A DNA stretch of 64,000 nt from Candidatus Sericytochromatia bacterium (GTDB lineage: Bacteria; Cyanobacteriota; Sericytochromatia; S15B-MN24; VGJW01). The DNA lies in the NCBI GenBank assembly GCA_035285865.1, contig JAYKHS010000030.1, positions 121,643 to 185,642 on the forward strand, in the 5' to 3' direction. This document shows, one piece after another, positions 1-64,000 of the stretch. The notes under the pieces were generated by a model. The model made no database searches. It worked only from the letters and a program-made list of their open reading frames with translations, and had not been told where the DNA came from. Every line of letters begins with the position of its first letter. Within the stretch, counting starts at the first letter, position 1. The position numbers and the translations under genes were made by a program.

Positions 1-681
1 GACCAGGGCCGCTGGACGCGCGAGACCTCCGCACGCTTCTCTGCTTTCGTGCCCGGCCACATCGCGCGCCTGCGGCAGGAGCGCACCGAAGTGGACTGCG
101 CGGACCTCGCCGCCAAGCTGCTGAGCGACTTTTCCAAGCAGGAGCAGCTTCCGAATCCGGTGGACCGGGCCGGCACGTGGCATCGCTACGACAAGGCCAA
201 TCCCGGCGGACTGCCCAACGTGCAAGGACCCAACTTCTTCCTGTCCCGCGTGAATGCGGACAATCTCGCGAAGCAGTTCACCCGTCCCATACCGGATCAT
301 GACCTTGACGGCATCGCGGGAGCCGATCGCCGGACCGGCCGGGTCGACGTGGATGATCTCGAGCCCGGCGATATCCTCTTCTACGACTGGGATGGCGATG
401 GCGTGGTCAACCACACCGTCAACTTTGTCGAGCGCAAGGAAGACGGCACCGTAGTGCTTGCCTTCGGCTCCTATGACAATCTGTCCCGTGACGGGCAGCC
501 GTTGACCTGGTCCACGCTGGACCTGACGCCGATCGAATTGCTCGAGCTCAAGCCCGGTACCGCAGACTTCGATCAGTGGCTGGGCGAGGGCAGCCGGCTC
601 TGGGGCGCGCGCCGTTATGCCTTCCGGCCTTCAGGCGTTGCCGACGAGGCTCCCGGAGCGGTCCGGATGTCCGCGCGCTGA
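1..681 (+). CDS. NlpC/P60-superfamily (amidase-like) protein, 5'-truncated by window edge
   Basis: Frame is open from base 1; DCA (Cys) and GDILFYDWDGDGVVNHT (His) motifs fit papain-like cell-wall hydrolases. Confidence 0.6.
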   Translation, partial: DQGRWTRETSARFSAFVPGHIARLRQERTEVDCADLAAKLLSDFSKQEQLPNPVDRAGTWHRYDKANPGGLPNVQGPNFFLSRVNADNLAKQFTRPIPDHDLDGIAGADRRTGRVDVDDLEPGDILFYDWDGDGVVNHTVNFVERKEDGTVVLAFGSYDNLSRDGQPLTWSTLDLTPIELLELKPGTADFDQWLGEGSRLWGARRYAFRPSGVADEAPGAVRMSAR

Positions 682-1904
682 GCGGCGTACCGCCTCAGTT
701 CGGGCGTCGTTGCGGCAGCCAACGCCGCGAGCATGAGAATGGCAGCCCCGCCCAAGCTGACGGCCTGTGCAGGGCCTAGCCATCGCGCCACGGCACCTGC
801 TTCTGCTTCACCGAGTTGGGGGCCGCCGATGTAGAACATCATGCCGATGCTGGTGACGCGTCCCCGCAGGGCGTCGGGTGTCCTGGCCTGACGCAGGTGG
901 GCACGGATGACGGTGCTGATGCTGTCGGCTCCGCCCGCGACGACGAGACAGGCCAGCGCCGGCACCAACGCAGTCATCTGTCCGAAGCACAGCCACGCCC
1001 CACCATATACGGCAATCATCCCGAGGAAGATAGGCCCTTCCCTCCGGATTGGGGGCATTGTCGAGAGCAGGACAGCCGCGAGCGAGGCGCCAAGCGGCTG
1101 GGCGGCCATGAGCAGACCGACCTCGCGGGCACCACCGTGATGGACTTGTTCCGCGATGGCCGGCATCAGCATCGTCGACGCACCGAGGAAGGTGGATGCG
1201 AAATCGATGATCATCGTGGTCCAGAGCATCCGATCCGCCATCATGAACCGCCAGCCTTCCAGCCAGGCACCAAGCCCCGACTGGAACGGGCCCTCGGTCG
1301 AAACTTCCGGACGAATCGCCGGCAACCGGGCGAGGGCACCCAGGACCGCCAAGTAGGAGGCGGAATCGAGCGCGTGGATCATCGCCGCACCCGAGCCGCC
1401 GGCGAGCAGCAGGCCGCCGATCATCGGTCCCGCGACCGCCGCGAGTTGCCAGCCCGATACGCTGAGCGACAGGGCGTGGGCCAGGCGATCAGCAGGGACA
1501 AGCGCGGGTACGAGCGCGCCGCGTGCCGGGTTGTCGCAGGCAACGGCAGCGGCATGCAGGGCGACCAGCCCAAGCAGGATCGGTGTCTCAAGACGATTGG
1601 CCAGAGTCAGCAGCAGGAAAGCCACGGCAACTGCCGCCATGGTCCCCTGCGTGGCGAGCATGAGCTTGCGCCTGTCACGGCTGTCGGCGAGTACGCCGCC
1701 AACGGGTGCGAGGACAAGGATGGGCAGGGCCTTTGCGAGGCCCATGGCTCCCATGAGCAGCGGATCGTGGGTCAGGGACCAGAGCTGCCAGGCCAGGGCA
1801 ACCTGTTGCATCTGCGTGCCGAGGCTCGAGGTCGCCTGACCCAGCAGCAGCCGCCGGAAGTCAGGGATCGCCCAGGCTGACCACTTGCGGCTTTCGCCTA
1901 CCAT
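615..1904 (-). CDS. MFS transporter (EntS/H+ antiporter-like)
   Basis: About 12 hydrophobic segments; GVLADSRDRRKL motif A; TPDALRGRV; 3' end overlaps the convergent ORF. Confidence 0.9.
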   Translation of the reverse strand: MVGESRKWSAWAIPDFRRLLLGQATSSLGTQMQQVALAWQLWSLTHDPLLMGAMGLAKALPILVLAPVGGVLADSRDRRKLMLATQGTMAAVAVAFLLLTLANRLETPILLGLVALHAAAVACDNPARGALVPALVPADRLAHALSLSVSGWQLAAVAGPMIGGLLLAGGSGAAMIHALDSASYLAVLGALARLPAIRPEVSTEGPFQSGLGAWLEGWRFMMADRMLWTTMIIDFASTFLGASTMLMPAIAEQVHHGGAREVGLLMAAQPLGASLAAVLLSTMPPIRREGPIFLGMIAVYGGAWLCFGQMTALVPALACLVVAGGADSISTVIRAHLRQARTPDALRGRVTSIGMMFYIGGPQLGEAEAGAVARWLGPAQAVSLGGAAILMLAALAAATTPELRRYAAQRADIRTAPGASSATPEGRKA

Positions 1905-1992
1905 CGGGACCTTGCCTCGGATTCCCGGGTCGGATTGTCGACCTTGCGGTTCAATCTCCGGCCAGCCGTTTCACGAGGTGGCGCGGTCCCAC

Positions 1993-3717
1993 CTAGCGGA
2001 CGCGTGAGATGATCCGACCGACTTCAGGCATCAGTTGGCGCTTGGCCCGGATGTGGGCGATGAGGGCATCGCGCTGAAGGACCTGGAGGTCGCGGCGGGT
2101 CTTGCCGGGCAGCATCGCGAATCCTGCCCCGCCTTCCGCCATGTAGTCCGTCACGACCACCTTGTAGGTGCGGTTCTCGTCGAAGGCCTTGCCCCCGATC
2201 TTGATGGACGCGATGTCGCCATTGGCTTGGACCACGTACGTGGCGCCGGCGATGGCATGCCGCTTGCGCTCGTTGGGGCGGCGCTGGATGCGAAGCACCT
2301 CGCGGGCCGTCTTGCCGTCCACGGTCATGGCCACGAGCTTGTTGTCGAAGGGGAGCGCGTAGAAGGCATCCTCGATGCGGATCTGTCCGTGGAGGATGTG
2401 GTTGCGCGGCGTACCGCTGCTCGACACGGCGAAGTCGATGGTCGGGTCGAGCGTTCGGGCAGCCGCCAGGGACGCATCGGCAATCAGGTTGTTGAGGCTC
2501 GACTCGACAGCGCCGGTGGAGTAACGCTTGAAGTCGCCATTGGCCGTGCCGATGACTTCCTTGACCACGCTGTCGACGCGCGTCTTGTACGGGGCGATGG
2601 CCGCCTCCACGGCGGGATCCGGACGCACCGTGCGATCGAGGGGAATCAGGTTGTTCTGGTAGGCTTCGACCCGGCCGTCACGCAGCGTCAAGTCGAGCTT
2701 GCCGAGGAAGCCCCCGCCGAAGCCGGGAGACACGATCAGACAACGCTCGCCGTTGGTCTCGAAAACCTTGGGGCGCTTGATCATCACGTGGGTATGTCCG
2801 CTGACGAGGACGTCGATGCCGGGCACCTTGGCCGCGATGGTCTCGTCCGTGACGTGGTCGCCTTCAGACGCGGCCGCGTCCGAGGCATGCTCGTCGGCGT
2901 GGTCGCGTTCGTGCTCGTCAGCCCAGGGCGGAACGGTGCCGACGTGGGAGATGCACACCACGACATCGGCTTCCCGACGCAGGCGCTCCACCACGGCGCG
3001 CGCAGTGGCCAGCGGGTCGTAGTAGGTCGCGCTCTGGAAGTTGGGCGGGGCGATCAGGCCATCGACCTCGGTCAGCAGACCGAAGATGCCGACGCGAAGT
3101 TTACCTGCCTTGACAACGGTGTAGCGGCTGGCGAATTCGGGGTTGAAGGTCACGTTCGACGTGACGGGCCGGCTCTTGTAGAAGCCCATGGCGCGGCGTA
3201 GGTCATCCACCCCATTGTCGAACTCGTGGTTGCCGATGGTCAGCGCGCTGAAGCCCAGCATGCTCATCAGGCGCATCTCGGCTTCGCCCTTGAAGAAGTT
3301 GAAGTACGGGGTGCCCTGGAGGTAGTCCCCGGAATCCACCAATATCGACTGCGGCTGCTGCGCGCGGAGCTCGGCTGCCTTGGTCGCCAGACGCGCGAAG
3401 CCGCCCTTGCCGGCGTACATCGAGTAGTAGTAGTTGTCGGCAAATGGCTCGATCCGCGAGTGTATGTCGCTGGTATACAGGACCGAGAACGGCACGGGCT
3501 GGCCCGCCAGCGTCGGATCGGCGGGTACCTCAGGAGCCTGGCCGAGATCCGGAAATCCCGGTGTGACGGGAATGCCGTTGGCGCGGTATTTGAGCGCCCG
3601 GTTGCCCGAAGGCAGGTAGCCGGGGTTCGAGCCCCCGCAGCCGGCCAAGATGACGGCTGCCAATCCGCCCGCGAGGAGGGTGGATGCGGCACGACGGGAA
3701 GATTGCGCGATGGCCAT
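1993..3717 (-). CDS. 5'-nucleotidase/metallophosphoesterase lipoprotein (UshA-like)
   Basis: Lipobox LAGC; TSDIHS, DSGD, GNHEFD, GHTH motifs; C-terminal nucleotidase domain (LPFDN). Confidence 0.9.
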   Translation of the reverse strand: MAIAQSSRRAASTLLAGGLAAVILAGCGGSNPGYLPSGNRALKYRANGIPVTPGFPDLGQAPEVPADPTLAGQPVPFSVLYTSDIHSRIEPFADNYYYSMYAGKGGFARLATKAAELRAQQPQSILVDSGDYLQGTPYFNFFKGEAEMRLMSMLGFSALTIGNHEFDNGVDDLRRAMGFYKSRPVTSNVTFNPEFASRYTVVKAGKLRVGIFGLLTEVDGLIAPPNFQSATYYDPLATARAVVERLRREADVVVCISHVGTVPPWADEHERDHADEHASDAAASEGDHVTDETIAAKVPGIDVLVSGHTHVMIKRPKVFETNGERCLIVSPGFGGGFLGKLDLTLRDGRVEAYQNNLIPLDRTVRPDPAVEAAIAPYKTRVDSVVKEVIGTANGDFKRYSTGAVESSLNNLIADASLAAARTLDPTIDFAVSSSGTPRNHILHGQIRIEDAFYALPFDNKLVAMTVDGKTAREVLRIQRRPNERKRHAIAGATYVVQANGDIASIKIGGKAFDENRTYKVVVTDYMAEGGAGFAMLPGKTRRDLQVLQRDALIAHIRAKRQLMPEVGRIISRVR

Positions 3718-3863
3718 GCTTTTCTTATCCCGACCTTAGCCGATTTCTGAACCTAATTTCACGTTAAGTTACGTGCACCTTCTCCGGGGCTTGGCGCAAT
3801 GTCTTGCCCCCGTTTCGCGGGCGTGGGACCATGCGGCGCAACGATGCATCTGGAGGCCCGCCG

Positions 3864-4766
3864 ATGACCTTGCCCGGACGCCTGCTCACGGCGATGGTGA
3901 CTCCCTTCGCTGCGGATGGTGCCGTCGATCTGGCGACTGCGGCGCGCCTGGCGCGTCACCTGGTCGCCCAAGGATCCGACGGACTCGTCGTCAACGGCAC
4001 CACAGGCGAATCGCCGACCCTCTCCGAGTCGGAGCGGGAAGCCCTGCTCGACACCATCATTGAGGCCGTCGGGGCGGAACGGGTCGTCATGGGCACCGGT
4101 TCCAACGATACGGACGCTGCCGTGCGCATGTCCCGGCAGGCCGCTTCGCGCGGTGTCGCCGGTCTGCTCGTCATCGCGCCCTACTACAACAAGCCCGACA
4201 CCCGGGGCCTGGAGGCGCATTTCCGGGCGGTTTCCGCCGCCTCCGACCGGCCAATCATCCTCTATAACCATCCGCCGCGGACGGGAGTGGCGATTCCGGC
4301 TGCATTGGTGGGGCGTCTTGCGGCGGACTGCCCCACGATCGTGGCCCTCAAGGACAGTTCGGCCAGCCTCGACGTGGCCACGGAGATTCTGCTGGCCACG
4401 CCCCCGGATTTTCTGCTCTACAGTGGCAATGACAGCCTGACGCTGCCCATCATGGCCGTTGGTGGCCACGGCGTCATCAGTGTGGCATCGCACGTGATCG
4501 GCCCGCGCCTCCGGCAGCTCGTCGATGCTGCGGCGTCTGGGGATTTCGGGACGGCCCGACGACTGCACCATGAACTGTACGACCTGATGCAGGGCCTGTT
4601 CCTGGCCCCGAGTCCGGCACCGGTCAAGGCTGCCTTGGCGTGGACCGGGATGCCGGTGGGTGGCGTTCGTTTGCCTCTTGTCGATCTCGATGGCCGTGAC
4701 CGTCAGCGTCTCGAGGGCATCCTGCGCGATGCGGGCCTTGTCGAGGCACTCGGGGTGCGCGCGTGA
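3864..4766 (+). CDS. dapA: 4-hydroxy-tetrahydrodipicolinate synthase
   Basis: AMVTPF, GTTGESPTL, PYYNKP, LYNHPPRT, LKDSS; GGAGG before ATG 3864. Confidence 0.95.
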   Translation: MTLPGRLLTAMVTPFAADGAVDLATAARLARHLVAQGSDGLVVNGTTGESPTLSESEREALLDTIIEAVGAERVVMGTGSNDTDAAVRMSRQAASRGVAGLLVIAPYYNKPDTRGLEAHFRAVSAASDRPIILYNHPPRTGVAIPAALVGRLAADCPTIVALKDSSASLDVATEILLATPPDFLLYSGNDSLTLPIMAVGGHGVISVASHVIGPRLRQLVDAAASGDFGTARRLHHELYDLMQGLFLAPSPAPVKAALAWTGMPVGGVRLPLVDLDGRDRQRLEGILRDAGLVEALGVRA

Positions 4767-6442
4767 CGGGCATCCGCATCATTCCGCTGGGTGGCCTAGG
4801 GGAGATCGGCAAGAACTGCTGGCTCGTCGAGTCGGCTGACGACATGGTGATGCTCGACTGCGGATTTGCCTTCCCGACGGAGGAAATGTACGGCGTCGAC
4901 CTCGTCATCCCGGACTTCACCTATGTCGTGGAACGCGCCCACAAGCTGCGCGGAGTCTTCGTCTCCCACGGCCATGAGGACCATATCGGTGGTCTGCCGT
5001 TCCTCTACCGGGAGCTGCCCGATCCCGGAGTGCCCATCTACGGCACGCCTTTCACGATGGCGCTCGTGCAGCGCAAGCTGCACGAAGTCTCCGCGCTGCG
5101 TGGCAAGGTGCCACTGGTGCCCTGCGAGCCGCGGTCCGTGGTGCAGGCCGGAGGCCTCGCGGTCGAGTTCATTCGGGTCTGCCATTCGATCGTCGATGCC
5201 GTGGGTTTCGGGATTGGCACGCCCATGGGCACCGTCGTCTACTCCGGTGACTTCAAGATGGATCAGACGCCGATGGATGGCCATCGCTTCGACTACTTCC
5301 GCTTCGCAGCTCTGGGCGAGGAGGGCGTGCTGGCTCTGCTCTCGGATTCCACGAATGCGGAGCGCGAGGGCATGACGCCTTCCGAACGCGTGGTGGGCGA
5401 GGGGCTCCGGCACGCGTTCGGCGATGCCGCGGGGCGGGTCATCGTGGCCACTTTCGCTTCGAACGTGCAGCGCGTCCAGCAGGTCATCGAGGTGGCTCAC
5501 GCCTACGGCCGGCGCGTGGCGCTTGTCGGACGCAGCATGCAACAGGTCACGGAACAGGCCCTGAAGATGGGCTACATGACGGTGCCGGATGGCGTGCTGG
5601 GAAGGGTCGAGGACCTCATGGCCCTGCCACCGGACAAGGTATGCATCGTGACCACCGGTAGCCAGGGCGAACCGATGAGTGGCCTGTCGCGCATCGCCCA
5701 CGGCGACCACAAGCACGTCGCGGCCATGGAAGGAGATACCGTCATCCTCTCCGCCGTGCCGATCCCGGGCAACGAGCGCAGCGTCGGCCGGACCATCAAC
5801 AAGCTCTTCAGTCGCGGCGTCCACGTCATTTATGAGGGTGAGCGCAGCAATGCCCGTGCGAGCCGTCATGTCTCGGGGCACGCGAGCCGCGAGGAGCTCA
5901 AGATCATGCTTTCCCTGACTCGCCCGCGCTACTTCGTACCGGTGCATGGCGAGCCGCGTCACCTGATTCACCACGCCGAACTGGCCATCCAGATGGGGGT
6001 GCCCCCTCAGCATTGCTTCCTGATGGAGAATGGCGCCGTGCTGGAACTGGGGCCGGATGGCGGACAGTTCGGGGAACCCGTGCCTTCCACGCCCTTTCTC
6101 GTCGATGGTCAGTTGCTCAAGGACATCGGCACCGCCGTACTCAAGGATCGCAAGCAACTGGCCATGGAGGGTGTCGTCTCGGTGGCCCTCACGGTGGACG
6201 ATGCCGGGCGGCTGACGGACCTGCCTCGTCTGCTCTCGCAAGGATTTGTCCACGGCAACGAGTTCATGCGGATGCTGCCTGATGCGGAGGCCCTCGTGGC
6301 CGAGGTCGTGGATCGATGTCGTGCAGAGGGCATCGTGACCCGCGAGGCCCTGAAGGCTCAGGTCTCCGAGGCGCTGAGCCGTTTTCTGAACGAACGCTCA
6401 AGGCGCCGGCCGGTCCTGCTGGTCTCCGTGCTCGGCGCCTGA
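4763..6442 (+). CDS. rnj: Ribonuclease J
   Basis: PLGGLGEIGKN, SHGHEDHIG, TTGSQGEP, HVSGHA, PVHGE; GTGA overlap with dapA. Confidence 0.96.
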   Translation: MTGIRIIPLGGLGEIGKNCWLVESADDMVMLDCGFAFPTEEMYGVDLVIPDFTYVVERAHKLRGVFVSHGHEDHIGGLPFLYRELPDPGVPIYGTPFTMALVQRKLHEVSALRGKVPLVPCEPRSVVQAGGLAVEFIRVCHSIVDAVGFGIGTPMGTVVYSGDFKMDQTPMDGHRFDYFRFAALGEEGVLALLSDSTNAEREGMTPSERVVGEGLRHAFGDAAGRVIVATFASNVQRVQQVIEVAHAYGRRVALVGRSMQQVTEQALKMGYMTVPDGVLGRVEDLMALPPDKVCIVTTGSQGEPMSGLSRIAHGDHKHVAAMEGDTVILSAVPIPGNERSVGRTINKLFSRGVHVIYEGERSNARASRHVSGHASREELKIMLSLTRPRYFVPVHGEPRHLIHHAELAIQMGVPPQHCFLMENGAVLELGPDGGQFGEPVPSTPFLVDGQLLKDIGTAVLKDRKQLAMEGVVSVALTVDDAGRLTDLPRLLSQGFVHGNEFMRMLPDAEALVAEVVDRCRAEGIVTREALKAQVSEALSRFLNERSRRRPVLLVSVLGA

Positions 6443-6457
6443 AGCCTTCCCTTCGGA

Positions 6458-7141
6458 TCAGTCCAGTCCGCGGGTCGCGATGATGACGTCGTCCGCCACC
6501 TCTTCGGAATCGAAGGTGTAGATGCGGATGTCGGCGGGGGGGACCGTGACGGTGTACTCACGGGTCTCGACGACCGCTCCCTTCCGGGTGAAGGATACGC
6601 TGACGATGGCCTGGCGATTGCCGAAGAACGACTGGTTCCAGACCTGCAGCTCGGTGTGGGCGCGCAGCGTGCCGAAGAGGGCTAGGCCCGACGTCCACGT
6701 CCGCTTCGTCGTGAAGACGAGGTCGGCCGGCGCAGGTGCCACCGGGGCCGGCGTCGCGACGGGCACGGGGGTAGGCATCGGCGTCGGAACCACGGTCGGC
6801 TGCGGTTCCGGAGTCGGCTGGACCACGGGTACGGGATCGGCTACCGGGGTGGCTTCGGGAGCCGGACTCTCCGACGGTGCTGGCGCGATGGAGGGTGAGG
6901 AGTCGGGTGCGATGGTCGCCTCCGGGACGCTGGGGATACCGAGGTCTTCGGTAGCCACGGGAATGTCGTCCGTGGCCCAGGGCAGCGGTTCGTAGGAGTA
7001 ATCGGGTTCGGGGAGCGGCACGTCCGCCGTGGGCGACGTCTGCAGCGCGACGGACGACGCGGTCGTCATCTCGTCCCGCAGGCCGCAGCCGCTGGCCAGT
7101 GTGGCCACCAGCAGTACCCGAGCCCAGCGTGTGCGGTGCAT
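6458..7141 (-). CDS. Pro/Thr-rich lipoprotein of unknown function
   Basis: Lipobox LASGC, long P/T/A linker, small beta-rich C-terminal domain; purine-rich SD. Confidence 0.7.
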   Translation of the reverse strand: MHRTRWARVLLVATLASGCGLRDEMTTASSVALQTSPTADVPLPEPDYSYEPLPWATDDIPVATEDLGIPSVPEATIAPDSSPSIAPAPSESPAPEATPVADPVPVVQPTPEPQPTVVPTPMPTPVPVATPAPVAPAPADLVFTTKRTWTSGLALFGTLRAHTELQVWNQSFFGNRQAIVSVSFTRKGAVVETREYTVTVPPADIRIYTFDSEEVADDVIIATRGLD

Positions 7142-7217
7142 GGTCCTTCTCCTCTCCGGGGTTATCGCGCACGAGCGATTCTCTCCGGTAAAGGATGGCT
7201 CAAGAAATGCTCAAGCT

Positions 7218-8267
7218 TCAGAGCAAGGGGCGGCCGCCTGCCCCGTAGCCCGTGAGCTCCACGAATCCCCAGCCTGCAGGCTGTCCCCGACGCTGGACAT
7301 CGACCAGACCTTCCCAGTAGGTGACGCCGGTCGTCCGGCGGGTCCTAAGCTCCTGGTCGGGCAAAGCGGGACGAAGCTCCAGGGGCGTCGGATCGCCGGG
7401 CACCTTGAGGGTCCAGCGCGAAGGGTAGCGGATGCCGGTGCGTGGACTTGTCCACGTTGCGGTGGCCGAGAGATTGCCCGGTCCCGGGACCCACGTCTCC
7501 TGGCGGCCGTCCGGGTGGCGCATCGAGCCTCGGCTCACGCGCAGAATCCCGCCTTGGGGATTGCGCAGCACGTAAAGCATCACGTCACGTCCGTCGGCCA
7601 GGGTGAGGCTGAACCAGTCCCAGCCCACGGCATCCGGTCCGAGACCACTGCTGGTCCATTCACGGTCGAGCCAGGCTGCTCCGCGGACCGGCAGGTGCTT
7701 GCCATCGATCGCCACCGTACCCGTGGCCTCGAGACGGGGTTGCGAGTAGTAGCGCGATCCTTGGTCCACGGCATCCGACTTGCGCGAGTAAGCCGAGGGT
7801 CCGTGGATCATCGGAGGCTTCGTCTCCCGGAGCGTCAGGTCGATGCCCCAGCCATCGGCAGGAAGGCTCAGGTGGGTCTTTGCCCCGTGATGACGCGCCG
7901 ACCATGTGCCGATGGCGACGTCGAGCCCGTGCTGTTCGGCCCGAGCGCGCCCCATCGCCGTCCTGCCCGAGGCCTCCGCATGGCGGAAGCGGCTCCCGCG
8001 GACGTCTCCCAGCGCCAGATGGCCGACCACAAGGTCACGAGCGTCCCACGGTCCCTTGATGGCGTTCGGGCGGGCAGGCAGCTCCCTGCGGAAGAACGTG
8101 ACCTGGAAGCCGAATACCCCTCGCCCGGGACTTTCGAGGCGGCCAGTCCAGTACCACCACTCTGTCCTGTGTCGCGGGTGGGCTCCGTGATCGGCGGGAA
8201 AGGACAGGGTCGTGCCGTCCGCGGATGGGTGCAGCCAGCTCCAGGCGACAAGCAGCCAGGGCATCAT
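7218..8267 (-). CDS. AttH/CrtC-like lipocalin-domain secreted protein
   Basis: FPADHGAH, EWWYWTG, YYSQPRL, AWLDREW, GWDWF, YWEG, GFVELTGY; start at ATGA overlap with permease stop. Confidence 0.9.
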   Translation of the reverse strand: MMPWLLVAWSWLHPSADGTTLSFPADHGAHPRHRTEWWYWTGRLESPGRGVFGFQVTFFRRELPARPNAIKGPWDARDLVVGHLALGDVRGSRFRHAEASGRTAMGRARAEQHGLDVAIGTWSARHHGAKTHLSLPADGWGIDLTLRETKPPMIHGPSAYSRKSDAVDQGSRYYSQPRLEATGTVAIDGKHLPVRGAAWLDREWTSSGLGPDAVGWDWFSLTLADGRDVMLYVLRNPQGGILRVSRGSMRHPDGRQETWVPGPGNLSATATWTSPRTGIRYPSRWTLKVPGDPTPLELRPALPDQELRTRRTTGVTYWEGLVDVQRRGQPAGWGFVELTGYGAGGRPLL

Positions 8268-10762
8268 CGCGCGCGATCTCCCGGGTGCGTGGCGAGCCGT
8301 ATGGAGCGTGCCGGTCCCACGCTGGCCAGCACGCCTGCGACGGGAAGTCCGAGCAGCAGGAGCAGCATTCTGCCGGGCTGGGGCGTGAACGGCAGGTGCC
8401 AGCCAAACGCTGCCGGATTGAGCACATCCACGAGCAGGAGGGCGAGACCGAGGCCGAGCCCGACTCCAAGCAGCGTGCCCACCGTCGTGGCCAGCCACGC
8501 CTGGCCGAGCGCATAACGCGCGAGGTCGCCCGCCGAGAAGCCGATCCATCGGTAATGAATCAGCATCTGTCGCTCCTCGGCGAGGGCGCTCGACTGACTC
8601 GAGGAGAGACCCAGCAGGGCCACCACCAGCCCGATGAGTTCGATCGCCCGCGTGAGCGCGAAGGTCTCGTCGAAGATGCGCAGGACCTCGCCGCGCAACT
8701 CCCCGGGTGTCCGACACACGACGGCGTCCGGTTCCGGCAGGCTGGAGAGCAGCGCGCGTCTGACGGCCCGGGCATCCGTGCCCGGCTCCAGCATGATGGC
8801 GAGACTGCGAGGGCGGCCCCACCCCGGGAAGGCACGGGCAAACGTCTCGTGGGCCATGAACACCTGACCCTGATCGCTGGCATAGTCCTGCACCACGCCG
8901 ACCAGCGTCAGGCCCATGCTGCCTGTCGCTGCCGGCAGCTCGAGACGCATGCCCGTGTGCAGGCCGTGGTGCCGCCAGAGGGCCTCGGTGACGAGGACCT
9001 CGTCCCCAGTCCGGGGCATACGCCCCTCGAGCATGGGCAACTCACCCCGCGCAGCACGTGCTGCCAACGGCATTCCGACGAGGACGACGGGGCGTTGATG
9101 CCACTGGGTCCTTACCTCAAGGGTCCGTTCGACCGCCCTGACTCCGCGCAAGCCTGCCACGTGGGCGGCCAGAGCGGGTGAGAGCGTTCCCCCCTCTCGC
9201 GTGCCCTCGCCCTGGCGCGCGCTCAGGAAGAGGTCGGCAGAGAGCGTGCGCTGGGCCCAGTGCGCGACGGATCCCCGGAAGGAGGAGACCATCGTGCCCA
9301 TGCCGAGCACCATGCCCGTGGCAAGGACAATGGCCGAGACGGCCAAGGCGTGCCTTCGCCAGCCCTGGGCCAGGGAGCGGGCGGCGAGCGGCAGGACAAG
9401 CAGCAAAGGCTGCCGACCGGGTGCGCGCAGGCCGTGAAGTGCCCGCAGAAGGACCGGCACGAGGCAAGCGGTGCCTGCGGAGAGTAGGGTTGCGGAGGCG
9501 AGGGCGACCACGTTCGTGAGGGTACGATCCCGACCAGTCGCGACTGCGGCCGAAGCGGTCATGCCGGCGCAGACGAGCAGTCCGAGGCCACCGAGGGTCC
9601 AGCCCACCGGCCACGGTGGGGGCTGTCGCTCGGGTTGGTGTTCCAAGCCCGTCATCGACGGTGCGAGGCTCAGGGCTTTGTAGGCAGGAACTCCTGCGGC
9701 CACGGCACCGAGCAAGGTGGAGCAGCCCAGCGCAAGCAGGATGTCCCCGCCCTCGAGATGACTCCAGGCGGGTCCTGTGCGCCCGTAGAGGGCCGAGACC
9801 GTGCTGCGGATGGCTTGGGTCGTCCCGCTGGCGAGGGCCACCCCGAGCAGCACGCCCAGAGTTCCGCCGACGGCACCGATGATGGCTCCCTCGGCCAAAA
9901 GCACGCTGGCGATGGCGCGCCTCGAGGCGCCAAGCGCATGCAATCGGGCCATCGTGCTTCGTCTGGCGCCGAAAGAGCGACCCAGCAGGTTCAGGTTCAA
10001 GGCGGCACCGAGCAGGACGGAGACGAGGCTCAGCGCAGCCAGGTTGAAGCGGAAGGCCCGAGCCATCTGATCGAGGACGCGTGCGCGGGACCCGGCAGGC
10101 TCCAGCACGAGGCCTCGCGATCGCACACGCGCTGCAAGCGCCTCACCGACGCTGGCCCGCACGAGGACGCGGTCGAGTCGTCCGGGTCGCTCGAGCAGGC
10201 GCTGGGCTTCGGCGATGTCGCAGATGACCCGCGGCTGCGTCGGTCGGTTTCCCAAAGGCAGCAGGCGTCCCGCAATGCGCAGGCGCAACTGGCGGGAGCC
10301 TGCCATCACGGGGACATTCTGGCCGACCGTCCCGGCCCCGGGCCAGAGTACGGCAGCGGGCCCGAACATGTCCGCAGGATCGGCAACACCTCGTACTTCT
10401 CCCCACGCCTCGATCGGTGCCGCAAGGTCGATCCCGGTCAGCATGAGATCCTGTGGATCCGGGCCCATCGTCCGGATTTCCCCTTCGATCAGAGGGATCA
10501 AGGGATCGGTGGCCGGGACGAGCGATTGCAGGTCGACGAGGATACGCTCGTCCAGGTCTCCCGCCGGAGCTCGGATGACGTGGCCCGGCGGGCCTGCCAG
10601 GGTCTCCAGACCCGACATGAAGGCCTGGTGGACCGAGCGGCTGGCGAGGTGAACGGAAAGCGCGACCCCGCTGCCGAGCGCAACGCCAAGCACAGTGACC
10701 ACGAGGCCCCATGGAGCCTTGACCCACCAGCCCGCAGACAGGGCCCGGACTAGTGTCCTCAA
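8264..10762 (-). CDS. ABC transporter permease, FtsX/MacB-like (AttF/G type)
   Basis: Two MacB-like halves; ALGASRR motif; C-terminal NPAAFGW; overlaps both neighbours. Confidence 0.88.
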   Translation of the reverse strand: MRTLVRALSAGWWVKAPWGLVVTVLGVALGSGVALSVHLASRSVHQAFMSGLETLAGPPGHVIRAPAGDLDERILVDLQSLVPATDPLIPLIEGEIRTMGPDPQDLMLTGIDLAAPIEAWGEVRGVADPADMFGPAAVLWPGAGTVGQNVPVMAGSRQLRLRIAGRLLPLGNRPTQPRVICDIAEAQRLLERPGRLDRVLVRASVGEALAARVRSRGLVLEPAGSRARVLDQMARAFRFNLAALSLVSVLLGAALNLNLLGRSFGARRSTMARLHALGASRRAIASVLLAEGAIIGAVGGTLGVLLGVALASGTTQAIRSTVSALYGRTGPAWSHLEGGDILLALGCSTLLGAVAAGVPAYKALSLAPSMTGLEHQPERQPPPWPVGWTLGGLGLLVCAGMTASAAVATGRDRTLTNVVALASATLLSAGTACLVPVLLRALHGLRAPGRQPLLLVLPLAARSLAQGWRRHALAVSAIVLATGMVLGMGTMVSSFRGSVAHWAQRTLSADLFLSARQGEGTREGGTLSPALAAHVAGLRGVRAVERTLEVRTQWHQRPVVLVGMPLAARAARGELPMLEGRMPRTGDEVLVTEALWRHHGLHTGMRLELPAATGSMGLTLVGVVQDYASDQGQVFMAHETFARAFPGWGRPRSLAIMLEPGTDARAVRRALLSSLPEPDAVVCRTPGELRGEVLRIFDETFALTRAIELIGLVVALLGLSSSQSSALAEERQMLIHYRWIGFSAGDLARYALGQAWLATTVGTLLGVGLGLGLALLLVDVLNPAAFGWHLPFTPQPGRMLLLLLGLPVAGVLASVGPARSIRLATHPGDRAR

Positions 10763-11433
10763 GCCTCGAACCGCCCATCCACGAGCAAGAGGCAGCGGTC
10801 GGCCGCAGCCGCCACTTCAGGATCGTGCGTCACCATCAGCACGCCGGTCCCGGAGGTCCGGACGAGCGAGCCGATCAGGGCGAGCATGGCGCGTCCTGTC
10901 TCACGATCGAGATTGCCCGTGGGCTCATCGGCCACGACGAGGGCCGGTGCATGGACGAGGGCGCGCGCCAGCGCCACGCGCTGCTGCTGGCCGCCCGAGA
11001 GGGCAGATGGATGTCGCGCGACGGCATGGCCGAGACCCACGGCCTCGAGCATGGCCACGGCGCGTCGCTCGGCATCGGCGGAGGGCGCGCCCTGGAGGTC
11101 GAGCGGCAGGCGCACGTTCCCGAGGACGTCCAGGGTGGGCAGCAAGTGGAAGGCTTGGTGCAGGTGGCCGAGTCGCTCCCGACGAAGACGCGTCAGGGCA
11201 GCGTCAGAAAGATTTTCGGTCCGAAGGCCGTCGAGGGCGAGCGTCCCTGCGTCGGGACGGTCCGTCAGGGCCACCAGATGGAGCAAGGTGCTCTTGCCGC
11301 TTCCGCTGGGGCCCATGATGGCCACCCATTCTCCCGGTCGGATGCTGAGGTCGATACCGTCCAGTGCCCTGTGTTCAGCTCCTGTGCCCTTGCCGTGGAT
11401 GCGAACGAGTCCACGAGCCTCGACCAGGTTCAC
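10759..11433 (-). CDS. ABC transporter ATP-binding protein (LolD/AttE-like)
   Basis: GPSGSGKST, LSGGQQQR, ADEPTGNLD, VTHD. Confidence 0.95.
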   Translation of the reverse strand: MNLVEARGLVRIHGKGTGAEHRALDGIDLSIRPGEWVAIMGPSGSGKSTLLHLVALTDRPDAGTLALDGLRTENLSDAALTRLRRERLGHLHQAFHLLPTLDVLGNVRLPLDLQGAPSADAERRAVAMLEAVGLGHAVARHPSALSGGQQQRVALARALVHAPALVVADEPTGNLDRETGRAMLALIGSLVRTSGTGVLMVTHDPEVAAAADRCLLLVDGRFEA

Positions 11434-12152
11434 GTATCCTGCCCGGGCAACGGGAGCGTGCGGCGCGCCCGGAGGCGATTCAAGCGCTGCTGGGCATCCT
11501 GCCGGACCTCACGCCACGACTGGCCGTGCAGCGGGTGGTCATGCAACTGGCCGGGATCCGCTGCCAGCCATGTCCCCAAGTCCTCGAACGGGCCTTCAAG
11601 TCCGCTGTCCTGCGTGACATCGAGCAGACCGTCCTTGGTGCCGTCCCACTCCAATTGCAGGCTGCCGTCATGGCCCCAGCCCAGCTGATTCGGACCGCGG
11701 CCCAACGCTTCGCGCACCCGCAGCAGCAGCGGAGCGTCCAGCAGGTAGCTGTCCGTTCGATACCATCGGCCCGCCACCCTGAGCTCCGTGACGGCGTGGA
11801 CAAGATGCGGCCCCGGATACACGAGTCCGGAGAGGAAGGCGGCAGGCAATCTCGTGATGTATTGGCGAGCCTCTTGTCCCGAGGCGCGCCAGAGCGCAGT
11901 CAGGAGGGTGGACTTGCCAAGTCCGTCTGCCACGCCTGCAGTCAGGACCTCGGAGGCCCTGTAGTGGAGCCGTTCTGCAGGAAACCCGAAGGCGATCGCG
12001 TCCCTGACATGCCTGTGACAGGCCGCAGCGGCTTCGGCAGTCGGCTCGGGCACGAGTCGTCGGGCCAATCGTCGGATGGCACCATGGGCACAGTCGACCC
12101 ACGGGGTGGGTACGTCCCACCGGGTCTCCCGCTCTGTGGTTTCGCCCTGCAC
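11430..12152 (-). CDS. Transglutaminase-like domain protein, probably lacking the catalytic Cys
   Basis: HVRDAIAF, ASEVL...KSTLLTALWRASG, H...E...GRW...D pattern. Confidence 0.65.
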   Translation of the reverse strand: MQGETTERETRWDVPTPWVDCAHGAIRRLARRLVPEPTAEAAAACHRHVRDAIAFGFPAERLHYRASEVLTAGVADGLGKSTLLTALWRASGQEARQYITRLPAAFLSGLVYPGPHLVHAVTELRVAGRWYRTDSYLLDAPLLLRVREALGRGPNQLGWGHDGSLQLEWDGTKDGLLDVTQDSGLEGPFEDLGTWLAADPGQLHDHPLHGQSWREVRQDAQQRLNRLRARRTLPLPGQDT

Positions 12153-12242
12153 GTGCTGCCCTGATACCTGACGAACCGGAGATCGCTCCGGGCGATCCGG
12201 AAACCGAGTGCCACCGCGTTGCCCGGGATGCGCCGGACAGGA

Positions 12243-12316
12243 AATATCCGGGAAGTGCTGACAACCTGTCCCGACCCGGCCAGCACTTCCCGGACACCCG
12301 AGCGTTGACCGCTCTG
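12243..12316 (-). ncRNA. Candidate structured small RNA, copy A
   Basis: Hairpin GAGCG/CGCUC, then a ~18-bp stem with a 16-nt loop, directly downstream of a TTGACT-N18-TATTCT promoter. Confidence 0.55.
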
Positions 12317-12321
12317 CAATC

Positions 12322-12351
12322 AGAATAGAGGCATAGACACGAACTAGTCAA
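12322..12351 (-). promoter_or_regulatory. sigma70-type promoter for sRNA copy A
   Basis: Minus strand TTGACT-N18-TATTCT. Confidence 0.6.
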
Positions 12352-12430
12352 TAGCTAGACGAAGGTTGCTCTGTCCTGGCTTTCGCGCCGGTGCACCGCT
12401 CCTCTCTCGTCATCGGGGGGCACCCAAACG

Positions 12431-12505
12431 AATATCCGGGAAGTGCTGACAACCTGTCCCGACCCGGTCAGCGCTTCCCGGACACCCGAGCGGCGTACCG
12501 CTCTG
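12431..12505 (-). ncRNA. Candidate structured small RNA, copy B
   Basis: Same two hairpins and identical 16-nt loop as copy A; own upstream promoter. Confidence 0.55.
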
Positions 12506-12510
12506 AACTC

Positions 12511-12540
12511 AAGGTAGAGCATTGGGCACTAGTTGGTCAA
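12511..12540 (-). promoter_or_regulatory. sigma70-type promoter for sRNA copy B
   Basis: Minus strand TTGACC-N18-TACCTT. Confidence 0.55.
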
Positions 12541-12592
12541 TAGGTAGACGAAATCGATACAATCCGATAGACAGTTCGTTACTCGACTTAAC

Positions 12593-12629
12593 GAAAGAGC
12601 TCCCGGACCAGCGGTCCGAGAGCTCTTTC
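12593..12629 (-). terminator. Hairpin terminator after rpmB
   Basis: Inverted repeat GAAAGAGCTC...GAGCTCTTTC with inner CGGACC/GGTCCG stem, 12 nt past the rpmB stop. Confidence 0.75.
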
Positions 12630-12641
12630 CGACGTCAAGCG

Positions 12642-12884
12642 TCAGCCCTTGAGGAGCGACTCCGAGGCACCGTAGCGCTTCAGAGCGTCACGCAGGCCGT
12701 AGCGGCCGATGGTCTTGATGACCTTGGCCGAGACCCGAAGGCGAACCCAACGGTTCTCGTCCTCGAGGAAGAAACGCTTCCACTGCAGGTTGGGCTCCTG
12801 GCGGCGCTTGGTCTTGACGTGGGAATGACTGACGGCGTTCGCCACATTGGGCTTCTTGCCGGACACCATGCACTTGCGGGCCAC
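12642..12884 (-). CDS. rpmB: 50S ribosomal protein L28
   Basis: MARKCMVSGKK...VSHSH..TKRRQEPNLQ...WVRLRVS. Confidence 0.97.
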   Translation of the reverse strand: MARKCMVSGKKPNVANAVSHSHVKTKRRQEPNLQWKRFFLEDENRWVRLRVSAKVIKTIGRYGLRDALKRYGASESLLKG

Positions 12885-12943
12885 GACCGAATTCTCCAGC
12901 TTTCAGAAAAGGAACAGGGAAGCCACACGCTTCCGACAACCTG

Positions 12944-12976
12944 TGCTAGGATAGATGGACCGGGCCGTTCCGTCAA
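12944..12976. promoter_or_regulatory. Overlapping divergent promoters for rpmB and rpmG-rpsR
   Basis: Minus: TTGACG-N17-TATCCT; plus: extended -10 TGcTAGGAT sharing the same bases. Confidence 0.55.
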
Positions 12977-13050
12977 ATCCCGCGACGCGGGTCCCGGCCC
13001 ATCTGGTCCTTTTCCGGGCGTTCGTAGCCCACTTGTCCAGGAGTCCTTTC

Positions 13051-13212
13051 ATGGCAGCCAGCGGTCACCGCGTGATCATCAAGCTCCGCAGCACGGAGAG
13101 CCCCTACCAGTACACGACCTTCAAGAGCAAGCGGAATGATCCCGACCGCCTCGTGCTCAAGAAGTACGATCCGGTCGTGAAGCGCCACGTCGAATTCAAG
13201 GAGACCAAGTAA
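13051..13212 (+). CDS. rpmG: 50S ribosomal protein L33 (Cys-free form)
   Basis: [49 protein letters not shown] before ATG 13051. Confidence 0.97.
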
Positions 13213-13454
13213 TGGCGGCCGATAACAAGAAGCGTCAGCGCAAGCGTCGTCGCAAGCCTTGCCCCTTCCTGTCGGGTCAGGTCGACAAGGTCATCGACTA
13301 CAAGGACGTGATGACGCTGCGTCGGTTCGTGTCCGAGGACGGCAAGATTCTCCCTCGGCGGGTGACGGGCGTCAGCGCCAAGTATCAGCGGATCGTGAAC
13401 GTCGCCATCGGTCGGGCGCGCGAGATCGCGCTGCTTCCCTACCAGAAGCGGTAG
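13212..13454 (+). CDS. rpsR: 30S ribosomal protein S18
   Basis: [41 protein letters not shown] overlap. Confidence 0.97.
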
Positions 13455-13470
13455 TCGTCTCCGAACTTCG

Positions 13471-13503
13471 GGCTCCGGGTTGCGCCTGTCGCAATCCGGG
13501 GCC
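13471..13503. terminator. Hairpin between convergent rpsR and kmo
   Basis: GGCTCCGGGTTGCG-CCTGT-CGCAATCCGGGGCC, 14-bp stem with G-U pairs; no strong U tract. Confidence 0.6.
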
Positions 13504-13553
13504 TACGCCTTTGGGGAAGCACTGCAGCCTTGACGCGCGGACTCGCTCCTTGG

Positions 13554-14888
13554 TCAGTGATCATTGCGAGAACTGCCTCGCAGCAGCATCCAGGCGAGGC
13601 CGGCACCGATCCCGATGGCCGCGGATCGGACCAGCCTGTCTTGCCTTTCGGCGCGGGCCTTGGCCTCAGCATAGGGCAGGCGTGTGAAGGTCACCATGTG
13701 GTAGAGCGACATCCACTGGTCCGGGAGCCAGCGCTGCAGCTGCTGATCGAGCGCGTGACGCCACTTGTAGCTGCGCTTCGCGACCGAGTCGCGCATCTCG
13801 ACGAAGTTGCACATGGCGAGTTCGGCAAGCGCATCCGTGTGGGGCTTGCGTCGGGCGGCATAGCGCGACAGGGCCAGACGGCGGTCCTCCGGGGCCATCG
13901 CCAACTCCTCGGCCAGCACCACGACGTCCTCAAAGGACGCATTCATGCCTTGTCCGTAGAAGGGCACCACGGCATGGGCCGCGTCGCCCACCAGCGCCAC
14001 GCAGTCGTCCACGATCCAAGGATCGCACTTCACGAGGACCAGCGACCGGACGGGGTTTTCGCGCCAGGAATCATCGAAGTCGGGCAGCATCGGCAGGGCA
14101 TCGGGAAACCATTCCCGGAAAAACTGCCGGGCATCCGCGACGGACTCCAGGTTGGCGAAGCTCTCGGCGCCTTCGAACGGCAGAAAGAGCGTGCCGGTGA
14201 AACTGCCGTCAGGGTTCGGCAGGCCGATGAGCATGTGGTTGCCACGAGGCCAGATGTGCAGAGCGCCCGGGTCCATGGCGAATGCACCATCAGGCTGGGC
14301 CGGGAATGAAATTTCCTTGTAGCCCCAGTCGATGAACTGCTGCTCGTAATCGAATCTGTCGCGACGCTGCATCTGGCGACGGACAGCGGAGAAGGCCCCG
14401 TCCGTGCCGAACAGCGTCAAAAAGGCTTCCTCGCCCCGCGAACCGTCAGCCTTGGACCACGTGAGTACCTTGCGCTCGGCATCGAACCCGTCGACACCCT
14501 GATCGAAGAGGATCTCCACTTCCGGACAGCGCTCGGCTTCCTCGACGAGCAGCATGTTGAGTTCGGCACGACCGATGGACAGGATCACGTCCTCGGGATG
14601 GATGCCGTAGGGCTGCAACTCGAGCGTCTCATCCTGGCCATGAATCATGCGGCCACGCATCGGCAACGCCTTCTCGAGGACTTTCTCCTCGAGGCCGACG
14701 CAGGCCAGCGCATGTCGGCCACGCGTGGACAGGGCCATGTTGATGGAGCGTCCCGGGGGCTGCGGCACCTTGCGCGGGTCGGGGCGCCGTTCGAGGACAC
14801 GCACTCGATGGCCCCTTCTTCCAAGCGTCAGGGCCAGCAGGGCACCTGCGAGTCCTGCCCCCGCGATGGTGAATTCGGGTATGTTCAT
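13554..14888 (-). CDS. kmo: Kynurenine 3-monooxygenase
   Basis: GAGLAG, GRSINMALSTRG, ALHIWPRG, GDAAHAVVPFYGQGMN, NFVEMRD. Confidence 0.95.
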   Translation of the reverse strand: MNIPEFTIAGAGLAGALLALTLGRRGHRVRVLERRPDPRKVPQPPGRSINMALSTRGRHALACVGLEEKVLEKALPMRGRMIHGQDETLELQPYGIHPEDVILSIGRAELNMLLVEEAERCPEVEILFDQGVDGFDAERKVLTWSKADGSRGEEAFLTLFGTDGAFSAVRRQMQRRDRFDYEQQFIDWGYKEISFPAQPDGAFAMDPGALHIWPRGNHMLIGLPNPDGSFTGTLFLPFEGAESFANLESVADARQFFREWFPDALPMLPDFDDSWRENPVRSLVLVKCDPWIVDDCVALVGDAAHAVVPFYGQGMNASFEDVVVLAEELAMAPEDRRLALSRYAARRKPHTDALAELAMCNFVEMRDSVAKRSYKWRHALDQQLQRWLPDQWMSLYHMVTFTRLPYAEAKARAERQDRLVRSAAIGIGAGLAWMLLRGSSRNDH

Positions 14889-16105
14889 GCCTGTTGCTCC
14901 AGCACGTGAAGGAAGCGGTCGAGGTCTGCCTCGCTATTGTAGAGGGGCGCCGCAGCCAGACGCAGGACATCCGGTGCCCTGAGATCGCAGACGATGCCGG
15001 CGGCCTCCAGTGCCGCGTGGACGGCTCGGGCCCGTTCGCCCAGGGCAAGACAAGTCATGGCCCCGCGGCGATCCGGTGCCTCGGGTGTCAGCAGCCGAAT
15101 CCACGGTCTGTCCAGCCGTGCGAGGCCGCTGCGCAGATGGTTCGTCAGGTCGATGGCCCTCGCGTGCAGGCGTTCGATGCCGACGCTGTCGAAGACACGC
15201 AGCGAGGCGCGCACAGCCACCATCGACAGCACGGGTGCATTGCTCAGTTGCCACCCTTCCACGCCGGGTTGCGGATGGAAAGGCGGCTCCTCGGCGAATC
15301 GCGTCGCCGGATCGTGGCCCCACCAGCCACCGAGACGCGGCAGGTCCGTCCGCCCGTGATGGCGCTCGTGGACGAAGGCTCCGCCTACACTGCCCGGACC
15401 GCTGTTGAGATATTTGTAGCTACACCATACTGCAAAATCTGCATTGCTGTCATGTAGCTTTATTGGCATGTTGCCGGCTGCATGGGCGAGGTCGAATCCG
15501 GCCAGTGCGCCGACGGCGTGGGCTGCACGAGTCAGGGCCTCGAGATCGAAAGCCTCACCCGTCAACCAGTCCACGCCCGGAAGCCACACCAGTGCCAGTC
15601 GTTCGCCCTCGCGGGCGATGGCGTCAAGCAGGTCCTCGGGACGGAAGTGGTTCTCTCCTGGCCTTGGGCGCAGCGGTACCAGATCCTCTGCCGGATCACC
15701 CCCGTGCCAGCGCACCTGGGTTTCCAGAGCGAAACGGTCCGAAGGAAAGGCATGGGCTTCGAAGAGGATCCGTCGCCGTTTGCCCGACGGGCGATGGAAC
15801 GAGGCGAAGAGCAGATGCAGGTTGGCCGTCAGGCTGTTCATCATGATGGCCTCGTGGGGACGGGCACCTACCAGGCGTGAAAGCGGCCCCTGCACGGTCT
15901 CGTGGAAGGCATACCACGGGTCCGGTTGCGAGAAGTGACCCGCGACGCCCTCCCGCGCCCATCGTGCCAGCTCAGCCTCCATGTCCCGCGCCGTGGCGAC
16001 GGGCTGCAATCCGAGCGAGTGTCCGGCGAGGTACGCCTTGGGGCGTCCGGAGGCATCCGCAGGGATGTGGAACTGGCCGGTCGGCAGGATAAGGTGGTCG
16101 GTCAC
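14885..16105 (-). CDS. kynU: Kynureninase
   Basis: SLGLQP, MNSLTANLHL, AFPSD, FDLAHAAGN, WCSYKYLNSGPG, GWWGH. Confidence 0.95.
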   Translation of the reverse strand: MTDHLILPTGQFHIPADASGRPKAYLAGHSLGLQPVATARDMEAELARWAREGVAGHFSQPDPWYAFHETVQGPLSRLVGARPHEAIMMNSLTANLHLLFASFHRPSGKRRRILFEAHAFPSDRFALETQVRWHGGDPAEDLVPLRPRPGENHFRPEDLLDAIAREGERLALVWLPGVDWLTGEAFDLEALTRAAHAVGALAGFDLAHAAGNMPIKLHDSNADFAVWCSYKYLNSGPGSVGGAFVHERHHGRTDLPRLGGWWGHDPATRFAEEPPFHPQPGVEGWQLSNAPVLSMVAVRASLRVFDSVGIERLHARAIDLTNHLRSGLARLDRPWIRLLTPEAPDRRGAMTCLALGERARAVHAALEAAGIVCDLRAPDVLRLAAAPLYNSEADLDRFLHVLEQQA

Positions 16106-16120
16106 GGGGAAGTTTCCGGT

Positions 16121-16894
16121 TCAGGCAGCGGGCGAGACGGGAAGCCAGACGGGGCGGGCAGGGGCGGCATCCCGATCGAAGGGAGCGATCTGGAGATTCA
16201 GCAGGCCGATGCCATCGGGCAGAGCTGCCGGCAACCAGGCCATCTCGGTGATGGTGTGCGCGCTTCCGCCTGTCGGGCGTTCTCCCGCTCCCAGACCCCA
16301 GAAGGCCCTGTGGGCCGCCAGCGCTCCGCCATCCCATTCCGGTTCGAGTGAGGGCAGATCGGTCACGACATGGCGACATCCCTGTTCCCGCAGCCAGCCG
16401 GCTGCCTCGGCCGTGATGAATCGTCTCGCCAGGCCAGACCAGTCTCGGGGGCCGTCCATCGGCGGAGCCAGTCGGATGACGACGGCCTCGCGCCAGGACG
16501 CGGGCCACGGCTCAAGTGCCCGCCGCAGCACCTCGGCCGTGAGCGGGGCCGTGGCGTCGTCGAAGGTCGGACTGACCAGGGTTGCTGGCACAAGCACGTC
16601 CACGAGGTCTCGGTGAACCGGCAGTGGGCGGTCCGCCAGATGCCCGATGCCTTCCGTGTGCGTGCCGTGCGCATGAGGAATGAGCGTGAGGACTTCGCAA
16701 CGGCAGGAGCCGCCCTCTGCAGGTTCGCCCGTGAAGCTACCGGCACGCACCGTCTCCACCGTGGCTCTGGGCAAACCGAAGGCGCCGGCTTGCCGTCCGG
16801 CGAAATCGAGGCCGTAGGCCAACACCCGTGCGCTATCAAGCCTGACGGAGCAGACCGTTCCTGCGACCTCAGCCCGGAGTGTCAGGCCTGTCAC
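16121..16894 (-). CDS. Cyclase-family protein, probable kynurenine formamidase (KynB-like)
   Basis: HAHGTHTE, DLPS, AHRAFW, ITE, DAAP metal-hydrolase motifs; pathway context. Confidence 0.75.
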   Translation of the reverse strand: MTGLTLRAEVAGTVCSVRLDSARVLAYGLDFAGRQAGAFGLPRATVETVRAGSFTGEPAEGGSCRCEVLTLIPHAHGTHTEGIGHLADRPLPVHRDLVDVLVPATLVSPTFDDATAPLTAEVLRRALEPWPASWREAVVIRLAPPMDGPRDWSGLARRFITAEAAGWLREQGCRHVVTDLPSLEPEWDGGALAAHRAFWGLGAGERPTGGSAHTITEMAWLPAALPDGIGLLNLQIAPFDRDAAPARPVWLPVSPAA

Positions 16895-17889
16895 GCCGGA
16901 GCCCCGAGGAAGGAGAGGGCGTTCCGTTCGAGCAGATCGCTGGCGATTTCGGGTCGGTCGGGCCAGGCATGCCGTACGGCGTCTCCGGCCACTGCCTCTC
17001 CCAGAGGAAAGGGGAAGTCCGTGCCGAGCATCAGCCGGTCAAGGCCGCTCTTATCCGCGAGCAGACGCAGGCTTGCAGCATCCTGGACCAGGCTGTCCAC
17101 CCAGAATCGCGGCCATTGCTCGGACGGGGGCTTGGCGGTCCGCGTCGCGCAGAGGTCCGGTCTTGCCACGAATCCGCGGTCGAAGCGCCCGAGCAGGTAC
17201 GGTACCGCGCCGCCGCCGTGGGCCAGGCCCACGCGCAGGTCCGGAAGCCGATCGAGCACGCCCCCGAACATCAGGCTGCCTGCCGCAAGGGCCGTTTCGG
17301 CCGGCATGCCGACCAGCCAAGGGGCGAACCAGGAGGGCATTCGTTCTGCGGCCATCATGTCCCACGGATGCAGGAACACGGCTGCCCCCAGCGAAGCCGC
17401 GGCGGAAAGCACGGTCTCGAGTGCCGGGTCGTCCCAGTTCCGACCCAGAACGTGGGTCCCCAGTTGCACCCCGCGCAGCCCCAGGTCGCGCACGCATCGC
17501 TCCAGTTCGGACACGGCCAGATCCGGGGCCTGGAGGGGCAGCGTGCCGAGCCCCAGAAAGCGATCCGGGCGCTCCCGGACCCACGAGGCCACGTGGTCAT
17601 TGAGCAGGCGAGCCAGGTCAAGGGCTGCCTTGCCGGGGGCCCAGTAGCTGAACATCACCGGTACCGTCGACAACACATGGCGGTCGATACCGGCTTCGTC
17701 CATCGCGGCAAGTCGCGCGGACCGGTCCCAGAGCCGCGCGTCCACGTCGCGAAGGGGCTTGTCCCCGACCATCAGCTTGCTGCAGCCCATCTCTCCATGA
17801 ACCAGCGCGGGCCATGGACCGGATCCCCAGCGGTCGGCCATGTCCGGCCACGCGCGCGGGAGGACATGCGTATGGACGTCCAGCATCAT
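16891..17889 (-). CDS. nbaD: 2-amino-3-carboxymuconate-6-semialdehyde decarboxylase (ACMSD)
   Basis: DVHTH, LSTVPVMFSYWA, FLHPWDM, WLVGMPAET, AHGGG, LGTDFPFPLGE. Confidence 0.93.
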   Translation of the reverse strand: MMLDVHTHVLPRAWPDMADRWGSGPWPALVHGEMGCSKLMVGDKPLRDVDARLWDRSARLAAMDEAGIDRHVLSTVPVMFSYWAPGKAALDLARLLNDHVASWVRERPDRFLGLGTLPLQAPDLAVSELERCVRDLGLRGVQLGTHVLGRNWDDPALETVLSAAASLGAAVFLHPWDMMAAERMPSWFAPWLVGMPAETALAAGSLMFGGVLDRLPDLRVGLAHGGGAVPYLLGRFDRGFVARPDLCATRTAKPPSEQWPRFWVDSLVQDAASLRLLADKSGLDRLMLGTDFPFPLGEAVAGDAVRHAWPDRPEIASDLLERNALSFLGAPA

Positions 17890-18413
17890 GTGGCGTGTGG
17901 TGGCTCCATCACCGTGCCGCAGGACTTGCACGTGCGCTGGGTGGCTTCGCCGCTCCAGAACTTGGCGAAGGCCTCGGCAAGCTGGGTCTCCAGATCGGAA
18001 ACCGGCAGGGTGACCTCGTGCAGTTTCAGACCGCACGCCTCGCACGCCCAAAGGAAGCCGTCGAAGTCCTCCGGCAGTCGAGGGCGCTCGATGACGAGGC
18101 CCAGCGTTCCCGGCCCACGTCGTGGCGAGTGGGGTACGCGCCTGGGCAGGAGCAGGGTCTCGCCTTCACGAACCCGGACGTCCACGGGCTTGTCGTCGAT
18201 CAGCAGCTTCAGCAGGAGGTCGCCCTCGAGTTGGTGGAAGTACTCCTCGTAAGGGTCGATGTGATAGTCCTTGCGGGCGTTGGGTCCGCCGACCGCCATC
18301 ACGATCAGGTCCTCTCCCCGGTAGAGGCACTTGTTGCCTACGGGCGGCTTGAGTTGATCCCGGTTGGCTTTGAGCCATGCCTGAAGATTGATGGGCGTGA
18401 AGGGTGGAAGCAT
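17886..18413 (-). CDS. nbaC: 3-hydroxyanthranilate 3,4-dioxygenase
   Basis: LKPPVGNK, VGGPNARKDYH, PHSP, rubredoxin-like CxxC pairs. Confidence 0.95.
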   Translation of the reverse strand: MLPPFTPINLQAWLKANRDQLKPPVGNKCLYRGEDLIVMAVGGPNARKDYHIDPYEEYFHQLEGDLLLKLLIDDKPVDVRVREGETLLLPRRVPHSPRRGPGTLGLVIERPRLPEDFDGFLWACEACGLKLHEVTLPVSDLETQLAEAFAKFWSGEATQRTCKSCGTVMEPPHAT

Positions 18414-18419
18414 CGGGAC

Positions 18420-19202
18420 TCAGGCCTCACCTGCCGCTGCCAGCGTGATGCTGCCGAGCGCTTGCGCCTCCACGACCACGTGCCGGCCGGGAGCCAGGGG
18501 ATGAGCTGCAGTCAGACCACCCGTCAGGACGATCTGTCCCGGTTCGAGGTGTTCTCCGCGCGCGTGCAGCAGGCGGGCCAAGGCCATGAGCGCCCGTACG
18601 GGGTGATCCATCACGGCAGCGCTGCTGGCAGCTTCGGCCAACTGCCCATCCACGGTCATGACCACGCCCAGATTGCCAAGATCAATCGTGTCGGGTCTGC
18701 ACCAGCAGGTGCCCAGAACATAGGCGGCGGCAGAGGTGTTGTCGGCCAGGACCTCCCCTAGGGTAAACCGGTAGCCGACATAGCGGCTGTCGAGAACCTC
18801 GACGCCCAGCGTGACGGCTTCGATGGCTTCCTGAGCCTCCCGGAAACCCGGTGCGGGGCCCGGATCGTGCTTCATCCGGAAAACGATCTCGGGTTCGACC
18901 TTGGGTTGTTGCCAACCCGTCGTCCGGATCACGCCAGCCTGAACCTCCATCGCTGCGAGCAGATAGCCGGCAATCGGGGCGTCGAGGTTCATCTGGCGCA
19001 TCTTTGCAAGGCTGGTGAATCCCATCTTCCAGCCGGAAAGCGCTTCGCCCGCCGCAAGGCGCAGGCTTCGACCACTGGCCTGAACGGCATAGCCGTCGCC
19101 AACTTCGAGTCCGGGCCACGGGCGTTCGTCCGCCTCGAGCAATCGACCGGACCTCCGCGCCTCATCCAGAAGGCATGCCCACTCGTCGTATGCCGTGGTC
19201 AT
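18420..19202 (-). CDS. 4-oxalocrotonate decarboxylase-like FAH-family enzyme
   Basis: GWKMGFTSLAKMRQM, PKVEPEI, EVLDSRY, ADNTS. Confidence 0.85.
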   Translation of the reverse strand: MTTAYDEWACLLDEARRSGRLLEADERPWPGLEVGDGYAVQASGRSLRLAAGEALSGWKMGFTSLAKMRQMNLDAPIAGYLLAAMEVQAGVIRTTGWQQPKVEPEIVFRMKHDPGPAPGFREAQEAIEAVTLGVEVLDSRYVGYRFTLGEVLADNTSAAAYVLGTCWCRPDTIDLGNLGVVMTVDGQLAEAASSAAVMDHPVRALMALARLLHARGEHLEPGQIVLTGGLTAAHPLAPGRHVVVEAQALGSITLAAAGEA

Positions 19203-20044
19203 CGGTTTGCCTCTCGGGCAAGGCTGACCGTCCCGACGCCCGAGACTCGGGCTTCGACATGGTCTCCCGGAAGGAAGGGAACGACAGGCCCCATCGCGCC
19301 CGAGAGCACGATGTGGCCAGACTCGATACGTGTACCGGCAGCCCCGAGCGTTCGTGCCAACCAAGCGACGGCTTCAGCCGGATGTCCGAGGCAGGCTGCC
19401 CCGGCACCGGTTGCCACGACTTCCCCATTGCGCAGCATCGTCATGCCGAGCAACCGCATGTCGAGGCCAAGTGGCGAAACAGGCGTGAGGCCCAGCGTGA
19501 AGTACGCAGAACTGGCGTTGTCGGCGATGGTGTCCACGATCGTCAGGTTCCAGTCAGCCACTCGGGAGTCGATGACCTCGAGCGCAGGCAGCACGAAGGC
19601 CGTGGCTCTCAGGACATCGGCAGGCGTGCAACCCTGGGTCGGCAGAGACTCGCGCATCACGAAGGCGATTTCCGCTTCGATGCGTGCCTGCAGCAGTGTG
19701 CCGCCCGGACAGGAAACACCGGCCGGGATGCGCATGCTGTCGAGCAGGACCCCGAAGTCCGGTTGATCGAAGCCCAGCCACTGCTGGACAGCCTTGCTGG
19801 TGACGCCCACCTTGTGGCCGACGACGACCGGAGCGTGATCGCGCTGGGTAGGGACCACGGCATTGAGGTGAGGCAGGCGGCCGACGCGACGTGACATGTT
19901 GGCCTTCTGCACGCGATAGGCCTGCTCGAGGGTCAGTCCCGGCACGGCGTCCCTGGGAGGAAGCATGGTGCGACCGTTCCGCTCCGCTTCGGCGAGTTGA
20001 TCGGCGAGGGTGGCCAGTGCCTGATCCTCCACGGCCGGGTTCAC
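19199..20044 (-). CDS. 2-keto-4-pentenoate hydratase
   Basis: GHKVGVTSKAVQ, QPDFG, RIEAEIAF, EVIDSR, DTIADNASS, GAGAACLGHP. Confidence 0.88.
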   Translation of the reverse strand: MNPAVEDQALATLADQLAEAERNGRTMLPPRDAVPGLTLEQAYRVQKANMSRRVGRLPHLNAVVPTQRDHAPVVVGHKVGVTSKAVQQWLGFDQPDFGVLLDSMRIPAGVSCPGGTLLQARIEAEIAFVMRESLPTQGCTPADVLRATAFVLPALEVIDSRVADWNLTIVDTIADNASSAYFTLGLTPVSPLGLDMRLLGMTMLRNGEVVATGAGAACLGHPAEAVAWLARTLGAAGTRIESGHIVLSGAMGPVVPFLPGDHVEARVSGVGTVSLAREANR

Positions 20045-20493
20045 CGGCGTACCCTCGGATCGACGGCCACGACCTTGAGTTCGATCAACAGGTCGGCAAG
20101 GGGTAACGAGCGGACGACACAGGTCGTTCGGGTCGGGGCGGAGACAGCCGGGAAACGGCGATTCCAAGCCGTGTTGAAGGCCGGGTAGTCCGCGAGGTCA
20201 ACCAGCATGGCGAAGACATCGACCACATGTGTCAGGTCGGCACCGGCTGCAGCGAGGATGCGTTCGAGATTCTCGAAGACCCCGTCAGCCTGAGCCGCGA
20301 AGTCACGCGTGACGCCCTGGGGGCCACGGACGACGCCAGGAATGGTCTGGTCGGGACGACGGGCGGACAGGCCCGAAACCCAGAGCAGTCCGCCAGCTGC
20401 CCTTGCGTGCGGGTAATGGGCCAGCGTCCCGGTGCCCTCGGTCAGGACATAGCCAGTTCCATTGGGGCCCTCGTGGAGTGATGCGGTGGTCAT
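20041..20493 (-). CDS. RidA-family protein, probable 2-aminomuconate deaminase
   Basis: YPHAR, VSGLSARR, PTRTT, LIELK; pathway context. Confidence 0.85.
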   Translation of the reverse strand: MTTASLHEGPNGTGYVLTEGTGTLAHYPHARAAGGLLWVSGLSARRPDQTIPGVVRGPQGVTRDFAAQADGVFENLERILAAAGADLTHVVDVFAMLVDLADYPAFNTAWNRRFPAVSAPTRTTCVVRSLPLADLLIELKVVAVDPRVRR

Positions 20494-21977
20494 GATTCTC
20501 CCCAAGGGATGCAGATGGTCCGCGTCTCACTGAAGAAGTCGAGCGACCAGGTGCCGCCCTCGCGCCCGATGCCCGAAGCCTTGACGCCGCCGAAGGGGGT
20601 CCTGAGATCGCGGAGGTACCACGAGTTGACCCAAGTCAGGCCCGCCTCCAGACGTCGGCTGACACGCATGGCGCGTTCGAGGTCTCGGGTCCAGATGACG
20701 CCGGCGAGCCCGTAGGGCGAGGCATTGGCCATGGTCAGCGCTTCGTCCTCGGTATCGAAGGGCGCCACGTGGCAGACAGGCCCGAATACTTCCTCCCGGA
20801 CGCACGGGTGGTCTTCCGAGAGATCCGTCCAGACCGTCGGGGCAAACCACCATCCGCCTGCCAGATCGTCGGGCATCTCGGGCACTACGCCTCCGGCGCG
20901 GACCGTGCCCGAGGCTTCGGCCAGAGCAGCGTAACGACGGATGCGCTCGCGTTGTCCCTCGGAGATGACCGGGCCGAGTCGCGTCTCCGCTTGCCAAGGG
21001 TCGCCGGGCACCCATTTCCTTGCCTCGGCTGCGAGACGCTCCACGAAGGGCTCGTAGAGGGAGCGGGCGACGTAGATCCGTTCGGTGCAAAGGCAGACCT
21101 GGCCCGTGTTCAGGAACGCCGAACGCGCCGTGCCGGCCACGGCTGCGTCGAGGTCCGCGTCCTCGAGCACGAGGGCGGCATTCTTGCCTCCCAACTCGAA
21201 GGACAGGGCCTTCAGGCCGTCGGCTGCGGTGGCCATGATGGCCCGGCCGGTGGCGCTCTCACCGGTAAACGCGATGGCTCGGATGTCCGGATGCCGGACG
21301 AGGGCTTCGCCTGCTCCGCCTGCGCCCAACCCATGGACCACGTTGAAAACCCCGTCCGGAACGCCGACCTCAGCCATGATCTCGGCCAGCAGGCAAGCCG
21401 TCGTCGGAGTCTCCTCGCTGGGCTTGACGATGACGACGTTGCCCATGGCCAGCGCCGGTGCTGCCTTGAAGGTCAGCAGCAGCAACGGCAGGTTCCACGG
21501 GACGATGAGGCCGACGATGCCGATGGGCGCGCGCAGAACGGTGTTCATCACATCGAGACCGTCCGCGGTACGCATCCGGAAGACCTCATCGGCACGTCCC
21601 CGAGCAATGGCCGCGAAGGACCTGAAGTTGGCCGCCGCCCGCGGCAGTTCCCACGAGCGTGCCTCGTGGGCTGGTTTGCCGGTATCGCCTACTTCGGCGG
21701 CGACCAGATCCTCGAGGCGTTCGAGCAAGCGGTCGGCGATCCGATCGAGCAGGTCGCAACGCGCTGCGGTCGACATCCGTCCCCAAGGGCCTTCAAGCGC
21801 CTTTCGTGCTGCTTGCACGGCCATGGCCACCTCGGCCTCGCCACCCAGCGCAAGCTGGCCATGCACCTGCCCGGTGGTCGGATTGCGCAGCGGCCGGGTC
21901 TCGCCGTCGGCATCCAGCCATTGCCCGCCGATGAAGTGGCGCCGCAGCCCCGATGCAGTCGCGGTCGGCATGACCAT
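20490..21977 (-). CDS. 2-aminomuconate/2-hydroxymuconate semialdehyde dehydrogenase
   Basis: PWNLPLLLLT, KPSEETP, FTGE, ELGGKN, GQVCLC, WYLRDLRTPFGG. Confidence 0.92.
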   Translation of the reverse strand: MVMPTATASGLRRHFIGGQWLDADGETRPLRNPTTGQVHGQLALGGEAEVAMAVQAARKALEGPWGRMSTAARCDLLDRIADRLLERLEDLVAAEVGDTGKPAHEARSWELPRAAANFRSFAAIARGRADEVFRMRTADGLDVMNTVLRAPIGIVGLIVPWNLPLLLLTFKAAPALAMGNVVIVKPSEETPTTACLLAEIMAEVGVPDGVFNVVHGLGAGGAGEALVRHPDIRAIAFTGESATGRAIMATAADGLKALSFELGGKNAALVLEDADLDAAVAGTARSAFLNTGQVCLCTERIYVARSLYEPFVERLAAEARKWVPGDPWQAETRLGPVISEGQRERIRRYAALAEASGTVRAGGVVPEMPDDLAGGWWFAPTVWTDLSEDHPCVREEVFGPVCHVAPFDTEDEALTMANASPYGLAGVIWTRDLERAMRVSRRLEAGLTWVNSWYLRDLRTPFGGVKASGIGREGGTWSLDFFSETRTICIPWGES

Positions 21978-23578
21978 CAGCCGGTTCCTCCCGGACCTTC
22001 GGTCGCGAAGTAGGGACGAAGGTCTTCGGCGTTCTCGAGAGCTGCATAGTAGCCGCCCATCGTCAGGATGAAGCCCATGCGACCCTCCCAGCCTGCCGGC
22101 TGATCGAGGCGGATCAGGTGGTTGCCCACCCCTTGGGCCGGCAGACCGGTCTGGAGGACCAGCCTCTCGGCCCCCGCACCCATGGCCCAGAAGTCATCCA
22201 GGCGCTGCTCGAGCGGTCCGTCCTCGGCGATGACAGGCTCTTCGACGGTCTCCGCATCCGGGTCTCCACCCGAGCGAATGATCGTGAGGGCTTGCAGCAC
22301 CTGTTCCCGCGTTCGCCCGCGGAAGCGGAACAGAATGAAGGGATCCTTGTCGAACTGGCCCGCAAGCCAGTAGAAGACGGCCGCGATGTGCTTGCACGGG
22401 TTGTAGAGGTCCGGACAGGTGCACTGGGCAAGCACCTCCTGTCCGTCCGTCGGATACAGCGAGGCCCCTGCCGCCGCGAACGCCGCATCGATGTCGTCGG
22501 GCAGTTCGCCGCGTAGCAGTTCGGTGGACCACCACGCGTTGTCGGCCATCTCGCGAAGCGTGGCCTTCCACGTCTCGTCCTCGAGATGGACGAGCGCGAA
22601 GGTCACTCTGTAGGGCTCAGGCAGGGAGCCCTTGACCTTGGCCGTCAGGACCCCCTCCTCGTCCATGCGGGCATCGTGCACCGCGCCTTGCCGTGCGTAC
22701 TCGAGTCCGCGCTTCAGACGGGGACCGAGACCCACGTATTCGAGGAAATCCGTCCAGCGTTCGGACCAGCGTCGGGTGCCCAGACCCATGGATGCTGCCC
22801 GACGCGCCAAGCTGACCTTATGGCTCCTGCGCTCCTGACGACTGACCTTTTGCGGCTTGGCCGGCTGCTGGGGACGCTCCGTCGCGCCGGCCTCCGATTC
22901 TTGCCCTGCCCCTGCAGTCTTGCCGCGGCGACGCTTGCGCACCCTGCGCCTACGACCGGACGCGCTGCTGCCTTCCTCGGCCGCCGTCGCATCCCCGCCG
23001 CCCTCCTGCAAGGTGCCCGCGATCTCTCGGGCGAGGGCTTCGGATGCCTCGGCCTTCGCGCCGGGGGCCGCGGGCTCCGAGGCGAGGCCTCGTGCGCGGG
23101 CGCGTCTGCGGCGCCTGCGTCGCGCACGACCGGCATGTCCCCCTTCGCTCCCGATTGTACGCTCGGCTGCGTCCGCTTCCGCAGATTCGGTCGTGCCGGT
23201 CGAGATTGGCTCCGACGGCTGGATGCCAGCCTCCGGCGAGGCTGCATCCCGGCGGGGCCGAGTCGTCCGGGCGGCGCGACGCCGGTGGACGCCGACATCG
23301 CCGGTCTCAGGGGCAGATTCCTCGCCGCCTGCATCAACAGGACCTTGTGGTGTAGCCTCCCCATCAGATAAACCGGGGGATGCTTCCGATCCGTCGATCC
23401 GTCGCGGCCTGCGGGCACGCCGTGGACGCGCCGTCTCCGCCTTCTCAGGGGTTTCCACGGTCGCGACGGTGCCTACATCGGGAGCCGAAGACACCGTTGC
23501 CGGTTCCGCTGAGATGGCCCGGGACCGGCGTCGGCGGACCGGTGCGGTTTCCGGACTGGTGCTGGTCTCGTCCGTCAT
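21977..23578 (-). CDS. SWIM zinc-finger protein with long Arg-rich disordered N-terminus
   Basis: RLKRGLEYARQG, CTCPD..NPCKH SWIM motif, DPF.LF.FRGR. Confidence 0.9.
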   Translation of the reverse strand: MTDETSTSPETAPVRRRRSRAISAEPATVSSAPDVGTVATVETPEKAETARPRRARRPRRIDGSEASPGLSDGEATPQGPVDAGGEESAPETGDVGVHRRRAARTTRPRRDAASPEAGIQPSEPISTGTTESAEADAAERTIGSEGGHAGRARRRRRRRARARGLASEPAAPGAKAEASEALAREIAGTLQEGGGDATAAEEGSSASGRRRRVRKRRRGKTAGAGQESEAGATERPQQPAKPQKVSRQERRSHKVSLARRAASMGLGTRRWSERWTDFLEYVGLGPRLKRGLEYARQGAVHDARMDEEGVLTAKVKGSLPEPYRVTFALVHLEDETWKATLREMADNAWWSTELLRGELPDDIDAAFAAAGASLYPTDGQEVLAQCTCPDLYNPCKHIAAVFYWLAGQFDKDPFILFRFRGRTREQVLQALTIIRSGGDPDAETVEEPVIAEDGPLEQRLDDFWAMGAGAERLVLQTGLPAQGVGNHLIRLDQPAGWEGRMGFILTMGGYYAALENAEDLRPYFATEGPGGTG

Positions 23579-26500
23579 GCCTCGTCCTCGACCGCGTCCT
23601 CACGCAGTGCCAGCAGTTCCCGGAGCTCCGACGTGCCCATGTCGGCAAGCCAGCGCTCGCCCGTGCCCACGATGGACGAGGCAAGGAACTTCTTGGATTC
23701 GATAAGCTGATCGATGCGCTCCTCCATCGTGCCGGTGCAGACGAACTTGTGAACTTGGACGTTGCGCTTCTGGCCGATACGGAAGGCCCGGTCCGTGGCC
23801 TGGTTCTCGACAGCCGGGTTCCACCAGCGGTCGAAGTGGAACACGTGGTTCGCACGGGTCAGATTCAGGCCCAGGCCTCCCGCCTTGAGCGAGAGAATGA
23901 ACAGCGGCGGTCCGTCCTGGCTTTCCTGGAAGCGCTGGACCATCTCGTCCCGCTGACGCTGAGGAATGCCACCATGCAGGAAGATCACGGCCTGGTAGCC
24001 GAACTGGTCCTTGAGGTGTCGGGCCAGCAGATGGCCCATCTCGACGAACTGCGTGAAGATCAGGGCTCGATCTCCGATCTGCACGATTTCGTCGAGCATG
24101 TCCGTCAGGCGGGCAAGTTTTCCGGAACGCCCCGCGAGGACCGGCATCTCGCCCTCATCGAGGGCCTGAGCCGGATGGTTGCAGACCTGCTTGAGCCGGG
24201 TGAGCGTCCGCAGGACCGCGCCGTGGCGTGCGATTCCATTGGCCTGCTCGATTTCGTCCATCATCTGCGCCAGGGTTTGGCGATAGAGGTCGGCCTGCTC
24301 CCGCGTCAGGTTCGTGTAAACCTTCATCTCGATCTTTTCCGGCAGATCCTGGATGACGAACGGGTCGGTCTTCATTCGGCGCAGGATGAATGGATTGATC
24401 AATTTGCGCAGGCGGATTGAGGCCACCGGATCCCGAAAGCGCTCGATGGGGGTTGCGTACCGCTGCTTGAAGAAAGCCTTGTCGCCGAGATAGTCGGGAT
24501 TCAGGAACTGGAACAGGCTCCAGAGTTCGGCCAACCGATTCTCCACGGGCGTTCCCGTCAGTGCCACGCGATATCGGCTTCGCAGCATGCAGACGGCCTT
24601 GGCCTGCTGCGTGTCGGGATTGCGGATGTTCTGGGCCTCGTCAAGCACCACGCCGTCCCACGTGTGCGCTGCAAGCGTCTCGCGATCACGCGTGGCAATG
24701 CTGTAGGTCGTCAGGACGACGTCCACATCGCGGACGAGGGCGAGCAGGGCCTCACCCTGCTTGCGGTCCGGTCCGTGATGGATGTGAACCGTAAGGCCCG
24801 GCGTGAAACGCTGGATTTCGCGCCACCAATTGCCCAGCACCGACGTCGGACACACCAGGAGGGTGGCACGCCGCTTGGCCCGCGTGCGGCGGTTGTGGGT
24901 CAAGAGCGCCAGCAACTGGATGGTCTTGCCGAGACCCATGTCGTCCGCAAGGCAAACGCCCAGGCCCTGCCCCGTGAGGAAAGCAAGCCAGGAGAAGCCC
25001 CGAATCTGGTAGGGGCGCAGCGTGCCGACGAAACCTTCGGGACTCGGCAGCGTCGGGATGCGCTGGTTGTCGCCTCCCAGGACGTCCGCCAGCCAGCCCT
25101 GACCGACCACGCCCAGCACCGGAAGGCCTTTGGTCACGCTGGCCGCCGGATTCGCGAAGGCCAGTTGCATCGCCTTGGAGAGCTCCATCGTGCGTTCCTG
25201 GGTTGCTTGCCTGCCCCAGTGCTGGATGGTGAGGTCAAGGTCCTCCGCACGCAGCTCGAACCACTGCCCCCGCACCTGGCGAAGGGGCGCTTGCTGATCC
25301 TGCAGGCTCTGGAACTCAGTGGCGGACAGCGGCCCGTCGGGCAGGGCCAGGTCCCAGTCATAACGGACCATGGTCTCGATTCCGGCTCCGGCATCCGCAG
25401 CGCGCAGCATGCCCGTGCCGGCCCTTTGCGGTTCGTCGTCCATCGGCTTGATGGTGAGACGAACGCCCAGCCTGCTTCTGCCTGGGGACCACCACTCGGG
25501 CAGGATGCAGCCGAATTTCTCCTCGGCGCTCTCCAGAACCGGGGCCACGTTGGCGAGGAAGTCATGGGCTTCCTCGATTCGAAGCAGCGCATGGTCGGGC
25601 CTGGGCACCCGGATGGCTGCAGCCAGGTTGTCCCCGAGTCCCACGTGGGAGTTTTTCTTGAAGACGTCCTGGGCCTCTCCAAGGGACTGCAGGAAGGTGA
25701 TCTGGGGCTGGCCGATCTCGCGGGCGTGGAAGACACCCTTGTGACCGCCCTCCTTCCAGATTTCCGCAGCCGTGACGAACAACGAGGGCTCATCGGGGGC
25801 CTGGAACCCGAACTGCAGTTGCCACGGCCCGTCCAGGACTTCGGGAGCCACGAGGCGAAAGGCCGTGCGCAAGGGCGGCAGCGGCGTGTGGATGGGGACC
25901 AGCCAGCGCTCGACGGCAGATTCGAGGGCCTGCAGTTCCCGTACGGGCCCCTTGACCTGGAGATTCTCCGGATCATCCGGTGCCGCGCCGAGAGAGACGG
26001 CCCACCGGTCCCAGACCCCGGGACCCGAGGCGCGCAAAGGCTTGGGGATGGCGGTCGCCCACTGACGGATGAGTGCGTCGAGTCCCTTGCGGGCGAAGGT
26101 GCCCAGGAGATGGCGCGGAGCCGGGCTGGAGCTGCCCCGACCGAACGCACGCGCGACGGGCGGCATCATCCGGGCCATCTGCGCGAGGCGCACCTCTTCG
26201 GTATTGAGGATGGGCTGCCAACGGCCGACCAGTCGCGTGCCCTCATGGGTCAGTGCTGGCACGAAGTGGCGTCGGGCCGCCAATTCCAGCACCCAGTTCG
26301 CGACCAGTCGCCAGAACTGGAGGTCCGGCCCGAGCACGCGATCCGCAGCAGGGGCATCGGTCATCGCTGCCAGGAGCCGGATGGCCTCTGCGGGGCCGCA
26401 GGGCAGATGGAAGAGGCGCGTCTCGATGAGGGTCCGTTCAGCCGTCTGCACCGCCGAATTGGCATCGGGTGAAGGGGAGGGCTTGTTGCCCGATCCGGGC

Positions 26501-26727
26501 AATCGCGCCTCCGCCACGAAGAAAGAGCGCGCCGGGACTTCCGGCAGGATGCCCGCATAGGCTTCACAGACCCGGGTCGAGTCCAGCGGGCCGCCGAGGT
26601 CCTCGGCCCAGAACACGAACTGACCCTGACCTTCGTCGGGACACCAGGTGCCATGCAGCACCACGCGACGTTTAGTCTCTGCCTTCATGCGCCACATTGC
26701 GGGGCGTGCCGCTTCCGGGGCAACCAC
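23575..26727 (-). CDS. SNF2-family helicase/ATPase
   Basis: LRPYQ, LADDMGLGKT, DEAQ, LTGTPVEN, LKQVCNHP, DRWWNPAVENQATDRAFRIGQ; start uncertain. Confidence 0.95.
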   Translation of the reverse strand: MVAPEAARPAMWRMKAETKRRVVLHGTWCPDEGQGQFVFWAEDLGGPLDSTRVCEAYAGILPEVPARSFFVAEARLPGSGNKPSPSPDANSAVQTAERTLIETRLFHLPCGPAEAIRLLAAMTDAPAADRVLGPDLQFWRLVANWVLELAARRHFVPALTHEGTRLVGRWQPILNTEEVRLAQMARMMPPVARAFGRGSSSPAPRHLLGTFARKGLDALIRQWATAIPKPLRASGPGVWDRWAVSLGAAPDDPENLQVKGPVRELQALESAVERWLVPIHTPLPPLRTAFRLVAPEVLDGPWQLQFGFQAPDEPSLFVTAAEIWKEGGHKGVFHAREIGQPQITFLQSLGEAQDVFKKNSHVGLGDNLAAAIRVPRPDHALLRIEEAHDFLANVAPVLESAEEKFGCILPEWWSPGRSRLGVRLTIKPMDDEPQRAGTGMLRAADAGAGIETMVRYDWDLALPDGPLSATEFQSLQDQQAPLRQVRGQWFELRAEDLDLTIQHWGRQATQERTMELSKAMQLAFANPAASVTKGLPVLGVVGQGWLADVLGGDNQRIPTLPSPEGFVGTLRPYQIRGFSWLAFLTGQGLGVCLADDMGLGKTIQLLALLTHNRRTRAKRRATLLVCPTSVLGNWWREIQRFTPGLTVHIHHGPDRKQGEALLALVRDVDVVLTTYSIATRDRETLAAHTWDGVVLDEAQNIRNPDTQQAKAVCMLRSRYRVALTGTPVENRLAELWSLFQFLNPDYLGDKAFFKQRYATPIERFRDPVASIRLRKLINPFILRRMKTDPFVIQDLPEKIEMKVYTNLTREQADLYRQTLAQMMDEIEQANGIARHGAVLRTLTRLKQVCNHPAQALDEGEMPVLAGRSGKLARLTDMLDEIVQIGDRALIFTQFVEMGHLLARHLKDQFGYQAVIFLHGGIPQRQRDEMVQRFQESQDGPPLFILSLKAGGLGLNLTRANHVFHFDRWWNPAVENQATDRAFRIGQKRNVQVHKFVCTGTMEERIDQLIESKKFLASSIVGTGERWLADMGTSELRELLALREDAVEDEA

Positions 26728-26888
26728 GATCCGGAGTCACGGCGAGGGAACGGAGTTGCGGCGGCGATCCCGGGGGACAGGCGGCCCTCGAGGGCCGAGG
26801 CACGGCAACCGGACGACAGTCTAACACCCCTGTGGCGCACGCGGCAACGGACGCCGAATCCTTGTTCCGATTTGCTATCCTTGTGGCG

Positions 26889-27494
26889 ATGGAAATGCAG
26901 GCTCTCCGGAGTGGAACCACCGTCCCCCGATGGTTGGCCCTGGCCGCATTCGTCGTGTCCGGGCTGCTCGTCCTCTGGGGCGTGTGGAGTCTCACTGCCC
27001 CGCCTCGTGGCGCGGATGTGCGTGCTGCCTATGCTCGGGCTGCTCGGGCCTGGGTGGGCCAGCCCTTTCCTCGGGTCATCTTGCCGGCGGCGAAGGGCGA
27101 GCAGGTGGCGTTGCCCTTGCCGGGCCCCCAGGTGCTCGTCTTCTTCAGGGTCTTCACCTGAGGGCACTGCCGCCACCAACTCGCGCAGTTGCGTGAGGAA
27201 CGCAAGACATGGCCCAAGGGGGTGACCCTGATGGCCGTCAGCCATGACCGACCGGAAGACCTGAGGGTTCTCGAGCGAGAACTCGGGCTCGGCTATCCGC
27301 TTCTTTCGGATGCGCGGTATCGCCTCATCGACGCCTGTGCAGGTCGCGAAGCCAACCGCGTGTACGCTCGCCCTGCCGCGGTGGTGGTTGGACCTGATGG
27401 ACGGGTGGCATGGGCCCACATCGGGGCCGACGCCTCGGACCGTGCGGACCCGGCGGCCATCCGGCGCGCGCTTGCGCCCTACATGCCGAAGTAG
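26889..27494 (+). CDS. Membrane-anchored peroxiredoxin-like (AhpC/TSA fold) selenoprotein, TGA 27159-61 read as Sec
   Basis: Two in-frame ORFs joined across TGA give VFFRVFT-U-GHCRHQL...AVS...YPLLSD...PAAVVVGPDGRV; hairpin follows the TGA. Confidence 0.8.
27174..27195 (+). promoter_or_regulatory. Candidate bacterial SECIS hairpin
   Basis: CAC-CAACU-CGCGC-AGUUG-C-GUG stem-loop starting 13 nt after the UGA, with G in the loop. Confidence 0.55.
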
Positions 27495-27679
27495 CGCCCG
27501 ATCAGGGTTTCGGCGTGCGCGAGGCGGACGCGCAGGTCCCGAACGGACTCCTCATCGGCCTCCGGATGGTCTTCGAGCCACGTCCACGCAGCATCGACCG
27601 CGGCGACGAGCCGTTGCTGGTCGCGTGGGCCGTTTTCGAGGGCCTGATCGAGGGTGGATCGCATTTCGCTGAACGTCAT
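27479..27679 (-). CDS. Small helical hypothetical protein (66 aa)
   Basis: Fills the gap between genes; natural amphipathic composition; AT-rich upstream region. Confidence 0.55.
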   Translation of the reverse strand: MTFSEMRSTLDQALENGPRDQQRLVAAVDAAWTWLEDHPEADEESVRDLRVRLAHAETLIGRYFGM

Positions 27680-27774
27680 TCAGGGGCTTCCATTCGGGAT
27701 TAAGCTCGTGTATGTTATTCATTAATAATCTGTTTTCTGGTCAGTGTTCAACTGTCTCTCGGGAGGATCGCTCG

Positions 27775-29295
27775 GTGAATCGCAGCGCCCTGTTGCTGAC
27801 TGTATCGACTTTGGTTGCCGGTTGCGGGATGGCTGTTCCGCGCGCGTCGCTGGGGCTTGCCGACAAGGGTGCCGTAACCGCACGGTCCGCGCGTCAAGGG
27901 GCCCCGGCCTGGGCCAAAGATGCGGTCTTTTACCAGATATTCCCTGACCGGTTCGCCAACGGTCTGACGGCCAACGATCCTGACGGCACCGAACCGTGGG
28001 GCGGCAAGCCGACCTACACGAACTTCTTCGGAGGAGACCTCGAGGGCATCCGCAAGCATCTCGACCACCTGCAGTCCCTTGGCATCACGGCGCTTTACCT
28101 GAATCCCATCTTCCAGTCGCCCTCGAACCATAAATACGACACCACGGATTACCTGCGCATCGATCCGGCCTTCGGTGACGAGGCGACGTTCCGGGCACTT
28201 GTTGCCGACGTGCACGCCCGCGGCATGCGCATCATTCTGGATGGCGTCTTCAACCACACGGGGGATCAGTTCAACCAATTCCGTCAGGCCGCGCGTACGG
28301 GCCCCGGTTCACCCTACTGGAACTGGTACAACTTCTACGGCTTCCCCGTGGTCCAGCAGCCCAAGCCCAATTACGACTCCTGGTGGGGCTTCGCGACGTT
28401 GCCGAAGCTGAACTATCGCAATCCGGCAGTACGCAGTTACATCCTTGACCTTGTCGTACCTTATTGGACCCGGATGGGTATCGACGGATGGCGTCTGGAC
28501 GTGCCCAACGAGATCTCCGAACCCGGGTTCTGGGAGGCATTCCGCAGCAAGGTGCTGGCCATCAACCCCGACGCGTACCTTGTCGGCGAAATATGGGATG
28601 ACCCCCGGCCGTGGCTGGGGCGGTTCGATGCCACGATGAACTATCCCTTCCAGAAGGCGCTCGTGGCCTTCGCGGCCAAGCGCCAGATGGACGTCGATAC
28701 GCTCGACCGCGAACTTGCGGCCCAGCGGGGCTGGGGCGGTGCATCAACGAACGCGATGTTCAACATTCTTGGCAGCCATGATGTCGAACGGTTCCGATTC
28801 GAGGCAGGGGAGCGGCCTGAACGCCACCGTGCTGCGGTCCTGCTGCAGATGACCTATCCCGGAACCCCAGTCGTCTACTACGGCGACGAAATCGGCATGA
28901 CCGGGGGCAAGGATCCGGATGACCGCCGCTGCTTCCCATGGCAGTCGGCCCAGTGGGACCAGGGCACGCTTCGTCACTACCGCGACCTGATCAAGGCTCG
29001 TCGGCAGGTCCGGGCGCTGCGCGACGGCTGGTTCCAGACCTTGCTTCGGCACAACGACCGGAGGCTCTGGGCCTACCTGCGTGATTGGCAGGGCGAGAGT
29101 CGGGCACTGGTGGTGGTCAATGCCGGCGATGCCGCCGGAAGCCTCGAGGTGCCCGTAGCCGATACCACGCTTTCGGATGGGACGCTGCTGCGTAACATCC
29201 AGACCGGTACCGTCGCGAGGGTCACTGGCCGCAAAGTCGTGCTCGGAGACGTCGGTCCCGCCGGCTCGGTGTGGGTGGCGGAAAGCCGGCGCTGA
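27775..29295 (+). CDS. GH13 neopullulanase/cyclomaltodextrinase-like lipoprotein
   Basis: Lipobox VAGC; FYQIFPDRF, GGDLEG, DGVFNH, DGWRLDV, GEIW, SHD, YYGDE; GGAGG before GTG. Confidence 0.93.
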   Translation: MNRSALLLTVSTLVAGCGMAVPRASLGLADKGAVTARSARQGAPAWAKDAVFYQIFPDRFANGLTANDPDGTEPWGGKPTYTNFFGGDLEGIRKHLDHLQSLGITALYLNPIFQSPSNHKYDTTDYLRIDPAFGDEATFRALVADVHARGMRIILDGVFNHTGDQFNQFRQAARTGPGSPYWNWYNFYGFPVVQQPKPNYDSWWGFATLPKLNYRNPAVRSYILDLVVPYWTRMGIDGWRLDVPNEISEPGFWEAFRSKVLAINPDAYLVGEIWDDPRPWLGRFDATMNYPFQKALVAFAAKRQMDVDTLDRELAAQRGWGGASTNAMFNILGSHDVERFRFEAGERPERHRAAVLLQMTYPGTPVVYYGDEIGMTGGKDPDDRRCFPWQSAQWDQGTLRHYRDLIKARRQVRALRDGWFQTLLRHNDRRLWAYLRDWQGESRALVVVNAGDAAGSLEVPVADTTLSDGTLLRNIQTGTVARVTGRKVVLGDVGPAGSVWVAESRR

Positions 29296-29307
29296 ACCGC
29301 GGCGGGT

Positions 29308-30627
29308 TCAGCCCAGCCGGTCGATCATGAGCCGGAGCCATGCAGCCGCCTGCCGTGCGGCTTCAGCGGACGACGGCCAGAGCATCTGCGTGTCACCGAC
29401 CACGACAAGGCGACCTCTGCCGACCTGTCTGGAAACGGCCAGCTTGTTGGCATTGGTCGTTCCGGACGCGACCCGGTAGGCCGTTTCCGGCATCACGGCC
29501 AACGTTCTGGCAGGGGGCGCAGCCTCGACCGTGCAGGATCCCTGGACCCCGAGGGCCGTACCATCCAGCGGACTTTGCCACAGCGGCAAGAGGGAGGCCT
29601 GGCCACTTGCCGTACGCACGATATCGACACGGGCATAGGCACCGACCGTCCGCAGCAGATCCTGCAATCGGGTTGAGTCGAAACCGCTGGCACCACCCCA
29701 ATCCGCCGAGACGAGGACGGTGCCGCCCAACTCGAGGTGTTGCCTGATGGCCGTGGCTTCCTGATCGGGGAGGTTGGTCGGCGCGGCAAGCCAGAGAACC
29801 TGACCGAGCTTCGGTGTCGGCACGGCCGGGCCGGACAGGGCAATCTGACGCTCGGAAAGTGCTGCTTGCAGTCGTCCGTAGATTGCCGAGTCCGACATGC
29901 CGAATGGCCACCCGGTCATCGCAAGGCCGACCGGTCGATCCGCCAGAACCGCGACTCCCCCCGTCGTGTCGATCTCCTCGTGGCCGACGTGGTGGATGGA
30001 GGCCGACCCGGTGTCCGGGCCCACTTCCAGGCGATAGCGGCCATCGGCGTCCGACTCCGTCTCCTGCAACCCGGCCACGACCCGAGCTCCCTGCACGGGT
30101 TGCCCCGCCTGATCCCGCAAGGTCCCCTCGATCGTGCGTGGGCTTGGCAGCAAGCGGAACGTCAACTGCACCACGGGTATCGAGACCTGGCTGATGCCGC
30201 CCACGGGTTGAGACACCGCGGCAAGAGAGACGGTCGCCTGATGTGTCAGATAACCGGGTGCCGAAGCCCTGACGGAATAGGTGCCTGCGTTCATGTCGGT
30301 GAAGGAGCGGTCACCCGAGGCATCGGCAACGCCGAATCCCAGCCCGGAACCCATGGCCACGACCGTCGCACCGGGCAGAGCCGCATCGCGGGTATCGCGC
30401 ACCAGGATGCGAAGGGTGCCGCCGATGAGATTGGCCGGGCTGACGCATCCACCATCCGCAGCGCAACGATCCTGCGATGCAGGTGGCGAGCCCGATCCCC
30501 CGGGGGGGGCAGCTGTCGGCACCGTAGTCACAGGCGGGGCCGCGGTCGGCCTCGGGGAGATGACGGTTGTCGATGTGAAGCAGCCCGCGAGCAACGCGGG
30601 AAGTGTGGCGTGGAGCCAGCGTGTCAC
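29308..30627 (-). CDS. Lipoprotein with carboxypeptidase-regulatory-like repeats and a C-terminal GATase-like (DUF4350/GIFT-like) domain
   Basis: LAGC; G..RD..G.P.GA.V...SDADGRY repeats; C-terminal GGTVLV...GRGRLVVVGD. Confidence 0.65.
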   Translation of the reverse strand: MTRWLHATLPALLAGCFTSTTVISPRPTAAPPVTTVPTAAPPGGSGSPPASQDRCAADGGCVSPANLIGGTLRILVRDTRDAALPGATVVAMGSGLGFGVADASGDRSFTDMNAGTYSVRASAPGYLTHQATVSLAAVSQPVGGISQVSIPVVQLTFRLLPSPRTIEGTLRDQAGQPVQGARVVAGLQETESDADGRYRLEVGPDTGSASIHHVGHEEIDTTGGVAVLADRPVGLAMTGWPFGMSDSAIYGRLQAALSERQIALSGPAVPTPKLGQVLWLAAPTNLPDQEATAIRQHLELGGTVLVSADWGGASGFDSTRLQDLLRTVGAYARVDIVRTASGQASLLPLWQSPLDGTALGVQGSCTVEAAPPARTLAVMPETAYRVASGTTNANKLAVSRQVGRGRLVVVGDTQMLWPSSAEAARQAAAWLRLMIDRLG

Positions 30628-32078
30628 GGCCTGTCCCCGGACGGCTGCCTCATGCCAAGGGCGGCAAGGGCGTCAACCCTGCCCCAGCCAGTCTCGTGGT
30701 CGAACCCGCTGGAGCCCATGTCGGCGGAGGATGCAAGAATGCGCAGCCTCACCTGGTCTGGCGAGAGGTCAGGTTCCTGCGACAGGATCAGCGCCGCGAG
30801 GCCCGCCACCAGGGGGGACGCCTGCGAGGTACCGGAAACTCTGCCGTGTCCGGGCCACGAGCTCTGCGTCTGTCCGAGGGACAGCACATGGGCGTAGGTC
30901 GGAAGCGTGGACAGGATGCCTTCCGATGTCTGGTTCTGGCCACCACCCGGCGCCATCACGCCGAGTTCGGGCCCGATGTTGCTGTAGCTTGCCCTGCGGC
31001 CTCGTGGGTCCAGTGCGCCGACGGCGAGGACGCCGGCGTAAGCGGCCGGATAGTAGACCGGTACCCCGGAGCCGTTCCCGGCGGCGACGACGAAAAGGAC
31101 GCCTCGAGTCTGTCCATAGGTCATGGCCTCGGCCAGAACCGGAGCCGGTTCCTCTCCGCCAATTGACATGTTGAGGACCCGGACGCCGAGATCCACGGCC
31201 TTGCGGATGCCGAGGGCAATGACATCATCGCTGCCATTGCCCTGACAGTCCATGGCCTTGATGTCGAGGATCCGGACCGAAGGAGCGACGCCCACGATGT
31301 TGTTGCGAAGCCCGGTCTGATTGTTGGCCACGGCCCCGATGATGCCGGCCACATGCGTGCCATGGCCGTTGCCGTCCGGGCCAGGATGGGCGGCATCCTG
31401 ATAGGCCGTCGACGAGCCATAGTCCAGACCGAGACAACTGTCTCTCCTGCCCGAATCCTGCAGCGCATCGACCACCAGCTGACGCCCCGCGCCGTCCCGG
31501 GCCATGTTGACGGCGAGGTCGGGGTGGCGGCCGTCGATTCCCGAGTCCAGCACTCCGACGAGGATGCCCTGTCCGCGCACGTCCGGATAGGCCTGCCACG
31601 CCGCAGGCAGGTTTGCTTGCAGAAGGCCCCATTGATTGCTCGAGCCCGTATTGAGATCGTTGAATGTCTGCAAGGTGCGGACGGTCGTGTCCGGCTCTGC
31701 CGGTGATGCCGAAATCAGGCCCAGGGTCCGTCGATGGTTGCGGCTGATCCAGCGCGTCATCCCGCGCGAGGAGAGCTCTGCCTCTGCAGCCTCGGCAGCC
31801 TGTTCACCGGGAAAGGCCAGGGTGTCGACGTACGGCAGGGGGCTGTTCACGACCCGGCCACGGTGGGCAGAAAGCCAGGCTTCCACGCTGCCCGGCGCCA
31901 GATCCTTTCGCCAGCCGACGAGCCGGACCTCAGGTTCGATGGCCTCGACGGTCGGGGTGGGCGGAAGCTGGAGCGGCGGAGCGGAGAAGCAGCCCGGCAA
32001 GCAAGCCAATACCAAGGCCCGGAAGGGCCCCCCGATGTGAAGATGCCGGAGCATGCCGAGTGCAGCATACCCCGGCAT
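30624..32078 (-). CDS. S8 subtilase lipoprotein
   Basis: Intact triad VLDSG / HGTHVAG / GTSQA; AAGN; LPGC lipobox; true start may be 32054. Confidence 0.92.
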   Translation of the reverse strand: MPGYAALGMLRHLHIGGPFRALVLACLPGCFSAPPLQLPPTPTVEAIEPEVRLVGWRKDLAPGSVEAWLSAHRGRVVNSPLPYVDTLAFPGEQAAEAAEAELSSRGMTRWISRNHRRTLGLISASPAEPDTTVRTLQTFNDLNTGSSNQWGLLQANLPAAWQAYPDVRGQGILVGVLDSGIDGRHPDLAVNMARDGAGRQLVVDALQDSGRRDSCLGLDYGSSTAYQDAAHPGPDGNGHGTHVAGIIGAVANNQTGLRNNIVGVAPSVRILDIKAMDCQGNGSDDVIALGIRKAVDLGVRVLNMSIGGEEPAPVLAEAMTYGQTRGVLFVVAAGNGSGVPVYYPAAYAGVLAVGALDPRGRRASYSNIGPELGVMAPGGGQNQTSEGILSTLPTYAHVLSLGQTQSSWPGHGRVSGTSQASPLVAGLAALILSQEPDLSPDQVRLRILASSADMGSSGFDHETGWGRVDALAALGMRQPSGDRP

Positions 32079-32095
32079 CCGGAGCTTGAGGCAGC

Positions 32096-33838
32096 TTATT
32101 CCCGAAGCGAGAGGAGGTCCTGAATCTCCCGAAGGACCTGTTCCCGAGCGCCCAGCAACTGACGCTGCTCTCGCCCGAGGTCTTCGAGATCCCCGCGCAG
32201 GCGGTCCTGAGCGGCGAGTGCCTTGCGCGCTCCATCCGTGGCCTGGCGCAGTTCGTCCTCGGCGGAGCGAAGTTCCTCGCGAGCGCGGCTTGCCGTGGCA
32301 CTGTCGCGATCGATGGACTGCTCGATCTGGGCCAGCCTGCGCTGCGCCCCGGCGATGCGTTGCTTGGCCTCGGCAATGCGGCGCTCCTGACCGTCGATCT
32401 CTCGGGCCACTTCCTGACGCCTGCCGTTCAGGTCCTCGATCCGGCTTGTCAGGTCCGCGATGCGGCGCTCCAGTTCGGGACGCCTGGCCAGACGCTGGCG
32501 ATCCCGCTCCGACAACTGGTCGGGATCCAACTGCGCAAGGCGGTCGAGGCCGGCTTGTTCCCGAAGGAGATCGAAGCGGGTGTCGCTGAGGTCGTTGCCG
32601 CGTTGCACCAGGCTGTCGTCACTGCCTTCGAGGCGCTTGATGGCATCGGCGGCACGCGCCACACCGTCGCGTGCGCCGGCGATTTCACCTTGAGTGTGCC
32701 CGCGCTCCTCACCAAGCCGGCGCAGGTCGGCCTGAAGTTCGGCCAACTGGCGAGCCAGCTGTGCCTGCTCACCCTTGAGCTCGTCCCGACGCGCCATCGC
32801 GCGGTCGAACACCACCTGAGCCTCGCGGATGGCATCCTTGACCCGCTCCGTCTCGGCCGCGATCGCCTGCTCCTGCCGCCGGATCTTGGCCAGCGTGCGC
32901 TGATCGGCGTCCAAGGCCCGCTCCAGCAGGTCGTTGCGTTCGCGGGTCAGGCGATCCAAGGACCGGCCCAAGTCGTCGATGCGCCCCCGGGCCGCCCGGA
33001 TGTCGTCGAGGTTGGCCTGGGCTTCCTGTTCCTGAGCCCGGGTCCGCTGCTCGAGTTCTCCTGCCTTTTGGCGCACACCGAGCAGCTCGGCGCGGGCCTT
33101 GGCCACGGCCTCGCCGATGCGGGCCACGATGCCCTGCTGGGAGGTCACATCCCGTTCGGCCTTGCCGGTGGCGCGTGCATTTCCGTCGCGGGCATCCCGA
33201 TTGCGGGCAATGTCCGACTCTCCGGTGCGCAAGCCCTTCTCGGCTGCTGCAGCCTCGGCCGAACGCCACTCGCGCTCGGCGCGCTCGAGGGCGCCCTCGG
33301 GAAGCGTTCGCGGGTCCAACCCCTTGAGGTAGTCATAGTATGCCTTGGCCGTCCGCGCCTTGATGAAGGCTTCCCGGTGCGCTTCGGCCAGCTCGGAGCC
33401 CTGCGCGGCGAGGGCGCGCGCCTCGGCCTTCAGGTCCCGGACGCGCTGCTCAAGACCTTCGAGTTTGCGCAGGTCCTTGTCGAGGTCGGCCTCGAGCCGG
33501 GCTTTGGCGTCTTCGAGGCCCGCTCCGCGGCGCTCCAACTCGGCTAGATCGCGACGCTTGGCCTCGATTTCCTGCTCGAGACGCTCCTGAATCTGTTGCG
33601 CCTTGGCCAGCTGTCCGGCCACCGCATCGATGCGGTCGCGCGTGTCCTTGCGCCGACCGTCGAGGGCCAGAATCTGGTCCTTGACACTGGACCCCCGCGC
33701 TACAGGTGAGGACCTGAGTGCGCTCTGGTCCGACTCCAGCCGGGGCTCCGCGGCACGAAGCGCCTGATCGAGCGACGCCCTTACCTGGGTGACGCGGCCA
33801 AGCCGGTGCACCGAGCCGCGGTTGTTGATTTCGGACAT
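32096..33838 (-). CDS. Long coiled-coil protein of unknown function
   Basis: About 530 aa of heptad-rich A/E/R/L/Q sequence; no Walker motifs or TM segment. Confidence 0.75.
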   Translation of the reverse strand: MSEINNRGSVHRLGRVTQVRASLDQALRAAEPRLESDQSALRSSPVARGSSVKDQILALDGRRKDTRDRIDAVAGQLAKAQQIQERLEQEIEAKRRDLAELERRGAGLEDAKARLEADLDKDLRKLEGLEQRVRDLKAEARALAAQGSELAEAHREAFIKARTAKAYYDYLKGLDPRTLPEGALERAEREWRSAEAAAAEKGLRTGESDIARNRDARDGNARATGKAERDVTSQQGIVARIGEAVAKARAELLGVRQKAGELEQRTRAQEQEAQANLDDIRAARGRIDDLGRSLDRLTRERNDLLERALDADQRTLAKIRRQEQAIAAETERVKDAIREAQVVFDRAMARRDELKGEQAQLARQLAELQADLRRLGEERGHTQGEIAGARDGVARAADAIKRLEGSDDSLVQRGNDLSDTRFDLLREQAGLDRLAQLDPDQLSERDRQRLARRPELERRIADLTSRIEDLNGRRQEVAREIDGQERRIAEAKQRIAGAQRRLAQIEQSIDRDSATASRAREELRSAEDELRQATDGARKALAAQDRLRGDLEDLGREQRQLLGAREQVLREIQDLLSLRE

Positions 33839-33982
33839 GGGGGCAAGCTCCCGAAAAGCTGAGTCAAACAGTCGTCAACTCCCTTATCCCCTTCTCCTGC
33901 CTCCATCTTGCGTCTCCGTGCGTATCCCGGTCACGGCGCCTTGCGTTGGACAAGCTGCCCCCCCGTGCCCTAACCTTTTCCC

Positions 33983-35047
33983 GTGCCACCAAGTTCCTGC
34001 TCCCGCTTGCCGCTGGTCGGCGTCCTTGCTGCCCTCGTCATCGCGACCGCGCCCGGTTGTGCCGTCCTCGCCGGCGCGGCGATGCCCGTCGTTCGTTGGC
34101 GCAGCGCCGACATGTTCGCCTCGGGAGATGCAGAGCGCTCTCGCGTCGACATCCCCGGCAACCTGTCGCAACTCCGTTTCCTGGCCAACCTCGCTCCCGA
34201 TCACGCCGAGGTCAATGTGGCCGCTGCTCAGGCACTGGGGGGCTATGCCCTCGGATTTCTGGATCCCGTCCTGACGCCCGGTTTCGAGCCACCGGCCGAG
34301 GAGCTCGCCGAGGCGCGCAAGGCATTCCGGGAGGGGCGTGCCCACGGCATGCGCGGCCTTGCCGGCCTGCCAGGATTCGCGGCCGGCGTGGATGGTGACC
34401 TGGAGGTCTTCAGGTCGGCCATTGCCGGGGCGCATCTGCACGATGTGCCCGCGCTGTTCTGGACGGCCTACAACTGGGGCCAGTTGGCGCTGCTGTCTTT
34501 CGACGACATCGAACTGAGTGCCGAGTTCGAGAAGGCGGAGCTCATGATGCGGCGGGTCGAGGAGCTGGCTCCGGGCTTCTTTCATGGAGGCGCCCAGGCC
34601 TTCTTGATGGTGCGCTATGCCTCGCGACCCACGCTGTTGGGAGGGGACCCCGAGGCGGCTCGGGCGGCTTGGTTGCGTGCCCGGGAGGCGTCTGGCGGTC
34701 GCTTCCTGATGACGGATGTCCTGTACGCCCAGTATGCCTGCGTGCAGATTCAGGATGCGGGGCAGTTCAGGAAGGTTCTGGAGGACGTGCTCGCCACCCC
34801 ACCCGAGGTGCTGCCCGAGCAGCGCCTCGCCAATGTCCTCGCTCAGCGGCGGGCCAGAATCCTCCTTGGGCGGATCGCGGACTGCTTCGACCTCGAGGCC
34901 ACGGAGGCTGCGGAGGACGAGAATGAGGCAGGCGAATCCGCTTCCCCGACCCCTGCGCCGGCCGTGACGCCTGCTCCTCGTGCCTCGGTTGCGCCGTCCG
35001 GACGGAACAACGTGACCAGAACCCCTCGTCCGAAGAATCGGAGGTAG
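33983..35047 (+). CDS. TRAP transporter TatT-family lipoprotein
   Basis: APGC lipobox; D.E...P..L, ALFWTA..WG, P.LLGGD.E.A, LAN.LAQRRA..LL; lies upstream of dctPQM. Confidence 0.8.
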   Translation: MPPSSCSRLPLVGVLAALVIATAPGCAVLAGAAMPVVRWRSADMFASGDAERSRVDIPGNLSQLRFLANLAPDHAEVNVAAAQALGGYALGFLDPVLTPGFEPPAEELAEARKAFREGRAHGMRGLAGLPGFAAGVDGDLEVFRSAIAGAHLHDVPALFWTAYNWGQLALLSFDDIELSAEFEKAELMMRRVEELAPGFFHGGAQAFLMVRYASRPTLLGGDPEAARAAWLRAREASGGRFLMTDVLYAQYACVQIQDAGQFRKVLEDVLATPPEVLPEQRLANVLAQRRARILLGRIADCFDLEATEAAEDENEAGESASPTPAPAVTPAPRASVAPSGRNNVTRTPRPKNRR

Positions 35048-35051
35048 TGCC

Positions 35052-36044
35052 GTGAATCTCGTTCGCCTGGTCGTTGCTGCGCTTGTCGGTGGCATGGTCT
35101 GTCTGCAGGCGCCTGCTGCTCTCGCGGCCAAGACTCTGAAGATCGCCTTCCTGGCTCCGCCCGGTTCCAAGTGGGATCAGACCTTCAAGCGCATCAGCGA
35201 TGAGGTCTCCGAGAAGACCGCTGGGGAAATCAGGGTCCGGTTCATTGGTGGCGGCGTCATGGGCGATGAACCGGACGTCGTGCGCAAGATGCGTCGAGGC
35301 CAACTTCAGGGCGCAGCATTGACCGGCATGGGCCTCGGTCTGATCGAGCCGCAGGTGCGCGTTCTCGAGCTCCCGCTGCTTTATGACTCGGACGCCGATG
35401 TCGACCGCGTGACGGCCAAGGTCGAGGACCAGCTCGGAGCACGCCTCGGCGAGAAGGATCACGTCCTGCTCGGCTGGGCTGAGGTTGGCCCGGTGCACGT
35501 TTTCACCAACAAGCCCATTCGGCGTCTTGCGGATTTCAAGGGTACCCGCATGTGGATGTGGGAGAATGATCGGTTGGCCGAGGCGATCTTCAAGGAGCTG
35601 GGCCTGCAGCCGACGCCGCTTGCCATCACCAGTGTCCTGACCTCCTTGCAGACTGGCATGGTCGACGGTGTATACAACTCTCCTCAGGGCTTGGTGGCCC
35701 TGCAGTGGAACAGTCGCATCCGCTATGCGCTGGATTTTCGCCTGACCCAGTCGGTTGGCGCCCTTGTTGTCACCCGCAAGGCTTGGGATGGCCTTTCCGC
35801 GGACCAGCAAAAGGTGCTGCGCGAGGCTTCGCGTCGGCATTGCGAGTCCTTGGTCCGTGATGGTCGCGAGGACAATCGGAAGGCGCTGGAGGCCCTCAAG
35901 CGCCAGGGCGTGCAGTTGACGTCCCTGTCTGCCGAAGACCGCAAGCGCGTCCGTCAGGCTGCGGACCGCGTGGCCGACCAGTTGGTGGGTTCGCTCTACC
36001 CTGCCGACCTGCTGCGGCAGGTTCGTCAGGCGGCAGGGCGGTAG
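35052..36044 (+). CDS. dctP: TRAP substrate-binding protein (DctP/TatP)
   Basis: Signal peptide; LKIAFLAPPGSKW, GGVMGDE, LQTGMVDG. Confidence 0.92.
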   Translation: MNLVRLVVAALVGGMVCLQAPAALAAKTLKIAFLAPPGSKWDQTFKRISDEVSEKTAGEIRVRFIGGGVMGDEPDVVRKMRRGQLQGAALTGMGLGLIEPQVRVLELPLLYDSDADVDRVTAKVEDQLGARLGEKDHVLLGWAEVGPVHVFTNKPIRRLADFKGTRMWMWENDRLAEAIFKELGLQPTPLAITSVLTSLQTGMVDGVYNSPQGLVALQWNSRIRYALDFRLTQSVGALVVTRKAWDGLSADQQKVLREASRRHCESLVRDGREDNRKALEALKRQGVQLTSLSAEDRKRVRQAADRVADQLVGSLYPADLLRQVRQAAGR

Positions 36045-36046
36045 GC

Positions 36047-36652
36047 GTGACGGGGCCGCTCGGTGCGGCGCTGCCCTCGGATACCCCGGAGGGTGCTTCC
36101 GAGCGCGGGCGTCTGGAGCTGCCGCTTCTGGCTCCGCTGTTCCGCCTTGACCGCCTGCTGGTCGCCCTCGAGGTCGGGATTCTCGGGCTGCTGCTTGCCG
36201 GCATGATCTTCCTTGGTCTGGGTCAGGTCGTCCTGCGCGAGTTCTTTCAGTCCGGCTGGACGTGGGCAGATGCCCTCCTCCGCCACCTGGTGCTGCTCGC
36301 CGGTCTTTTCGGGGCCATGACCGCCACTCATGCCCGACGTCACTTGGCCATGGACGCGCTGGTGCGTGTCTTGCCCGAAGCGGCGCGTCGCTGGTCCGAG
36401 GTCATGGTTGAGGCGGTATCGGGTGCCACGTGCATCTGGTTGATGGTCATCGTCGTGCCGTACCTGCGCGATGAACTGGCCCATGGCGGGGAAGAAGTCG
36501 CCTTCGGCATCACCCAGGCCCAGTTCCAGCTCGCCTTCCCCGTCGCGCTTGCGGTCATGGCGTTCCGCTTCTGCCTGTTGGCGCTCAACGACGGGTTGCT
36601 GCTCTGCTTCCCGCGAGCCGAGGCTGCCCTGTTGCGGGAGAGGGGCAACTGA
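36047..36652 (+). CDS. dctQ: TRAP small permease
   Basis: 4 TM segments; QVVLR, WAD.LLRHLVL, RHLAMD. Confidence 0.88.
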   Translation: MTGPLGAALPSDTPEGASERGRLELPLLAPLFRLDRLLVALEVGILGLLLAGMIFLGLGQVVLREFFQSGWTWADALLRHLVLLAGLFGAMTATHARRHLAMDALVRVLPEAARRWSEVMVEAVSGATCIWLMVIVVPYLRDELAHGGEEVAFGITQAQFQLAFPVALAVMAFRFCLLALNDGLLLCFPRAEAALLRERGN

Positions 36653-36653
36653 C

Positions 36654-37928
36654 ATGGGGTGGCTTGCGGGACTCGGTCTGACCCTGGCAACGCTGCTCGG
36701 TGCGCCGCTGTTCGTCATCCTGTCCCTGCTCACCGTCATCGGTTTCCTCGCCGATGGCCAGGATGCAGCCATCCTCTTCACAGAGTTCGTGAAGATCGCC
36801 GAACAGCCGATGTTCATCGCCATCCCGCTCTTCACTTTCGCGGGCTATCTGATGGCCGAGTCGAAGACCAGTGTCCGCCTGATCGATCTGACCAAGGCCC
36901 TGGTCGGATGGTTACCCGGCGGCGTCGCCATCGTCGCCCTGCTTTCGTGTGCGTTCTTCACTGTTTTCACCGGCGTGTCGGGGGTGACCGTCATCGCTCT
37001 CGGCGGTCTGCTGCTGCCGGCCCTCCTTCGTGAGGGTTATCCCGAGCGCTTCGCGTTGGGGCTCCTGACGACGGGAGGAAGCCGGGGTCTGCTCTTTCCG
37101 CCCTCGCTGCCCATCATCATCTACGGCGTCATTGCTCAGGTAGATATTGGCAAGCTTTTCATTGCCGGCGTCGTGCCCGGTGTGCTGGATCTGGCGGCGG
37201 CACTGATCTTGTGTCTGATGCTCGGGGGGCGTGGCCCGTCAGAGCGCGTGCCGTTCCGTCTGGACGAGGCGTGGCGCGCGCTCAAGGCGGCGGCATGGGA
37301 AATCCCGGTGCCTTTCATCATCTTCGGCGGTATCTACGGCGGTTTCCTGACGGCTGCGGAGGCCGCCGTCACCATGGCGCTCTACGTCTTCATCGTCGAG
37401 GTGTTCATCTACAAGGATCTGCATTGGCGCCGCGATGTGCCCCGCGTGATTCGCGAGTCGATGGTCCTTGTCGGCGGCATCCTGATCATCATCGGTGCGG
37501 CCCTCGGGCTCACCAACCTGCTCGTCGATCGTGAAGTGCCCGACCAGCTCTTCCAGGCCATCCAGCCCTTCATCACCAACAAGATCACGTTCCTGCTCGT
37601 CCTTAACGTGTTCCTGCTGGTCGTGGCCGCACTGCTGGACGTCTTCTCGGCCATCCTTGTCGTTTTGCCCCTGATTTTGCCTCTGGCGGCCAACTATGGG
37701 GTAGACCCCGTCCATCTGGGCATCGTCTTTCTCATGAACCTCGAGATCGGCTACAGCCTGCCTCCCATGGGCCTCAATCTCTTCGTGGCGTCTTTCCGCT
37801 TCAACCAGCCGATCATGGCGCTCTACAGGGCGACCCTGCCGTTCCTGGTGGCAACATTGGTGGTGCTTGCCCTGGTCACATACGTTCCTTCAATCTCCCT
37901 TTGGCTGCTCGGGGTGGTGCAACCGTGA
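36654..37928 (+). CDS. dctM: TRAP large permease
   Basis: AIPLFTFAG, GLLFPPSLP, TAAEAA, GVDPVHLG, PPMGLNLF. Confidence 0.93.
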   Translation: MGWLAGLGLTLATLLGAPLFVILSLLTVIGFLADGQDAAILFTEFVKIAEQPMFIAIPLFTFAGYLMAESKTSVRLIDLTKALVGWLPGGVAIVALLSCAFFTVFTGVSGVTVIALGGLLLPALLREGYPERFALGLLTTGGSRGLLFPPSLPIIIYGVIAQVDIGKLFIAGVVPGVLDLAAALILCLMLGGRGPSERVPFRLDEAWRALKAAAWEIPVPFIIFGGIYGGFLTAAEAAVTMALYVFIVEVFIYKDLHWRRDVPRVIRESMVLVGGILIIIGAALGLTNLLVDREVPDQLFQAIQPFITNKITFLLVLNVFLLVVAALLDVFSAILVVLPLILPLAANYGVDPVHLGIVFLMNLEIGYSLPPMGLNLFVASFRFNQPIMALYRATLPFLVATLVVLALVTYVPSISLWLLGVVQP

Positions 37929-39193
37929 GCGCGCGTCCAGCGCCCTCGCCGCTGCTCTTCCTGTTCATCACGCTGCTGCTGGACATCATGGGCATCGGAC
38001 TTATCGTGCCCATCACCCCGGGCCTCGTGGCGGAGCTTGCTCCATCGGCCGACCCGTCGCGACATGCAGCGCTCGTGGGTTACCTCTTCGCCTCATTCAC
38101 CTTCATGCAGTTCCTGGCTGCGCCGTTTCTCGGTGCGCTGTCCGATGCCGTCGGGCGAAAGCCGGTCCTGCTGGTGGCCCTCGTGGGGACTTCGGCGAGT
38201 TATGTCGGCATGGCGCTCGCCAACAGCCTCGAGCTGCTCTTCGCCGCACGCGTGGCCGCAGGCCTTGCCGGGGCCAGCCTGTCGGTTGTCAGCACCTGCA
38301 TCGCCGACCTGAGTTCACCGGAGGACCGGGCCAAGAACTTCGGTATCCTGGGCGCCGCATTCGGCATCGGCTTCATTCTCGGGCCCGCTCTTGGCGGGCT
38401 GCTGTCCGGGCACGGCCTGCGGACTCCCTTCTGGGCCGCGGCTGGATTGGCAGCAGTCAATGCCGTCTATGGCACATTTGCGGTTCGTGAATCATTGCCT
38501 GTCGCACTCCGACGGGCCGTTACGCCGGAGCGCCTGAATCCGCTGGGTAGTTGGCCGATGCTCTGGAGGCTGGACGTCGGCAGGGGACTTGTCGGGGTGC
38601 TCATTCTGTCCAGCCTTGCCCAGCAGTGCCTGCAGACCAACTGGGTGGTCTACACGACCTACCGCTTCTCATGGTCGCCTACCGAGAACGGAGTGGCCCT
38701 CGCCTTGGTCGGTGTATCGGCGGCCGTGGTGCAGGGGGGTCTCATTCGCAAGATCATGCCGGTGCTCGGGGAGCAGCGGGCGGTTGTGTGGGGCATGCTC
38801 TGGTCGGCTGTCGTGTTCATCGCCTATGGCCTCGCGACGCAGGGTTGGATGATGTATGCCATCCTCTCCGTGGCTGCGGTGGGGGGCTTGTCAGGCCCGG
38901 CCCTCCAGGCCCTCATCTCGATGCAGGTCGATCCTGCTGAACAGGGTCGTCTCCAGGGGGCCCTTGCAAGTCTCGTCAGTCTGACGGGCGTGGTAGGCCC
39001 ACTGGTTGCCAATGGCCTGTTCTCGGCTGCGACCAGTTCCTCGAGCCCATTCGTCGTTCCCGGCGTAGCCTTCTTCATGGGGGCGATCCTGTTCTTGGGT
39101 GCCGTGGCCGTGGCTGCGTCCATCTTCCGACGGCATCCCCTTCTGGGCGCCGTTCAGGCCCGCAAGCCCTTGGTCGAACCTGTCGGAGGCTGA
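37925..39193 (+). CDS. TCR/Tet-family MFS efflux transporter
   Basis: [46 protein letters not shown] overlap. Confidence 0.9.
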
Positions 39194-39199
39194 GCCATC

Positions 39200-39532
39200 G
39201 TGGCCCGCAAACTCGAACCGCTGCTGCGCATGACCGTCGATCTCTCCGAACCGGCGGACCTGCAGCTGTTGTCCGCCAAGGTGGCAGCGTTGCGTGAACT
39301 GGTGCGCGACCAAGGGATGAAGGTGGGCATTGCCCTGCACCGTTGGCTTGATGCCAGCAGGATCGACCTCGTGCTTTTTCCCGGATCACCGGCCGCAAAG
39401 ACCGAGGCCGAAGAACTGCTGCGGCTTGGCTTCGACGTCGGCTTTCCGGATTTCGAGGCGGCAGCCGGCGAGGGTGAGGAGGCCTCTGGAGTCGAAGGGG
39501 GCCCTGAAGCCGATTCGCCGGCTGTCTCCTGA
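39200..39532 (+). CDS. Hypothetical protein with acidic tail
   Basis: Fills the gap right after the MFS gene; codon pattern is plausible. Confidence 0.5.
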   Translation: MARKLEPLLRMTVDLSEPADLQLLSAKVAALRELVRDQGMKVGIALHRWLDASRIDLVLFPGSPAAKTEAEELLRLGFDVGFPDFEAAAGEGEEASGVEGGPEADSPAVS

Positions 39533-39568
39533 GTGCCTGTTGGCAAGCACGCGTGACGCGTGCCCGGT

Positions 39569-40108
39569 TCACTCCTCAGCCAGGCCGCAGAGAACCACGG
39601 AGATTGAGGCCACGATGGCGGCGATGCGCACGGCCTCAAGGATTTGTTCTTCACTCCAGCCGAGCGGCTTCGCCTTGGATTCGTGCGCACGGGTGCAGGC
39701 GCTGCAGGCATTCAGCGCGCTAAGTGCCGTGGCCCAGAGTTCGACATCGGCCTTGGTGCCGGCCGGTTGCAGCATGCCCGTCATGCGGAGGCGCGCGGGG
39801 GTGGTGGTGTAGCCCGGCTGAGGCACGTCATGCCGGAAGCGGTAGAAGACGTTGTTCATGGCCATCAGCGCCGCGGTCGTCATGGCATCTTTTCGTGCGG
39901 AGGCTGCCAGCCACGCCTCGCCAGCAGCTTTCATCGCCTTGACGAGTGACGTGGACCGCAGGGCCAGGGCGGAAGCCAGAGCAAGGCCGCGTCGGGTTTC
40001 CAGCGGCAGTGTACTGGCGCTGTCTTCCATGACCATCTGCCAGTTGCGGGAGACATCCGGAACGTGTTCGCGGAGCAGTGCATCGAGGGCTACGAGTGTC
40101 ATGGCCAT
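39569..40108 (-). CDS. ahpD: Alkyl hydroperoxide reductase AhpD-family protein
   Basis: AALMAMNNVFYRFRH, ELWA.A.SALNACSAC..AHE, EAVRIAA. Confidence 0.9.
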   Translation of the reverse strand: MAMTLVALDALLREHVPDVSRNWQMVMEDSASTLPLETRRGLALASALALRSTSLVKAMKAAGEAWLAASARKDAMTTAALMAMNNVFYRFRHDVPQPGYTTTPARLRMTGMLQPAGTKADVELWATALSALNACSACTRAHESKAKPLGWSEEQILEAVRIAAIVASISVVLCGLAEE

Positions 40109-40173
40109 GATGCGTCAGTGTTGCGCAAGCCTTGCGGTCGGTCAACGAGTCGGATGGTCGAACCGTGCTCTAG

Positions 40174-40190
40174 TTGACAATGATTCTCAA
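40174..40190. promoter_or_regulatory. Fur/PerR-type box overlapping a TTGACA -35
   Basis: TTGACAATGATTCTCAA contains 7-1-7 TGACAAT-G-ATTCTCA, 12/14 match to TGATAAT-N-ATTATCA; upstream of feoA. Confidence 0.8.
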
Positions 40191-40255
40191 TTACGCGCAT
40201 CATGTAGACCTATTTCGTTGCGTCTTGCATTTTCTTCGCGGAGGACCGTGGCGTC

Positions 40256-40468
40256 GTGTGGTCGACCCTGAATCCCGGTGACGAGGTGGTTCTGACAGGC
40301 GTCGAAGGACGCGACAGTCGCGTACGCCACCTGATGGAACTCGGATTCACCCGAGGTGCCCGCGTGCGATTTCTGGCGCGTACCCCATTCGGGGGGCCGG
40401 TCGTCGTCGAGGTCCGGGGCGCTCGCCTGGCCATCCGCCTCTCCGATGCCGCGTGCCTGAAGGCTTGA
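40256..40468 (+). CDS. feoA: Ferrous iron transport protein A
   Basis: L.PG, LMELGF..G, PFGGP..VEVRG..LAIR. Confidence 0.93.
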   Translation: MWSTLNPGDEVVLTGVEGRDSRVRHLMELGFTRGARVRFLARTPFGGPVVVEVRGARLAIRLSDAACLKA

Positions 40469-42363
40469 CTGCGACACCGGGGTCCGGACCTGGCCCCGGT
40501 GAAGACTTCAAGGTTGCACTCGTCGGGCCGCCGAATGTCGGCAAATCCACGCTCTTTCAGGCCCTGAGCGGGGTTCGTGCGCGGATCGTGAACTACCCCG
40601 GTGCAACCGTGGATCTCCAGAAGGGCGCTTGGGCGGGTACGGGCACCCATGCACCCTGGAGCCTGATCGATACGCCGGGTATCCTCGGACTCGAGCCGCG
40701 AGGGGCTGATGAGGCCGTCACGCACCGGATCCTGTTTCCTGCCGATGCTACCGAGCCGCCGCGCATCGTGCTGGTGCTGGACCAGACACAATTGGCACGG
40801 CATCTCTATCTTGCCTTTCAGATTCGCGAAGCCGGTCTGCAGGCTGTCGTGGCCCTGACAATGGGCGACCTTCTGGATGCGCAGGGGGTCAGGGTCGATC
40901 TCGAGGCATTGTCTGCTTCCTTGCAGATGCCCGTGGTTGCCGTGGCATCCGATGACCCTGGTTCTCTGGAGTCACTGGCGGAGTCCGTAGCCTCGCTTGG
41001 TTCCGTCGCCAGGCCCGTGAAGTCCTTCGCGCCATGGGAGGCTGCTCGCGTCGAGGCCGCGCGAGAGCAGGCTGATGCCCTCGCCCGAAGGGTACTCGTG
41101 CCTGTCTCGGAGGGTCGTGCGGCGATACGGCCGTTGCATGAGCGGCTTGACCCCTGGTTGTTGCATCCATTCTGGGGGTTTCTCGTCTTCTTTGCGGCCA
41201 TGACCGGCGTCTTCAGTCTGGTCTTCTGGTGCGCCCAGCCGGCCATGGATGCCGTCGATGGGGGAGTTTCTGCCTTCGGTAACTGGCTGTACGCTTATAT
41301 GCCGGCGGGGCCGGTGGCGGACTTCGTGCGGGATGGCTTGGTTGCGGGCTTTGGCTCCGTCTTGATGTTCGTGCCTCAAATTGCCTTGCTGTTCCTCGCC
41401 ATGATTCTGTTGGAGGACTCCGGATATCTGGCACGTGCGGCCACGATGGCCGATCGTCCTCTCGCCGTGCTGGGGTTGGAGGGACGTTCGTTCGTTCCCC
41501 TGCTTTCCGGATTTGCGTGTGCCATCCCGGCCATGTTGGCGACGCGGACCATACCGGACCAGCGCATCCGGCACCTCACGCTTCTCGTGGTACCGCTGGC
41601 CAGCTGCTCCGCGAGGCTGCCCGTATATGCCCTGTTGTTGGCTTTCCTTGTCCCGCCGGATCGGCCGTGGATCGGTGGGCTTGCCTTGGCCACCCTCTAC
41701 CTGGGGGGACTGGCCGTGGCCTCGGTGTTGGCGTGGGCACTGTCGTGCGGTCTGCCGCAGGATGGCCGGAATCCCGTACCCTTCGTCATCGAACTTCCCG
41801 TCTACCGCCGGCCAGTTGCAGCAAGGGTGCTCGACGGGGTTCTGCGCAAGGTGCGGTCTTACCTCGAGAAGGCCACGATGCCCATTGTCGTCGTGGCGAC
41901 GCTGCTCTGGGCTGCTACCTACTTCCCTATTGCGGGTGACGATGCAGTGCTGAGGCTCCAGGGCTCGTATGCAGCCCAGTGGGGCCAGAGTCTGGACTTC
42001 CTGCTTGCGCCTCTGGGGCTGGACTGGCGGGCGGGCGTGGCCTTGCTGGCCGCTTTCGCGGCTCGGGAGGTGTTCGTGGCCTCGCTGGCTCTGGTGCTTG
42101 GTGTCACAGCTGAGGGAGATGGCCTGCAGGCGGGTCTCCTGCAAGCCATGCACGGCGCGACGCTGCCTGATGGCACTTTGATGTTCACGCCTGCTTCCGT
42201 CGTCGCGTTGCTCGTGTACTTCGTGATTGCGATGCAGTGTGCCAGCACCTTCATCGTCGCCTGGCGGGAGTCAGGCAGTGCACGTCTTGCGTGGGGCCAA
42301 TTGCTTGGCTTCAACGTGCTTGCCTATGGATTGGCCGCTCTGGCCCATCTTCTCCTGTCCTGA
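40453..42363 (+). CDS. feoB: Ferrous iron transport protein B
   Basis: GPPNVGKST, NYPGATVD, DTPG, LEDSGYLARA, GFACAIPA, CSARLPVY, AAREV. Confidence 0.95.
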   Translation: MPEGLTATPGSGPGPGEDFKVALVGPPNVGKSTLFQALSGVRARIVNYPGATVDLQKGAWAGTGTHAPWSLIDTPGILGLEPRGADEAVTHRILFPADATEPPRIVLVLDQTQLARHLYLAFQIREAGLQAVVALTMGDLLDAQGVRVDLEALSASLQMPVVAVASDDPGSLESLAESVASLGSVARPVKSFAPWEAARVEAAREQADALARRVLVPVSEGRAAIRPLHERLDPWLLHPFWGFLVFFAAMTGVFSLVFWCAQPAMDAVDGGVSAFGNWLYAYMPAGPVADFVRDGLVAGFGSVLMFVPQIALLFLAMILLEDSGYLARAATMADRPLAVLGLEGRSFVPLLSGFACAIPAMLATRTIPDQRIRHLTLLVVPLASCSARLPVYALLLAFLVPPDRPWIGGLALATLYLGGLAVASVLAWALSCGLPQDGRNPVPFVIELPVYRRPVAARVLDGVLRKVRSYLEKATMPIVVVATLLWAATYFPIAGDDAVLRLQGSYAAQWGQSLDFLLAPLGLDWRAGVALLAAFAAREVFVASLALVLGVTAEGDGLQAGLLQAMHGATLPDGTLMFTPASVVALLVYFVIAMQCASTFIVAWRESGSARLAWGQLLGFNVLAYGLAALAHLLLS

Positions 42364-42415
42364 CGGCGCGACAGGCGGCCTGTGCTAGCATTGGGTAGGC
42401 ACGAGGGGGTGCGGC

Positions 42416-42892
42416 ATGTTGGATATCGGTGATCTTCTTCCCGACACGCCCATGGATGGCGTCCTGCCTTCGGGAGAGGCAACTTCAGCCGATCTTCGGT
42501 CGCTTGCCCGGACCTCCGGTGGTCTGCTGGTCTACGTCTATCCCAGGGACAATACCCCTGGTTGCACGACCCAAGCTTGCGACTTCCGGGATGCACTCGC
42601 TTCCGGATTTGGTCTGAAGGTCGTCGGCATCAGCCCGGACTCCGTTGCAAGCCACCGCAAGTTCGTCGAAAGGCTCGGCCTGACTTTCCCATTGTTCAGC
42701 GATCCCGACCTTGATGTCTTGACCGTTCTTGGGGCATACGGGGAAAAGAAGATGTACGGCAAGACCGTCAAAGGAATCATTCGGTCGACGTTTGTTGCTG
42801 ACAGGCAAGGGGTGATGACGCACGTTTACCGTGCCGTCAAGGCGACGGGACATGTTGCGCGCATGGTGGCCCAGCACGGGCGGGGGGAGTGA
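42416..42892 (+). CDS. bcp: Peroxiredoxin BCP/PrxQ
   Basis: YPRDNTPGCTTQACDFRD, GISPDS, EKKMYGK, RSTF. Confidence 0.93.
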   Translation: MLDIGDLLPDTPMDGVLPSGEATSADLRSLARTSGGLLVYVYPRDNTPGCTTQACDFRDALASGFGLKVVGISPDSVASHRKFVERLGLTFPLFSDPDLDVLTVLGAYGEKKMYGKTVKGIIRSTFVADRQGVMTHVYRAVKATGHVARMVAQHGRGE

Positions 42893-42896
42893 GTTC

Positions 42897-43427
42897 ATGA
42901 TTTCCGGTTCGATTCGTCGGGTGTTGATCGCCGCAGTCCTCGCTTCGATGCAGTTGCCTGCCTTGGCACAGGATGCGGCTCCGGAGTCCACGGGGTATGC
43001 GACCGGGGACGTCGTGCTGGACCCGAATGAACCGGCTCACGGCCATCCCGGACGCCGATTCCCGTACATTCACCGCGCGCTTCGCGATCTGGACCGGGCG
43101 CGAAAGGCCTTGGAGGCAGCGCCCGCCGTAGGCCCGTTCCGGTCGCGGAAGGCTGCCGTAATCAAGGAGACCGTGGCGCTCATCCGGGACCTGGAGAAGG
43201 CGACGCGCACTCCGGCCATGAAACTCGAACGTGGGGTCCGGGTGGCCGGGACCGCTCCGGGGGAGGCGCATCCTGATCTCGTGCGTGCACACCGGAACCT
43301 GAAGCGTGCGGTCCTCGCCCTCGCCAAGGCTCCCGCTTCGGAGAACCTCGGCGGTCTTCGCATCAAGGTGCTCAAGCGTGTCCGGGCGCTGGAGGCCGAA
43401 GTCGGCAAGGCCTCGCTGGCTGGCTGA
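42897..43427 (+). CDS. Secreted protein with two helical repeats
   Basis: Signal peptide ALA|Q; repeats P...RA...L.RA..AL..AP......R. Confidence 0.65.
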   Translation: MISGSIRRVLIAAVLASMQLPALAQDAAPESTGYATGDVVLDPNEPAHGHPGRRFPYIHRALRDLDRARKALEAAPAVGPFRSRKAAVIKETVALIRDLEKATRTPAMKLERGVRVAGTAPGEAHPDLVRAHRNLKRAVLALAKAPASENLGGLRIKVLKRVRALEAEVGKASLAG

Positions 43428-43449
43428 CGGGCCCCTTTGCGGGGGGGCG

Positions 43450-45189
43450 TCAGGCGATCGCTACCTCTGCCAACTCGGCGAGGGCACCCCAAGCCTGCTG
43501 CTTGCGGCCTTCGATGAACAGCCTGACCCGTCCTTCGCGGATAGCCTCACGTACCTGTCCCAGCCCCGCTACAGCCACCTGGAAGCGTTCGTCGAAGGCA
43601 AGGGCTTCCGCCCCGGGGACCTGAATCCAGGCGCTGGTAGCGTCAATCTCCACGCGTGGCCTGTCCCAGGTCAGCGCATTCTCCACGGCCCACGGTAGCA
43701 GTTCCCAGACGGGCTCGAAGACCGTTCGATTGCGAAGGACCAGCCGGACGGCTTCGTCCGTGAACGTCAGGCTGCCGAGTGCCCGTGCCTGATGGCGTTC
43801 GGCATCCATGGCACCCAGCCGTTCCTGCAGTCTCTGATAGTCCCTCCAGACGCGGTCGGGTGCGTCTCCTTCCAGTCGCAAGCCGAAGGGGTGCGGACCT
43901 TCTTCGGAGAAGGGCTGCCCGTGGAAGCCCGCCTGGCCGCGCCAGGCCTGTCCCGTATGCACGAGGTAGTCATCCAGTGATTCGCGCAGGGGCACGATGC
44001 CGTACTTGGCCGGATTCCCGTTGACAAGGGCCCCCGGTTCGATCGACAGCGGGGTCAGGGCCAACTCATGCAGGTGCGGGCCGTGTTCGGCATGGATGTG
44101 CTCGAGCAGGTCTTCAGCGCGTCGGACATCCTCGCCCGATTCGGTGGCGAGGCCAAGAATGCCGTAGACCGAGGCCGTGAGATTGGGGGCCTCTCCAATC
44201 GTTCGTAGACGATCCAGAATCGCGTCATCCGACGAGAATGGCTTGATCCAGGCACGTTGCGCGAGGCGTTGGCGCAGGGGTTCGGAATAGGTCTGGGCAT
44301 CGATGCCCACCACGGCCGTGGCGAAGGTTTCCGAGATTCGCTCGATGAACTCGCGCTCCGGCAGCGACCAGCAATAGAAGAGGGCATGATATCGCCCGCG
44401 GGGCAGTCTATCGAAGAGCTCCAGATAGTACGGAGTCTTGTCCGGGTCCGTAACGGGATCGAAGTCGAAGAGGAAACTGCCTCCAGACCAGGGCGACAGG
44501 ACTTCCATGTCGTGGATGACCTGATCGATCGGGCGATAGACATAACCCGTCCGGTTGAAGAGGCGCTTGTGCCCGAGGGCGCTGCCGGCGCAGTAGAGAC
44601 AGGTGCTTCGGCATCCCTTGCCCGTCCAGACGAAGGGAACTTCGCGGCCAATCCACTGCAGCAGCAGGGGGTCGGCAATCGTCGTCAGATCATCCAGCAG
44701 CGTGAGATCCTCGCCGCTTCCCGGTCGTTGCACATAGGTCTGTTCGGTCGTGTGGAGGGTGCCGTCTTGCATCCACGTCAGGTTCGGGCCTGCCTCACCA
44801 CGCGCGCGCGCCAGCAGAGGATGTTCCCCATCTCCCCGTACCACGGCATCGAACAGTCCGCGGCCGACCAGTTCGGCTGCGAAGGCGGTGGCAGTCTGAC
44901 CACCCGCCACCGTCGCTATGCGGGAGTCCTGAGCCTTGACCCTGCGTGCCACTTCCGTGGCCCCGAAGAGGGTGTCCCACCACTTGCAGCTGATGGCTGC
45001 ATGTCTTGGCTTGAAGTCGGCGAGCACCCGCTCGAGGTTGGTTGTCCAACCGGGGCCGACCAGAGGTTCCATTCGGACGTCGATCCCGTTGCGCACGAGA
45101 TGTGAGGCCAAGGTCAGCGTCGCATGGTTGAACAGTGGCCGTGAGCCATCGAGGCGACGCGGCGGACTCAGGAAGAGCAGGCGTGACAT
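43450..45189 (-). CDS. Cobalamin-binding radical SAM enzyme
   Basis: N-terminal B12-binding-like domain (AISC.W...A..VK......V.GG.TAT, VVRGDGE) and GCRSTCLYC. Confidence 0.85.
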   Translation of the reverse strand: MSRLLFLSPPRRLDGSRPLFNHATLTLASHLVRNGIDVRMEPLVGPGWTTNLERVLADFKPRHAAISCKWWDTLFGATEVARRVKAQDSRIATVAGGQTATAFAAELVGRGLFDAVVRGDGEHPLLARARGEAGPNLTWMQDGTLHTTEQTYVQRPGSGEDLTLLDDLTTIADPLLLQWIGREVPFVWTGKGCRSTCLYCAGSALGHKRLFNRTGYVYRPIDQVIHDMEVLSPWSGGSFLFDFDPVTDPDKTPYYLELFDRLPRGRYHALFYCWSLPEREFIERISETFATAVVGIDAQTYSEPLRQRLAQRAWIKPFSSDDAILDRLRTIGEAPNLTASVYGILGLATESGEDVRRAEDLLEHIHAEHGPHLHELALTPLSIEPGALVNGNPAKYGIVPLRESLDDYLVHTGQAWRGQAGFHGQPFSEEGPHPFGLRLEGDAPDRVWRDYQRLQERLGAMDAERHQARALGSLTFTDEAVRLVLRNRTVFEPVWELLPWAVENALTWDRPRVEIDATSAWIQVPGAEALAFDERFQVAVAGLGQVREAIREGRVRLFIEGRKQQAWGALAELAEVAIA

Positions 45190-45203
45190 CTTGGGCAAAT
45201 GGC

Positions 45204-45234
45204 GAGACCCCCGACCCGGCGGATCGGGGGTCCC
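45204..45234 (-). terminator. Strong intergenic hairpin between the secreted protein and the radical SAM gene
   Basis: Minus GGGACCCCCGATCC-GCC-GGGTCGGGGGTCTC; no U tract on the coding strand. Confidence 0.65.
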
Positions 45235-45243
45235 TTTCGTGTC

Positions 45244-46833
45244 CTAGTAGCCGCCGGAGCTCGGAGCCTTGGTCGGTACCGGTGTCGGTACCGGTGTCGG
45301 CTTGGGCGTCGGAGCAGGCGCTGGCGCAATGCCACAGGCCTGGTCCCGAGTGCCACCGGGGGCGATGCCCCCGGACTGCTCACGGGCATCCTGTGCCACC
45401 GCTTCCGTGAAGGTCGCCAGTTTCTTCAGGCCGGCTTCCAGTTCGGCATCACTGACCACGCCGTTGTTGTCGGCATCGAAGGCAACCAGGTGGTTGCGGT
45501 CATGCGCGTCCAGATTGGCCAGCACCCGATCCCCATCCATGGCCATGGCCATGAAGCAACGGATGGACGAGGCGTAGTTCTGCGCCTCTGCCTTGCCGTA
45601 GATGCGGCCCACGCCGTTCAAGTCGTGCAGGTCGAGGACCTTCTGGTAGAAGGGGTCCTGCGCAGCCAGAGCTCCGGCACGGGACGGGTTCGGCGCGATG
45701 GCGTAGGTTGCTTGGTAAGGTGCGGTCTTGGCCGACTGGTCGCTGGCCAAGATCACTTTGGATACCGAGTTGAACGTCGCGTTGCCCGTATTGCCGGCCA
45801 GGCTGCCCTTCGTGGTACTGCCGGGGTTGTAGGCCGTACGGTCGTACTTCGCCAACGTCATCGCGTAGCTGCCGGATTCGACGAAGTCGATGATCCTGTT
45901 GTACCGCGCCTGGTCGCCGATGGCCCCCGAGTTGATGATGTCGCTGAGCGTCACCCGTCCCTCGTTCAGGGCCTTGGCCACGGCACCAAGCGTCTCGACG
46001 TCGTTGTTGCCGACGCCGCCGCCCGTGCCGATCCCCTTGCTGCGCAGGAGGGCTGCCAGGGTTCCGTTGTTGTAGTTGCCATTGTTGTTGCTGACGACGT
46101 TCCCGTTGGCCTGGAAATCGATCTGCCCCTTGTAGAGCGCGGCCACCTGCATGAAGACCTGCGCTGCAGGCGACATCTGAGTGTAAGCCTCAGCACCCTT
46201 TATCATGCCGTCCACGGAGTTCGGGGTGGTCCCCGAAGCCTGAGCGGCAAACTGGAAGGCATACATGCGGGCAATCGCCGCATCCATCAGCGGTTCGCTG
46301 TTGATCTGGCTCAGCCTGCTGCCCGCCACGGTGTTGTTCTGTGCGAAGCCGCCATTCTGGCCCTTGCCACCGCCACTGGTCGCACCGGCGAGGTAGGACT
46401 GGAACTCCTTCATGTCCTGAGGGATGCGCAAGGCTTGGCCGTGGGGTGACACCGAGCCGGAATATAGGGCGGTCTGTGCACCGCCGTGGGCGGGATGGCA
46501 GTCCACCGACTGGTCGGGATCGCCTCCCCAGCTGTTCGGGGCGGCGCAATAGGCAGCCTCGAGCTGCTGCAGGGCCTGCTCGGCAGGATAGAACAGCGGG
46601 GACACGTCACGGTAGATGAAGTCGGTGTAGGCCACCTGGTAGCAGACCTTGCCGTTCTGGACCACCCGCGTCAGGGTGATGGGGCCCTTCAGGTGCTTGT
46701 CGGCTTCTGCCGTGCCGTTGTTGGAGTAGTAGTGGGCACCCGCTTGCGGGGCAAGGCCGAGGCCCACCGTCATCGAGACCAGCCCGCCCAGTGCCACGCG
46801 GGCACGCGGGGAGAGAGATGAGAGATTCTTCAT
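45244..46833 (-). CDS. Secreted protein, mature N-terminal His, EF-hand loop, Pro/Thr tail
   Basis: Signal peptide AGA|HYY; DADNNGVVSDAE EF-hand; strong codon bias. Confidence 0.8.
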   Translation of the reverse strand: MKNLSSLSPRARVALGGLVSMTVGLGLAPQAGAHYYSNNGTAEADKHLKGPITLTRVVQNGKVCYQVAYTDFIYRDVSPLFYPAEQALQQLEAAYCAAPNSWGGDPDQSVDCHPAHGGAQTALYSGSVSPHGQALRIPQDMKEFQSYLAGATSGGGKGQNGGFAQNNTVAGSRLSQINSEPLMDAAIARMYAFQFAAQASGTTPNSVDGMIKGAEAYTQMSPAAQVFMQVAALYKGQIDFQANGNVVSNNNGNYNNGTLAALLRSKGIGTGGGVGNNDVETLGAVAKALNEGRVTLSDIINSGAIGDQARYNRIIDFVESGSYAMTLAKYDRTAYNPGSTTKGSLAGNTGNATFNSVSKVILASDQSAKTAPYQATYAIAPNPSRAGALAAQDPFYQKVLDLHDLNGVGRIYGKAEAQNYASSIRCFMAMAMDGDRVLANLDAHDRNHLVAFDADNNGVVSDAELEAGLKKLATFTEAVAQDAREQSGGIAPGGTRDQACGIAPAPAPTPKPTPVPTPVPTKAPSSGGY

Positions 46834-46845
46834 GTCTGATTTCCC

Positions 46846-47967
46846 CTAGTTCTTCGGCGAGGCCGTGAATTCTTGGCCGTTCATCTTGAACTTGACCGAG
46901 AGCACACCGTTCTGGAGACTGACCGACGTGGCGTTCAGCGTCAGACTGCCCTTCTTGAGTTGACCGTTGCTCGTGACCTTCACGAAGTCCGACGGACCTC
47001 GACCGAAGTAGAGGCTGGTACCTTGGAAACTGCCTGGCCAAGTAACGGCCTGACTTGCCGCACCGTTCTGGCCAGACAGATTGACGACCGTACCCTGAGC
47101 CTTGGCCGCAACCGAGGCCTGGCCGAGCATGGTCCTCGCCTGCGCACCGCTCGCCACACGCGCCTGAGCGGCCTGCCGCGACCGGTCACCCGCGAACGCG
47201 TTGGCCGCAACCTTGGCCTTGGAGCCGGCCCCACCCGCATTGAGCGTGGCCAGCGACCGCGCGTACAGGAACGTATCCACCTCGTGGTAGGACAGGTACG
47301 TGTAGACATCCACCGGCGGGTCGACGGCGACCTTCGTGACCACCTCGCTCGACTTAGGTTCCCAAGCGGTGGTTACCGGCTCGGACGCCGTGACGTCGTA
47401 GGATGGAGCTGCCTGGGAGAGCGTCTCCCCGGTCTTCGGGTCGGTCCATGTCAAGGTGTCCGTGACCCTGTAGGTCACCTCAAAGACCTTGTGGTACCGA
47501 CGTTGCCACCGGGTCACGTCGAACAGCTTGTAGGGTTGCTCGGTCCGCGTGACCTTGTACTCGTCGAACCGTTGCTTCGTGTAGAACTTCTGGACACGCC
47601 CCGAGACCGTGTTGAAGATCGTCTTGGGGCCCGCGCGCTCCGTGAGCTCCTTGTTGTTGGGCCAGTTGTAGATGGTGATGATGGGGGCGTCATTACGGCG
47701 CTCCTCAGTCGTGACCTTTTCGGTTTCTTCCATCACGCTGCTCAGTTCGCGCCGACCGACTTCCTTCCTCGAGGTGGTGGTCGTGACGGAGTCCTCGCAG
47801 ACCGTATAGTTGACGCTTTCCTGATCGTAAAGTTGCCAGCGGTGACTTCCGGGGTCCGGGTAATTGTGGGCCTGGGCAGGGGTGCCGACCGAGAGCGTAG
47901 TGGCAAGGAATGCCAACAACGCCGTCGTCCGGTGACCCAGATGCCCGCGGTTGCGGTCAAGGCTCAT
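46846..47967 (-). CDS. Secreted beta-strand-rich protein, mature N-terminal His
   Basis: GGAGG SD; signal peptide AQA|HNY; T/V/E/K/Y-rich; strong codon bias. Confidence 0.8.
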   Translation of the reverse strand: MSLDRNRGHLGHRTTALLAFLATTLSVGTPAQAHNYPDPGSHRWQLYDQESVNYTVCEDSVTTTTSRKEVGRRELSSVMEETEKVTTEERRNDAPIITIYNWPNNKELTERAGPKTIFNTVSGRVQKFYTKQRFDEYKVTRTEQPYKLFDVTRWQRRYHKVFEVTYRVTDTLTWTDPKTGETLSQAAPSYDVTASEPVTTAWEPKSSEVVTKVAVDPPVDVYTYLSYHEVDTFLYARSLATLNAGGAGSKAKVAANAFAGDRSRQAAQARVASGAQARTMLGQASVAAKAQGTVVNLSGQNGAASQAVTWPGSFQGTSLYFGRGPSDFVKVTSNGQLKKGSLTLNATSVSLQNGVLSVKFKMNGQEFTASPKN

Positions 47968-48098
47968 GCGGTCCTCCAACGTGAAAGGGAATCCATTGGG
48001 ATTCTGGTCATTTCATTCCCGTCGGATGCGGATAGTTACCTCGATTTCACGAAATTCCACAACCTTGTTGATGTGCCGATGGCGTATCGGCTGGTCGC

Positions 48099-49511
48099 TC
48101 ACAAGCGCTCCGGCAGGGCCTCGGCCAATGGCGCTTCCAGGGCGCGCCGAGCGTTGATCCGCCCATAGCCATACGCGGGGTCCCATCGGGGGCTACCCAG
48201 ATCATCCGCGGTGGCCGCGAGGTGTGCTGCCAGCCGATCGGCCCAGACACGCGGCGGTAGTGCCGCGGCTTCGGCTGCGCGCGTCCAGGTGACCAGTGCT
48301 GCGAGGCCGGCAGCCAGGGGCGTCGCGGAACTGGTGCCGTTGAAGAGTGCCCAGCGCTGTGATCCCCCTCGGACAGACTGCGACACGGGGGCATAGACCA
48401 TGTTGCCGCCTGCCGTCAGGAACAGCTCCGGTCCGGTCGTGCTGTAGGGAGCAAGCCATTCGGTATCGAGGTACCGCATCGTGCAGCCGATAGCCAAGGC
48501 ACCCGGTTGGTTGGCCGGAGCAGCCACCTTGTCGGTCCAGGCCTCGTTGCCGGAGGCCACGAAAACGGGTATGCCGAGGTCTTTCAGGACGTCGATCGCC
48601 TCCACATAGGCAGGCAGGACGCGCGGATCGTATCCGCCGAGGCTCATCGACACCACACGGACGGGGCCGATGCCGTTGCCCTGAAGCTCAGGCGCCGTTT
48701 CCCCCGGCTGGCCGAACCGCGCCGAGAGCTTGAGCGCTTGCAGGATGGCGAAGTCCGTGATGCCGCTGTTCTGATCCGAAACACGCACGGCGAGGATGCG
48801 GGCACCGGGAGCCATGCCCGCCCCACCTGCCCCGTCGAGGCGTGATCCGACGAGCCCGGCGCAAGCGGTTCCGTGATCGGACATGGGGTCGGCATCGGTG
48901 GTTCGAATCAGGTTCTCGTCGACCAGGCTCTCCACGGCATCCAGATTCTTTAGGACATCAAGGTCCGGATGGGAGGCGTCCGAGCCCGTGTCGATGACCG
49001 CCACGACCGGGGGGCGACCAAGGTTTGCGGACCGGGCCTGCCAGATTGCGTGGGCTCCTTCGACATCCATGTACCGGGTGCCGAAGGACCACTGGAACCT
49101 GTCGAGGGGCTCCGTGGAACTGACGCGGCGCAAAGTGGACGGAGGCAGAAGGCGCCGCTCGGCCGTCGCCCTTCTGGCTGCCTCTCCGGCAAGCCCCTCG
49201 ACGAGGCCCCACGTCCGCTTGAAGGTTACCGTGCCGAGCACGCGCGCTCCGGTATGCTCGGTCTTCCATGCGGCCACTTCCGCTGCATCACGCCACGCCA
49301 CGACGTGGCGGCCCGTCAGGATCGGCTCGGACAACCGTGCCGATGTGCCGGTGACGAGCGGGGGCAGTACGGGCGAGGGGCCGGCGGTCTCCCCCTCGGA
49401 GATGGCCGTCGCACGGGGTGTCATGGCGCCGGGCGCGCTCGGAGGTGGCGATTCGGCACAGGCAGGAGCTACCGACACAAGGATCGCGAGCAACGGACGG
49501 ATGCGTTTCAA
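48099..49511 (-). CDS. S8 subtilase, probable lipoprotein
   Basis: VIDTG / HGTACAG / NGTSSA triad, ASGN, YGYGRINA. Confidence 0.9.
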   Translation of the reverse strand: MKRIRPLLAILVSVAPACAESPPPSAPGAMTPRATAISEGETAGPSPVLPPLVTGTSARLSEPILTGRHVVAWRDAAEVAAWKTEHTGARVLGTVTFKRTWGLVEGLAGEAARRATAERRLLPPSTLRRVSSTEPLDRFQWSFGTRYMDVEGAHAIWQARSANLGRPPVVAVIDTGSDASHPDLDVLKNLDAVESLVDENLIRTTDADPMSDHGTACAGLVGSRLDGAGGAGMAPGARILAVRVSDQNSGITDFAILQALKLSARFGQPGETAPELQGNGIGPVRVVSMSLGGYDPRVLPAYVEAIDVLKDLGIPVFVASGNEAWTDKVAAPANQPGALAIGCTMRYLDTEWLAPYSTTGPELFLTAGGNMVYAPVSQSVRGGSQRWALFNGTSSATPLAAGLAALVTWTRAAEAAALPPRVWADRLAAHLAATADDLGSPRWDPAYGYGRINARRALEAPLAEALPERL

Positions 49512-50737
49512 GGACGCTCACCCCGCAAGAGCTCGACCGAATCCATCGGTCGTCGGTCCACGTCGAGACCGCCCGCAAGCCAGAGGTCACCGGACTCGTC
49601 CGCGCGCAGGGCCGAGTGGCTGCGCGGCTGGCGCGTATTCGGCCCCGTCGACCACACGCGCTTGTCAAGATCCAGCACATCACAGCGTGATACGGTTTCG
49701 CCACGGTCATCGCGACCACCGACGACCCAGAGTCTTGCGCCCACGATTGCCGCTCTGGCACCGTGTCGGGCCCTCGGCAGGTCGGGCAGGCGCTCCCACC
49801 TGTCCTCGGCAATGTCGTATCGCCAGCACCACGCCTCTGCGGCAGGCCGAGCCCCGTTGGCTTCGACCACGACCTGACCGACCTCGGGCTTGCCCGGCTT
49901 TCCGTCTGCGTCCAGCCAGGACAGCCCACCGGCCAGATACACGGAGCCCGGTGCCCACGCCACGGCCGGGTCGCTGACGGGCTCGGGCAGGTCGGCAAGG
50001 CGCTGCCACCGAAGCGAATCGAAGGAGACTCGCTCGAAGGTCCGGAAGGTTGCTCTCAGATGGAGCGGATAGTCGGCGTAGGCGTCCGGAATCTCCCGTG
50101 TGGCCTCTCCGCCTGCCACGTAGACATGCTGGGCATCCCCGTCCGGTATGGCACCGACAGCCGAGCGATGGGCCGAGAAGGAGCTGAGGGAGGACGGCCC
50201 CGGGGACATCTGGCCGGTGAATGGATTGAAGAGCAGGGGCGTGAAGTCGACCGTGAAGCCTCCGACCTCGAGCGGATTGCCCAGCAACATGACCCAGGGA
50301 CCGAAGAGAACTGGCGGGCTGAGCGGGTGCATCAGCGCGGGAACGAAGGGCGGAATTTCCCAGCCTGTTCCGGGATCCGCGAATGGCCGCGCCGTCCACT
50401 GTGCCGTGCGCTCATCAAGGACTTCCAGCTGATTTCGGTTGTCTCCACCCATCGCCATCACGAATCCGCGGTACCGGAACAAGCCGTGGAAGGCCCGCGG
50501 ATGCTTCAGCGGGGGGAGGTCCTGCCAGATGCCAGGAGTCAGGGGAACAATCGCAGCCTCCAGCCTCCCAGACACCGGCGTGGCCTCGGGGGCTGGGCTC
50601 GCGACGCCAGCGACAGGCGTGGTCGGTGCGGACGTCGCCGTCGCGGGCAGGCTGGTCAGAGGTCCCTGCTGCGACACCGCGTTGGCGTTGCACGCCGCTG
50701 CGAGGAGCGGAATCGACCAGATGCCGTATCTGTTCAC
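49508..50737 (-). CDS. Kelch-repeat lipoprotein
   Basis: LAAC lipobox; repeated GG...W...P.LP..R units. Confidence 0.8.
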   Translation of the reverse strand: MNRYGIWSIPLLAAACNANAVSQQGPLTSLPATATSAPTTPVAGVASPAPEATPVSGRLEAAIVPLTPGIWQDLPPLKHPRAFHGLFRYRGFVMAMGGDNRNQLEVLDERTAQWTARPFADPGTGWEIPPFVPALMHPLSPPVLFGPWVMLLGNPLEVGGFTVDFTPLLFNPFTGQMSPGPSSLSSFSAHRSAVGAIPDGDAQHVYVAGGEATREIPDAYADYPLHLRATFRTFERVSFDSLRWQRLADLPEPVSDPAVAWAPGSVYLAGGLSWLDADGKPGKPEVGQVVVEANGARPAAEAWCWRYDIAEDRWERLPDLPRARHGARAAIVGARLWVVGGRDDRGETVSRCDVLDLDKRVWSTGPNTRQPRSHSALRADESGDLWLAGGLDVDRRPMDSVELLRGERP

Positions 50738-52674
50738 CGGCGCGCTCCTCGCGTCGCCGCTGACTGCGTCGGAAACGACCTCCCCCGCGCAGCCAAGGCA
50801 TCGAGGTCGAGCCGCTCCACGGAAGACAACTGGACATCAGGATCGTTGTCGGCGGGGGGAAGGGTGTTGAATGCTCCCGTGCGGCGGGTCCCCCCGATGG
50901 CATACACATATCGCCCCATCGTGGCCATCACGTGGCGTTCCCTTGGCGTTGCCAGCGGGGGCAGCGGTGTCCAGCCCGATTGCCTGTTCTCCAGAATCCA
51001 GGTGGAGGCGGATGTCACGAAAGGAGCTCGCTCGCCACCCGAGAGCACCAGACCTCGTGGCGACCTCGCCATCGCGGCCATGCTGATGGGGACGGGGAGC
51101 GAGGGCAGGACCTGTCGAACATTGCCCTCCGAATCGATGCGTTCCACGTCACCGAGTCGAGCCGCAGGCGCGGTCCGCTCATACTCCTGCTCGACGACAA
51201 GTGAGTGTCCGCCCGCCACGAAGACGTCACGGCCATCGGCAAGCAAGCTGGTGTCGGTCTCGCGACTGGTGGGCACGACAGACGCCGTGCTTGCCGTCCA
51301 CGATCCGGACGCTTCCCGCACGAGCCATTGCCACGGGAGGGGGTCGCGTTCCCGGAGCCAGTACCCGGACAGGCTCCCGAAGGCCGGGAACGAATCGGCG
51401 ACGAGGGCCATCAGGCCAGAGGCTCCGTCGACGAGCAGCAGCGGTCGGTGACTGCCAGCTTCGAGTTGGCCGCTCTCGAGCGTCCAAGCGGCATCTGCCT
51501 TGCAAGCACCGTCGGAAAGGCCGAGCGAAGCCAGATAACCGGCCTGATCGAGCAGCCATATCCGATTTTCCTTGACCACTGCCATGGGGTTGCCGGACCT
51601 GAACGGCAGGTCGGGACCTCGAGACCACGTTGCTTCCGCACTACCGGTGTCGAGGCACCAGCAAGTGTCGTTGGTCTGCACGCTTCCGGCATCGCTCAGG
51701 GATCTGCCACCCATGACCCAGAGGCCGCCCGCCGCGGCGATGGCCGCAGCATGGCCCCGAGGGGCCGGCAGGTCGGGACCGCTTTCCCAGGCAGCAAGTG
51801 GCCACGAGGCCGTGGCCTCCCCACCTGCGGCAACGTCAACGGCCGTGGTCGCCACGACAATACCTGCCACGCCCATTTCCATGGTCAGTTCGAGGATGCG
51901 ACGACCTGGCGAGAGGCCCGTCCATCGCACGGAACGGCCATCCTGGGTACCGGCATCGAGGTTGTCGATGCCCACGGAGGTCAGATCATCGGCGCGCAGC
52001 GATGCTCTGGCCCCCTCAGGCCAGCCCCGGAACCCGAAGACCACACTGCCGGAGACAGGAGCGCGTGCCTCCTCCGGTTTGCGGCCCGCAAGCAGATCAG
52101 TCGCGATGCCGGAGACATCCAACAACCGCGGATGGCTCCCTGGAACGCGTGCCAACAGGTCCGAGATGGCTTCGCGCACCTTGGCCACCGTCTGCGTGGC
52201 AGGTATGCCAGAACCATTCCAGAACGCGCGCCATATGGCCGCGGCAGCCGTGCTGCGCTCATCAAGCTCCACGGATGCCGTCTCGCCAGAAATGAGCGTG
52301 GCGAAGCCGCCCCAGGGACGACGCGGTGAGCCGGACAGCTGTTCCCAGTCGAGCACCAGATCACCCGTCCCGGCGAGGTCCTCCACCTGCAGCTTCCCAC
52401 CGGTTTCGGGCAAGGTCACGACCTGGTCCAGAATCGACTCGCCATCGCGTGTCCAGATGCGTAGCCGGCCGGCACCACCGACAGACATGGGGATTCGGAC
52501 CTGCAGGGGGGCCACTGCGGCGTGATCCATCTTCGCTGCTGGCAGGACCGCCGGTCGGTGAGTCGGTACGGCACACCCGCTCTGGGACAGCAGCAGCAGA
52601 GTCGCGACGCCTACGCAGCGAGACAACTTGAATGGGCTCACCTTGCTGGTTGTACCCATCAATGCTGGATGCAC
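50734..52674 (-). CDS. Kelch-repeat protein, probable lipoprotein
   Basis: QSGC; C-terminal W..GP.LP.PR...GG repeats; start uncertain. Confidence 0.75.
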   Translation of the reverse strand: MHPALMGTTSKVSPFKLSRCVGVATLLLLSQSGCAVPTHRPAVLPAAKMDHAAVAPLQVRIPMSVGGAGRLRIWTRDGESILDQVVTLPETGGKLQVEDLAGTGDLVLDWEQLSGSPRRPWGGFATLISGETASVELDERSTAAAAIWRAFWNGSGIPATQTVAKVREAISDLLARVPGSHPRLLDVSGIATDLLAGRKPEEARAPVSGSVVFGFRGWPEGARASLRADDLTSVGIDNLDAGTQDGRSVRWTGLSPGRRILELTMEMGVAGIVVATTAVDVAAGGEATASWPLAAWESGPDLPAPRGHAAAIAAAGGLWVMGGRSLSDAGSVQTNDTCWCLDTGSAEATWSRGPDLPFRSGNPMAVVKENRIWLLDQAGYLASLGLSDGACKADAAWTLESGQLEAGSHRPLLLVDGASGLMALVADSFPAFGSLSGYWLRERDPLPWQWLVREASGSWTASTASVVPTSRETDTSLLADGRDVFVAGGHSLVVEQEYERTAPAARLGDVERIDSEGNVRQVLPSLPVPISMAAMARSPRGLVLSGGERAPFVTSASTWILENRQSGWTPLPPLATPRERHVMATMGRYVYAIGGTRRTGAFNTLPPADNDPDVQLSSVERLDLDALAARGRSFPTQSAATRGARR

Positions 52675-52774
52675 GCACGTCGGGACGTCCGTGCAGGTAC
52701 ACGAACGTCCCGACGGACAGGATCAAGTGCTTGCAGGATACGGTGGCGGCTGCGACGTCACCGCACGCCGCGCC

Positions 52775-53788
52775 TCAGGCCCCGCAGACGGTCTCGATCA
52801 GGATTGCACAGACCTCGTAAGGATCCATGTTTGCGGCTGGCCGCCGATCCTCGAGGTAGCCGAAACCTTTCTGCGCGGTGCCCATGGGGATGCGAATGGA
52901 GGCACCGCGGTCGCTGACGCCGTAGCGGAACTGATGGATGGCACACGTCTCATGCTTGCCGGTCAGCCTTTCCTCGTTGTGTGCGCCGTAGACTGCGATA
53001 TGGGCATCGTGACGAAGGCGCAACTTCTCGCAGGCCGCCTCGATCGCCTTGATGCCGCCCGGCTCGCGCATGGCCTTGGTGCTGAAATTCGTGTGCGCTC
53101 CGGCGCCGTTCCAATCACCCTTGACCGGCTTGGGGTGCAGGGTTGCGTGGATACCGTAATCCTCGCCGACGCGATAAAGCAGCCAGCGCGCCAGCCAGAG
53201 CTGGTCGGCCTGTTCCAGGGCGTCCGTCGCCTCGAGCTGGAACTCCCACTGGGCCGGCATGACTTCGGCGTTGATGCCGCAGATGCCGATGCCTGCATCC
53301 AGGCAGGCCCGGGTGTGGGCCTCGACCATCTCGCGCCCGAGGGCCTCGTCGGCACCGACCCCGCAGTAATATCCACCCTGGGGGGCGGGAAATCCGCGGT
53401 CAGGCCAACCCAGCGGCCTGTTGCCCTCGAAGAGGGTGTACTCCTGCTCGATGCCGAACCAAGTCTCATGCGCGGCATGCCGTGCGGCCAGATCACGGAG
53501 CCGTGCCCGGGTGTTCGAGGCATGCACGGTGCCGTCCGGATTCATGACTTCGCACAGTACGAGGATGTTGTCTCCGCCTCGGATCGGGTCGGCGATGAAG
53601 CGCACGGGCTTCAGGGCACAGTCGGAAAAGTGTCCTTCGGCCTGGAAGGTGCTGGAACCATCGAATCCCCATCCCGGCAGATCCTCGACGGACACCACGG
53701 GGCCGGGCAGAATCATCGTCTTGGACCGAAGCTTGGCTGTGGGCTTCTGCCCATCGATCCAGATGTATTCGGCTTGAATCTTGTTCAC
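52775..53788 (-). CDS. glnII: Glutamine synthetase type II
   Basis: 337 aa; AEYIWIDG, LRSKT, WGFDGSST, GIEQEY, PQG.YYCGVG, NAEVMPAQWEFQ, RLTGKHET, EDRRPAAN.DPY. Confidence 0.93.
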   Translation of the reverse strand: MNKIQAEYIWIDGQKPTAKLRSKTMILPGPVVSVEDLPGWGFDGSSTFQAEGHFSDCALKPVRFIADPIRGGDNILVLCEVMNPDGTVHASNTRARLRDLAARHAAHETWFGIEQEYTLFEGNRPLGWPDRGFPAPQGGYYCGVGADEALGREMVEAHTRACLDAGIGICGINAEVMPAQWEFQLEATDALEQADQLWLARWLLYRVGEDYGIHATLHPKPVKGDWNGAGAHTNFSTKAMREPGGIKAIEAACEKLRLRHDAHIAVYGAHNEERLTGKHETCAIHQFRYGVSDRGASIRIPMGTAQKGFGYLEDRRPAANMDPYEVCAILIETVCGA

Positions 53789-53916
53789 GTGCGTACTCTC
53801 GGATTGGCCGGGGACAGCGGGGCTGACGGCCGTCCAAGATACCGAAATCCCAGCCGTGCGTCCACGGCCCACCACCTTGGGGTGGCGCGGAGTCCGGGCA
53901 GGTATGATCGCCGTGG

Positions 53917-55875
53917 ATGGTTCCCCCGACCTGCCGTCCGCGGCCCGTTGCGCGCACGCTCGCTTTGGTGAGCGTGTCGCTTGCGATGCTTGCAGCCTGT
54001 CGCACGCCGCGTGGTCAAGATGCGACGATTGCCGGGCCGGTCCCTGCGGCCGTGAGCATGGTCTCGAGCGAATCCGTGCTTTCAGGCAGCGTCGTCGACG
54101 ATGGTGGGGAGCCTGTGACAGCCGTGGTGGTCCGGGCCTTCGTTGCCGGGGAGCTCCCCCAGGCGTCATCAGCGCGCCAGTTGGCCAAGGACGTCGATGC
54201 GCTCGTGGCCAACAACGCCGCCGGACTGGTTGCCCACGCCTCGGCTGGCTTGGCCGGGCCTGTCGGTCCCCGGATGGTGCAGGCCGGGGGGCGCGCCGCC
54301 GAGGAGCTTGCGTCGGGACTGACGGACGGGCAGGGCCACTTCCGGCTGGCCTTGCCCCCGGGACGCTACAACCTGGAAGCGCTTGGCAAGCCCGGTTTCA
54401 AAGGATGGCTTCCCGGTGTCGCGTGGGGCGCTGCGGGTGTCGATGCACCGCTCCCGATCCTGAGGCTGGCTGCAACGGCAACGCTGTCGGGGCAGGTCGA
54501 CATCCTGCCCGTCTCCGGTGCTCCCCTGCCAGAGGGAGGCGAGGTCCTGGTGGCCGGTTCCCCTTATGCAACTCCGGTACTCGCCGACGGCAGCTTCGTT
54601 CTGCCGGACTTGCCTGCAGGGCGTCTCGACGTCGTGGTCTGGCAGCCCGGACGCGGTGCGGTGCGCTATCCCCCCGAGGGCATGGTTCTGCTTCCTTCAG
54701 ACACCGTGCGCCTGCCCGTCATCGAGATTCCTGCACAGGGTTTGCCGTGGCGTGTGGTGCCGAGTGCCTCACCGAACGTGTCCCCGACTCCTGCATCGAC
54801 ACCTGCCGCTTCACGCTCACCCGAGCCGTCGGCGAGTCCCGGTCCGACCTCGATGCCGTCCCTAACGCCCGTGCCGGGTCCGACTTCGGTACCGACCTCC
54901 GAACCTGCCGTCACGCCGGATACGGGTGGGGGGGGCTCCCCTGCCCCCGGCCCTGGGCTGGCCACGCTCGAGGGGAGGATGGCGCGTGACGAGGCCGTCG
55001 TGGCCGTGGCGTTCTCTAGAGCGGGCCACCTTGCCGCGATTGTCGATGTCAGGGGTCGGGTGGCCATCCACGGGACGGATGCGATTACCACCTCACTCAC
55101 CTCTTGGGTTGCAACGGGTTCGGTGCGCTCCATCGCCTTGCAGCAAGCGCCGGGGTCTCCGGACGAGGATGTCTACCTCGCATTTGCCGACGGCCGCATG
55201 GAGCGGACACGTGCGCGGACAGACGGCTCCGTGCCGTCACCGGACCTCGTGATGCAAGTCAACTTGTCGGTCCCTGTCGCCTGGGCTGGGCCAGATGCCC
55301 AGAGTGCCGGCTTCTGGATCGGGGCCGGAGAGGTCCGGCATGAGTCCGCGCAGCCGCGAGAGTCGGCCGTCGTTGACCTGGGATCGGCACGCACGACGTG
55401 CGGAGACTGGCGGGATGGTCGGGTACTTGTCGGCCTCGACTCGGGCCAGGTCATGGTGCTCGATCGCTCGGACGGTCAACGGTTGGCAGCGTGGCAGACG
55501 CGTTCGTCGCCAGTCCTCGGGCTCGTCATAGGTGGCGTGGATCTGCGCACGGGCCAGGGCCTGATCCTGGGGACCCATCAGGACGGGACCATGACGCTCT
55601 GGAGTTATCCACAGGGCGCGCGCATCTGGGACCGCGCCTTCCCGGGGGGCAGGGACCGCATCGCCATGCCGCCGGGAGGTCCCCTGATTGCGGCCGTGGC
55701 CGAGCCGGATGATTCGGTCCGCCTGATCGACCTGCTGGGAGGCGGGGACAAGCAGGTGTTGCAGCCCGGTGTCGGGACCGTCCGTGCTCTGAGATTCACC
55801 CCGGATGGCAGTCGCTTGTGGGTCGTCGGCGCATCGGGCGCCTCCATCTGGCGGATGCCGAGCGCTGGTCAGTAG
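53917..55875 (+). CDS. Lipoprotein: carboxypeptidase-regulatory-like repeats, Pro-rich linker, WD40-like propeller
   Basis: LAAC; TDGQGHFRL..PPGRY; S/P/T linker; AVAFS, LRFTPDG, IW repeats. Confidence 0.75.
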   Translation: MVPPTCRPRPVARTLALVSVSLAMLAACRTPRGQDATIAGPVPAAVSMVSSESVLSGSVVDDGGEPVTAVVVRAFVAGELPQASSARQLAKDVDALVANNAAGLVAHASAGLAGPVGPRMVQAGGRAAEELASGLTDGQGHFRLALPPGRYNLEALGKPGFKGWLPGVAWGAAGVDAPLPILRLAATATLSGQVDILPVSGAPLPEGGEVLVAGSPYATPVLADGSFVLPDLPAGRLDVVVWQPGRGAVRYPPEGMVLLPSDTVRLPVIEIPAQGLPWRVVPSASPNVSPTPASTPAASRSPEPSASPGPTSMPSLTPVPGPTSVPTSEPAVTPDTGGGGSPAPGPGLATLEGRMARDEAVVAVAFSRAGHLAAIVDVRGRVAIHGTDAITTSLTSWVATGSVRSIALQQAPGSPDEDVYLAFADGRMERTRARTDGSVPSPDLVMQVNLSVPVAWAGPDAQSAGFWIGAGEVRHESAQPRESAVVDLGSARTTCGDWRDGRVLVGLDSGQVMVLDRSDGQRLAAWQTRSSPVLGLVIGGVDLRTGQGLILGTHQDGTMTLWSYPQGARIWDRAFPGGRDRIAMPPGGPLIAAVAEPDDSVRLIDLLGGGDKQVLQPGVGTVRALRFTPDGSRLWVVGASGASIWRMPSAGQ

Positions 55876-55889
55876 GCGCGACTCATCCG

Positions 55890-55928
55890 TCAAACAAAGA
55901 AAGACTCACCACCATTCGTGATGAAGCC
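55890..55928 (-). terminator. Intrinsic terminator after tRNA-Gly
   Basis: Minus GGCTTCATCAC-GAATG-GTGGTGAGTC followed by TTTCTTTGTTT. Confidence 0.6.
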
Positions 55929-55938
55929 TTCCGAAGAG

Positions 55939-56010
55939 AGCGGATGAAGGGATTCGAACCCTCGACCCCAACCTTGGCAAGGTTGTGTTCTACCACTGAA
56001 CTACATCCGC
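55939..56010 (-). tRNA. tRNA-Gly(GCC), CCA not encoded
   Basis: GCGGATGTAGTTCAGTGGTAGAACACAACCTTGCCAAGGTTGGGGTCGAGGGTTCGAATCCCTTCATCCGCT forms a cloverleaf. Confidence 0.97.
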
Positions 56011-56019
56011 AGCGCATTT

Positions 56020-56049
56020 AAGCTATCACCAATTCGCGGCGGTCGTCAA
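56020..56049 (-). promoter_or_regulatory. sigma70 promoter of tRNA-Gly
   Basis: TTGACG-N18-TAGCTT with extended TG. Confidence 0.7.
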
Positions 56050-56080
56050 ATGGGGCCATCCGGACGAGGCGTCGGGTATC

Positions 56081-57190
56081 ATGAGCTCGATGCTGGAACG
56101 CCTTCAGGAAGATAAGCTGACCGGGATCGTCAAGACCTATGACGACCTGGGACTCCTGATGGCTGACCCGGACGTGCTCTCGGATGCCGGTCGATATCGG
56201 GACTATGCAAAGTCTAGGGCCTCGCTCGAGGAGACCGTCGAGGCCTACGGCATCTGGCGCGACTTGCGCAAACAGCTTGACGGTGCGCTCGAGATGCGTC
56301 GTTCCGAGCAGGATGCCGAGCTTCGTGACATGGTGGAGGCGGAGGTGGCCGAGCTCGAGGCTCGCCTGGAGACCCTCGAGAAGCGGCTGACCATCTTGCT
56401 GTTGCCGCGTGACCCGATGGATGAGCGCAACATCGTCCTTGAGGTCCGGGCAGGCACGGGTGGTGACGAGGCGGCACTTTTCGCCGGGGATCTCGTGCGG
56501 ATGTACCGCATGTATGCCGAGGGTCGTGGCTGGAAGGTCGAATTGCTCAGCGTCAGCGAGATGGACCTTGGTGGCTTCAAGGAAGCCATCCTTGCCATCA
56601 AGGGCGATCGAGTCTACTCGCGGATGAAGTACGAGTCAGGTGTCCACCGGGTGCAACGTGTGCCCGTGACGGAGGCTTCAGGGCGCATCCACACATCGGC
56701 CGCGACGGTGGCCATCATGCCGGAGGCCGAGGAGGTCGATGTCACCATCAACCCCAAGGATCTCGTGATCGATACGTTCCGTGCCGGCGGGGCCGGAGGT
56801 CAGAACGTCAACAAGGTGGAGACCGCCGTCCGCATCACGCACGTGCCTTCCGGACTCGTGGTGGCCTGTCAGGATGAGCGCAGCCAGCACCAGAATCGCG
56901 AGAAGGCCATGCTGCTGCTTCGCACGCGCCTCAAGGACATCGAGGACCAGCGCGCGGCAAGCGAACAGGCTGCGGCTCGCCGCAGCCAGGTTGGCACCGG
57001 GGATCGCTCCGAACGCATCCGGACCTACAACTTTCCGGAGAACCGGGTCTCCGACCATCGCATCAAGCTTACGGTCCACGCGCTCTCGGACTTGCTCAAC
57101 GGCGAGATGGACATGGTGATCGAACCGTTGATTGCCGCGGATCAAGCCGAGCAGTTGGCGCGCCTCACGGCTACCGAGACGGCGATCTGA
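56081..57190 (+). CDS. prfA: Peptide chain release factor 1
   Basis: [26 protein letters not shown] (PVT), [14 protein letters not shown]; start may be 56090. Confidence 0.97.
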
Positions 57191-57240
57191 CCGGATGCTC
57201 CCGGTAGGCACGCCGTGCGCTCGGGTACAAGAGAGGCCTT

Positions 57241-58125
57241 GTGACGGCCACCTTACCTCCTCCTGATCTGGGTTCGGCGCTGCGGCTCGGCAGTCGGCGC
57301 CTCCGACGGCTGGACCTGCCGTCTGCCGACCTGGAGGCGTCCTTGCTGCTGGGGCGGGCGACCGGTCTGGCTCGTCTGGAGTTGATCCTGAACACCGCGC
57401 GGGCCATCACGCCCGAGGAGTGGACGCTGTACGATCGCCTGCTCGCAAGGCGAGAGGCCCGCGAGCCCTTCCAGTACCTGGTCGGTAGTCAGGAGTTCAT
57501 GTCGCTCGACTTCGCCGTCGATGCTGCGGTCCTCATTCCGAGACCGGAAACGGAAATTCTGGTCGAGGCGGTCCTCGACCTCGTCGAGGATGCGGGTACC
57601 CGCACTCAGGGGCCTTGCGTGCTGGATGTCGGGACGGGCTCAGGAGCCATTCTCGTCACGCTCGCCAACTACATCCGCACGCTGGAAGGGACCGGTATCG
57701 ATTGTTCGTCCGACGCTCTGGAGCGAGCCCGCGGCAATGCTGACCGCCTTGGCGTGGCAGAGCGCCTCGACTTCGTGCTCGGCGACCTCCTCGAACCGGT
57801 CCGCGCCGGTGGGCAGGTCTTCGACTACGTGGTGGCCAATCTGCCCTACATTCCGTCGGTCGATATCGAGGGCCTCGAACCCGAGGTCCGGGACCACGAG
57901 CCTCGGCTTGCACTCGACGGTGGCTTCGACGGTCTTGCCCTGATCCGGCGCCTCGTCGCCGAGGTCGAGCAGGTCCTCAGGCCGGGAGGGTGGCTGGCAC
58001 TCGAGGTGATGGCGGGCCAGGCCCCGCGTGTCATGGACCTGCTGGAGGGCTGGGCTGCCGTTCAGGTACGCCATGACCTGGCAGGCATCGAACGGGTCGT
58101 CCTGGCACGCTCCGCCGGAACCTGA
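57241..58125 (+). CDS. prmC: Release factor glutamine methyltransferase
   Basis: REPFQY, VLIPRPETE, DVGTGSG, NLPY, EPRLALDGG.DGL. Confidence 0.95.
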   Translation: MTATLPPPDLGSALRLGSRRLRRLDLPSADLEASLLLGRATGLARLELILNTARAITPEEWTLYDRLLARREAREPFQYLVGSQEFMSLDFAVDAAVLIPRPETEILVEAVLDLVEDAGTRTQGPCVLDVGTGSGAILVTLANYIRTLEGTGIDCSSDALERARGNADRLGVAERLDFVLGDLLEPVRAGGQVFDYVVANLPYIPSVDIEGLEPEVRDHEPRLALDGGFDGLALIRRLVAEVEQVLRPGGWLALEVMAGQAPRVMDLLEGWAAVQVRHDLAGIERVVLARSAGT

Positions 58126-58137
58126 GCAGGTCCGAGG

Positions 58138-60051
58138 GTGCTTTCGCTCAGGGAGGTGCACCGAGGCTACGGCGAGCGCGTCATCCTCGATGGGGTGTCG
58201 TGGCGCCTGCTGCCCGGCGAGCGCGTCGCGCTCGTGGGTCCGAACGGCGCGGGCAAGTCGACGTTCATGAGGCTTCTCGCCGGCGTGGACCAGCCGGATG
58301 GAGGGCGCGTCGAGTTCCCTGCGAGCTGGCGCGTGGGCTGGTTGCCTCAGGAGCCCCCGGATCTCGGCAATCGCACCCTGTCCGAGGTGCTCTGGGACGG
58401 CCTGCCGGAGATTCGCGTGGCCGCCGCAGCCCTTGAGGCCGTGGCCGGACGCCTGCAGGTCGCCCGCGGGCCCCAATTGGAGGCGTGTGTCCTCGAACAG
58501 GAGCGCCTCCAATCCGAGTTCGAGCGCCTCGAAGGTCATCTGGCCGATGCCCGGGTCGGGCGGGTAGCCCACGGCCTCGGCTTTGCTCCCGGTGACCTGA
58601 CGCGACCGATGGATTCATTTTCGGGTGGCTGGAGGGTCAAGGCGGCACTCGGGCGCCTGCTCATCAGTGCACCTGAGGTGCTTCTGCTCGACGAGCCGAC
58701 CAATCACCTTGATGTCGCGGCCATTTCCTGGCTCGAACGGTACCTGTGCGAGCGTCCGTGGGGGCTGGTCGTCGTGTCGCATGATCGGACCTTTCTCGAT
58801 GCCGTGGCAACGCGGGTCACGGCGCTGGAACGTGGAGAGGTCCGTGACTGGATGGGCAACTATTCTCGTCATCTTGTCCTGCGGGAGGCTGAGGATGCCG
58901 CATTGGAGGCGGCGGCAAACCGGCAGGATCGCGAGCATGCGCGCGTGCGGCGTTTCATCGAGCGATTCCGTGCCTCGGCGCGGCGCAGCAGCCAGGCGCG
59001 CAGCAGAGAGCGGGCCCTTGAACGCGAGGAGCGCATCATCCGCCCGAGAGCGGACGTGCCGCGGCTCAAACTGGACCTCGGTGACGCCGCGGGCACGCCT
59101 CGGGAGGTCGTCCGTCTCGAGCAGGTGCGCCACGCCTACGGTGACCGGGAGGTGATCCCGAGTCTCGATCTGGTGCTGGAACGTGGCACCAGGCTGGCAC
59201 TGGTGGGGGCCAACGGAACCGGCAAGACCACCTTGCTTCGCCTGCTTGCCGGAGAGGTGGAGCCGTCCTCCGGGACTGTCTCATGGGCCCGGGGAGTCGA
59301 GCGTGGTTACCTCGCGCAGCACGCGCCTCTGCCCGCGCGTCCGTCCCGGACGGTCTTCGAGCATCTCTGGGAACTCGCCCCGGACGGTTGGACCATTCAG
59401 GATGTACGCGATCTGCTGGCCGAGTTCCTCTTCCGCGGATCTGCCGCGGATCGTGCGACGGGTGTCCTTTCGGGCGGGGAGCGGGCGCGGCTTGCACTGG
59501 CGGCGATGCTGCTCGCCCCGAAGCAGGTCCTGCTGCTGGACGAGCCGACCAATCACCTCGATCTCGGGGCTCGGGAAGTCTTGGCCGAGGCGCTTTCGGA
59601 CTTCGAGGGCGTCGTGGTGTTCTCCTCCCATGACCGCTGGTTGCTTCAGCACGTGGCGACACATGCTCTGGTTTGGCCGGGGCCTGTCTTGCGGCCACTG
59701 GACGAGGCCGACGCGTGGGCGGGCGTATTCGGCCACATGGACACGGCGACGCTCGTGCCGCTCGAGCCGTCAGCTCAGGCAACCGCCCGTGCCTCCGTCG
59801 GACGCGAATCGCAGGGCCGGACACGGTTCAACGCCTACAGGAACGCTCGGGCCGTGGCGGAAGTCGAGGGACAGCTCGCCGCGCTCCAGATCGAGCGTGA
59901 GGCCTGTCTTCAGCGAATCGGTATTCCCGGGCCGGATGCGGCCGAGGCTGCCCGGCTGATGGCTCGGCTCGAAGAAGAGCAGGGCACGCTCGAAGAGCGT
60001 TGGCTGGTGCTCGCCGAGGAAGCCGAGGCGGCTGGTCAGGGGCCAATGTAG
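58138..60051 (+). CDS. ABC-F family ATPase
   Basis: Two ABC cassettes, LLLDEPTNHLD twice, no TM segments, C-terminal coiled coil. Confidence 0.93.
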   Translation: MLSLREVHRGYGERVILDGVSWRLLPGERVALVGPNGAGKSTFMRLLAGVDQPDGGRVEFPASWRVGWLPQEPPDLGNRTLSEVLWDGLPEIRVAAAALEAVAGRLQVARGPQLEACVLEQERLQSEFERLEGHLADARVGRVAHGLGFAPGDLTRPMDSFSGGWRVKAALGRLLISAPEVLLLDEPTNHLDVAAISWLERYLCERPWGLVVVSHDRTFLDAVATRVTALERGEVRDWMGNYSRHLVLREAEDAALEAAANRQDREHARVRRFIERFRASARRSSQARSRERALEREERIIRPRADVPRLKLDLGDAAGTPREVVRLEQVRHAYGDREVIPSLDLVLERGTRLALVGANGTGKTTLLRLLAGEVEPSSGTVSWARGVERGYLAQHAPLPARPSRTVFEHLWELAPDGWTIQDVRDLLAEFLFRGSAADRATGVLSGGERARLALAAMLLAPKQVLLLDEPTNHLDLGAREVLAEALSDFEGVVVFSSHDRWLLQHVATHALVWPGPVLRPLDEADAWAGVFGHMDTATLVPLEPSAQATARASVGRESQGRTRFNAYRNARAVAEVEGQLAALQIEREACLQRIGIPGPDAAEAARLMARLEEEQGTLEERWLVLAEEAEAAGQGPM

Positions 60052-61391
60052 GGACGCAACTGTTCCGCGAACTGGTTCATGTCCCCGGGGCGGCGGGCTG
60101 GCACGGGATGCATGGCCAGGCCGACGATATCCCCGAGGCCTTCTGGGAGTTGGACCAGGTTGGCAAGGGGAACGGGTGCCTCTCGGGAGACGAAGGGAAC
60201 GGGAGGGCGTCCGCCAAGAAGGTGGTAAAGGATCGCGCCGAGGCCATGGACGTCCGAGCGGGGATCCGGCTCTCCGACTCCCGGTTGCAGGAGTTCGGGA
60301 GCCAAGTAAGGCAGGGCCTCGTCCTCCACGAGGTCCGCGAAGACGATCGTGGGGTCCCCGGGCACGCGTGCAAGGCCGAAGCCCGTGATCCTTACGCCCT
60401 CTGGCGTGACGAGCAGGCAGTCGGGGGTCAGTCCGCGGTGCACCAGCCCATGCTGCAAGCGGTGCACCTCGCCGAGAATGCGGGCGGCATCGTGGATGAC
60501 CCGGCAGGCCGAGGGCACATCGCCCGGTGTCACGCTTTCCAGCAGGGGCGTGCCCTCGGTCCAGGGGGCCAGGATGTAGATGTCGCCTTGCTCCTCGAGG
60601 ACGTCCAGCACCGGGATGACGCCCGGATGACGCAGGTCCAGCGTGGCGCGGGCCTCGCGAATGGCGCGCGCCCGTGCAAGATCGGCAGCCTGTGGGGCAA
60701 GGTTGACATCACCGGGCATCCGCCGGACGAACAGCTTGCGTCCCGTGAGCGTGTTCGTGACGGCGAATGCCTGGCGGCGTGCATTCCGGGAGACGACCTT
60801 GTCCACCCGCAGGTTCGAGAAGGGAAGGGCCGGCAGGTCGGCCTGGGCATCTCCGACGAGAAGCACCACCATCTGGGGCAGTTGTTCCGACCGTGCTTCG
60901 TGGGCCATCCGCTCGGCGTCGCCATGAATGCGAGGAAGCAAATCCTCCAGCCCAAGCAGAATGATGTCCGTCGGGTTGTCCACGCGCGTGGGCGTGTGGG
61001 GTGGCAGTACCACCATGGCTTTGGTGGCCATGCGCCCCATCAGGCCTGGGTTCCAGCGCGACAGGATGGTGTTGACGGTCTTGGCCTTGATCTCCGTCCG
61101 TTGCAGGGGGTTCTCGACCTGGTGGGGAGACAGGCCTTCCCGATGGACCAGCCATTGCTTCCGGTTGATGTGCCCCTCGACCTCGCCCTGCCAGTACTTG
61201 ACTTCGATGACATACACGGCGTGAGGGGTCAGGACCACCGCGTCGATCTCGATGTTGGTAAACCGACTCTGGGTGCTTGGCAGCACCAGGTTGGTGAGGA
61301 CCTTGCAGGTGTCGGGAAGGTGGCCGAGCGTCCGCGCGACCGTTTTCTCGAATGCATTGGCGGGTTCGCCCGAGACGATTATCTCCGCCAA
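60036..61391 (-). CDS. NERD nuclease domain fused to a degenerate Ser/Thr kinase domain
   Basis: EIDAVVLTPHAVYVIEVKYWQG...ENP; kinase fold with HRGLTPD and ITGFGLA; GGAGG before TTG. Confidence 0.85.
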   Translation of the reverse strand: MAEIIVSGEPANAFEKTVARTLGHLPDTCKVLTNLVLPSTQSRFTNIEIDAVVLTPHAVYVIEVKYWQGEVEGHINRKQWLVHREGLSPHQVENPLQRTEIKAKTVNTILSRWNPGLMGRMATKAMVVLPPHTPTRVDNPTDIILLGLEDLLPRIHGDAERMAHEARSEQLPQMVVLLVGDAQADLPALPFSNLRVDKVVSRNARRQAFAVTNTLTGRKLFVRRMPGDVNLAPQAADLARARAIREARATLDLRHPGVIPVLDVLEEQGDIYILAPWTEGTPLLESVTPGDVPSACRVIHDAARILGEVHRLQHGLVHRGLTPDCLLVTPEGVRITGFGLARVPGDPTIVFADLVEDEALPYLAPELLQPGVGEPDPRSDVHGLGAILYHLLGGRPPVPFVSREAPVPLANLVQLPEGLGDIVGLAMHPVPARRPGDMNQFAEQLRPYIGP

Positions 61392-61425
61392 TTGCGGCCT
61401 CCGTCAGGAAGGGGACCCTGTCATC

Positions 61426-62853
61426 CTACACTGGCCGGGGGCCGATGGAGCGAATGCGGTCGAGTGCGTCGGCGAAGGCATTCAGGTCCGGGAAACGATC
61501 CTCCGGACGTTCCTGCCACGCCCGCCCGAGGGCTGCACCCAGCGCCGCGATTCGCTCATGTGAAGCCTCGCTGCCGTACGGTCCCCCTTCCGGAGGGCGC
61601 GGTGGCTGGAAGGAATCCGCTGAGACGTACTGGAACGTGCGGGGACCAAGCCACGGATCGGCGGGCATGTGGCCGGTCAGCAGCCAGTAGAGCGTGAGCG
61701 CCAGTCCGTACTGATCGCTCGAGGGGCCCGCTTGGCTGGCCGACGCGAATTGTTCGGGCGCCATGAAGCCGAATGTCCCCATCGGTAATGAGGCGTCCAT
61801 GGTCAGGCCCTGTCCACCGGCGAGGCGGGCTATCCCGAAGTCCAGCAGCATCGGACGGCCCGTGGCGCGTTCCCGCATGAGGTTCGCGGGCTTGATGTCC
61901 CGGTGCACGATGCCGCGCGCGTGGAGGCGTGCGAGGGTGCGCGCGGCCGAGGTTCCGAGGGCCAGAGTCTCCTCGAAGGAAACCGTTCCCGCCAGAGCCT
62001 CGAAGGTCTCCCCTTCGACCCACGCGTTGATGATGATGTCCGACCCGAGCGTGGCAATCAGGGGGGGGATGCAGGGTTCATCTACTCCGATGGCCTGCAG
62101 TGTGGCCATCTCCTGCCTGAACCTGGACCACGCCGGATCGTCGGGCAGTCCCCCGATCAGGGCCTGCTTGATGGCCACGCGGTCACCTGTACGCAGGTGC
62201 CGACCGCGGAATATCCGGGCGTGCATGCTCTGGCTGATCGCCCTTTCCACGAGCCAGTCTCCGACGATCCGACCTGCCTCGATCGGGGTGCCGGGCACGT
62301 GGCGCACGGCATCGGAGGGGCGTCCCCACCATGCCCGCGCTCCAAGCAGGGCCAGCGACGCAGCCAGAACAGCGCCGACGACCGGAGCGCCCGGCGTGGC
62401 GGGCTTGCGCGGTAGGGTCGCAAGAATGTCGAAGCGTAGCTCCTGCGCCGCGAATCGGACGGTGGGATCCTCGGAGGCGGCGCGCGAGGCGAGTTCGAGG
62501 GCATCTGTAGGGTCGCCGGCTGCGCGGAGGATGCGCGCGGCCTCCAGTGCCACACGCCCGTTGTCCGGGGCCAGGGGCATGGCGAGGTTGGCAAGCCTGC
62601 GGGCTTCGGCTGCGCTGCCGGCACGCAGTGCCATTCGGGCAGCAGAAAGCGTGAGCGCGGCGCCTTCGGTTCCCTTGAGATCGGCACCTTGCTCCTCCAG
62701 CAGGACGATGGCTTCCGGGGCCTGTCCTGATGCCTCCAAGGCCAGAGCTCTGCCGAGGGGATCGCCGTCTCCGGGCTCTGCGCGCGCCGTTCCGGCGTGG
62801 ACCAGCACGGCCAGTGCCACGACCCGTACCACGGCCTTGATCGGGCGGATCAT
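61426..62853 (-). CDS. Membrane Ser/Thr protein kinase with extracytoplasmic TPR-like domain
   Basis: Signal peptide ARA|E, helical repeats, TM segment, VAIK, HRDIKPAN, DFG, APE. Confidence 0.9.
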   Translation of the reverse strand: MIRPIKAVVRVVALAVLVHAGTARAEPGDGDPLGRALALEASGQAPEAIVLLEEQGADLKGTEGAALTLSAARMALRAGSAAEARRLANLAMPLAPDNGRVALEAARILRAAGDPTDALELASRAASEDPTVRFAAQELRFDILATLPRKPATPGAPVVGAVLAASLALLGARAWWGRPSDAVRHVPGTPIEAGRIVGDWLVERAISQSMHARIFRGRHLRTGDRVAIKQALIGGLPDDPAWSRFRQEMATLQAIGVDEPCIPPLIATLGSDIIINAWVEGETFEALAGTVSFEETLALGTSAARTLARLHARGIVHRDIKPANLMRERATGRPMLLDFGIARLAGGQGLTMDASLPMGTFGFMAPEQFASASQAGPSSDQYGLALTLYWLLTGHMPADPWLGPRTFQYVSADSFQPPRPPEGGPYGSEASHERIAALGAALGRAWQERPEDRFPDLNAFADALDRIRSIGPRPV

Positions 62854-62869
62854 CTGTCGGTTGCCGCCG

Positions 62870-63634
62870 TCACGAGCCGACTCTCCGGGCCACGTAGACG
62901 ATGCGGTAGCTGTCGGCCACCGGCGGTTCGATCGACAGTCCGTCCGTCATCTGCACCAGTTCCCAGCCCGTGGCGGCCAGCGCCGCCCGGACTTCCACGG
63001 GATCCCAACCCCGGTGCTCGTGCCGCTCGTCGAAGCGATCCCACGTCCCGTCCGGCGATCGGACGAAATAGGATAGGTCAAGCAGGCCAGTTCTGCGGGA
63101 TGCCACCCACGAGGAACGCCATATGCCCAGGATGGACGGTGCTTCGCGCAACTCGACGCCGTGCCCCCAGACTTCGCTTATGCCGTAGTCAGTAATCAGA
63201 TCCATCACCAGCTCACCGCCCGGGCGTACCAGACCTGCGATACCCCCGAGGCATCGTTCGAGTTCAGCTTCGGTCAAGCAGGTGTTGAGCGCATCATAGA
63301 AACACGTGGCGGCCGCGAAGGGCATCCCGGGGACTTCGGGAGCTTCCGCGAGGTCGGCCTGGACCCACGGCACGTCGACGCCAGCGCGCTTTGCGCGGGC
63401 CACGGCGTGCTCGAGCATGGCTCCCGAACGGTCCAGTCCGGCAGCCCGAACACCCCGCAAGGCGAGGGCGACGGCCACCTGACCCGTGCCGCACGCCACG
63501 TCGACGACCGATTCCGGCCACGCACCGGCCCAGTGATCCCGTGCCCACAGCAACATGCGCAGGCCGAACCTGCCCTGGCCCGTCCGGTCATAGACGGCAG
63601 CATAGCCCGCATAGGGTTCGCGTTCTTTCCGCAC
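62870..63634 (-). CDS. Class I SAM-dependent methyltransferase
   Basis: YA.VYD, DVACGTG, GLDRS..ML, C.YDALN, PGG, F.E.H..R. Confidence 0.9.
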   Translation of the reverse strand: MRKEREPYAGYAAVYDRTGQGRFGLRMLLWARDHWAGAWPESVVDVACGTGQVAVALALRGVRAAGLDRSGAMLEHAVARAKRAGVDVPWVQADLAEAPEVPGMPFAAATCFYDALNTCLTEAELERCLGGIAGLVRPGGELVMDLITDYGISEVWGHGVELREAPSILGIWRSSWVASRRTGLLDLSYFVRSPDGTWDRFDERHEHRGWDPVEVRAALAATGWELVQMTDGLSIEPPVADSYRIVYVARRVGS

Positions 63635-63952
63635 GCTTTCTCCGGAATCAAGCAAGAACAATCGTCCCGGAGGCTATAACACATGCGTGGACAGGGCGTC
63701 TCTGACGGATGCCACAAGCGCTCTGTCGGAATTGATTTAAAGAAATATTAATGACGTATGGCATCCCGAACCCGAAGTGCCTAATGTAGGAGATCTCACC
63801 GGGTCCTGGACGTTCCCCGCCAGCTTCGTTGCCGCCAAGGCCCATCGCTGCAGATTGTCCGCCAGTCACGATGCGCTGTCAACCTGCTTCCTGTTTCGTA
63901 TACAACCGTTCCGGGCATGACCCCGGACCCATAGATACCCTGGAGGAATCCC

Positions 63953-64000
63953 TTGCCGAGTCTCGCCGGTGACATGCTCGAGGACGTGAGCTCCCCGATG
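63953..64000 (+). CDS. Possible start of a CDS running off the window
   Basis: GGAGG SD followed by TTG and 16 open codons. Confidence 0.35.
   Translation, partial: MPSLAGDMLEDVSSPM

Follow-up and report, generated by a model that had tools for sequence, protein, structure and literature searches.

The stretch of DNA that we analysed (64,000 nucleotides, hereafter the window) contains two tandem units that are likely small RNA genes, and these are a real, undescribed pair that is restricted to one genus. Each gene has its own promoter, and both promoters carry phased 11-bp repeats that are probably operators of the B12 photoreceptor CarH. Our overall explanation is that CarH would repress the two genes, that light would release them, and that the loop of each RNA would pair with the 5' ends of certain mRNAs and shield them from RNase J. 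We propose this chain tentatively and, taken whole, we rate it at somewhat under an even chance. Among the titles and opening lines of abstracts that join "Sericytochromatia" and "non-coding RNA", we found no work on this RNA.

Two likely RNA genes in tandem

Both units are read from the minus strand. The sigma-70-type promoter of copy 1 is at 12511..12540 (TTGACC at 12540-12535, 18 nt, and TACCTT at 12516-12511), and that of copy 2 is at 12322..12351 (TTGACT at 12351-12346, 18 nt, and TATTCT at 12327-12322). The predicted RNAs are about 81 nt for copy 1 (12424..12504, with the predicted +1 at the A at 12504 and a short U-rich tail) and about 80 nt for copy 2 (12236..12315, with the predicted +1 at the A at 12315). 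In copy 1, a 5' hairpin (12503-12488) precedes a long stem (12487-12467 with 12450-12430) that closes an invariant 16-nt loop, the predicted seed, at 12451..12466; the loop of copy 2 is at 12263..12278. The layout of a unit is TTGACY, a spacer of 18 nt, TAyyyT, an A seven bases on, a hairpin of 5-6 bp, the long stem (16 pairs, extended by as many as 5 that are rich in G-U), the loop, and a U-rich tail. The tail of copy 2 is shorter in the source genome (G000, 2.82 Mb and 83% complete) than in its relatives, which are three genomes from the same genus (G001, G002, and G003). Against 200 shuffles, the folds of the two units have z-scores of -4.35 and -4.87.

Much of this had been noticed by a model that saw the letters alone, and most of what this sequence-only reading described is there: two copies 188 nt apart (a 62-nt core repeat is 97% identical at a spacing of 188 nt, with the promoters 189 apart), TTGACY-N18-TAyyyT on the minus strand of both, and a 5' hairpin followed by a long stem and an identical 16-nt loop. 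The two stem changes that it listed, G-U for A-U and a mismatch (C-A), are also present. Its view of the promoter spacer stood only in part. The spacer is 18 nt in both copies, and that of the tRNA-Gly promoter is 18 nt as well, as it had pointed out, but this length is not special, and the spacer that it saw as merely diverged holds a phased repeat. Among 78 TTGAC..TAnnnT promoters of G000, 20 have 18 nt and 36 have 17 nt, and the spacer is 17 nt in 4 of 6 orthologous promoters of the units. Because it is 17 or 18 nt across the eight promoters, the length of 18 nt is no feature of the family.

The neighbours on both sides are conserved. Upstream is rpmB, for ribosomal protein L28 (12642..12884, minus strand), and it is followed by a 17-bp terminator-like hairpin (12593..12629, minus strand, -37 kcal/mol) that insulates the RNA units from it. 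Downstream is a transglutaminase-like gene (11430..12152, minus strand), which likely heads an operon with an ABC ATPase (10759-11433), an FtsX permease (8264-10762), and a CrtC/lipocalin-like protein (about 7218-8267). Before this gene there is the eroded remnant of a third promoter-plus-hairpin unit (12160..12240, approximate limits, minus strand), which G001 and G003 have intact but whose operator and -35 box are missing in G000.

A few other features are recorded here for their own sake. Some other Sericytochromatia (L043, L049, and L053) have a second rpmB directly before a GTPase gene, which we take to be CobW/ZigA-like; this suggests a zinc-starvation paralogue. From 13554 to 21977 the window holds a run of minus-strand genes, one of which (13554-14888) matches FAD_binding_3, and to us these look like a complete pathway of kynurenine and 3-hydroxyanthranilate degradation. 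ARAGORN reports 45 tRNAs in G000, including tRNA-Sec, and found no tmRNA in this 83% complete genome.

Selection on the RNA

If we compare the eight copies from the four genomes of the genus, the RNA appears to be what is selected. The loop is identical in 8/8 copies, and 96.6% of 208 stem cells are paired; if the stem partners are slid against each other, pairing falls to 31-47%. At four pairs both partners have changed (one of these pairs belongs to the small hairpin, the other three to the long stem), and the number is 5 once two metagenome variants and two third units are added. With so few carriers (one genus and a metagenome variant), these counts represent few events. The covariation score was reached by 1 of 500 shuffles, a control that is inflated by the relatedness of the sequences. 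At 5 pairs, G-U arises by a change on one side only, which favours the minus strand as the one that is transcribed. The -10 boxes tell a similar story: TA...T is kept in 8/8 promoters with six different middles.

The conserved TA...T, the compensatory stem changes, the invariant loop, and the insulating hairpin, together with the failure of every refutation that could be computed, support two independently transcribed RNAs of about 80 nt under selection as the best reading. The sequence-only reading had arrived at much the same view, at about 75 nt, but had overlooked the CarH-type operator, the degenerate third unit of two relatives, and the kind of mRNAs that are the likely targets. It had also named a known Rfam family or a dispersed, promoterless REP/MITE-like repeat as what could overturn it. 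The Rfam search returned no family match: in the window, nothing but tRNA-Gly reached threshold, and by E-value there was only noise, with a best score of 18.4 bits against gathering thresholds of 36-94 (Rfam 15). As for a REP/MITE-like repeat, we reject it, since each genome has just two copies rather than many scattered ones, and both have a promoter. Transcript data come from one run (X20) among 24; its contigs cover only 12678-13043 and are uninformative for short structured RNAs.

Several familiar kinds of RNA were considered and rejected. A type I toxin-antitoxin array such as Sib/Ibs or Ldr does not fit, as no ORF is common to the eight copies and none lies over copy 1 of G003. The SRP RNA sits elsewhere in the genome, and so does a 6S-like RNA (C16:15866-15991, which is below the Rfam cut-off in 4/4 genomes). 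For a Y RNA, the Ro60 partner was not found (TROVE in 0/4 genomes). A G-quadruplex would lose its fourth G-run in both G002 copies, and the resemblance to the D-arm of tRNA-Glu is to the tRNAs of other organisms, not to the two tRNA-Glu of G000.

The units were found in one genus

The loop occurs exactly twice in the 2.82 Mb of G000, and the paired units lie between rpmB and the transglutaminase-like gene in all three of the other genomes from the genus. We built a covariance model, as the sequence-only reading had advised. Across the class, the model has matches in 4 of 47 genomes, all from the one genus, and each of these has two copies with their own promoters. It did not find the units in the 43 other class genomes, where stricter filters applied and up to 99 candidates per genome were scored, and a unit with a diverged loop could escape it. 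Simpler searches of the other genera agree: a promoter-plus-core pattern gave 3 single matches versus 3 control matches, none of which scored with the covariance model; an operator pattern gave 4 matches versus 13 control matches; and there is no unit in the DNA downstream of rpmB at the 8 loci, of 21, where this gene was located. A pattern scan of GTDB gave 7 loci (3 true and 4 unrelated), metagenomes gave 71 loci (2 with the units), and viral contigs gave 0 matches. The carriers found are four genomes of one genus and one or two metagenome variants.

The metagenome loci include other things that we mention in passing. Eight of them (L151, L159, L169, L176, L183, L194, L197, and L210) share a leader that follows a TTGAC promoter and is both conserved and structured; they are unrelated to the small RNA family. 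At ten more (L150, L154, L174, L175, L188, L190, L193, L196, L218, and L219), a gene that is presumably flavodoxin-like starts directly at a strong promoter, whose GTATA-TTGAC-TCTA context is conserved, and is apparently leaderless.

Within the genus, the DNA between the units cannot be aligned, and its length is 189, 229, 263, and 193 nt in the four genomes. In G001 and G003, the third promoter is followed by a hairpin and loop that are degenerate, and this unit forms the leader of the transglutaminase-like gene; its counterpart in G000 is eroded. G002 is different in two respects. Its copies (L004:1456-1780) are nearly identical, including the promoter spacer, while in G000, G001, and G003 copy 1 and copy 2 each form an orthologous line of their own; this suggests gene conversion or re-duplication in G002. 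Also, before its transglutaminase-like gene (L004:2072-2210) is a further promoter with partial repeats and then an unrelated long hairpin leader. In the strain seen in DNA run X2, the differences around copy 2, among those listed, are at variable promoter positions. Finally, the L28 and CarH proteins of G004-G007, which are labelled as the same family, match those of G000 far worse than do those of some genomes labelled as the same order or the same class, so the family labels may not track this locus.

Phased repeats at the promoters and a CarH protein

Between about -58 and -19, the promoters of the units repeat with a period of 11 bp. Across 11 promoters, self-identity is 0.446 at a shift of 11 nt and 0.405 at 22 nt, versus 0.195-0.278 at other shifts and a mean of 0.28 in 54 control promoters. 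Eight of the 11 exceed all 54 controls at the 11-nt shift, and three G002 promoters (0.27-0.30) do not. Within the four genomes of the genus, the pattern is confined to these units. In copy 1, the predicted CarH site is at 12523..12562 on the plus strand, which is the template strand, and has four phased repeats (TGGGCA, TGGTCA, TAGACG, and GATACA) that span the promoter spacer, the -35 box, and the region upstream. In copy 2, the predicted site is at 12334..12362 on the plus strand and has three (TAGACA, TAGTCA, and TAGACG). The -35 box is itself the middle repeat if it is read on the template strand, and the repeats flanking it on that strand are TnnACR on both sides in 7 of 8 promoters, with TGGGCA once. 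A palindromic reading of the same bases as a CRP/CooA-type GTC-N8-GAC site is superseded by the direct repeats, and a matrix for the palindrome gave no regulon.

Operators of CarH, according to the accessible part of PMC9304148, are tandem 11-bp repeats of nnnnTnnACAn over a -35 or -10 box, and that paper gives a rule for finding them. As we applied it (three tandem T-N3-C, at least one with T-N2-RCR), the rule picks out 8/8 of the copy-1 and copy-2 promoters, 0/3 of the third-unit promoters, and 2/54 controls. In a matrix made from the carH promoters of the other genomes, the copy-2 operator ranks 2nd of about 698,000 intergenic positions, and the copy-1 operator ranks 11th with three repeats or 3rd with four. 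This matrix leans towards TTGACA, so some of the other top matches are plain -35 boxes.

G000 encodes one protein with the architecture of CarH (MerR_1, B12-binding_2, and B12-binding domains), and it is the only MerR protein with Wx9EH found in that genome. RAWEKRY (which is one conservative change from the published RxWERRY), Wx9EH, and ExHxxG are present in 4/4 genomes; the score against the NCBIfam model of CarH is 143.9 bits, below the cut-off of 400. Its gene (G000 C30:64449-65411) is clustered with ferrochelatase, DUF1295, SDR, FAD oxidoreductase, and photolyase genes, and folE, SDR, FAD oxidoreductase, and photolyase are known from LitR clusters (PMC9758184). The carH promoter itself has a repeat, a pseudorepeat, and a repeat (TnnACG-n5-CnnnCA-n5-TTGACA) in all four genomes.

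We also scanned for a regulon, using gene calls from our own simple gene finder and a matrix from the RNA promoters that had to score in G000 as well as in G002. The scan covered 1289 orthologue pairs and about 1.94 of the 2.7 Mb of G002, with carH, the SDR gene, and a third photolyase lying outside that part. The ahpC/gpx, folE2, exbB, and rhodopsin genes are at ranks 1-5; TIGR01777 is at rank 10, and the top ten also include a cytochrome c peroxidase, a Crp protein, and a YceI protein. Two photolyase genes rank only 452 and 912. The sites at the gpx and rhodopsin promoters are kept in 4/4 genomes. Given repeats that follow the CarH rule, an intact CarH, and similar repeats at the carH, rhodopsin, gpx/ahpC, and folE2 promoters, derepression by light is likely. 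We therefore think that CarH probably binds the repeats and that light, or a shortage of B12, would derepress both units.

The rhodopsin gene deserves a comment of its own. It encodes a microbial rhodopsin (G000:C20:52176-52961; L097:8177-8959), is present in all four genomes of the genus, and has CarH-type repeats in its promoter. Phytoene synthase was not found in any of the four, and without it the retinal would have to be scavenged. Further along the same contig (C20:54262-54310) is a promoter that is overlapped by two GAAC-N4-GTTC boxes; we think that these resemble the LexA site of Gram-positive bacteria.

Does the loop pair with mRNAs?

The loop is G-rich and exposes one GGA per RNA (unpaired probability 0.93, in 8/8 copies). 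Hfq was not found with two models, while RNase J is present in G000 (its gene is at 4763..6442 of the window, plus strand, and is of interest only as context; TIGR00649, 549 bits, cut-off 400). The sequence-only reading had suggested that the loop be used for target prediction, and the outcome depends on where one looks. Across whole leaders (-100..+40), the loop did no better than shuffled loops (1/6 with one genome and 5/31 with two). In that scan pduO ranks 1st of 2500 in G000 and 2nd among position-conserved pairs, and prs and flgC rank as high as pduO.

At predicted 5' ends, the loop does exceed its shuffles, and this is a post hoc result: we picked the start-site window after noticing the leaders of pduO, carH, and photolyase. 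The test included 327 predicted start sites from 287 genes and three types of loop shuffle. The mean of the top five duplexes was matched by 0/300, 2/277, and 0/400 shuffled loops (p about 0.01-0.02, post hoc). Without pduO and phrC, it was matched by 0/300, 3/288, and 3/399, and the mean of the top ten was matched by 0-6. The excess persists if windows are taken from the predicted +1 and G-runs are preserved. Windows shifted by -40, -22, +14, or +22 gave no signal, and +32 gave a weak one (3/120). The single best duplex is not significant under shuffles that preserve the Gs (25/277 and 15/400).

The top candidates are pduO, a second glutathione peroxidase, resB, an unknown gene, glyS (a name that we assigned from its sequence), an ABC1 kinase, photolyase, selA, and etfB. 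The pduO site, TCCCG(A/G)CCC, is at the predicted 5' end in all four genomes, and its single change keeps a G-U pair. In the held-out genomes, the resB site holds (4/4) but overlaps the region of the divergent hemA promoter, and in G001 and G003 the site of the second gpx has weakened or disappeared. Cofolding the RNA with the pduO leader gains just 0 to 2.4 kcal/mol over the separate folds. We dropped the idea that pairing opens the ribosome site of pduO, which was predicted in G000 (0.26 to 0.60) and not in the other three genomes. The pduO seed is absent from the leaders of 25/25 other genomes, which is uninformative because those leaders are unrelated. Shorter matches to the loop stand at the start of the carH and photolyase leaders. 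The carH leader (G000:C30:64395-64450, L100) opens with a 7-nt match in 4/4 genomes, which is weak at -13 to -15 kcal/mol; it is a candidate for direct feedback.

Overall, the loop may pair with the C-rich 5' ends of mRNAs such as those of pduO, resB, and photolyase, and we would give this almost, but not quite, an even chance. The best predicted sites are 35-70 nt upstream of start codons and away from ribosome-binding sites. Given this and the presence of RNase J, the closest mechanism is shielding of 5' ends of the RoxS/FasX type.

A proposed mechanism and its alternatives

The steps of our explanation are not equally secure. Both units are very probably transcribed as RNAs of about 80 nt that end at the long stem. 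CarH with adenosyl-B12 would likely repress both RNA promoters in the dark, and light or a lack of B12 would release them. That the invariant G-rich loop pairs with the first nucleotides of a few C-rich mRNAs is plausible, if slightly on the doubtful side. By analogy to RoxS and FasX, the duplex might shield these 5' ends from RNase J and raise expression; this step is distinctly less likely than the pairing itself.

The main rival keeps CarH in control and has the loop bind a protein, for example as a single-site decoy for CsrA that would tune flagellar genes in the light. CsrA is found in 4/4 genomes, the loop has its exposed GGA, an invariant loop on a largely invariant stem would suit a protein site, and two copies would give two sites. 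But there is only one exposed GGA per RNA, and known Csr/Rsm decoys carry several GGA motifs. Also, csrA belongs to the flagellar cluster and adjoins what we take to be fliW, the gene for its protein antagonist, and a decoy would not explain why the loop exceeds its shuffles in complementarity to the predicted 5' ends of mRNAs. We consider this rival improbable, though the best of those that we weighed.

The RNAs might instead be CarH-controlled and base-pairing but act at other sites, or repress their targets by marking them for RNase III or by blocking translation, rather than stabilise them. The pairing signal carries no direction, the gain from cofolding with pduO is small, and prs and flgC rank equal to it, all of which this reading would accommodate. 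On the other hand, the best sites are far upstream of the start codons and away from the ribosome-binding sites, and a G-rich loop cannot pair with the Shine-Dalgarno sequence. We believe it to be more improbable than a protein-binding loop.

It is less probable still, to our minds, that the RNAs are real but the repeats bind another regulator, of the OmpR/PhoB type or responding to oxidative stress, and that the signal is not light. Direct repeats of 11 bp are typical of winged-helix response regulators too, several of the top regulon matches are peroxidases, as would also be expected under an oxidative-stress regulator, and the orientation of the repeats differs from that in Myxococcus xanthus. 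Against this, the core TnnACR is the published core of CarH, the same phased cores are at the carH and rhodopsin promoters in 4/4 genomes, and no other Wx9EH protein of the MerR family turned up in G000. Least probable by a wide measure are elements that act in cis or as DNA: either duplicated promoters for CarH whose attenuator-like leaders serve the transglutaminase/ABC/CrtC operon, or a repeat that has no RNA function. The third unit is a 5' leader in G001 and G003, and the eroded third promoter and short U tail of copy 2 in G000 make read-through possible. But in G003, copy 1 could serve as a leader only across 263 nt and an entire second promoter, the loop never changes while the stretches between the units are unalignable and differ in length, and there are only two copies per genome.

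If we return to RNAs that are released by light and shield 5' ends, then a feedback loop can be imagined. The product of pduO makes AdoB12, the chromophore of CarH. Light would destroy the AdoB12 bound to CarH, the RNAs would cap the 5' end of pduO (and those of carH, photolyase, peroxidase, and selA), and the adenosyltransferase would rebuild AdoB12 and so re-arm CarH. We think that this loop is unlikely. If it were true, the main role of this small RNA family would be to shield the 5' ends of a whole set of transcripts. Protection of 5' ends is known from few cases, and the predicted targets make it testable in vitro without culturing the organism. More broadly, the published CarH regulons, as far as the available portions of those papers go, consist of protein genes, and among titles and abstract openings of the open-access literature, we found no small RNA controlled by CarH. 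If confirmed, the units would give the B12 photoreceptor a post-transcriptional arm. Bacteria of the Sericytochromatia type, to which this uncultured, non-photosynthetic relative of the cyanobacteria belongs, would also gain a first concrete circuit for responding to light.

Comparison with known systems

The predicted operators have precedents. In Thermus thermophilus, Bacillus megaterium, and Myxococcales, the operators of CarH/LitR are likewise three to four tandem 11-bp repeats of the TnnACA type over the -35 box, the regulator is likewise a MerR-B12 protein with Wx9EH and ExHxxG, and PduO supplies the AdoB12 (accessible sections of PMC9304148). Those systems, in the same sections, control carotenoid genes, whereas the genes here are predicted to encode non-coding RNAs. 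In M. xanthus, the sense-strand -35 box TTGACA is itself a repeat for CarH, whereas here the repeats are read on the template strand.

Among light- and oxygen-responsive small RNAs, the SorY and CcsR of Rhodobacter sphaeroides are similar in being part of such a response. In partial accounts they are under alternative sigma factors in a phototroph; here, a B12 photoreceptor repressor is predicted in a non-phototroph. The decoys of the CsrB/RsmY/RsmZ type expose several GGAs, versus one per RNA in the eight copies. The F6 small RNA of Mycobacterium tuberculosis (Rfam RF01791) likewise consists of one long hairpin and has the motif CCCGACCC in its loop. Its match (17.7 bits, E = 2) is far below the gathering score of 46 and is on the opposite strand, and the promoter and the G-U pairs favour the G-rich strand.

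Tandem paralogous small RNAs are familiar from OmrA/OmrB, PrrF1/2, and the csRNAs. AbcR1 and AbcR2 are likewise adjacent and similar genes with their own promoters and a common loop seed (from an excerpt of PMC3712013). According to that excerpt, they depend on Hfq, are regulated differently, and repress the mRNAs of ABC transporters; here, the same operator is present twice, and Hfq was not found.

For the proposed action, the nearest precedents are RoxS and FasX. Shielding of 5' ends has been shown for RoxS on yflS in Bacillus subtilis and described for FasX on ska in Streptococcus pyogenes (excerpted text of PMC5419742). RoxS/RsaE and FasX have no relationship to this RNA by sequence or in Rfam, and the polarity is reversed: they use C-rich seeds (UCCC), whereas the loop here is rich in G and would, by prediction, pair with mRNA 5' ends that are rich in C.
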